A DNA stretch of 35,917 bases from a virus (Duplodnaviria > Caudoviricetes). Location: IMG/VR virus record IMGVR_UViG_3300044637_000453, positions 1 through 35,917 of that record; one strand, 5' to 3'. Below the pieces are notes generated by a model. The model worked only from the letters and a program-made list of their open reading frames with translations, did no database searches and had not been told where the DNA came from. How positions within the stretch are numbered: position 1 is the first letter of the stretch; each line of letters begins with the position of its first letter. The translations under genes were made by a program, and so were the position numbers. Below are positions 1-35,917 of this stretch, piece by piece.

Positions 1-916
1 ATGAACCACTTATTCCGCTACTTCCAGAAGTTCCAGAAGAACCGCTTGTTCCAGATGAACCACTTGTTCCGCTACTTCCAGAAGTTCCAGAAGAGCCGCT
101 TGTTCCACTACTTCCAGAAGTTCCAGACGAACCACTTGTTCCGCTACTTCCAGAAGTTCCAGATGAACTGCTTGTGCCACTACTTCCAGAAGTTCCAGAT
201 GAACCACTTATTCCGCTACTTCCAGAAGTTCCAGAAGAACCGCTTGTTCCAGATGAACCACTTGTTCCGCTACTTCCAGAAGTTCCAGAAGAGCCGCTTG
301 TTCCACTACTTCCAGAAGTTCCAGAAGAACCGCTTGTTCCAGATGAACCACTTGTTCCGCTACTTCCAGAAGTTCCAGACGAACCACTTGTTCCGCTACT
401 TCCAGAAGTTCCAGAAGAACCGCTTGTTCCAGATGAACCACTTGTTCCGCTACTTCCAGAAGTTCCAGAAGAACCGCTTGTGCCACTACTTCCAGAAGTT
501 CCAGATGAACCACTTGTTCCGCTACTTCCAGAAGTTCCAGAAGAGCCGCTTGTACCACTACTTCCAGAAGTTCCAGATGAACCACTTGTTCCGCTACTTC
601 CAGAAGTTCCAGATGAACCACTTGTTCCGCTACTTCCAGAAGTTCCAGAAGAACCGCTTGTGCCAGAAGAGCCGCTTGTGCCACTACTTCCAGAAGTTCC
701 AGATGAACTACTTGTTCCGCTACTTCCAGAAGAACCGGATGAACCGCTTGTTCCAGAAGAACCGGATAAACCGCTTGTTCCAGAAGAACCAGATGAACCG
801 CTTGTTCCAGAAGAGCCAGATGAACCGCTTGTACCAGAAGAACCTGAAGTTCCACTGCTTCCGCTAGTACCACTTGATCCACTTGTGCCTGATGAACCAG
901 ATGGCCCTTGCACTCC
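1..916 (-). repeat. Coding tandem repeat: 36-nt unit (GGAACAAGTGGTTCATCTGGAACTTCTGGAAGTAGC, GTSGSSGTSGSS) mixed with 18-nt and 9-nt subunits
   Basis: Directly visible; the + strand shows recurring ccgctacttccagaagttccagatgaaccacttgtt. Gly occurs every third codon on the minus strand, with Gly-to-Ser breaks near 169 and 709. Confidence 0.95.
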
Positions 917-3631
917 TTCAATTTTACTTATTAAAATTCTACTTGCAGGATAATCGTTTCTTACATTTATATTTTGTGATGTCGAATCATTATGAAAAAC
1001 ATATATTTCAAAAAAATCATTATTTGCTAATGTTAATGTAGAACTAAAATTTATTACCGTATACTCATTATTAGTCGATACGCTATTATAAGAATATCTA
1101 CCTTGAAGAGAAGCTGTGTTTCCATTTTTAACTATAAATACCGATCTAGTAGTACCAGCGGTTCCCCCAGATGCCCAACTTACATAACCATCAATATTTA
1201 CAATATAAGACGCTCCAGAACTATTTGTAAATCTATTTGATGAACTAAAAGTTAAACCAGTAGACCCTTGACTATTTGCAGTATCAGCGGTATTCCAATC
1301 TACTATAGTATCTGTACTTGAAGTTATAGTTTGAGGAGTATTACTATATCTAGCTAAAGTATTAGCCACTGTTGGAGTGCCGCTTGTTCCTGACGAACCG
1401 CTGCTTCCACTAGTTCCGCTAGATCCTGAAGTTCCACTTGATCCAGAAGTTCCTGATGTACCACTAACAGGTGTGATTTCAATACCACGAAAAGTTAACA
1501 CATTTGCAGTTGTAGCTGATAACGCGAATAATATTGGCTTGGATATCTCACCATAAGCTGTCGGCTCAACTGATTGCCATGTTCCAGAAGTAGTCGTATT
1601 TAAAAAGTAAACAGTTCCAGCAATCAAACCCGACAAACCAGTTATCAATCCATCTACTACCACTTTAAAAGTATTTGCAGTTACCGACTTAACAACACCC
1701 AATACTTCTGCATGTGCGGCGCTGTCTGCTTGCGCTTTAAAATAATTTGTTCCATCGAATCTAATAACATCACCGGCAATAAAACCATGAGCAGCAACAG
1801 TAAACTCTTCAATTAAAGAAGTGCCGCTCCCTGTATCTAATTGTTTTTTTACAATGTTATCTTCAACTACTAATTTATATAAATTTTCTGAAGTTGTTGT
1901 TGTTGGCAATTCAGTAAACACTAAATTATTACTACCACTATAATACAACGTACCTGTTGTTAAACTATCTGAATCAGAAAATACTGGCAAATAGCCACTA
2001 ACACCAGATCCATCAATTACTTTTTTACCACTTAACGGACTAAGATTTATTGCTTGATTTATATATCCAGAACTAATATATAAAGTATCTGAGAATTCTG
2101 AAACAACCTCATCAGTATTAATTGCGCGAACTTTAACAAAATAATTAGCATCTTCTTTTACTGGAAAAATAAAAGATGGATCTATTGTAGAATATACAAA
2201 ATCAGCAAAACCAGTTATTCTTTTTGCTATTTGTATTCCTGTTACAGTATCATTTAAATCATTGAACCCACTAATATTAGGTGTGAAAATTGATAAATAT
2301 CTAACATCAGAATACGTGCCAGTATATACATTACCACTAAAATATCCACCACTTGGCAAAAAACTAAATTCATTATTACCAGTATAATCATAGCATAGAA
2401 AAACTTCTGAAGAATTTGAAATTCCAGAAGGTATTCTTATTTCTGTAATATAATTTATTCCTGTAGAGTATTGATCATAAATACCTGTTGGCAAAGAACC
2501 TAAATTATCAGTATAAATTGTATGGTCATTCCATCGTATTCCTGAAGACCCATAATTTTGAAAAATTGTACCAGATGAACTTAATCCAGTTCCAGTACCG
2601 TATAATATTGATGAAATTTTATCTAAAGATCTATTTTGTAAAAAATAATCGTATTTATTAGAGTTAGATCCACTCTCTTCAACTAAAACATGAAACGAAC
2701 AATCTTGAGACTCTGTAATCGCATCCCACTTCACAAAAATATTTAAATCTAATTCTTTAGAAGTCTTATTAAAATTATTAAACGCATAGCCAGTAACATT
2801 ATTTATTTTTTCTGGCAAAAATGCCTCAGAATAAGAAGACGGTTTTATACCTGAAGACGTTATTTTTTGACCGCTAGAAAAATAACTATAAGGAATCAAA
2901 TGAACATAATAAGGAAGCCTTATTTCATTATCTGTTAGTTGATTTTGATTTAATCGAATTAAATCTGGAACATAAACGTTATCTAAAGATGGAGCGTTAT
3001 AATTTGCGTAATATAAATAATCTTGACTTGAAGGATCAAAAGATTGACCAGTTGTTACAAATAAATCTAAAGATTCAATTATTTGTCTATCTGTATAGTT
3101 TAAATTTAAATTTGTTGTGTTATCTATGCTATAACCACTAATTTGTACACTTGGCACGCCAAAATTTATTAAAGCAGTTCCAGTGCTTGTTCTGCCTTGA
3201 AAATCTTGACTTACTATATCAATAAAAAATTGATTATAATTAACAGCACTATTTGATCCGGTAATCGATGAGAATATACTAAACAACTCTTGAGAAGTTA
3301 TTTTATAATTAGTTCTATTAAAAGCGTTAGTATCTGTAAAAATTAAACTTCTTCCAGTATCATAATAATTAACATAAAAACCAGAAAACCCCACATCGTT
3401 AACAAAAGAAGTAATTAAATCTTTAGTTATTGGTCTTTCTACAACCCAAGACAAAGAAACCTGATTTTCAGCCATGAAGCCGCTGACAAAGGAATTCGAA
3501 GGATCTATTCCAAAACTTGTTGGCGAATAAGTGGTATTCTTTGACGAAAAAATACCGTTTAAACTTAAATCAATATTTTTTATAGCAAAAGCGCTATCAT
3601 AATCAATTCCTGTGTTGCTAATGAATGCCAT
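1..3631 (-). CDS. Large tail fibre / virion surface protein with Gly-Thr-Ser/Gly-Ser-Ser collagen-like repeats and a C1q/BclA-CTD-like domain (3' partial, >1210 aa)
   Basis: ATG at 3631 (MAFISNTGIDYDSAFAIKNIDLSLNG...), 8 nt after the gpJ stop. The same frame reads HGFIAGDVIRFDGTNYFKAQAD near 1790, GTSGSSG repeats at about 1380-1465 and 2-916, and a beta-rich domain between them. It is missing from the ORF track, consistent with no stop before the window edge. Confidence 0.9.
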   Translation of the reverse strand, partial: MAFISNTGIDYDSAFAIKNIDLSLNGIFSSKNTTYSPTSFGIDPSNSFVSGFMAENQVSLSWVVERPITKDLITSFVNDVGFSGFYVNYYDTGRSLIFTDTNAFNRTNYKITSQELFSIFSSITGSNSAVNYNQFFIDIVSQDFQGRTSTGTALINFGVPSVQISGYSIDNTTNLNLNYTDRQIIESLDLFVTTGQSFDPSSQDYLYYANYNAPSLDNVYVPDLIRLNQNQLTDNEIRLPYYVHLIPYSYFSSGQKITSSGIKPSSYSEAFLPEKINNVTGYAFNNFNKTSKELDLNIFVKWDAITESQDCSFHVLVEESGSNSNKYDYFLQNRSLDKISSILYGTGTGLSSSGTIFQNYGSSGIRWNDHTIYTDNLGSLPTGIYDQYSTGINYITEIRIPSGISNSSEVFLCYDYTGNNEFSFLPSGGYFSGNVYTGTYSDVRYLSIFTPNISGFNDLNDTVTGIQIAKRITGFADFVYSTIDPSFIFPVKEDANYFVKVRAINTDEVVSEFSDTLYISSGYINQAINLSPLSGKKVIDGSGVSGYLPVFSDSDSLTTGTLYYSGSNNLVFTELPTTTTSENLYKLVVEDNIVKKQLDTGSGTSLIEEFTVAAHGFIAGDVIRFDGTNYFKAQADSAAHAEVLGVVKSVTANTFKVVVDGLITGLSGLIAGTVYFLNTTTSGTWQSVEPTAYGEISKPILFALSATTANVLTFRGIEITPVSGTSGTSGSSGTSGSSGTSGSSGSSGTSGTPTVANTLARYSNTPQTITSSTDTIVDWNTADTANSQGSTGLTFSSSNRFTNSSGASYIVNIDGYVSWASGGTAGTTRSVFIVKNGNTASLQGRYSYNSVSTNNEYTVINFSSTLTLANNDFFEIYVFHNDSTSQNINVRNDYPASRILISKIEGVQGPSGSSGTSGSSGTSGSSGTSGSSGTSGSSGSSGTSGSSGSSGTSGLSGSSGTSGSSGSSGSSGTSSSSGTSGSSGTSGSSGTSGSSGTSGSSGTSGSSGTSGSSGTSGSSGTSGSSGTSGSSGTSGSSGTSGSSGTSGSSGTSGSSGTSGSSGTSGSSGTSGSSGTSGSSGTSGSSGTSGSSGTSGSSGTSGSSGTSGSSGTSGSSGTSGSSGTSGSSGTSGSSGTSGSSGISGSSGTSGSSGTSSSSGTSGSSGTSGSSGTSGSSGTSGSSGTSGSSGTSGSSGTSGSSGTSGSSGISGS
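1378..1465 (-). repeat. Short second Gly-X-Ser repeat block (SGTSGTSGSSGTSGSSGTSGSSGSSGTSG)
   Basis: Translated by eye in the frame of the 3631 gene; synonymous codons are diverse, unlike the long block. Confidence 0.85.
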
Positions 3632-3639
3632 ATTATACT

Positions 3640-3645
3640 TTACAC
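3640..3645 (-). promoter_or_regulatory. GTGTAA motif (putative late promoter) before the 3631 fibre gene
   Basis: GTGTAA-N8-ATG; overlaps the gpJ stop codon. Confidence 0.55.
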
Positions 3646-6600
3646 ATTAATTAAACGCATATTGGAATCAAAAGCATACAAATCTATATCGAACACTACA
3701 GTATTATTGTTTTGTAATGATATGTTCTGTCCAAGAAAAATAGAAATTTTACCTGCTTGGTTCTTATATTGTTTAAATTTTAAAACTTTTCCATCTTTTA
3801 TGATTGTGCAGTATAAACCATTGATATATTTATTATTCTCTAATATAGAAAACAGTTTAATAAAATTAATCTCTATACTTAGGTAGTTTTTAAAATTGAA
3901 AGCGTCTGTTAAAATCTCATTTTCTATAGAAAAAGAATAATCAAAATTAATATTTATCGCTTGGATATAAGATAAAGGTGTTTGTTTTATGTTTTCATTT
4001 ATTACAGTATCAGAAAAAGCAGGTCTTATATAATCATCTGTAGCAAATATCACTTGTTTTTTATTGTATTGATTTTCATCTATATATTCATTTTTGTCCA
4101 CAACATCGAATTTTTCAGCATTGTATTTCATAGCTGAAATTCCATATTCGTTTGCAGACGCTTCATTCATACCTACAACTCTATATAAATCTTCTTGTTC
4201 AGCATCATTTTCTAAATATATAGAAAAATTAGCGTCAGATCTTAAATTAGAAAAGCTATTATACATTGGCAATGGATATCTAGAAAATGTTATTTCATTT
4301 ATTTTTGCAAATTGAGTATTAAAAGCTGCAACCGCATATAAAGGATTCCCTTTCGTTCTTGGCTGTGGATCTGTTAATTTTTGTTGATTTAAATAAAAAG
4401 TTACGTTAACTCCGTCATATGATATGGTCAATAAATCAGAACTTGTTATAGATTTATTAAAATTAAATGGAACCGCTACTGGATAACCAGGAAAAACTCC
4501 TAATAAATTTCCGCTATTTATATAAAAAGCATACTGAATATCTTCATAACTATTTGATATATTATTAGCAGAACTTAAACCACAAATAAAAATTTGAGAA
4601 ACTTCTGCAACTTTAAAAGAAATTTGACAATCTTCAACATAACTTTGCTTTGTAAAAGCTTTTTTATCCCAAGCTGCCGCTGAAATCAAATCAGACGATA
4701 AGGTTCTTCCATTATCAGAAGCTATAGCTTTGCTTTTTATATTCCAACTAAAATAATCATAAGGCAATAATTTTAATTTTAATTCTGAATTATCGCTTTC
4801 AAAAATACTCAACGTGCTTTCTAATGGTTCGTCGTTAACAATTGATAAAATTTTTATTCTTTTACCAATCACATCGTTTTTAAGCTCTCTATCAATATAT
4901 ATATAATTATTTTTAAAATCTAAAGACGTAACCTTTCCAAATTCCAATTTAGAATTTTTAAGATTATCTGCTATTCTAATTATATCTCCTATTTTTAAAA
5001 GACTAGCTTCTATACCAGTGGAAAAAGCAACTGTTTGCGACTCTAGTTTACCTGTTGTTAAAAACCATTTACCTATTCTTTCGGCTTGATACTTAGAAGT
5101 TATTCCAAAGCCTAATATTTCTTTTTCTATTAAACCGTATTTTTTTATTAATGCAGAATCTTCAACATAGACCACTTTATCTTTAAAATTATCTGTTTTG
5201 TCTAAATATGATACTTTAGCAACCGAATATGAAGATTCTAAATTAGAAGAGCTATAATTAAAAAGACCCTCTTTTACGTTTGAATTTGTAAAAACATAAG
5301 AAGTAGCTTTTTTCACATCTGTATTTAAATTTAAAAGACCATTTTTAAAATAAAAAATACCTCTAAAGACAGACGATAAATCACTTAATATTTTCAACCC
5401 CTCTGTGGCTTCATTTATATAGATATTAGCAGAAAATCTAGGTTCTAAAAAATCTCCATATTCTGGATGTTTTACAACACATTTTCCAGACGCTACATTT
5501 AAAGAGCTATCAAAAATCTTTTTATTTCTAAAAGATAACGATATGTTTTCAGCGGTAGAATCATATGTATTTATTGAATTTGATATATTATTTAAATACG
5601 ATATAGCAAAGCTTTTAGCGTTATCTTCTGTATTTAAAACTTCAGGATTCCCAACGATATACTGCTTTAAAGAATCATAAAATCTACCAGAATTATCAGA
5701 TTCAATAAATTTTCTAATACCAAAATCATTACATAACTTTATTTTTACTGTATTTCCTACTTTTGTTACTGACAATATAATTTTTTTAAAATTTATGTTT
5801 ATATTTTCATCAAGATTATTCTTTATATTATATAAATATATTATGCTTTTTTCTGGGTATCTAGTTTGTAATGTATTTAAAGCCTCAATTGAAGTAAAAG
5901 TTATTGTATTGTAATCTGTTTGATTTAATTGTATTTTATTATCGAAAGTGAATTCATCTTCTTTATATTTGGTTCCAGCATTAGTAATAACTAATTCATC
6001 GCAAAATTTAGATATTTTATATAACTCCCATTTATTTAAATCTTTTTCAGACATTGATGATTTAGCTAAACCGTATCTGCTATTTATACATAAATCATAA
6101 AAAATCCAAGCCGGATTATCAGTCCATTTTAATAATTTACTAAAATCTCCGCTCCAATCCTCATCGTATTGTCTAGCATCAGAGTCGTAATTATTCGGGA
6201 CTTTTACTTTTAATAATTTACAATCAAAACTTCTAACCGGAATATTAGCAAAGTGTTTAGCGCTAATTGTATTTTGACAAACCGCTGAATAAGGATAAGA
6301 AAACGCATAATCTACTCTTTCAACTATAGAATCTATTGAGAAACTTCTAGAATTATTACTTAATGTTCTATTTTTTGAACCAATTGCGGTCAATCTTTTT
6401 TCTACACTATACACATTTATTAAATATTCTGGAGGATTTCCAGATAAATTAGCTCCTCTCTTAAATTGTATTTGAATTGGTATTACAACAGGATTTCCTT
6501 TTGCAACAAAGTAAGATTGATAATAAAAATATGTTGTAGTTTTTTCTGTAACATTAGTAACCGATAATACAAAACGAATATTATTTCCACAAGTTTCTCC

Positions 6601-7350
6601 TTTTCCTCCTATATAAAAGCATGTATCTATTTTTACATTTACAGTCGCTGAAGTTATATATTTATTTTTTACATAATGAGAGAAGCTTCTCGCTTTATTT
6701 TTTAAATATATTAATTGTTGATATAATGGATTAGACGTTAAATCAGAAAACTGTTCTCCTATATACGATTTATCTAAATTATTAAAACTAGCTATATTTG
6801 GATCTTGATCTAAATCGTAAACTCTAGAATCATAAGAGTAGACACTGCTTGATATATCATTAAAATTGTTTACTTCATTTCCTAAAGTTAAATTAAAATT
6901 AGCTGCTGTTAAATTTAATAAATTTGTGTTTTTATCTTTTACTGAAATATCGTTGTAATAAATACCATAAGCTAATGAAGAATTTCTATTTTTAACCGTA
7001 GAATTCAAATCAAGCAAATTTAAAATATTACCATCTTTATCTACCAAACCTTCAATAGGCCCTTCACATAAAAGATCATTGCTTTCATAAAAAGATTCTG
7101 TATCTAAAGTCGCATCTGCTGTTATAAAAGAAGATGCATATGATATCGTAGAAACTAAATCATTTTCTATAAATATTTTAACTACATCTGCTCCAGATGA
7201 GGAAGCGCTTAAAGAAGATGTGTTTATTAATAAATTTGGATCTGAACTGTTAGAACCCTGCTGAACCTGATTTGAAGCTCCAATACTTTGCGGAATATCT
7301 CTTTCCATGTCTTCCGTTAATCTTACTGGATATATTGAATTCGCGCCCAT
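3640..7350 (-). CDS. Tip attachment / central tail fibre protein, lambda gpJ-like
   Basis: Motifs DLLCEGPIEGLV, KVKVPNNYD, WSGDF..WTDNPAWIFYDL..RYGL, CDELV, EPRF, GITSKYQAERIGKW, GDIIRIAD; position after L-K-I. Confidence 0.92.
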   Translation of the reverse strand: MGANSIYPVRLTEDMERDIPQSIGASNQVQQGSNSSDPNLLINTSSLSASSSGADVVKIFIENDLVSTISYASSFITADATLDTESFYESNDLLCEGPIEGLVDKDGNILNLLDLNSTVKNRNSSLAYGIYYNDISVKDKNTNLLNLTAANFNLTLGNEVNNFNDISSSVYSYDSRVYDLDQDPNIASFNNLDKSYIGEQFSDLTSNPLYQQLIYLKNKARSFSHYVKNKYITSATVNVKIDTCFYIGGKGETCGNNIRFVLSVTNVTEKTTTYFYYQSYFVAKGNPVVIPIQIQFKRGANLSGNPPEYLINVYSVEKRLTAIGSKNRTLSNNSRSFSIDSIVERVDYAFSYPYSAVCQNTISAKHFANIPVRSFDCKLLKVKVPNNYDSDARQYDEDWSGDFSKLLKWTDNPAWIFYDLCINSRYGLAKSSMSEKDLNKWELYKISKFCDELVITNAGTKYKEDEFTFDNKIQLNQTDYNTITFTSIEALNTLQTRYPEKSIIYLYNIKNNLDENININFKKIILSVTKVGNTVKIKLCNDFGIRKFIESDNSGRFYDSLKQYIVGNPEVLNTEDNAKSFAISYLNNISNSINTYDSTAENISLSFRNKKIFDSSLNVASGKCVVKHPEYGDFLEPRFSANIYINEATEGLKILSDLSSVFRGIFYFKNGLLNLNTDVKKATSYVFTNSNVKEGLFNYSSSNLESSYSVAKVSYLDKTDNFKDKVVYVEDSALIKKYGLIEKEILGFGITSKYQAERIGKWFLTTGKLESQTVAFSTGIEASLLKIGDIIRIADNLKNSKLEFGKVTSLDFKNNYIYIDRELKNDVIGKRIKILSIVNDEPLESTLSIFESDNSELKLKLLPYDYFSWNIKSKAIASDNGRTLSSDLISAAAWDKKAFTKQSYVEDCQISFKVAEVSQIFICGLSSANNISNSYEDIQYAFYINSGNLLGVFPGYPVAVPFNFNKSITSSDLLTISYDGVNVTFYLNQQKLTDPQPRTKGNPLYAVAAFNTQFAKINEITFSRYPLPMYNSFSNLRSDANFSIYLENDAEQEDLYRVVGMNEASANEYGISAMKYNAEKFDVVDKNEYIDENQYNKKQVIFATDDYIRPAFSDTVINENIKQTPLSYIQAININFDYSFSIENEILTDAFNFKNYLSIEINFIKLFSILENNKYINGLYCTIIKDGKVLKFKQYKNQAGKISIFLGQNISLQNNNTVVFDIDLYAFDSNMRLINV

Positions 7351-7353
7351 AAA

Positions 7354-7863
7354 TTAATTATTATTAATTTTATTTGTTAATATTACATCATTGGCAACAA
7401 CGATACTTCCTATTTTCAATCTTCCATAACCTATAGGAATTGACACGTTTCTTTTAGTTACGTTTTCATAACCAGAAAAGAGTCTTGAATTATTTTTAAT
7501 ATCTTTTGGGGCTTTTGGAGTCATTAAACTGGTTATTAACATTGAAATTCCTGTCGATATCGCTATCAAAAGAATAGCAATTAATATATCAAAACCAAGT
7601 GTTGATCCCAATATCAATGGAACAACCTCTATTTTCGAATCTTTTTTTAATATTGGCGAATTAAAATATTCATGAGCTACTGGTTTATCATCAACATATA
7701 TGATAAAGTGTGTTAAATATTCCTGAAAATTACCCAAAGCTTCTAACAATTTTCCACTATTAGCCTCAATAGCTTCAAATGCTTCAAAAACAGTTTTGAC
7801 ATTTAAATGCCATTCTGTTTTCACATAGTTTTCGAAAATACCATGTAATTTAATATTAACCAT
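7354..7863 (-). CDS. Tail assembly protein, lambda gpI-like (ubiquitin-like N-domain, hydrophobic helix)
   Basis: IKLHG..., IEVVPLILGS, hydrophobic segment, C-terminal IPIGYGRLKIGSIVV; lies between K and J. Confidence 0.88.
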   Translation of the reverse strand: MVNIKLHGIFENYVKTEWHLNVKTVFEAFEAIEANSGKLLEALGNFQEYLTHFIIYVDDKPVAHEYFNSPILKKDSKIEVVPLILGSTLGFDILIAILLIAISTGISMLITSLMTPKAPKDIKNNSRLFSGYENVTKRNVSIPIGYGRLKIGSIVVANDVILTNKINNN

Positions 7864-7866
7864 ATA

Positions 7867-8205
7867 TTATATTAATTTACACTTCTTTTCTTTAAAGATG
7901 TTTTGTTTAATATCATAGATAATCATATTTAAATTATGATATTTTTGATAAAATAAATCAACATTAGAAAAATCAAAGCTTTCAGGATGACTATGAAAAT
8001 AGTATAAAATTGTGTAATTATTTTTTATTTGCAAGTAATCTTTAGGAGAAACTAAAACGTGATTTTGTTTTTCTGGGTGTTTATTATCGACTGGAATGAA
8101 TTTAATTACCGAGTCTTTTTCTACAATAAACCCACAAACCTCTTCATTAGCATTTTTATTAGAATAAGATCGCAATTCATCATGTATTTCAGGTTTTAGA
8201 TTCAT
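7867..8205 (-). CDS. JAB/MPN (JAMM) metalloprotease domain protein, gpK-like, without NlpC/P60 domain
   Basis: EEVCGFI and HSHP-x4-FS-x2-D JAMM motif. Start moved to ATG 8205 (MNLKPE), which limits the overlap with L. Confidence 0.85.
   Translation of the reverse strand: MNLKPEIHDELRSYSNKNANEEVCGFIVEKDSVIKFIPVDNKHPEKQNHVLVSPKDYLQIKNNYTILYYFHSHPESFDFSNVDLFYQKYHNLNMIIYDIKQNIFKEKKCKLI
7877..7882 (-). promoter_or_regulatory. GTGTAA motif before the gpI-like gene
   Basis: GTGTAA-N13-ATG. Confidence 0.5.
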
Positions 8206-9235
8206 TGTTGTATGGGAATGTAGCTGGAAAGGCCCCAAATGGTAAATACGGCTTATCCTTAGTTAAATTAACATTATCATTAAATCTTAATCTACATCCT
8301 CTTAAAGTACGCGAGCATTTATCTTGTTTCCAAACGTCAGTATTTTGTGAAGGATATTTATTTACATTATTAATTATGCAAACAAAATAATTTTTTGGTT
8401 TGTTTAAAGAAACTATTTCCGATTCATCGTTTTCTAAATTAGCGTTAGAAACAGCATCTACATAAATAAAATCTCCAACCACATAAGAAGTGGTAGCCAA
8501 CCATTCATTTTTATATGTTAAGCTCGTTAAATTATAACTGCCATTATAAGGTAAATCATATAAATCTCCTGAATTAGTGCTATTCGCTTTTTTAACAAAA
8601 ACTTTATCATTTTCATCAGCAACTGGCGCTCCTAAATAACCGTTGAAACCACCCGCTATTGTTACTGGTAATTTAGGCCCTGAATAATCTCTATTGTTTC
8701 CATAATTACATCCATAACATCTATAATTCCACGAACACGTATCATTAGTAATTTTTCTTGCAGGAATAGATAATGATTCAACATCGACTTTTGTTGTTAA
8801 TTCCAACTCTACTAAATTTAAATTTTCTGCAATCTTTGCGTTTACCACAAACCTATCAAACGCTATATAAGTATTAAAACTAGATATTCCATATGGATTA
8901 ATGTTATTTTCAAAATTACTAACGTCTAAATCTTTAGCTAATATTTTTTTTCTATTAAAATTTTTACCTATAAGATCGTTTCTGTCTTGCAACACTTTAG
9001 AAAAATAATTATTTATATTACCGATTTGCAATTTAGGTCTACTTTGCCTACCGTCCGAGGAGGTTTCATAAGAAGAAAACTCACAAGGTATAAAAATATA
9101 TTCTTTATTTTGGAAAAATAAATTTTTGTTAAAATTCTTAGACCCATGAAATCTTAAATACCCTTCGTTAGATTCCAATTCTATTTCAAATAAATCTAAT
9201 ATTACATAATTATTAAGTTTAAATAAAGTGTTCAT
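8189..9235 (-). CDS. Minor tail protein, lambda gpL-like
   Basis: LDLFEI, SDGRQSRPKLQIGN, IPARKI, cysteine set CSWNYRCYGC...KCSRTLRGCRLRF, LPFGAFP. Confidence 0.92.
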   Translation of the reverse strand: MNTLFKLNNYVILDLFEIELESNEGYLRFHGSKNFNKNLFFQNKEYIFIPCEFSSYETSSDGRQSRPKLQIGNINNYFSKVLQDRNDLIGKNFNRKKILAKDLDVSNFENNINPYGISSFNTYIAFDRFVVNAKIAENLNLVELELTTKVDVESLSIPARKITNDTCSWNYRCYGCNYGNNRDYSGPKLPVTIAGGFNGYLGAPVADENDKVFVKKANSTNSGDLYDLPYNGSYNLTSLTYKNEWLATTSYVVGDFIYVDAVSNANLENDESEIVSLNKPKNYFVCIINNVNKYPSQNTDVWKQDKCSRTLRGCRLRFNDNVNLTKDKPYLPFGAFPATFPYNNESKT

Positions 9236-11901
9236 TATAATGATGATATTTTACCAGCTAAATTAAAAATATTTGGAAACCTAACTCTATCAGTAATATT
9301 TAAATAAGAATTCGAAGCTATTCCTGTAAATAATTTCATATAACTTTGCAATAAATGATTATTAACTTTTCTATTTTCATCATTAAATAGAACTCTATTG
9401 TAACATAAAATATCAAAAAAACTAGTAGACATTGCAGTGTCGTTATTTTCTAATCTAAATGTTGTAGATAATATTTCTGAAATAAAGTTATTTATATTTC
9501 TTGCTGATGATTCTGTACTAAAATTTAAATCATAAAAAGTATGCAATTGCCCGTTTACGTATATTGTATAAACCGATCCAGTTCTTTTTATATTTAAAAT
9601 GAATGGATATATCGTGAAAGAACTAGTATTCAAACATTTAGACAATTGATAATATGAATTTGCAGCCCCTTTATTGAATAAAAAGAAATCTTTTGTCGCT
9701 TCATTATTAATTTTAAAATTGTACAATAAAGAAGTGAAAAAATTAAAAGTATTAGACTCTGCAAAATTATTAATAGAAACATTTGTATCAGTGAATTGTT
9801 TGAAATTTACGTGTTTTTGGCTTATCTTGGTTGCGTCTGCATACCAATTTATCAAGTTGAAGGTTTTTGGTGGAGTCATTGTTCCCCCAAAACAACCAAC
9901 TAGATACAAATCAAAATTCTTACAAGTTGATGAGCCAGAAATAAGCCCAGAAAGAGAACCGTTTGTAATAGTTAAAGCTCTGTATCCTGTTGAATTAAAA
10001 TTAGAATTATATGAAACTCCTCCGCTTAACGTATTTAAAGTAAAAATTGTTGAAGCGTTATTGTTTTGTGCTACCCAAGATGACGAGCTTGTCAATAAAG
10101 AATTTTCTAATCTAAAAATATAATCAGTAGGTATATCAGTGTTGTATAAAGAATACCTTAACGACGAATTAGAGTATTTTTTAATTAAATTTCCAGCTTG
10201 AGAAACTGCGCCAGGCATACTTACAAAACTTAAACCTCTTGGATTACCATCTATAGGAAAACTATTTACGTCAGTGTATATTTCAGGTTGATAATACTTA
10301 TCTCTACTAAAACTAAAAGTAGAAATCTGATCTAAATATTTAAAATAAAAAGTATTAGAACCGTCTTCTCCATATTCTGATTTATTTGAGAAAAAAGAAG
10401 CAACAATAGTAGACGATGTAGTAATTGCGTCTCCATTTCTAACATGAGTGGCTTGTCCTCTAAATAGATCATATTTAGTATTTATTCCATATTTATTAAA
10501 AGCTCCATTTAATTGATAAAGAGTCCCTTTTATTAAATTATCAGAACTTAAACCATAAGCCTCACCAACTCCTGCAATTTCAGCTATGCCAGCTTTATTA
10601 CCACCTCCACCAGCAGCTATGAAACTATTTTTTTCCGTATAAATATTATAAATAAAATCTTTTATATCCTTATCTGTTTTAGCGTCTAATTTTAATACAT
10701 TTCCACCAGATTTTGAATCTGATAATGTTGGGTTTGTTTTATTGTATTCTGCTGTTGTTTTGTCTAACACGCTTTGTAGAAACCCTTTTTTATCAGTATT
10801 CATCCACACATCAGAAGTAATAATATCTCCACCTTTTCCAAAGTTTCCAATTATATTGCAATTGTAAGGTATGTAAAAATTAATAAAAGTACCATTTGCA
10901 TCTCCCGTGAAGTTTTGTAATACTACATTATTTAAATCGACAGCATAACTATTTTCATCTTTAGAAGAGAACGTTGAATTTCCTGGAAAATAAACATTTA
11001 TACCGGAATAAAATGTAAAATCAGAAATTGTTTGATTTGTTTTTAATATTTTTTGTGATAAATCGTAATTTATGTAATTACCATTTTCTATATAAACGTT
11101 TAATGCTTTTTTCTTGAATTCAATGTTTGGTTTAACTCCAGAATTTCCATTAATAACTTCTTCAGACAACTGTTCACTAACCGAATCTATACCTGTAGCA
11201 TAAATACTTATTCCAGTATTGTTAGTGCTATATGTATAAATTCTTGCATAATAACCAGTGTCTAAAATTAAAGTTGGAAAATCTTTTTTAGAAACATTTA
11301 CTGTATTTTCTAATTCTGGATATCCATAAAAAGACGCAAATTTAGGATTGTTTGTCGTGTTTTGAGCGCTAATTATTCCAGTCGTAAAAACGGTATTTGT
11401 TACAAAATCAGTACCTGTTGCAATATCTAATTGATATCCTGTAAAATAATAATTTTTCAAAGATCCAGTACCAGTTGGAGGTAACCAGCTAAAATCATAA
11501 TTAATTCCATTATTTACATCGTAATTTTTTAAAGCTACAAATTTACGCACTGCTCCTGCTGTATTGGTTATTATTCTTGATCCAGTTGCATTTATTGTTA
11601 TTAAACCGCTTGGATCAATAGCTCCATCTTCAACAGATTGACTAAAGATTGTAAAATCCGCTGTTTCATCAGCCGCAGAAGCAGTGATTGTTGGTTTATA
11701 AAATATATAAAAGACTCCAGTCGAACCGTTATTAATTATTAATTCAGAATTAGATGTAGAAAAGACATTTGTATTATTTTTGACATCAATAGCGTACTCT
11801 ACATCAGAATTTCCACTATTATAAATTACTACTGGATAACTAGATCCAAAACCCGTCAAGCATTCACCAATATGTTTTCCTGTTGTATTTACATATGTCA
11901 T
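9235..11901 (-). CDS. Tail-tip-associated protein with putative Ig/FN3-like N-terminal domains, Gly-rich segment and C-terminal LamG/lectin-like domain
   Basis: Beta-rich 888-aa ORF between M and L; FSWLPP..GYQLDI..YYARIY is FN3-like; IAAGGGG; IYVNG...DILCYNRVL...VNNHL is LamG-like. Confidence 0.55.
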   Translation of the reverse strand: MTYVNTTGKHIGECLTGFGSSYPVVIYNSGNSDVEYAIDVKNNTNVFSTSNSELIINNGSTGVFYIFYKPTITASAADETADFTIFSQSVEDGAIDPSGLITINATGSRIITNTAGAVRKFVALKNYDVNNGINYDFSWLPPTGTGSLKNYYFTGYQLDIATGTDFVTNTVFTTGIISAQNTTNNPKFASFYGYPELENTVNVSKKDFPTLILDTGYYARIYTYSTNNTGISIYATGIDSVSEQLSEEVINGNSGVKPNIEFKKKALNVYIENGNYINYDLSQKILKTNQTISDFTFYSGINVYFPGNSTFSSKDENSYAVDLNNVVLQNFTGDANGTFINFYIPYNCNIIGNFGKGGDIITSDVWMNTDKKGFLQSVLDKTTAEYNKTNPTLSDSKSGGNVLKLDAKTDKDIKDFIYNIYTEKNSFIAAGGGGNKAGIAEIAGVGEAYGLSSDNLIKGTLYQLNGAFNKYGINTKYDLFRGQATHVRNGDAITTSSTIVASFFSNKSEYGEDGSNTFYFKYLDQISTFSFSRDKYYQPEIYTDVNSFPIDGNPRGLSFVSMPGAVSQAGNLIKKYSNSSLRYSLYNTDIPTDYIFRLENSLLTSSSSWVAQNNNASTIFTLNTLSGGVSYNSNFNSTGYRALTITNGSLSGLISGSSTCKNFDLYLVGCFGGTMTPPKTFNLINWYADATKISQKHVNFKQFTDTNVSINNFAESNTFNFFTSLLYNFKINNEATKDFFLFNKGAANSYYQLSKCLNTSSFTIYPFILNIKRTGSVYTIYVNGQLHTFYDLNFSTESSARNINNFISEILSTTFRLENNDTAMSTSFFDILCYNRVLFNDENRKVNNHLLQSYMKLFTGIASNSYLNITDRVRFPNIFNLAGKISSL

Positions 11902-13901
11902 AATTTTATTAACGTATTAAAATATATGTCCGACTCTGTTAAACCTTTAAATTCTATAAATTTGACTGAAAGATCATGATTATTTTTAAATTTATATGAA
12001 TGATTCCATTCTGGACAATAAACATTTATTAATTTATTATAAGGGGCTGGCAATGTCATTTCAAAAATTTTAAAACCAGCATTCGAATCTAAAAATTTTA
12101 AAATAGCTTCAGTTTCTTTATCAGATCTATTTGATAAATTATATGTAAATTCTAAATTAGTTTTATTAATTCCATAGTTCTCATAAGCAGCGGCAGAATT
12201 ATTGAATTCTGTTTTTGTAAATTTTGGAGAAATTGGAATTTCAAAATCTAATTCTGGTTGAAAATAAAAAGATCTTGTAAATAATGAATTTGCTCCAGAA
12301 GGTCTTTGCGTATGTGCGGGAATAGTATTATCTATTCCAGTATACCAATAATAACCTTTTTGACTTTCTGCATTTGTATTATAATAGACTACGTCATTCT
12401 TAAAATAAGATTTAGTTTCGTTAAAAAAAGAAGTTACATCTTTTCCAGTAACCTGAAACCCTCTATAGTCTAAACTAGAATCATAAGCTGATTCGCATTT
12501 GATTGAAATCTTATTTAAATTAGCTTCTACCGAATTATATTGCAAATCAGAAAAATAAATTTTTGAGTTGTTTTTATATGGAAAGAATAAATCTATTTTA
12601 ACATTTTCATAAGAATCAAGAATATTTTTAGGAGTATATTCGAAAGTGTTTTGAAAAAATCCTATTAGACATTTAGCTTGAATATCAGTAAGACCATCAT
12701 AATTTAAATTAAATTGTGAATTTAAATTATTTATATTAGGTATTACATTTGTAAAATAATTATCTCCATAGTTCATTCTTTCGGCTTTTGTAGAAAAACT
12801 GGCCGAACATCCATATGTTTTATTAAAAACAGAATCGATTTCTTTTGTTAGATATTGAGATCCAGTTATATTTATTGGAGAATAACGATAATCAGAAACA
12901 GTAAAATTAGATTTACAAATATATAAGCCATCATCATTTGTAAAATGTTTTTCAAAAAGATATTTTTCTACCGCCAATATATCATCATCAGTTGGTGTTT
13001 TAGCAAAACCCAATATTTCATAATAAGAAATATCTGAACCATCATAATTAAATACATTATTTTGAGAAGGATGATTATTATTTGCCGCGCCTATCATTAA
13101 ACCACTGCATCCAGAATTGAAATGATTTGTGCTGTTTATATTTAATAATTCATATCCATTGTTTCTTAATCTTAAATTATTTGTCGTATCATTTTTTATA
13201 ATAGAAATAATGTTCTTATTGCTCAATACCTTAGAAGCAGAAAAAGCTGAATTTACATTTAATGGATTATTCTCTGCACTTCCTGTTGCATTAATGACAA
13301 ATTGTTGAGAACCAACAGAAGTATTTAAATTCCATTTATATATATCAGTATTACCGGAGATCCCTAAAAAACCGCTGCTTGCGCAATCTGTTGGATATCT
13401 TGAAGCGGCGTATAAATCTGTATCAATTATACTTGCTATGTTTGGTTTTATTGTAAAGCCGTAATCACCTCTTCTTAAATCATCAAACTCATAAACAATA
13501 AACCAACAACGATCCCCAGTCAAAAAACCAACAAAACCGTCGCCAGTGGTAAATAAACTATTAAGAGTAAAATTTGAAAAATCAGCTTCAAAACTAACAC
13601 AATTTTTATTTTGATTATAAAAAGGACGATTTTGACTTGAAGTGGTATTATTTAAATCTTGACCTATTTCATGACCTACAGCGTTATTATACCATTTATA
13701 AATACGTCCTGATGCATCAAATTCTAGATTATTTAAATCATCGAGATTGAACCATGCGTAAAGACCAGACAAATTAGTTGGATCTTTTAAATTGCCAGTA
13801 AAATATTCAAAGTCAACTAAATTATATTGCACATAAGAATCGCCAATATCAAAATTAGCTATTCCAGAAACTGAAAACTGCGTGTCTAAAAATTTACTCA
13901 T
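11898..13901 (-). CDS. Distal tail protein with two lambda gpM-like domains and an inserted LamG/lectin-like domain
   Basis: Two segments of gpM pattern (MNYGDNY..NINNL..FNLNYDG..AKCLIGFF; FNNS..YGINK..FTYNLSNRSDKETEAILKFL..AGFKIFEMTLP..YCPEW..LSVKFIE); DPTNLSGLYAWF...YEILGF...VEKYL lectin-like insert. Confidence 0.75.
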   Translation of the reverse strand: MSKFLDTQFSVSGIANFDIGDSYVQYNLVDFEYFTGNLKDPTNLSGLYAWFNLDDLNNLEFDASGRIYKWYNNAVGHEIGQDLNNTTSSQNRPFYNQNKNCVSFEADFSNFTLNSLFTTGDGFVGFLTGDRCWFIVYEFDDLRRGDYGFTIKPNIASIIDTDLYAASRYPTDCASSGFLGISGNTDIYKWNLNTSVGSQQFVINATGSAENNPLNVNSAFSASKVLSNKNIISIIKNDTTNNLRLRNNGYELLNINSTNHFNSGCSGLMIGAANNNHPSQNNVFNYDGSDISYYEILGFAKTPTDDDILAVEKYLFEKHFTNDDGLYICKSNFTVSDYRYSPINITGSQYLTKEIDSVFNKTYGCSASFSTKAERMNYGDNYFTNVIPNINNLNSQFNLNYDGLTDIQAKCLIGFFQNTFEYTPKNILDSYENVKIDLFFPYKNNSKIYFSDLQYNSVEANLNKISIKCESAYDSSLDYRGFQVTGKDVTSFFNETKSYFKNDVVYYNTNAESQKGYYWYTGIDNTIPAHTQRPSGANSLFTRSFYFQPELDFEIPISPKFTKTEFNNSAAAYENYGINKTNLEFTYNLSNRSDKETEAILKFLDSNAGFKIFEMTLPAPYNKLINVYCPEWNHSYKFKNNHDLSVKFIEFKGLTESDIYFNTLIKL

Positions 13902-14728
13902 AATGAATTCCTAAGTGGAGCAACCCTTTGGCTAATTGCCATAGTGCTTTGTAATATTCCATTTGAATCTATATTCAAAGATCTTGAATCCAATCTACCA
14001 GATATACTAAAAGTATTTAATAAATTATTATTATAATCTTTTAAATATATATCGCAAATAGATTCTATACCCTCAATATCTAAAACATTAGATTTTTTAA
14101 AATAATTACCATCAACTGATACCGCTTTTGCTTTATTTATTTTTGCTACTCTAAATGGCGTTATTTCACCATTTTTATAAAATGGAACTCTATCACAACT
14201 TTCATTATATGAATAACTAAAAATCTCAGAAAATCCAAAAACATTAGATAAATCAGATATATAAGAATTATTTGAATGAGAAATCTGTGTTAATTTTTGC
14301 ACGGCTGGACCAGTTGGCCCACTTGGCCCACCTATATCATTATTCTTTAAATTATATGTACTATTTGTAGAGTTTATTTTTCCATACCAATCAAAATCAA
14401 TACTTAATAAAATAGGAGAAAATTGCGATGCTGTAAAACTTATACTTTTAACATAACAATTTTCAACAGAAACGCCACCAAAACTACAATTTATACTTGA
14501 CTCTGAAGAGTTTACTATATTAAGATAATTTGGTAACGATCCAGTAAGATAAAATTCTGTAGATAACGATCCAACCACAGTCTCTTGAGGAGCGTATCTC
14601 AATAAACTTCCATCAGCTAATAAAACTGGTTGAATATTAGATCTTAAAGAAATTTTAACAGATGTAGAATAAAAAATTTCGCTATTTATTCTAAAATCTA
14701 AATTTTCATATTTTATGAATTTACTCAT
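13898..14728 (-). CDS. Tail-tube-fold baseplate/tail initiator protein (paralogue of the major tail protein)
   Basis: CYVKSISFTAS...LSIDFDWYG and IFSYSYNESCDRVPFYKNG resemble segments of 28964..30298 and 16474..17373. Confidence 0.55.
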   Translation of the reverse strand: MSKFIKYENLDFRINSEIFYSTSVKISLRSNIQPVLLADGSLLRYAPQETVVGSLSTEFYLTGSLPNYLNIVNSSESSINCSFGGVSVENCYVKSISFTASQFSPILLSIDFDWYGKINSTNSTYNLKNNDIGGPSGPTGPAVQKLTQISHSNNSYISDLSNVFGFSEIFSYSYNESCDRVPFYKNGEITPFRVAKINKAKAVSVDGNYFKKSNVLDIEGIESICDIYLKDYNNNLLNTFSISGRLDSRSLNIDSNGILQSTMAISQRVAPLRNSL

Positions 14729-16470
14729 TAAATAATAATGTATTTTAAAGAGCTTGTTACTTTTACTGGAATATTTAATGTTGTAAAATCCGACTTAAAT
14801 AATCTAAATTGAAGCAACTGACCAGAAGTAAAACTTCCAAACGTAGTGAATACTATTTCAGCTATTTGATTAGTATTTAATGTTACTGTTCCACTACATT
14901 TGACATTAGCATAATCTCCAGTTGTATTTATATTGTTATAACCGTTTGTAGCCGTAACTGCTGGAGTTATTGCGTAAAATTGAAAAACAACATTAGTGGC
15001 AATCGTGTCTGATGTTAATAATTTTACTCTTTCTAATTTACCATTATACATTGACACTCCAAATGGAGCATCATTATTAAAGTTACCACTACTAACCGTA
15101 GAAGAACCATTAACACCGAAAGGATCTATATATATATTTGATGTGCCAGTTAAACTTGAATTATGCACTTCAATAAAATGACCTTTACAGTAAGAAGAGT
15201 TTGTTGTAAATCTCCCATCAATATCAAAATCACCAACTGTAGATAATTTTGCGACAACATTTGGGCTTGTTCCAAAATAACCTCCTTTTATAAAAACAAA
15301 ATCATCTGATCCACCGAATGTTGTATCATTATATATATTGCCTATAGACCATTTATCTGTATCTACTGCACTATCATATCTAGAAAAAGTTGCAAATGAA
15401 TTTCTTGGACCAGTATCTGCACCACCTATAGCTTTATTAGCAGCTATAATTATTTCACATGTTTTAACCGTTCCAGTGTTGGCGAAGTGAGCTACTGTTT
15501 CAGAAGATATTGTATTAACGTCTAATTTATATTGTGGAGCGCTTATTCCAAGCCCCAATAAACCTTCTCCAGCGTGACTATAAACTAAATTTGAAACCGA
15601 ATCGTCATAAGATGGACCAAGGTAAGTTTTATTATTTATTACCCCAAAATATCCAGAATCAACTGTATTTCCTAAAGCTAAAGTTGTATTATTTGTATTA
15701 CCATCTAATCTAGTTACTATTCCAGATCCGCTTACGTTTAATGGCGCATAAGGAGTTGTAGTATTAATTCCAACTTTTGGTAATAATAAATCATTATCAA
15801 TATATATAGCATTATATCCTAATCTAATATCAGCTAAATTATTATAATTTATTGAAAATACTTCATCAGTAGCGTTAGTTTTTATTTCACCATTATACGG
15901 ATCTAATATAATTGAATTCCCAGAATTTTGAAATTCAGAAAACTCGCCACTTACTAAAAATTTTCTTGTTAAAGCTCCAGTAGTTCCATGAAACGCAAAA
16001 TTTCCACTTTGATCAACAACCATTAAATTAGTAAAAGTGCTGCCATTATTTATTGATGATTCTAAATATAATTTTGTATCATTAGGTTGTTTTGCTATTT
16101 GATAATACAGGTTTGGATCTGTTATAGAAATTCCAATTTTTCTAGCTGCGCTAGACGTACTAATTCTAATTTGACCTGATCCATTCGTTGCGCTTGTATT
16201 ATCAGCAACATCTAATGATACATAAGGAGTTTTATCATTTACACCAACAAATCCATTACTACCACTTACTGTTAAACCAACAAGACCCGCACTTTCAAAT
16301 AAAGAAATACCACTAGCGTTTTGTGCTGTTAGATAATTAAAAGACTTGGCTAATTCAGATCTTTCTATTTTATTATTATTGGCGGACGTAGAATCTGAAA
16401 CTAAAAAGATATCTGTATCTACAACAGCGCTTCCTAATTTTGCCGATAAGCTTGAAAGTGTTATTGACAT
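14728..16470 (-). CDS. Tail fibre / spike-like protein
   Basis: N-terminal ITLSSL..DTDIFLV..NNKI anchor-like segment; repeated VGVNDKTPYVSLDV, VGINTTTPYAPLNV, LGLGISAPQYKLDV fibre motifs. Confidence 0.7.
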   Translation of the reverse strand: MSITLSSLSAKLGSAVVDTDIFLVSDSTSANNNKIERSELAKSFNYLTAQNASGISLFESAGLVGLTVSGSNGFVGVNDKTPYVSLDVADNTSATNGSGQIRISTSSAARKIGISITDPNLYYQIAKQPNDTKLYLESSINNGSTFTNLMVVDQSGNFAFHGTTGALTRKFLVSGEFSEFQNSGNSIILDPYNGEIKTNATDEVFSINYNNLADIRLGYNAIYIDNDLLLPKVGINTTTPYAPLNVSGSGIVTRLDGNTNNTTLALGNTVDSGYFGVINNKTYLGPSYDDSVSNLVYSHAGEGLLGLGISAPQYKLDVNTISSETVAHFANTGTVKTCEIIIAANKAIGGADTGPRNSFATFSRYDSAVDTDKWSIGNIYNDTTFGGSDDFVFIKGGYFGTSPNVVAKLSTVGDFDIDGRFTTNSSYCKGHFIEVHNSSLTGTSNIYIDPFGVNGSSTVSSGNFNNDAPFGVSMYNGKLERVKLLTSDTIATNVVFQFYAITPAVTATNGYNNINTTGDYANVKCSGTVTLNTNQIAEIVFTTFGSFTSGQLLQFRLFKSDFTTLNIPVKVTSSLKYIII

Positions 16471-16473
16471 ATT

Positions 16474-17373
16474 TTAATTTAAATATCCTTTGTAATTAAG
16501 TTTTACACTTAAAATCTCATCCGCATTCGAATTAAATTCTTGAGACACTAATTTAACATTATTAAAAGATTGATTAAACAAAGAAACCCCAACAGATGTC
16601 CTAGCCACAATTAAATCATCTATTCCAACATCTAAATCTTGATTTGAATCTGCCAATAAATTTTGATCTTGCAGAACAGCGCCAACAATTAACAAACTAA
16701 ACGAAGAATCAATATCATTATTTAATTGCTCGTATAATTTTCTGGATTGAAAATCATCAATTTCAATATTAAAACTTACGCTTATTTCTATAGGAAAATC
16801 ACACAATACCTCATATGGAATATAATTATTTGATGTTTGCAATGTATAAATTGGTTTTTTAGGAGAATTTATAGAATAATCGAAATTAGTTATTCTATTA
16901 GATGAAGAGCCGCTACATGTTATACTTATGTCTTTTACCTGCGGAACAGTAACGTATCTTGCTTGTCTAGTGCCTGATGCTGAGTATCCAGATCCTATAT
17001 CTCCAAAAACTTGAATACTCATCGAAGTCTGTGGAATATCACCCACCGAACAAGACAAGCCAAAAGAACTTAAATATCCACTTTGAAATCCTATTGATCT
17101 ATTATTATAATTTATGCTTCCAGCAAAACTAGGAGCTATTAAATTATTTTTTTGACCTGTAAAATTTAAAAACGGCTCATTATATACTAAATATTTATTA
17201 ACATTAAATTCAGCCGTAGGTACATCCGCAATTACTTGTTTATTATACCCAATTCCTATTGTGTTAATTGGCGCATAATTAATTGAATACGAACCATCAA
17301 CTGATATAACCCCTGAAATAGCTTGGCCGTCAAGATAAAAAACATTTTCATAATTAAGTATTGTATTTTTCAT
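16474..17373 (-). CDS. Tail-tube-fold protein directly downstream of the TMP (paralogue of the major tail protein)
   Basis: GYLSSFGLSCSVGDIPQTSMSIQVFG aligns by eye with GFVSEYSFEASVGAIPTASVTVEAFN of the major tail protein. Confidence 0.65.
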   Translation of the reverse strand: MKNTILNYENVFYLDGQAISGVISVDGSYSINYAPINTIGIGYNKQVIADVPTAEFNVNKYLVYNEPFLNFTGQKNNLIAPSFAGSINYNNRSIGFQSGYLSSFGLSCSVGDIPQTSMSIQVFGDIGSGYSASGTRQARYVTVPQVKDISITCSGSSSNRITNFDYSINSPKKPIYTLQTSNNYIPYEVLCDFPIEISVSFNIEIDDFQSRKLYEQLNNDIDSSFSLLIVGAVLQDQNLLADSNQDLDVGIDDLIVARTSVGVSLFNQSFNNVKLVSQEFNSNADEILSVKLNYKGYLN

Positions 17374-17374
17374 T

Positions 17375-20300
17375 TTATGCTTTTCTTGTACCAGCTAATG
17401 AACCGCCAAATCTTTGTTGTTCACGAATAACATCAAGAACTGCTCCATATATTTTAGTATTAAGATTATTTGATAATTCAACATCTTGCTGTTTATATGT
17501 TGAACTATCTGCTCCCATTTGTATAGCACCGTCTCTATTAACTGAAGTATTAAAATTAAATGAATTACTAGCATTACTATTATTAACAGTATTAGAATTA
17601 TTAGCTACAGCAGATGTTCCCCCGCCTTGCATTCCTACATCATACTGTTTAACCATTGGGCTATTATATAATCCACCTTCCATATAACCAGGAATTGTAT
17701 CTGATAAACGAGAACCTATTGAACCACCAGTCTGACGACCCATAGGTTTTGTAACTAAAGCTCTATTTGGCCCAAATGATGGTCCTGATAAAAATGAATT
17801 AAATCCTGATTGTATATTAGTTGGACCTTTATACTCAAAATTATTTCCTAATAATCCAGATTTTTGAAATTTAGCTAAAGACCCAAGCTCTGAATTTGTC
17901 ATTCCAGCGCCTCCAGTTGCATTTAGTTTGGCGGATAAAGTTTGAGCTTTACCGGCTTGGATATTTCCCATTTTATTAGATATTCCAGCGCCTATTCCAA
18001 TTGTTGCTATAGAAGCTACAATAGATCCAACCATTTGGGCTGTTTGAGCTTGTCTTGCGCGTTTCTTTTGTCTGGCTTGTTCAGCCTTTTGTATTTCAGC
18101 GTCACGTAATTCTTTGTATAATGAACTATTTTCAAGACCAAAAGTAGTCATACCATCTTCCATTGACTTTATATCACTCAATTCCGCATTGAACGCTCCA
18201 CCACTAGCGAAACGAGGCGCAGCAGAGAAATTCAAAGTATCAAGAGCGGCAGGACCACCCATTGCCATTACCGCTCTTCTATTTAATACATATTCACCAT
18301 TCTCAAGCATGGCTGGATATTTATCTCCAGAACCAGTTCCAGAAACATACATGCCAGATTGTGCGCGTACAACACCTCCTTTTTGAGCCGTAAATAGACT
18401 TTCAATTCCTGATCCACTTATCAATTTTGAAACACCAACCTCCATTAATCTATTACTAATAGTATCTAAGAAATTAGCAGCAACACCTAAAAGAGCATCA
18501 CCAAGATTATCAGTTTCTTTTACTGCCGCTTTTATAGCATTTACCATTCCATCTCTAAAAAGCATAGGCGTATCTTTTGCCAATCTATTTAATCCAGTAT
18601 CAGCATCTTCTTGTATTTGATCGAAACCTTCTTTGAATCCCATCCTTATCGATTGTCTATCTTTAGCTTCTTGTCTAACTTTACTATTCAAAATGTCTTG
18701 TATTGAACGCATTTTATCTAATTCATCAACATTAGAATTTAATATGCTATTAATTTCTTTTTCTGTATCTGCTAATGTTTTGGCGGCTTCACCTTGCAAA
18801 CCATATTGATTTCTAATATTCGATAATTCTGAAACAAAAGCTTTAGCTTGATCAACATTAGTTACCTTGCTTGTATCAAGATTTGCTATAGCTGTTCTAG
18901 CTTTTTCCGCTCTATCTGTTTGTTCTTTATTTAAAGGTCCATAAGATCCTTCTTGAAGCAAAGGATTTATACTTTCTGCTTTTATTTTACTTCTATAGGT
19001 TTCAAATTGACTCAACTGTTGTTGAACGTTTTGAGTTGCTTGTGCATTTTGACGGCGCTGTCTTAATGCTAAATTTTGTTCATCAAAGCCTATTTGTTTT
19101 TCAGCTTTTCCTGTGACTCCTAATCCAAAGAAATTTGCTGGTCTAGATTTTGCAGCCTCTAATCTTTGCTCTTCAATTTCAATTGTATTTAAAATTCCTC
19201 TTTGAGCTTTTTCAATTTGCAATAAAGTATTAAGGCGATATATATATGCATTATTTATTCTATCGTTTACGTCAGCAATTTTGATATCAGCTTGAGAATT
19301 TGATTCAAAAATTTTAGATTCTTTATCAAGACCAATTAATGTTTGAGATATAATCCCCATTTGTTCTTGCAAAGGTTTATATAAAACTGAAGTTTGATCG
19401 ATATTTGAAAAGATATATTCTAAATTTTTTCTAAAACTCTCTAATGAAGCTGGATCATTTATTTTATCAAGCATATCATCTAAATTAAATAAATCTGTCA
19501 TATCAGATATATTTACTTTATCAACACCTAAATTTTTATATAAATTAGGTTGTTCTGATATAGATACTTTTTCAATTTCTTGAAATGCAGTTTTTATTGG
19601 GGTTAATATAGGAAAAAGTGTACTTTTAAGTTGCGATTTTACGTTTCCTAAAGTATCCGCCCTTGTTAAAGACTGTCTTTCCATCATCAATCCTCTATTT
19701 TGCATTATAGTTTCTCTATTTATTCGGCCTTCAGATACTCCAAATCCAAAACCAGGCGTTTTTCTAGTATTTTGTAAATCATTCTCTCTTATATCAATGT
19801 TTGCTTTTTGACCAGCAATAGAAATTGCTCGTTTTGTATCGCTTTCTATTAATTTATTTTGTAAGATTAATAATCTTTCTGTACTTTCTGCTTTTCTTTT
19901 AGCAACATCGTTCTCAAGAGCGCTTAAAGAAAGATTTTCTTTTTTAGTTTGAATTAATAACATCAAAGAATCTCGCTCTTTTTTTAATTCAGCGTTTAAT
20001 GATTTTACCTCGTTTGGATCGACATTTTTATATCCCGCTGCGCTTGTAGCTTCTACAGAATTTGTATTTTTAATTAATTCATTTATTTGGCTTAATTGTT
20101 GTTCTGGAGATGAAGTTTTAAAACTTTCAATTAATTTTTCAAGTTTTCCAAGCGTACCAGCATCAGATCCACCTAATGTTTTAGGTAATTTTGAACCAAT
20201 ATTTTGTTCAAAATCAGAGGTGAATTTCATTCTAGATGCTTCTGTTTTAGTTTGAGTTTCTCTATTTCTAGAAGATATTTCTCTTGAAGCTTTTTCTAAA

Positions 20301-23300
20301 GGAGTTGAAATAGAATCTAAATAATTATTAGCGGCATTTTCCAATATCTTAAACCTACTTGATTCAAATTCCATGTTTTGAAGTTGAGAAGCGATGTTAA
20401 ATACATAATTAGAAATAGAGTCTTCTATTCTTTTTATGATTGGTCGCGCATTAAATTGTTGTTTTTCAAGCTGTTGAGCGGCGCTTTTATATTTATCATT
20501 TGTAGCGTCAAAAAACCTCTTCACTAAAACCCCGCTATTAGCTACAAAAAAATCTCCTTCGACTCCCATTTCATCTATTACATTATCAGATAAATCCGCT
20601 AACTCTTTAGCAATCGTTTCTGATATATTATATTTTTTAGCTATCGCCGCTAAATCAGATTCGGATGTATAACCTTGCATTTCTTTTTGAAACTCTTCCA
20701 TAAATGCAGAAGAATTTTCGGCAGTTAATCCGCCCTTTTTGAGTAAATCAAAAAAACCTTGAAATTGCACGAAAGATGTCTGCAAACTTGCTTCTGTTTC
20801 TTTTATATCACCAGAGCCTTGCTGAATATTATATCCTTTTTTTGCTAATTGATTTGATCGGACTGGTATTGTAAAAGATAATTTATCACCACTTTCTTTA
20901 TAAGAAGTTTTTAAATTATTTATTGATTTTACCATATTTGCAGTACTAGTAAAATCTTCAATAGCTTTACCCATCTTATCTATATCACCACCTGCTTCCA
21001 TAAATTTTCTTCCTAATTCAGGAGACTCTTTTGATAAATTTTGAAAAGTTTCTGATAGTTTAAAAGAAGCTTGATTTAATAAAGATGGATCTGATATAGA
21101 ACTAATTTCTTTTAATTGCTGGATGTAGGAACCACTTGAACTAATAATATTATCAACTTGTGCTTTATAAAATTCTGAAGACTTCTGCAAGTCTTCTAAC
21201 GAATCTTGAGAGTCATAAGCGGCTTTGCCTAAACCAATTAAAGCTCCAATTGCTGCTCCAGCAGCAGTTCCTAACCCTGGAATCATCGATCCAATTTCAG
21301 CACCAGTTGTTGTAGCAGTTAAAACTCCACTAGATGCGCTCGATGCAAATTTTTCAGCAGTACTTAACTGAGATCTATCTCTGCCTCCTTGAATAAGATT
21401 TTCTAACTGACCACCAATTAAAGCTCCACCCACTACACCAGCAATTCCACCTAATTTTGAACTTGCAAATTTATCTGCTTTTGCTCCTTTTGCGCCAAAA
21501 AACTTTTCAGATAAAGATTTAGAAGTAGATGTATTTGCAGTAGTTTGATTAGCGGCGTTTCTTTCTGCATCAGCATGAGCTTTAACTTGTTTTAACAACT
21601 CATTAAAAGATGCTGCCTGTAAATTATAACTTTTTAATATTTTTTGTACTGCTGAGTTTATTTGAACGTTATTGGTTTTTAATAAATCTATACTTTTTAT
21701 ATAATTATTAATAGCAGTATCAATTGAATTTCTACTTGTTACTCTTCCAGATCTCTCTCTAATTGCTGTTCCAGAAGAACTAAAATCAGCAAAGTTAGGA
21801 ATATATCCTTTACTCATCAATCCAGCATTCTTCTGTCCTCTCATTGAATCACTCAACGCATTACTTAAACCACCATGATCAGATATTGCGGAACTGAATG
21901 TTGGCTGACTCTTGTTTCTAATGTGTGGGAAAGGCTTAGTATCGAATACGGCTTTTTCTCCGCTCATGCTTTCTTCTAAGCCCATTACTGCTTGTTTATA
22001 CGCAAAGTTGGGAATAAAACCTTTTGCAGCATTCATTGCCAAGAACTCAGGATCTTTTACATAATTATTTAATAAACTATTTGTTTCTGCGGACAATGCT
22101 TTTACAAGATCAGGGCTATTCTTCAATATTTGAGAATAACTTGTTGCAGCTAATTCAAGAAAGTTTTTACCAAACTCAGATGGCAATTGATTTTCATGGC
22201 CAGTTTCATTGAAAACCATGACACCTTCTTTTATTTTAGCCGCTTGTTCAGGATCAGTTTGAGCAACTCTCTTTAATTTATCATTCATGTGTTTAGCAAC
22301 CGAGCCACCTGATAAATTTTTTTTCGGAAAACCTTTAAAATCAAGACCGATAATTCCATCATCTTGTAAAAGAGCGTCATCAAATGCAGTTTGACTAGAT
22401 TTTGCTCTAGGTTGCAATACACTGCCTCTAACAAATTCACCAAATATATTGGATTTATTTATTAATTGTAATGCTTTTCTACTAAAAGTTTCATATAATG
22501 GACCGAAAATATTAGGATCACCATTTTCATCTGCACCTTTAGCAGTGCTTCTAAAACCAATTTGTCTAAATGTATCTACATCACTAGCTTTAGATATTCC
22601 TAAAGTAGGTTGGATTTTATCAAAAGCAGCATTACCAAATTTCTTAAACCAAGGAATTCTTATTGCACTTGTAGGAGGAGCAAAATTAGGAATAAAACCT
22701 CCAGACTTATAGTCCAAAGCTAATTTTTCAGCAGTTTCTTTTTTATTTGAACCTTTAGCTACATACGTCTTTTCAAGAGGAACTTTAGTGCGATCTAAGA
22801 AAAGATTTGAAGATATTATGTCTTTATCGCTTATGCCACTAAGTCGTCCCGCAATCGATTTATTTTTTGCAATTAAATTTCTTTTATTTGTTTTGTGTAC
22901 AACGTTCTTATCAAGCCCACCTGCTGTTTGAGGTAAAATCACAGACCCGCCTTCTACTGTAGGCTTGACATACCAATTGCCTGATCTAGTACTCTTAATA
23001 GTAGCGTTATTAGACCTTATTATTTTAGAAATATAGCTGTCTAAATTAATAGGCTTTTCTGATAATTTAGCGTCTCCCCAAAAAGTCTTATTATTTAAGC
23101 CTAGTTTTTCCTTTACTTGTGGATCTTTAAACTCAAACGGATTATAATCTAATATATCGTTGTCTTCTAAGTACGCTTGTTTTAAGCCAATAGCAATCGC
23201 TATTGTATTATCAAAAACTTTTCCAGCATCCATCTTTGCTAAATAATTTGAAGCAAAATTAGGCACAAATCCACTATTCATATACGGATCAACACCCGTT

Positions 23301-25150
23301 CTACTTATAGCGTTTTGTCTATGTGCGCGGCCAGCTTTTGATCCAGCAGGAGGATTAATAAAAGGTTGAGCAAAACCGGGGACGTATTTAACATCTTCCG
23401 CAGTATTCATTACTCCACCAACAGGAGATTTCACTACTTTACCGGGAGCATAACCACCAGCTTGTGCGCCAACTGTTTCAGCCATTCTTGTTGCAGCAGG
23501 AATATAACCTCCTGCGCGAGTGACCTGCAAACCACCAGATCCTTTTACTCGCACACCTTGACCGGCTAATTGAGTGGCTAATTGTTTTGCAAGAGTTGAT
23601 TGTATTTGATATTCTGCTGTCTGTTGTCTGGCTAATTGAAGCAGCAACTGAGCTTGTGCAGCTTGATTGCCCATAGAGCCAGCAAGAGCTTGCGATACCG
23701 GCCCTTGTTGCTGCATGATTTGCAAAATAGATTGTTCAATATTTTTTCTATTTTGAGTTTCTGTCGTGATACCAGCGATCTGAGGCAAAGCTTGAGCAAG
23801 ATAAGTGAAAGAGTTTTGTATTAACTTAAAAAGCGTAAAGAAAGCAGCGATAGCGCCGGGACCAGCTATTATATTACGAATACCTTTTAATAAACCATTA
23901 GCGAAAGTAGAACCAACTCCTTCTCCTTCAAGAATTTCGTTCATGCTTTCGACAAGTGATTTCAATTGTTCTGTACCATATCTAGCCAATGGTTCAAATG
24001 TTACTTTACCAATATTATTTGCTAGTTGTTGTGTAGAAGTGGCAGTTTGCTTTAATAAAGCGTCAAGAGTTTGATTTAGTTTGGCGGTAGCGATTTCAGC
24101 TTCATTTGTTGCTGATGCGCCTCTTTGTAAAGCTCCAGCATACACGCCTTGAGATTTATTTAAATCACCAACAATAGCTTTAAGAATGTTAACTTGATAA
24201 ACACCAGCGACTTGTTCAGATAACTGCGCTCTTTGAGCGTCTCCTAAGTTTTTATAAGCACCTGCGAAATTTTGTAGAATAGAGACTGCTGGTAAAGTAT
24301 TTCCTTGTACATCTCTTACAGCTATATTGAAAGCTTCTAATTGGTCAAGAGTATCAGTACGTTGTAAGCGAGTAAAAATTGTTTTTAATGCGTTACCAAT
24401 AACCGCGCCGCCTCTTGCTGTACTTTGTTGAGCGGATGTAACTAATGCGTTTAACTGATCAAAACTAACTCCTGCTTCTTGCGCCGCTTGACCTGTACGA
24501 GACAATGCTTCAGCCAAGTCTCCTGCGCCAACTGCGAAATCCTGTTCGACAGCTACAAGTTTATTTAATATTTGAGTTGTTGTTATTCCAGTTGCAGAAA
24601 AACCGTTTATAGTAGAAGTTAAAGCGTCAACAGAATTTGCAGTGCTAATTCCAGCGACTCTTGCTAAAGTTAATGCGTCTTTTGTTCTTATTAAAACTTC
24701 TTCAGCTTTTAAACCTTGACGAGAGAATTCAAGAGCAGCTTTAGACGCGTCATCAAATGTAGAAGCCGTTTGTTTACCAACGCTAAATAAATCTGTACTA
24801 AATTTTTGTAATTGACCAGTAGTTAATCCGAATACACGATTAATATCAGCAAGATTCTTTTCGACATCAATAGTAACATTAGCTAGTTCTTTAAAACTAC
24901 GAATAACACCACCAAGAACAGCGGTTGAAGCTCCGAAGGCGATAACGCGAGCATTAGAAGCGGCAAGAGCCGCCTCAAAATCCTTAACATCACCAGTCAT
25001 TCTTCCGAGCGGCTGAGAGAAAGCTCGTTGATTAACGCTTAAATTAACCTGATTGTTCTGAGCGAATTTTTGATTGTACGCTTGAACACCAGCTTGAATA
25101 GAAGCTGTTAATGCTGCTTGATTGGCGGCGACATTGATTTGAACGGCCAT
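17375..25150 (-). CDS. Tail tape measure protein (TP901-like N-terminal domain) with internal cargo domains
   Basis: 2591 aa, Ala/Gln/Leu-rich and helical; N-terminal LAEALSRTG...GGAVIGNALKTIFTRL; C-terminal GTGSGDKYPAMLENGEYVLNRRAV and FASGG motifs; lies upstream of the tail tip genes. Confidence 0.93.
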   Translation of the reverse strand: MAVQINVAANQAALTASIQAGVQAYNQKFAQNNQVNLSVNQRAFSQPLGRMTGDVKDFEAALAASNARVIAFGASTAVLGGVIRSFKELANVTIDVEKNLADINRVFGLTTGQLQKFSTDLFSVGKQTASTFDDASKAALEFSRQGLKAEEVLIRTKDALTLARVAGISTANSVDALTSTINGFSATGITTTQILNKLVAVEQDFAVGAGDLAEALSRTGQAAQEAGVSFDQLNALVTSAQQSTARGGAVIGNALKTIFTRLQRTDTLDQLEAFNIAVRDVQGNTLPAVSILQNFAGAYKNLGDAQRAQLSEQVAGVYQVNILKAIVGDLNKSQGVYAGALQRGASATNEAEIATAKLNQTLDALLKQTATSTQQLANNIGKVTFEPLARYGTEQLKSLVESMNEILEGEGVGSTFANGLLKGIRNIIAGPGAIAAFFTLFKLIQNSFTYLAQALPQIAGITTETQNRKNIEQSILQIMQQQGPVSQALAGSMGNQAAQAQLLLQLARQQTAEYQIQSTLAKQLATQLAGQGVRVKGSGGLQVTRAGGYIPAATRMAETVGAQAGGYAPGKVVKSPVGGVMNTAEDVKYVPGFAQPFINPPAGSKAGRAHRQNAISRTGVDPYMNSGFVPNFASNYLAKMDAGKVFDNTIAIAIGLKQAYLEDNDILDYNPFEFKDPQVKEKLGLNNKTFWGDAKLSEKPINLDSYISKIIRSNNATIKSTRSGNWYVKPTVEGGSVILPQTAGGLDKNVVHKTNKRNLIAKNKSIAGRLSGISDKDIISSNLFLDRTKVPLEKTYVAKGSNKKETAEKLALDYKSGGFIPNFAPPTSAIRIPWFKKFGNAAFDKIQPTLGISKASDVDTFRQIGFRSTAKGADENGDPNIFGPLYETFSRKALQLINKSNIFGEFVRGSVLQPRAKSSQTAFDDALLQDDGIIGLDFKGFPKKNLSGGSVAKHMNDKLKRVAQTDPEQAAKIKEGVMVFNETGHENQLPSEFGKNFLELAATSYSQILKNSPDLVKALSAETNSLLNNYVKDPEFLAMNAAKGFIPNFAYKQAVMGLEESMSGEKAVFDTKPFPHIRNKSQPTFSSAISDHGGLSNALSDSMRGQKNAGLMSKGYIPNFADFSSSGTAIRERSGRVTSRNSIDTAINNYIKSIDLLKTNNVQINSAVQKILKSYNLQAASFNELLKQVKAHADAERNAANQTTANTSTSKSLSEKFFGAKGAKADKFASSKLGGIAGVVGGALIGGQLENLIQGGRDRSQLSTAEKFASSASSGVLTATTTGAEIGSMIPGLGTAAGAAIGALIGLGKAAYDSQDSLEDLQKSSEFYKAQVDNIISSSGSYIQQLKEISSISDPSLLNQASFKLSETFQNLSKESPELGRKFMEAGGDIDKMGKAIEDFTSTANMVKSINNLKTSYKESGDKLSFTIPVRSNQLAKKGYNIQQGSGDIKETEASLQTSFVQFQGFFDLLKKGGLTAENSSAFMEEFQKEMQGYTSESDLAAIAKKYNISETIAKELADLSDNVIDEMGVEGDFFVANSGVLVKRFFDATNDKYKSAAQQLEKQQFNARPIIKRIEDSISNYVFNIASQLQNMEFESSRFKILENAANNYLDSISTPLEKASREISSRNRETQTKTEASRMKFTSDFEQNIGSKLPKTLGGSDAGTLGKLEKLIESFKTSSPEQQLSQINELIKNTNSVEATSAAGYKNVDPNEVKSLNAELKKERDSLMLLIQTKKENLSLSALENDVAKRKAESTERLLILQNKLIESDTKRAISIAGQKANIDIRENDLQNTRKTPGFGFGVSEGRINRETIMQNRGLMMERQSLTRADTLGNVKSQLKSTLFPILTPIKTAFQEIEKVSISEQPNLYKNLGVDKVNISDMTDLFNLDDMLDKINDPASLESFRKNLEYIFSNIDQTSVLYKPLQEQMGIISQTLIGLDKESKIFESNSQADIKIADVNDRINNAYIYRLNTLLQIEKAQRGILNTIEIEEQRLEAAKSRPANFFGLGVTGKAEKQIGFDEQNLALRQRRQNAQATQNVQQQLSQFETYRSKIKAESINPLLQEGSYGPLNKEQTDRAEKARTAIANLDTSKVTNVDQAKAFVSELSNIRNQYGLQGEAAKTLADTEKEINSILNSNVDELDKMRSIQDILNSKVRQEAKDRQSIRMGFKEGFDQIQEDADTGLNRLAKDTPMLFRDGMVNAIKAAVKETDNLGDALLGVAANFLDTISNRLMEVGVSKLISGSGIESLFTAQKGGVVRAQSGMYVSGTGSGDKYPAMLENGEYVLNRRAVMAMGGPAALDTLNFSAAPRFASGGAFNAELSDIKSMEDGMTTFGLENSSLYKELRDAEIQKAEQARQKKRARQAQTAQMVGSIVASIATIGIGAGISNKMGNIQAGKAQTLSAKLNATGGAGMTNSELGSLAKFQKSGLLGNNFEYKGPTNIQSGFNSFLSGPSFGPNRALVTKPMGRQTGGSIGSRLSDTIPGYMEGGLYNSPMVKQYDVGMQGGGTSAVANNSNTVNNSNASNSFNFNTSVNRDGAIQMGADSSTYKQQDVELSNNLNTKIYGAVLDVIREQQRFGGSLAGTRKA
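21788..23272 (-). repeat. Four dispersed G(F/Y)(I/V)PNFA peptide repeats within the TMP
   Basis: GFVPNFA 23252-23272, GFIPNFA 22679-22699, GFIPNFA 22001-22021, GYIPNFA 21788-21808; degenerate GYIPAA at 23492-23509. Confidence 0.92.
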
Positions 25151-25159
25151 ATGCTTTAT

Positions 25160-25165
25160 TTACAC
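25160..25165 (-). promoter_or_regulatory. GTGTAA motif before the TMP
   Basis: GTGTAA-N9-ATG in the 28-nt intergenic gap. Confidence 0.6.
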
Positions 25166-25178
25166 GTTAAAATTACTA

Positions 25179-26174
25179 TTAACCGAATATTTTCATCATA
25201 TCGTCCATACTCAATGAGCCGCCTTTCTTTTTGGCTTCGTCTGCTAAAGATAAAGTCTTTTGACCTTTAGCCTTTAATCCTATATATTCAAGATCTTCTG
25301 ATGTTGCGCCAACTATTGAAGTCGCTTGGTTTTCTTTATTATTTCTGTTTTCAATTGTCTTTTTAGCGTTTTCATTAGCATTGACATAATCGATAATTTT
25401 ATCAGGATCATCTTTAATATCTTGAGGCATTTTATCATTTTGCTGAAAAACATTCTTAAAAAATCGAGCATAAATAAGTAATTTTACTTGATTATAAGTA
25501 AGCTCGCACACACATTTACCAAAGAATTCAGTAGGATTTTCGGCAAAAGGCATATACAAATTGAAAAAATCTTGTAAAATTAGATGTTGAATTGTGTTGT
25601 CATTTATGTTTTTGTATACCTCTGAGTATTGTTTTATAATACAAGTAAGAGTTTCAGAATCGATATTATCAAACTCATCTTCTTCGAAAGCTTCTTGACT
25701 TAACTTTTTATCTTTATACAAACATTTCAATATATAATAATCATTAACTCTTTCTTCGGCATAACTTTCGGCGGTTCTTTGAAAGAATGCTGCTCTTGTA
25801 TTTTTTAAATCGTTTAAACGTTTTTGCGCCGATTCAATATCATTATTAACTCTTGTTATTTCTGATTTTAGATATAACGCTTTCTTTTGTTTATTGAAGT
25901 TTTCTATTAAATTTTGTTCTTGTGTTATTAAAGATTCTTGTTTATTTGACCATTGTTTTTCGTCAACCAACCGTTCTAAAGTTTCATTATTCGTAGGAAC
26001 GCCGCGTTTTTTAGCTTGATCAAAATAGACATCATAAATTTGATCAATATCGACTTGATCTTCCAAAGACAAATGCTTTAAATAAAAAAGATTCTCTAAA
26101 ACTTTAATCTCAGAGAATCCATTTTTTATATCCCTAAAAGCTTTTTTGTATTTACTCTGTTGGGACTGTTCCAT
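25179..26174 (-). CDS. Putative tail assembly chaperone (pre-TMP protein)
   Basis: Charged helical 331-aa ORF immediately upstream of the TMP; own ATG preceded by GGAG. Function inferred from position only. Confidence 0.5.
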   Translation of the reverse strand: MEQSQQSKYKKAFRDIKNGFSEIKVLENLFYLKHLSLEDQVDIDQIYDVYFDQAKKRGVPTNNETLERLVDEKQWSNKQESLITQEQNLIENFNKQKKALYLKSEITRVNNDIESAQKRLNDLKNTRAAFFQRTAESYAEERVNDYYILKCLYKDKKLSQEAFEEDEFDNIDSETLTCIIKQYSEVYKNINDNTIQHLILQDFFNLYMPFAENPTEFFGKCVCELTYNQVKLLIYARFFKNVFQQNDKMPQDIKDDPDKIIDYVNANENAKKTIENRNNKENQATSIVGATSEDLEYIGLKAKGQKTLSLADEAKKKGGSLSMDDMMKIFG

Positions 26175-26931
26175 CTATTTCTCCAATGATTCTATCGAAT
26201 TCTTCTTTTTCTGTATTGCTGGTAAAGAACCAGTAACTAATAACACTAGCTAGTTTACTATAGCATTTTTCATAAATTTCATTCTTATTCTCTTCGTAAT
26301 CAAACATGACAGATTCTTTAATTTCAAATGTCTTGCCGGGAAATAGCCATTCATATTCAGGACTCTTTTTACTATTATCCTTGAATTGAGTTAGACTTAG
26401 TACATACCAAAGAATAGCTCTATTTTGAGCTTTAATGTCGGCAGTATGATTAAACAAAGTCATATAACTCGTTTCTTTTTCAATAAGAGTCTTACGACGT
26501 TGAAGAATTTCAGAAGTTACTTTTTCAATCTTTAGCTTGTAATCTTCATCGCGTTCCGATTCTGGTTTTAGATTAAGAATAGTTAGTCTACTTTGTAGAT
26601 CTCCAATTTCTCCAGCGGCAGAAACCATTATCTTCGCGTCATTGTCGCTGATCAAACCACCAGTATCACTATACTTATTTAGCAACATCGCCTTTGTTAA
26701 AATTCCATTTCGGATGCATCGGCTCATTTCAATACTGAATTCCATGTCAGCTTCTTGCATTTGTTTTCTATTTGGCTGAAGAATGTGAATTTCTATTGGA
26801 ATTTGTTTCTTAACTTTTTCCTTATAAGTGCGAACGACCTGTTCGCCTTGTTCGTTTGTAACCGTTTCAGTCTTATCCTCTTCGACTTCGGCTGTTTTAA
26901 AAATGTTGAAACTATACAGTGACTTTGACAT
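26152..26931 (-). CDS. Putative tail assembly chaperone
   Basis: Charged helical 259-aa ORF, first gene of the leftward tail unit. Function inferred from position only. Confidence 0.5.
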   Translation of the reverse strand: MSKSLYSFNIFKTAEVEEDKTETVTNEQGEQVVRTYKEKVKKQIPIEIHILQPNRKQMQEADMEFSIEMSRCIRNGILTKAMLLNKYSDTGGLISDNDAKIMVSAAGEIGDLQSRLTILNLKPESERDEDYKLKIEKVTSEILQRRKTLIEKETSYMTLFNHTADIKAQNRAILWYVLSLTQFKDNSKKSPEYEWLFPGKTFEIKESVMFDYEENKNEIYEKCYSKLASVISYWFFTSNTEKEEFDRIIGEIDGTVPTE

Positions 26932-26972
26932 AATTTATTTATATTAATATATATTCTATAGTTTTTCAACCA

Positions 26973-26978
26973 GTGTAA
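26973..26978 (+). promoter_or_regulatory. GTGTAA motif before the neck operon
   Basis: TTCTATAG-N11-GTGTAA-N8-ATG at the head of a divergent unit. Confidence 0.65.
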
Positions 26979-26986
26979 AGGTATAT

Positions 26987-27442
26987 ATGGCTACGAATCT
27001 TATATCTGCTTCAGAAAGAATCGCGCTTAATGCGGTTATTGATGATGTTCATGAGACTTTTGCTCGCGAAATCACTGTTTTTAAAGAAGCCTCACAGATT
27101 GTAATTATTACCGACCCTAACTTTAATCCATTATATAATACCGCTGGTCAAACCACTTCATATGTAAATACACCAGTTTATAAGACATTTAAAGTAAGAA
27201 TATTTTATAACGACGACGTTAGTAAAAAATACTGGAACGAATCAGGACTAGCTTCTCAAATTAAATTAGAAGTCGTTGTTGGATCTGTAAGAATAAAGAT
27301 GCGAGCAGAAGATTATGATTATATTAAAGATGCCCGCCGTTTTGATCTTGATGGAAAACGATTTGTATTGAATTCTTCATTTAGACCTCATGGTTTATTT
27401 GACAATCAATATTATACTCTTTATCTCAAACCTGACGCATAA
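26987..27442 (+). CDS. Putative head closure / neck protein
   Basis: 151-aa ORF with a beta-rich C-half (RFDLDGKRF, YYTLYLK) heading the unit that ends in the major tail gene. Confidence 0.5.
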   Translation: MATNLISASERIALNAVIDDVHETFAREITVFKEASQIVIITDPNFNPLYNTAGQTTSYVNTPVYKTFKVRIFYNDDVSKKYWNESGLASQIKLEVVVGSVRIKMRAEDYDYIKDARRFDLDGKRFVLNSSFRPHGLFDNQYYTLYLKPDA

Positions 27443-27445
27443 AAT

Positions 27446-28036
27446 ATGGACCCAGATTACAGAAAAATAATGCAAGATTTGCAAGCCGACAAAGAGTATC
27501 AAAAAGAAGTTCATAGAATAGTTGAAAAAGAATTCAATAAAATAAAAAACCAATATTTACAAGAATTTCTTAATCATCCTATCACTCAAGAAATAAAAGG
27601 AGGCATAGACGCAACAAACACATCAGGAACTCTTGCCGGTATAACTAATTTATATTCTTTTATTGGGTTTGATGAAGGATCTGACCCCATAAAACCTATT
27701 GAAGATTTATTAGAGAAGTCTAATTATAGAATTGTTTTTAATAATAAAGCTTTAGATAGTACAATTATTTTTGATATACCTACCGCTGTGCAAATATTTG
27801 AAATAACGCCTATGCCTTGGGCAGTTGGCAGAAGTTGGGCGAGAGGAATAGAAACCGGAATATCGGGTCTTGGATATTATTTAAAAAAAATAAAAAACAG
27901 TCGATCTGGATTCGGTATTCAATCATCAACCAATCAAGTTAGACCGGGAACTGTTTTTAAAAATACAAAATACATATCTGATTTAATAAACAAATTCTCT
28001 AAAGATTTAAAAAGTTTAAATAAAATTACAGCATGA
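27446..28036 (+). CDS. Putative neck / tail completion protein
   Basis: 196-aa ORF (NLYSFIGF, TPMPW..GRSWARGIETGISGLG); position between head-closure-like and terminator-like genes. Confidence 0.45.
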   Translation: MDPDYRKIMQDLQADKEYQKEVHRIVEKEFNKIKNQYLQEFLNHPITQEIKGGIDATNTSGTLAGITNLYSFIGFDEGSDPIKPIEDLLEKSNYRIVFNNKALDSTIIFDIPTAVQIFEITPMPWAVGRSWARGIETGISGLGYYLKKIKNSRSGFGIQSSTNQVRPGTVFKNTKYISDLINKFSKDLKSLNKITA

Positions 28037-28893
28037 AACCGACATTTACTCATAATGTTATTAACAGTTTTTTTCTTTGGTTCGATAATTTCTTAATGAC
28101 CAAAGGTGACGCTTATAAAACTTATACAACAAAACTATATAATTATCAAGATCCTCGACTTGGTGGAGATAAAGTTGTTTACGGATCTCCATATAAACAA
28201 TGGGTATACGATAAAAATATAACTGGCGCAACAATACCATCTGGTTTCACAATTAATAATCAATTTGTATCTACTGGTACAAGCGGTATGAGAATTGATT
28301 TTGATAATGGCAGAATTATTTTTAATAGCGGAGTTTCAACGGGCCTGAACATAACCGGAACTTATTCAGTCAAAGAAGTAAACAGTTATATAACAGATCA
28401 GCCAGAAGATAATTTAATAATTGAAAACAAATTCGTAACAAATAGCAGATTCACAGTATCTGAAAATTATATTACTCCATATAATCCTGTTACTCCTTGT
28501 ATATTCGCTTCTATTGAAACATCTCATAACACTGCATTTGCTTTTGGCGGTGAAGACGAAACAAAATGCATTATTAAAGTCGTAGCGTTTTGTGAAAACT
28601 TATATCAGCTAGACGGAGTTCTTAGCGTATTTGGCGATTCATATAATGAAATATTTAGTATCATACCAATGACAGGTCATCCATTAGGAGAATTCAATGA
28701 AATGAAAACTGGCGCATATCCTACAGGATATGATTATAAAAATTTAAACAACGCATACAATTCTCAAACGCTTTTTATATCCCATGTTGAAACTTCAAAG
28801 ATTCGCGATAGCGTTATTAAAGAATTAAATCCGATTCTTCATATTGGATTTTTAGACTTTGAAATCAAAACTTATCGATACCCTCGATTATAA
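28033..28893 (+). CDS. Putative tail terminator / tail completion protein
   Basis: 286-aa ORF with ATGA overlap, directly upstream of the major tail gene; PCIF...AFGG..ETK..IKVVAF...GFLDFEI pattern. Confidence 0.5.
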   Translation: MKPTFTHNVINSFFLWFDNFLMTKGDAYKTYTTKLYNYQDPRLGGDKVVYGSPYKQWVYDKNITGATIPSGFTINNQFVSTGTSGMRIDFDNGRIIFNSGVSTGLNITGTYSVKEVNSYITDQPEDNLIIENKFVTNSRFTVSENYITPYNPVTPCIFASIETSHNTAFAFGGEDETKCIIKVVAFCENLYQLDGVLSVFGDSYNEIFSIIPMTGHPLGEFNEMKTGAYPTGYDYKNLNNAYNSQTLFISHVETSKIRDSVIKELNPILHIGFLDFEIKTYRYPRL

Positions 28894-28963
28894 TTTCACA
28901 AAAACAACCAATCACTGTAAAAAATATTAACAATTTAACAACAATTAAACAAATAAAAAACAT

Positions 28964-30298
28964 ATGGCAAGAAATCGTGTAATATACCAAAGTCAAGCTT
29001 TATTTATCGCTCCAAGTTCTACTGGAGTACAAGTAAGCGGAGTAGATAGCGCAGGTACTGGATTCACTGCCTCTCCATTTACTCCAACTGATACAGGTTC
29101 ACTAGCATCCGGTATTTCTCTTCTAAAGAAGATGGATCGCATTCAAAATTGTAATTTTAATTTTACAATTAATAGACAAGATATCAATGAATTCGGTAAA
29201 CTAGCTCGTATCGATTCTATTGTTATGGAAGCTCCAACAGTTGGACTTGATTTCAGTTATTATGTAACTGATGGCTATAATGAAAGATTAATGGGCTTTA
29301 ATATTACTGGAGTTACTGATACAAATATCGTTAATGGCGCACAAGCTATTTCTGGATTACTAACTGATCTACAAGGTAATAATTATTACATTTTAACTGT
29401 AGATGAAGGTGAAGACGTTGTTGGCGGAACATTGACCCCAAATTCTACTATAGTAGGAATTGGTAATGGATTCGTTAGCGAATATAGTTTTGAAGCTTCT
29501 GTTGGAGCTATTCCAACAGCAAGCGTAACTGTTGAAGCTTTTAACATCAAATCTGATTCAGCCGAAACCGTCACAACCGTAACAACCGGAAATGCACCCG
29601 CAACATCAGTGGTTGGCGCAAATATAACCTCAATAACTGGAAATAGCGCAGCAATTAATCTTTTTGCTACTCCAGCTACTAAATTTACTTCTATTGGTTC
29701 TGCATATAAACTTGATTATTCAAGAGATTTCACTGGAGCAATTGGTGCTGCCGCTGGTGTTGATTTTACAGGATTCACCACTGGAGTAAGTTCTGTAAGC
29801 GCATTGCGTCCTGGTGATATAGTTCTTTCTCTTGGAAACAGCGTTGGTTTAACAAATCTAGCAGACGCTCATATTCAATCATTTAGTTTTACTCTTCCAT
29901 TGAGCAGAACAATTCTACAAAGACTTGGAAATACATTTGGTTTCGCAAGAGTTGTTAATGTTCCTATTAATATGGATGTAAGTATTAGCGCAATTGTTTC
30001 TGAACTAAAAGATCAAAATCTTTTTGACGCTTTAACAAGTGGAACTCAAACTCTTTCAATTACATTGAAAAATAGCTCATCAGCAAATAAGATTGTTTAT
30101 GAAATCAGAGGCGCACTATTATCTTCTGAAACATATTCTGAAAATCTTGGTGATAATCAAACTGTAGATTTAACATATTCAGTTCAAATCGGCGGCGCAA
30201 ACGACACAACCGCTGGATTGTTTATGTCTGGAAGTTATCAAAACGAATTAGACTCTATTACATCAGGCTTCTTCAAGCTTGGCACTGGCAAGATCTAA
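28964..30298 (+). CDS. Major tail tube protein
   Basis: 444 aa, Thr/Ser/Gly-rich beta protein (MARNRVIYQSQALF, RIQNCNFNFTINRQDINEFG); long A-rich leader and a strong terminator downstream, as expected for an abundant structural protein. Confidence 0.75.
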   Translation: MARNRVIYQSQALFIAPSSTGVQVSGVDSAGTGFTASPFTPTDTGSLASGISLLKKMDRIQNCNFNFTINRQDINEFGKLARIDSIVMEAPTVGLDFSYYVTDGYNERLMGFNITGVTDTNIVNGAQAISGLLTDLQGNNYYILTVDEGEDVVGGTLTPNSTIVGIGNGFVSEYSFEASVGAIPTASVTVEAFNIKSDSAETVTTVTTGNAPATSVVGANITSITGNSAAINLFATPATKFTSIGSAYKLDYSRDFTGAIGAAAGVDFTGFTTGVSSVSALRPGDIVLSLGNSVGLTNLADAHIQSFSFTLPLSRTILQRLGNTFGFARVVNVPINMDVSISAIVSELKDQNLFDALTSGTQTLSITLKNSSSANKIVYEIRGALLSSETYSENLGDNQTVDLTYSVQIGGANDTTAGLFMSGSYQNELDSITSGFFKLGTGKI

Positions 30299-30311
30299 AA
30301 TAGATAACAAT

Positions 30312-30347
30312 AAAAAACCCCAGTCGAAAGACTGGGGTTCTTTTTTT
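30312..30347. terminator. Bidirectional intrinsic terminator
   Basis: AACCCCAGTC-GAAA-GACTGGGGTT perfect stem with GNRA loop, A-tract on the left and T-tract on the right, between convergent genes. Confidence 0.9.
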
Positions 30348-30349
30348 AC

Positions 30350-30862
30350 TTATGGATGACCATATCCATATGGATAATAAAAAAATCCAGATCCTGTAAA
30401 TATCGGCGAACCATCTTCACCAGCCACTTGCACAGGCGCAGCTTGATAAATATTGTAACTAGATACTAATCTTTCCATTTCTTCTCTAGCGTCATTAGCT
30501 AATCCGCGATATGTTTTTGCAAGTTCGTTTTTATTTGTACGCGTAATCATTGTGTCGCCTTCACGCAAAGTCACGAAATCTACAGAGCTATCTACTCCGC
30601 GCAAAACTTGGCGAGTCTTTTTTGTATAAAACTCATACAAGTACATTTGCTTATATATTGCTCTTTCTTCTTGTTGAAAAAACCCTGTTGGTTCAAAATT
30701 AGAATTTTGTACTGAATATTGGCTGTATATTTTTGTATTTAACAAACCAACATTATTAGCAAGCCATCCTGAAATATAATAAAATTGAGCATAGCCGCTA
30801 TCATACTCAAATTCATTCGCGAATATTTCATCAGCTAAATCATGTACACTATAAGCTACCAT
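30350..30862 (-). CDS. Hypothetical virion protein, possible head-tail adaptor
   Basis: 170-aa helical ORF with a LREGDTMITRTN hairpin followed by a helix, as in adaptor proteins; preceded by the GTGTAA motif. Confidence 0.45.
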   Translation of the reverse strand: MVAYSVHDLADEIFANEFEYDSGYAQFYYISGWLANNVGLLNTKIYSQYSVQNSNFEPTGFFQQEERAIYKQMYLYEFYTKKTRQVLRGVDSSVDFVTLREGDTMITRTNKNELAKTYRGLANDAREEMERLVSSYNIYQAAPVQVAGEDGSPIFTGSGFFYYPYGYGHP

Positions 30863-30871
30863 ATATATATC

Positions 30872-30877
30872 TTACAC
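30872..30877 (-). promoter_or_regulatory. GTGTAA motif before 30862
   Basis: GTGTAA-N9-ATG; overlaps the cysC-like stop codon. Confidence 0.55.
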
Positions 30878-31327
30878 TTTTTTATTTAACTTACGAACTA
30901 ATTCGTTGTATATCATTTTAGAATAATAACTGCTATTCTTACTTTGAACTTCAATATCAAACTTTTTGGGCGGCTCAAACACTTTATTAGTATCTTCGTA
31001 TGTTGATTCGTTAATGGTATTCATAAATATTAAAAAATCAGGATCAAATTGATTTCTGGTTTTTTGAAACGGACATACAAAGTCGCAAATGACTATTTCA
31101 TTATACTGACCGTACATGTCGGCCAAATCTTTCATTCTTTTACCTTGACGTTCACGACCAGCTTCACTGAAGTCCCAATCGTTGAATTGTTCACGAACTT
31201 TATCTGCGTTTAACCAATGACATTTATAATGATGGCTCAAAAGATAAGATAAATCTGCCGCTAATGTGGTTTTACCAGATCCCGGCAAGCCCATAATTAA
31301 TACCTTTAAAAACGAACCAATTGGCAT
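30872..31327 (-). CDS. cysC: Adenylyl-sulfate (APS) kinase-like P-loop kinase
   Basis: GLPGSGKTTLA P-loop, LNADKVR..DWDFSEAGRERQ, ICDFVCP..TR, FEPP; shorter than cellular CysC. Confidence 0.75.
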   Translation of the reverse strand: MPIGSFLKVLIMGLPGSGKTTLAADLSYLLSHHYKCHWLNADKVREQFNDWDFSEAGRERQGKRMKDLADMYGQYNEIVICDFVCPFQKTRNQFDPDFLIFMNTINESTYEDTNKVFEPPKKFDIEVQSKNSSYYSKMIYNELVRKLNKKV

Positions 31328-31337
31328 ATTATATGGT

Positions 31338-32162
31338 ATGGTTGAAAAGATATTTTTTCAATGTTCACTACCTCGGGCAGGTTCGACACTTTTACAAAAT
31401 GTGCTGGCGCAAAATCCTGATTTTTATGCAACACCAACTAGTGGATTAATTGAAATCTTCCTTAATGCTAGAAATATTTATTCTACAAATATTGAATTTA
31501 AGGCTCAAGACATTAATGTAGTTGAACCAGCATTCAAAGCTCTTTGTAAAGAAGGTATGTTTGCATATTTTAACGCCATCACTGATAAGAAATATGTTAT
31601 TGACAAAAGCAGAGGCTGGAGCGTTACATACGATTTTCTAAACTGGTATTATCCAGAACCAAAGGTTATTGTTATGGTTCGCGATCTGCGAGCAGTTGTG
31701 GCGAGCATGGAAAAGAAGTGGCGACAATATCAGCACATTGATGCTGGCCTTCAGAACTGGAACGAACTTCGTAACACTACGGTTGATAAGAGAATAGATT
31801 ACTTTTTAATGCAAGCGCCGCCACTTGCTGTAAGTATTGATGTATTGTATGATACCGTTATGCGTAAATTAAGTAAGAAATGTTTATTTATTAAGTTTGA
31901 AAACTTCGCCAGTAATCCTCAAAGAGAAATGGAACGAGTGTACGAGTATCTTGGATTGCCGTTTTATCAACACGACTTTAATAATGTAGAACAAAAGACT
32001 TTTGAAGATGATCGTATGCACATTCCTTTTGGTGACCATACAATTCAAAAAGTAATCAAACCAGTGCCTAACGACTATATAGATATTCTTGGAAAACAGA
32101 ACTGCGATAATATATACAACAAGTTTTCTTGGTTCTATAAAGCTTTTAGTTACGATTATTAA
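31338..32162 (+). CDS. PAPS-dependent sulfotransferase family protein
   Basis: SLPRAGSTLL 5'-PSB loop, IDKSRGW, VRDLRAVVAS 3'-PB motif, IKFENF..NP...MERVYEYLGLP. Start taken at ATG 31338. Confidence 0.88.
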   Translation: MVEKIFFQCSLPRAGSTLLQNVLAQNPDFYATPTSGLIEIFLNARNIYSTNIEFKAQDINVVEPAFKALCKEGMFAYFNAITDKKYVIDKSRGWSVTYDFLNWYYPEPKVIVMVRDLRAVVASMEKKWRQYQHIDAGLQNWNELRNTTVDKRIDYFLMQAPPLAVSIDVLYDTVMRKLSKKCLFIKFENFASNPQREMERVYEYLGLPFYQHDFNNVEQKTFEDDRMHIPFGDHTIQKVIKPVPNDYIDILGKQNCDNIYNKFSWFYKAFSYDY

Positions 32163-32182
32163 TTTCTATAGATAAAAAAATA

Positions 32183-32188
32183 GTGTAA
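32183..32188 (+). promoter_or_regulatory. GTGTAA motif before the 93-aa gene
   Basis: TTCTATAG-N11-GTGTAA-N14-ATG. Confidence 0.6.
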
Positions 32189-32202
32189 AATTAAATACAA
32201 AT

Positions 32203-32484
32203 ATGAGCGACCCAACATTCCCAATTATCAATCTACCAAGTGCTGTAGAAATTCAACAAGCTGCTAATACCAGTCAAATCGAAATCCTTCAAACCACAGA
32301 CGACCCAATCGGTAAGACTGTAAAGAGTTTGGTAAAGATATCAACCACTCCTTACGCTCATAACTGGTATACAGTATGGTCTGGAGATACATATGATCAA
32401 GCTGGTCAATGGACGGACGCCCAATTGTCTGCCGCCATCGTTACTCTAGTAATGGCAGAATATCCTCCCGCTTTGACACGATAA
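32203..32484 (+). CDS. Small hypothetical protein (93 aa), possibly virion-associated
   Basis: Clean ORF with its own GTGTAA motif and a downstream terminator; VWSGDTYDQAGQWTD motif. Confidence 0.7.
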   Translation: MSDPTFPIINLPSAVEIQQAANTSQIEILQTTDDPIGKTVKSLVKISTTPYAHNWYTVWSGDTYDQAGQWTDAQLSAAIVTLVMAEYPPALTR

Positions 32485-32520
32485 TAACTGTAGAAAACAA
32501 TACTAAAAAAACATAAAATA

Positions 32521-32552
32521 CCTCAAGGACATATTGTTCTTGAGGTTTTTTT
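32521..32552 (+). terminator. Intrinsic terminator-like hairpin
   Basis: CCTCAAGGAC-ATATT-GTTCTTGAGG followed by T7. Confidence 0.75.
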
Positions 32553-33317
32553 ATGGCTGAAAAAAAGAAAGTATTAATCGCAACTCCATCTTACGACGGT
32601 AAACTGGATGTTTATTATATCGACTCACTTCTAAACACTTTATCATTAGCTGAAAAGAATAATGTAGAAGTATATCCATTGTTTATTTGTTACGACTCTC
32701 TTATTCAACGTGCGCGAAACGATTTATTTAAACTTGCTTATAGTAACGATATTGATAATTTGTTTTTTATTGATGGTGATGTAGGTTGGAATCCTCAAGA
32801 TTTTTACAAGCTGGTAAAAAGCGACAAAGATATTATCGGTGGATCTTATAGAAAAAAGACTGACAACGAAGAGCTTTACGTTGTGAAAGCTCTTGATAAA
32901 GATAATTCTAAATTAAATTTGAGCGTTGATAAAGACGGCATTCTTGAAGTGGCAGGTTTAGGTTGCGGGTTCATGAAAATTTCTCGCAAAGCTATGAACG
33001 CTTTATGGGAGATTTCCAAACCGTATACCTCAGAAAAAGGTGACACACGAATGGTATTTGAAGTCGTTTGTGAAGACGGCGATCTTATCAGCGAAGATAT
33101 TTATATGTGTAAGAAGTGGCGCAATCTTGGTAATAGCATTTATCTCGATACCAACATCACATGTTCGCACACAGGCGCGAAGACGTTCGTAGGAGACGTT
33201 GGTAAATGGATCAACTCTTTTAAAAATCAAAATACCTTCAATCCACAACCGACAACCGATCTGTCTAAATATTTTGTAAAGAATAATGATGAAGATGATT
33301 TTAAAGTTCTTGTATGA
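32553..33317 (+). CDS. GT-A fold glycosyltransferase (GT2-like)
   Basis: VLIATPSY, SLIQRARN, FFIDGDVGW (DxD), GCGFMKISR, SEDIYMC, CSHTG. Confidence 0.85.
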   Translation: MAEKKKVLIATPSYDGKLDVYYIDSLLNTLSLAEKNNVEVYPLFICYDSLIQRARNDLFKLAYSNDIDNLFFIDGDVGWNPQDFYKLVKSDKDIIGGSYRKKTDNEELYVVKALDKDNSKLNLSVDKDGILEVAGLGCGFMKISRKAMNALWEISKPYTSEKGDTRMVFEVVCEDGDLISEDIYMCKKWRNLGNSIYLDTNITCSHTGAKTFVGDVGKWINSFKNQNTFNPQPTTDLSKYFVKNNDEDDFKVLV

Positions 33318-34276
33318 CGGATATTTACGCAGACATTATTTTATTTGATAGCATAGGTTCTTCATACGATGGAAATACCATGCACAAATGTGGAATGGGC
33401 GGCAGCGAGTTTCAAGCCATTTTACTTCTTGAAGAGTTAGCTAAAGAAGGATATAAAGTTATATGCCTAAACAATTCTAACAAAGAATCTTTTGTAAATG
33501 GAGTGTTGTATGCGCCAAACAAGTTGGTTGATAGTTATAAATTCAAGTGCAAGAATTTAATAATCCACAGGTATAGCGAAATTCCTAAAATCGCTCACAA
33601 AAAAGCATTCATGTGGGCAACCGATTTGAATGGCGTTCATAATCTAAAATTCTATAAACTATTTGAAGAAAAGAAACTAACTTTAATTACCCTCAGTAAT
33701 TTTCATAACGATTTGTTTCCAAAATCTTGGGACAAGCATGTAATTTATTTCATGATACCTGATTGGGTATATGAGTATTCTATACCAGAGAACAAGAAAG
33801 ATTATATATACGCCAGTAGTTTAATGAAAGGATATTCATCCACATTACCATTATGGAAATATCTAAAAAATGAAAAACTACTTAGTAAAACTGATGTATT
33901 GAATGTGTGTTTACCGGGATATGACAATCCGACCCAAGACATAAGCGAAAAAGATTATGGAATTAATTATCTTGGAACTTTGAAGTTTAAAGAAGTTATA
34001 GAACTGATGGCGAAATGTCGCGGCATGTTTTATGTCAACACTATGCCCGAGACTTTTGGCATAAGCGTTGTACTATCCGACATATTAAAGACGACACCGT
34101 TTGTTTATGGTATAAACGGTCTAGGAAGTTTATCTGAATTAATAAATAATAAAAATCTTACTACCGACATGCAAGAATACATTAATATGTTTAAAACTTA
34201 TTCAAGCTTAAATGAAACGCCGCGAAACTTCCGCCCAAAGATGGTTATTAAATGGTGGAAGAAAGTATTGATTTAA
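33314..34276 (+). CDS. GT-B fold glycosyltransferase (GT4-like)
   Basis: GMGGSEFQ N-terminal motif, YASS..KG, PETFGISVV; ATGA overlap with the upstream GT. Confidence 0.8.
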   Translation: MTDIYADIILFDSIGSSYDGNTMHKCGMGGSEFQAILLLEELAKEGYKVICLNNSNKESFVNGVLYAPNKLVDSYKFKCKNLIIHRYSEIPKIAHKKAFMWATDLNGVHNLKFYKLFEEKKLTLITLSNFHNDLFPKSWDKHVIYFMIPDWVYEYSIPENKKDYIYASSLMKGYSSTLPLWKYLKNEKLLSKTDVLNVCLPGYDNPTQDISEKDYGINYLGTLKFKEVIELMAKCRGMFYVNTMPETFGISVVLSDILKTTPFVYGINGLGSLSELINNKNLTTDMQEYINMFKTYSSLNETPRNFRPKMVIKWWKKVLI

Positions 34277-34902
34277 GGTCTAATAAATAATAGACTTTCG
34301 GCAATCAATTCGTTCTTATCGTTCATAACTGTTTCGACTGGCATAATATAATCAAATTTTAGATCAAACATTTTGTTTAATATTTGATCTTTATTGCAGC
34401 CGCCTTCATTATAATTATTAAAAGATACTTCGGTGATAACAACTTTAGCGTTTTTAAAAGTATTTATACCGCCTTCTATAATATCTAATTCACTACCTTG
34501 AGTGTCTATTTTTATAAGATCGTAAATATCTTTCACACAATCATCTAATCTATAAATCGGCAACTCTTCGACTATCAAATTTTGTTCGTTATATGTTTGC
34601 GAGTTTTCTTTGTATATAGAATTGCCAGAACAAATTGCACTCCATTTTGTTTTATAAAATTTAGTTGTACCGTTGATTTTACCAAGCAATTTTATTTGAT
34701 AATCGTAAAGTTGTTTCTGGTATAACTTTTCGCACTCAGCGTTTCCTTCGAATAATAATATGTTTGCGACAGGCCAGATTTGGCGCATAATGTCTGCCGT
34801 TTGGCAGACACTTGCACCGATATCTAATATATTTTTAGGATAAAATCCTTTGTCTCTGAGTAAGAAACAAATTTGAGAATAATAGTCATAAGAATAACCC
34901 AT
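34273..34902 (-). CDS. FkbM family SAM-dependent methyltransferase
   Basis: ILDIGAS, FEGN, RLDD, DLIKIDTQGSELDIIEGG, VITEVS. Confidence 0.88.
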   Translation of the reverse strand: MGYSYDYYSQICFLLRDKGFYPKNILDIGASVCQTADIMRQIWPVANILLFEGNAECEKLYQKQLYDYQIKLLGKINGTTKFYKTKWSAICSGNSIYKENSQTYNEQNLIVEELPIYRLDDCVKDIYDLIKIDTQGSELDIIEGGINTFKNAKVVITEVSFNNYNEGGCNKDQILNKMFDLKFDYIMPVETVMNDKNELIAESLLFIRP

Positions 34903-34922
34903 GACTATTATATAAAAAAAAC

Positions 34923-35525
34923 TTAAGCATTAAAGCCTGGTATTGGATGGAATCCAGAAACACCGTTAAAGCTTGGCATTGGAGGAAATGGAGGTATAGT
35001 TATATTTGGAGCAGATGTCGGAATGGTGGGCCACACCGCTTGAGTAATATCTGGGATATCTAACATTGTACGCAACTGTTGTCTGAAATTTTTAAAATCA
35101 AGTTTCGCGGCATCAGACATTGGCGAATCAGACGACTGAGTAAAATCAGTTATCACAAGATATCTATCTCTTATTGTTCTTATGCTTTGTTTTAATTGTT
35201 GGGTGCGGATTTCTATTTCTGAAGTATCTGCGTTTTGTATTGAATAAGAAATTGTGCAAGTTTTTTCATTAATATTGAGTGTTTTGGTTTCTATCAATTT
35301 TTGATCAATGTTTATTGATGGTTTTTCATTAAAGATAGCGACCCAAAACGCTAAATTTGGACTACCTTGCCAAGTTAAATCAGATAACAATTCAGGTGAA
35401 TTTTGTTCTAAAAAATTAAATCCACTTGTTGGTCCAAATGATTCCGGCAAATAATTTGGGCCTTGAATTATAGAGTAATTCTGATTATCGATTTTGGTGA
35501 CTAAAAAATATTGTTTGTTGTTCAT
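34923..35525 (-). CDS. Tail fibre assembly chaperone-like protein
   Basis: IRTIRDRYLVITDFTQSSDSP...FRQQLRTM...WPTIP signature; directly downstream of a fibre-like gene. Confidence 0.8.
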   Translation of the reverse strand: MNNKQYFLVTKIDNQNYSIIQGPNYLPESFGPTSGFNFLEQNSPELLSDLTWQGSPNLAFWVAIFNEKPSINIDQKLIETKTLNINEKTCTISYSIQNADTSEIEIRTQQLKQSIRTIRDRYLVITDFTQSSDSPMSDAAKLDFKNFRQQLRTMLDIPDITQAVWPTIPTSAPNITIPPFPPMPSFNGVSGFHPIPGFNA

Positions 35526-35547
35526 GTTCTTATATTAGATATTTATA

Positions 35548-35917
35548 TTATGGTATTCCAAGTTTAGGTTTCAAGCTTTGAAGAATTGCATCAGCTTTAG
35601 CATAGGTAAATCCTTGGGGATAAGAATTATCTGAATATTCAAATCCTGATAACCAATCACCAATTAAAACATTTGGTAAATAATTATCATCAAAACCACC
35701 ATATTTGCCAAGAGCAGGAGATCCGGCTGTAGTTAAATTTACTCCTCCGATGCTTGTGTTAACATAAGATTGTCCAGCACTACTGTAAAGCGCAAAGTAT
35801 CCTGTATTAAAATATTGAGATTGACCTATTAATGCAATATAACGTCTTCCAGCTACTGGTGAAATGCCAGAAGAAACCGCAGAACCGTTCCTAGAAAAAA
35901 CATAAGGAGTCACTCCA
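35548..35917 (-). CDS. C-terminal part of a probable tail fibre/lectin-like protein (5' partial)
   Basis: Frame is open to the right window edge; Gly/Ser/Tyr-rich, ends ILQSLKPKLGIP; followed by a fibre chaperone. Confidence 0.55.
   Translation of the reverse strand, partial: GVTPYVFSRNGSAVSSGISPVAGRRYIALIGQSQYFNTGYFALYSSAGQSYVNTSIGGVNLTTAGSPALGKYGGFDDNYLPNVLIGDWLSGFEYSDNSYPQGFTYAKADAILQSLKPKLGIP

Follow-up and report, generated by a model that had tools for sequence, protein, structure and literature searches.

Polyvalent proteins of phages and conjugative elements, which unite unrelated enzyme domains in one polypeptide, are predicted to be delivered together with DNA and to be processed (Iyer et al. 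2017, PMC5512222). Among tape measure proteins (TMPs), gp96 of the Thermus phage P23-45 is fused to a virion RNA polymerase (PMC10770324), pb2 of phage T5 is cut after R1127 to give pb2* and pb2C (PMC10038345), and lambda gpH loses its C-terminal part as gpHC, the cut site and the protease being stated as unknown (PMC12617516). What is taken from these four papers, here and below, applies to their accessible portions. In the TMP of an uncultured lake phage, we describe an exchangeable cassette fenced by a conserved peptide; on balance, we read it as carrying two predicted nucleases, likely stored in the tail, cut free and ejected as early effectors.

The window, as the whole stretch of DNA analysed is called here, is a virus record of 35,917 bases. 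Its tail genes (GC ~26-39%) form a lambda-type operon on the minus strand, in which the TMP gene is followed by M-, L-, JAB (gpK-like), gpI- and J-like genes (Table 1). The protein has the attributes of a siphophage TMP: a TMP domain, a position between tail chaperone-like and tail-tip genes, a hydrophobic stretch and a lambda-like C-terminal module, which matches lambda gpH 705-812 at E 6.5e-10 in a two-sequence search. In 92 of 109 relatives, the first hydrophobic peak downstream of the cassette follows the last motif by 72-338 aa, and no strong hydrophobic peak was found inside any cassette when the relatives' TMPs were scanned. Directly upstream of the TMP gene, two genes (25179-26931, minus strand; 331 and 259 aa) occupy the tail assembly chaperone position and have no noteworthy family match in Pfam or PHROG. 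An island among the virion genes (28033-35525), possibly concerned with glycan or virion modification, encodes an APS kinase (30872-31327), a sulfotransferase (31266-32162), an FkbM methyltransferase (34273-34902) and unknown genes. At the other end (1-3630), a long minus-strand ORF leaves the contig, with Gly-Ser-Ser-Gly-Thr-Ser-type repeats at 1-900, and the plus-strand ORFs there are its shadows. In a related record (G001, L047 1366-17956), two fibre-like proteins measure 2,809 and 2,712 aa, and nearly all of the shorter one consists of a 14-residue Asn/Gly-rich repeat.

Table 1. Features of the tape measure gene and a tail-tip gene in the window (aa, residues of the TMP)
Feature	aa	Position	Strand	Remarks
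Tape measure protein gene	2,591 in length	17375..25150	-	ORF translation, PF10145, PHROG tape-measure matches
Conserved N-terminal TMP domain, PF10145	123-316	24203..24784	-	Pfam E 8e-28
Degenerate motif copy, GYIPAAT	548	23489..23509	-	Full copy in many distant relatives
First fence mini-domain	555-626	23273..23488	-	Conserved; [N/H]-x-x-E motif
Motif copy 1	627	23252..23272	-	Exchange point
Cargo slot 1	634-817	22700..23251	-	PD-(D/E)xK-type signature D647, D668, D693, K695
Motif copy 2	818	22679..22699	-	Exchange point
Cargo slot 2	825-1043	22022..22678	-	Predicted PD-(D/E)xK core, aa 875-993; E887, D924, D937, K939
Motif copy 3	1044	22001..22021	-	0-4 optional modules inserted here in relatives
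Last fence mini-domain	1051-1114	21809..22000	-	Conserved; median dN/dS 0.07
Motif copy 4	1115	21788..21808	-	Downstream half exchanged from here
Hydrophobic Gly/Ala-rich stretch	1289-1307 (peak)	21230..21286	-	Candidate membrane segment 3' of cassette
C-terminal module	~2250-2330	18161..18403	-	Ends PRFASGG; related to lambda gpH 705-812
Prok-JAB (gpK-like) peptidase gene		7867..8238	-	Tail-tip operon; candidate processing enzyme

The four copies of G(F/Y)(I/V)PNFA reported in the initial annotation, and the degenerate copy before them, lie where they had been placed, with spacers of 72 (given there as about 70), 184, 219 and 64 aa. The accompanying observation that the peptide is conserved while the codons differ also holds, and the differences fall at synonymous positions, which points to selection on the peptide. 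The pattern arose in none of 20,000 shuffles of the protein, excluding chance, and a six-frame search of the window for the looser G[FY][IV]PxF returned these four copies only. Over 576 copies, G, P, N and F are kept at 92-100%, a conservation set in part by the search pattern itself. Spelled strictly as DNA, the motif is estimated to occur in ~510 of the viral stretches searched. Among 52 distinct ORFs whose flanks are long, 47 are larger than 1,500 aa; 44 of the 47 match the same TMP N-terminus, and their first motif mostly falls at aa 530-655. In 14 long records, 65 of the 66 motif matches are concentrated at the TMP locus, and the other is antisense in an unrelated gene. An intein or Hint element was considered and rejected, since in every copy counted the residue after Asn is F/Y (partly by construction of the pattern), not the C/S/T of a splicing junction, and no Hint match was obtained in Pfam.

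A search with aa 530-1140 retrieved 397 proteins among 7,981 candidates, and the best 120 of these 397 were analysed. In 119 of them, which carry two to eight motifs, the 481 segments fall into 40 clusters and 71 module orders. The stretch at aa 540-634 is conserved in 119 relatives, and the same fence of 61-65 aa terminates the cassette in 114 of the 119 with motifs. Because the short segments are conserved in this way, those of 72 and 64 aa are taken as fences and the long ones as cargo; of the four globular cargo segments originally proposed, the two long ones thus stand. A cargo-free query (aa 480-633) recovered 43 IMG/VR loci, one of them cut off; in all 42 that could be compared, the first module is nuclease-type and the second REase-type, with zero to three optional modules after them and, in three loci, a HAD-like module between the two. 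The arrangement follows a simple grammar of fence, nuclease, nuclease, optional modules and fence. Compared by HHalign, the two fences match with probabilities of 97.8 and 97.4 when motifs are included and of 0.3 once these are trimmed, so that their homology is not demonstrated. Neither fence shows a significant relation to the C-terminal module, T5 pb2C or PDB chains, and a complex prediction of the pair (score 0.01) is evidence neither way. One TMP (L058, G006) has a single fence, preceded by APRFA, and no cargo. In another record (G011, L206 1534-11949), the TMP exceeds 3,400 aa and motif-fence-motif units recur far downstream (aa 1513, 2291-2354 and 3306-3394 of the stretch), a layout resembled by the TMPs of L076 and L057.

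Whole modules are exchanged at the motif. When DNA identity to the window was scored in 21-nt bins across the relatives' loci, seven of them (L001, L006-L011) showed 90-100% upstream of motif 1, 76-90% within it and mostly 14-47% past it; at motif 2, identity has recovered to 85-100% in L007, L009 and L014, and past the last motif it falls in every locus except L002-L005. Among contigs of co-occurring relatives, 7 of the 11 loose ends listed lie at 23252, 22002, 22021, 21785-21789 and 22704-22705. Two module-skipping joints in one run, with fewer than 30 letters on one side, were not counted. These breakpoints and the 71 module orders bear out the proposal that the motif bounds swappable modules; the contrary pattern, invariant collinear segments without boundaries at the motif, was looked for in the homologues and not seen. 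The accompanying statement that ordinary TMP-like sequence resumes after the last motif needs revision, as that region is itself replaced in relatives: whereas aa 1-540 have a median identity of 91%, the stretches aa 1122-1230, 1330-1700 and 1700-2200 are matched by no more than 16-32 of 120 relatives, and the channel-forming downstream half (aa 1122-2200; 18400-21787, minus strand) is highly variable, exchange beginning at the last motif. The 21-nt motif coding may offer identity sufficient for crossover, and recombination within it would reshuffle the load.

Enzymatic domains in the cassette, as first suggested, are best supported for slot 2, for which structure prediction gave a confident fold; the model of slot 1 by itself has low confidence. 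The predicted core of slot 2 has the order helix, three strands, helix, strand and holds the E...D...D/E-x-K residues, by which we confidently predict a PD-(D/E)xK-type nuclease fold. It shares this topology and these residues with AddA, NucS, Card1/Can2, EcoRV, Hjc and VRR-Nuc, and differs from that superfamily's named families in having no significant sequence match to any of them, the leads being Tox-REase-7 at 0.83 and HincII at E 2.7; I-Ssp6803I is among the fold matches at rank 46. The median dN/dS of slot 2 is 0.18 (44 pairs), and modules under purifying selection retain catalytic-type residues. Slot 1, whose signature aligns with other cores, is hypervariable and is filled in relatives by other REase-type or SNase modules. 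An REase profile matched 36 of 94 cargo segments, distributed over 28 of 44 TMPs, and none of 130 controls. Between the same fences, relatives carry GNAT, SNase, kinase-, HAD- and ART-like modules, of which SNase and GNAT match Pfam above cut-off; the ART-like assignment comes from an Atlas lead with low recognition (2048) and an R...S-x-S...E pattern seen by eye, and PDB sequence searches with the ART-like and HAD-like modules returned nothing. Searched against PHROG, 30 segments returned nothing better than weak matches (best E 0.0017), a HEXXH module was noted by eye in L051, and folding the whole cassette (aa 540-1125) as one yielded a pLDDT of 47.8 without a useful match. A search for stand-alone relatives of the nuclease core returned one weak match among 290 candidates, and 10 longer matches were all family-like. 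Variants were also seen in L013 (8152-8676) and cluster C5, with D-x-H in place of D/E-x-K in slot 1 (7 of 55 rows) and Q-x-K in slot 2. There are also optional modules with no family assignment and an H...RG pattern (L028 3281-3676, L035 8080-8481, L032 11798-12280), whose clusters C17, C19 and C29 are linked, with C13 similar by eye.

A restriction-modification system was rejected as an explanation of the nucleases. Neither methyltransferases (PF00145, PF02086, PF01555) nor a QueC partner were found in three of the four near-complete cargo-bearing genomes, so the nucleases do not form a plain restriction system; they may prefer modified, structured or sequence-specific substrates missing from their own genome. 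The cargo-less genome (G006) encodes four DNA methyltransferases, against none of the tested families in those three, a comparison resting on one case.

A 53-kb record identical to the window across the cassette is rated 42% complete, implying a genome near 125 kb, and the relatives' genomes measure 100-210 kb. The 14 runs that contain most of the sequence are from lake water and may include the window's own source; in RNA runs, only 6-12% of words are present. In two of four lake metagenome runs, a 3-kb cassette stretch is recovered in a single contig with zero differences, which speaks for continuity of the assembly and not for independent occurrence, those runs possibly being the source. 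A tblastn search of aa 480-1125 against 50,697 phage records gave zero matches, hence no cultured phage match. The sole match among 185,579 genomes is a 98% identical TMP piece (L046), carried by a 7.1-kb contig in the MAG of an uncultured Flavobacterium; it is a weak hint and possibly mis-binned, and Flavobacterium is not accepted as the host.

The internal motif resembles both the T5 pb2 sequence at its cut, F-V-P-R|A-E-G-G, and the PRFASGG of the window TMP's own C-terminus. This likeness, short as it is, together with the lambda gpHC-like module, makes it plausible that the motif is a repeated maturation site, cut as in T5 and lambda. The JAB gene of the window scores above cut-off (27.3 against 25); JAB was found in 6 of 14 records and in one of five near-complete genomes, and eight 20-kb stretches from the remaining four genomes showed no JAB pattern, so that it was rejected as the general motif protease. 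In the mechanism that we propose, the cargo would be stored extended inside the tail tube, since folded domains of 20-25 kDa should not fit a lumen of 3-4 nm, with the tape-fused RNA polymerase of P23-45 as a precedent. The TMP-maturing activity would cut it at the motif, and it would pass to the host cytoplasm, as its position N-terminal to the hydrophobic stretch, on the same side as the P23-45 polymerase, suggests. There the nucleases may act on host, defence-system or competitor nucleic acid, and the optional GNAT, ART-like, kinase-like and HAD-like modules may modify host targets. A bolder generalization, which we regard as tentative and less likely than not, is that TMPs in a large group of aquatic siphophages of 100-210 kb are reloadable magazines: the ruler's maturation site would be repeated to excise nuclease-first effectors entering before the genome, and its 21-nt coding would double as a crossover point for trading between neighbours, with the fence mini-domains as the unit of processing or recognition.

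If the protein were instead an uncut polyvalent fusion, the motif would be a structural linker or a threading or folding signal, and the modules would act at the pore, still as part of the ejected TMP. A pore-associated polymerase has been proposed for P23-45 (PMC10770324), the N4 vRNAP is packaged unprocessed (PMC5512222), and a universal protease gene was not found in the relatives examined; yet a linker would need neither near-invariant G, P, N and F, a conservation set in part by the search pattern, nor confinement to TMPs, and the likeness to the mapped T5 cut site argues against it, leaving this reading rather unlikely. That the motif is an ordinary TMP repeat or a neutral spacer is scarcely tenable: the TMP annotation and nothing more speaks for it, while the modules are non-homologous, globular and under the purifying selection already described, with catalytic-type residues kept.

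Two further readings give the cargo a different target or time of action. In-frame homing-type endonucleases might cut co-infecting relatives and spread their own slot, the motif letting the insert be excised; the nuclease-type content of slots 1 and 2 in all 42 loci, the hypervariability of slot 1 among near-identical phages, the cargo-less TMP, the missing methyltransferase partner and the presence of I-Ssp6803I among the fold matches all fit such a selfish or inter-phage weapon. GNAT, SNase, kinase-, HAD- and ART-like modules share the same fences without a homing role, however, and the Asn lacks a following intein nucleophile, so we judge it unlikely. The cargo might also be excised at tail assembly and then either work in the producing cell, in late breakdown of host DNA or in packaging help, or be discarded, never entering the next host. 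Across 72 proteins, longer cassettes (range 432-1122 aa) do not go with a shorter remainder of the protein (r = 0.07), and three gpHC copies may be lost in lambda (PMC12617516), both of which agree with such a loss; but a late enzyme has no need of fusion to the ruler, and the N- and C-terminal halves would have to remain joined during measuring, which makes this account distinctly improbable. Tail-borne effectors that are cut free thus remain our preferred reading.

If that reading is true, the cassettes represent a widespread phage route by which ready-made nucleases and modifying enzymes are delivered through the tail, and tail length is predicted to vary with cargo size. They would supply a candidate cut site of TMPs in hundreds of natural copies, and the fence mini-domains, if they are the processing or recognition unit, a handle on TMP cleavage. 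They also form a reservoir of divergent nucleases and of enzymes modifying the host, missed by family libraries. No description of the motif or cassette was found in the openly accessible article texts searched; new here are the confident nuclease fold, the nuclease-first slot order, the base-level breakpoints and the negative outcomes for JAB, methyltransferases and homology of the fences.

Set against the described systems, the locus combines features that are otherwise found apart. With MuF-fused phage toxins (described in part in PMC5512222), it shares a virion protein with a variable enzymatic domain; theirs is a head protein with a single C-terminal variable domain, whereas here a tail protein holds an internal multi-slot cassette, and no immunity gene was seen adjoining it. 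Like gp96 of P23-45, whose enzyme is early-active, it has its predicted enzymes towards the N-terminus of a long TMP; gp96 has one fixed enzyme, with no motif fences or exchange reported in the accessible text, while the cargo here is variable and nuclease-type. The T5 cut frees an enzymatic piece that is retained in the virion (PMC10038345), and the lambda gpH*/gpHC system (PMC12617516) has a C-terminal module like that of the window TMP; both, as described in those portions, involve a single C-terminal cut and a periplasmic muralytic piece, in contrast to the at least four internal candidate sites and cytoplasm-type enzymes here. With polyvalent proteins, whose unrelated enzyme domains include GNAT, ART, kinase and metallopeptidase, the cassettes share a mosaic of at least two biochemically different enzyme domains that varies between relatives. 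The hub domains common but not obligatory there (MPTase, ArdC-N, MuF) gave no Pfam match in the window cassette, a single peptide fences the modules, REase-type and SNase nucleases are the prevailing cargo, and the carrier is a TMP; the accessible text of PMC5512222 contains no occurrence of 'tape' and no whole-word 'REase' or 'SNase'. By analogy, and with delivery drawn from TMP biology, the cassette works like a polyvalent protein on a tape-measure carrier.
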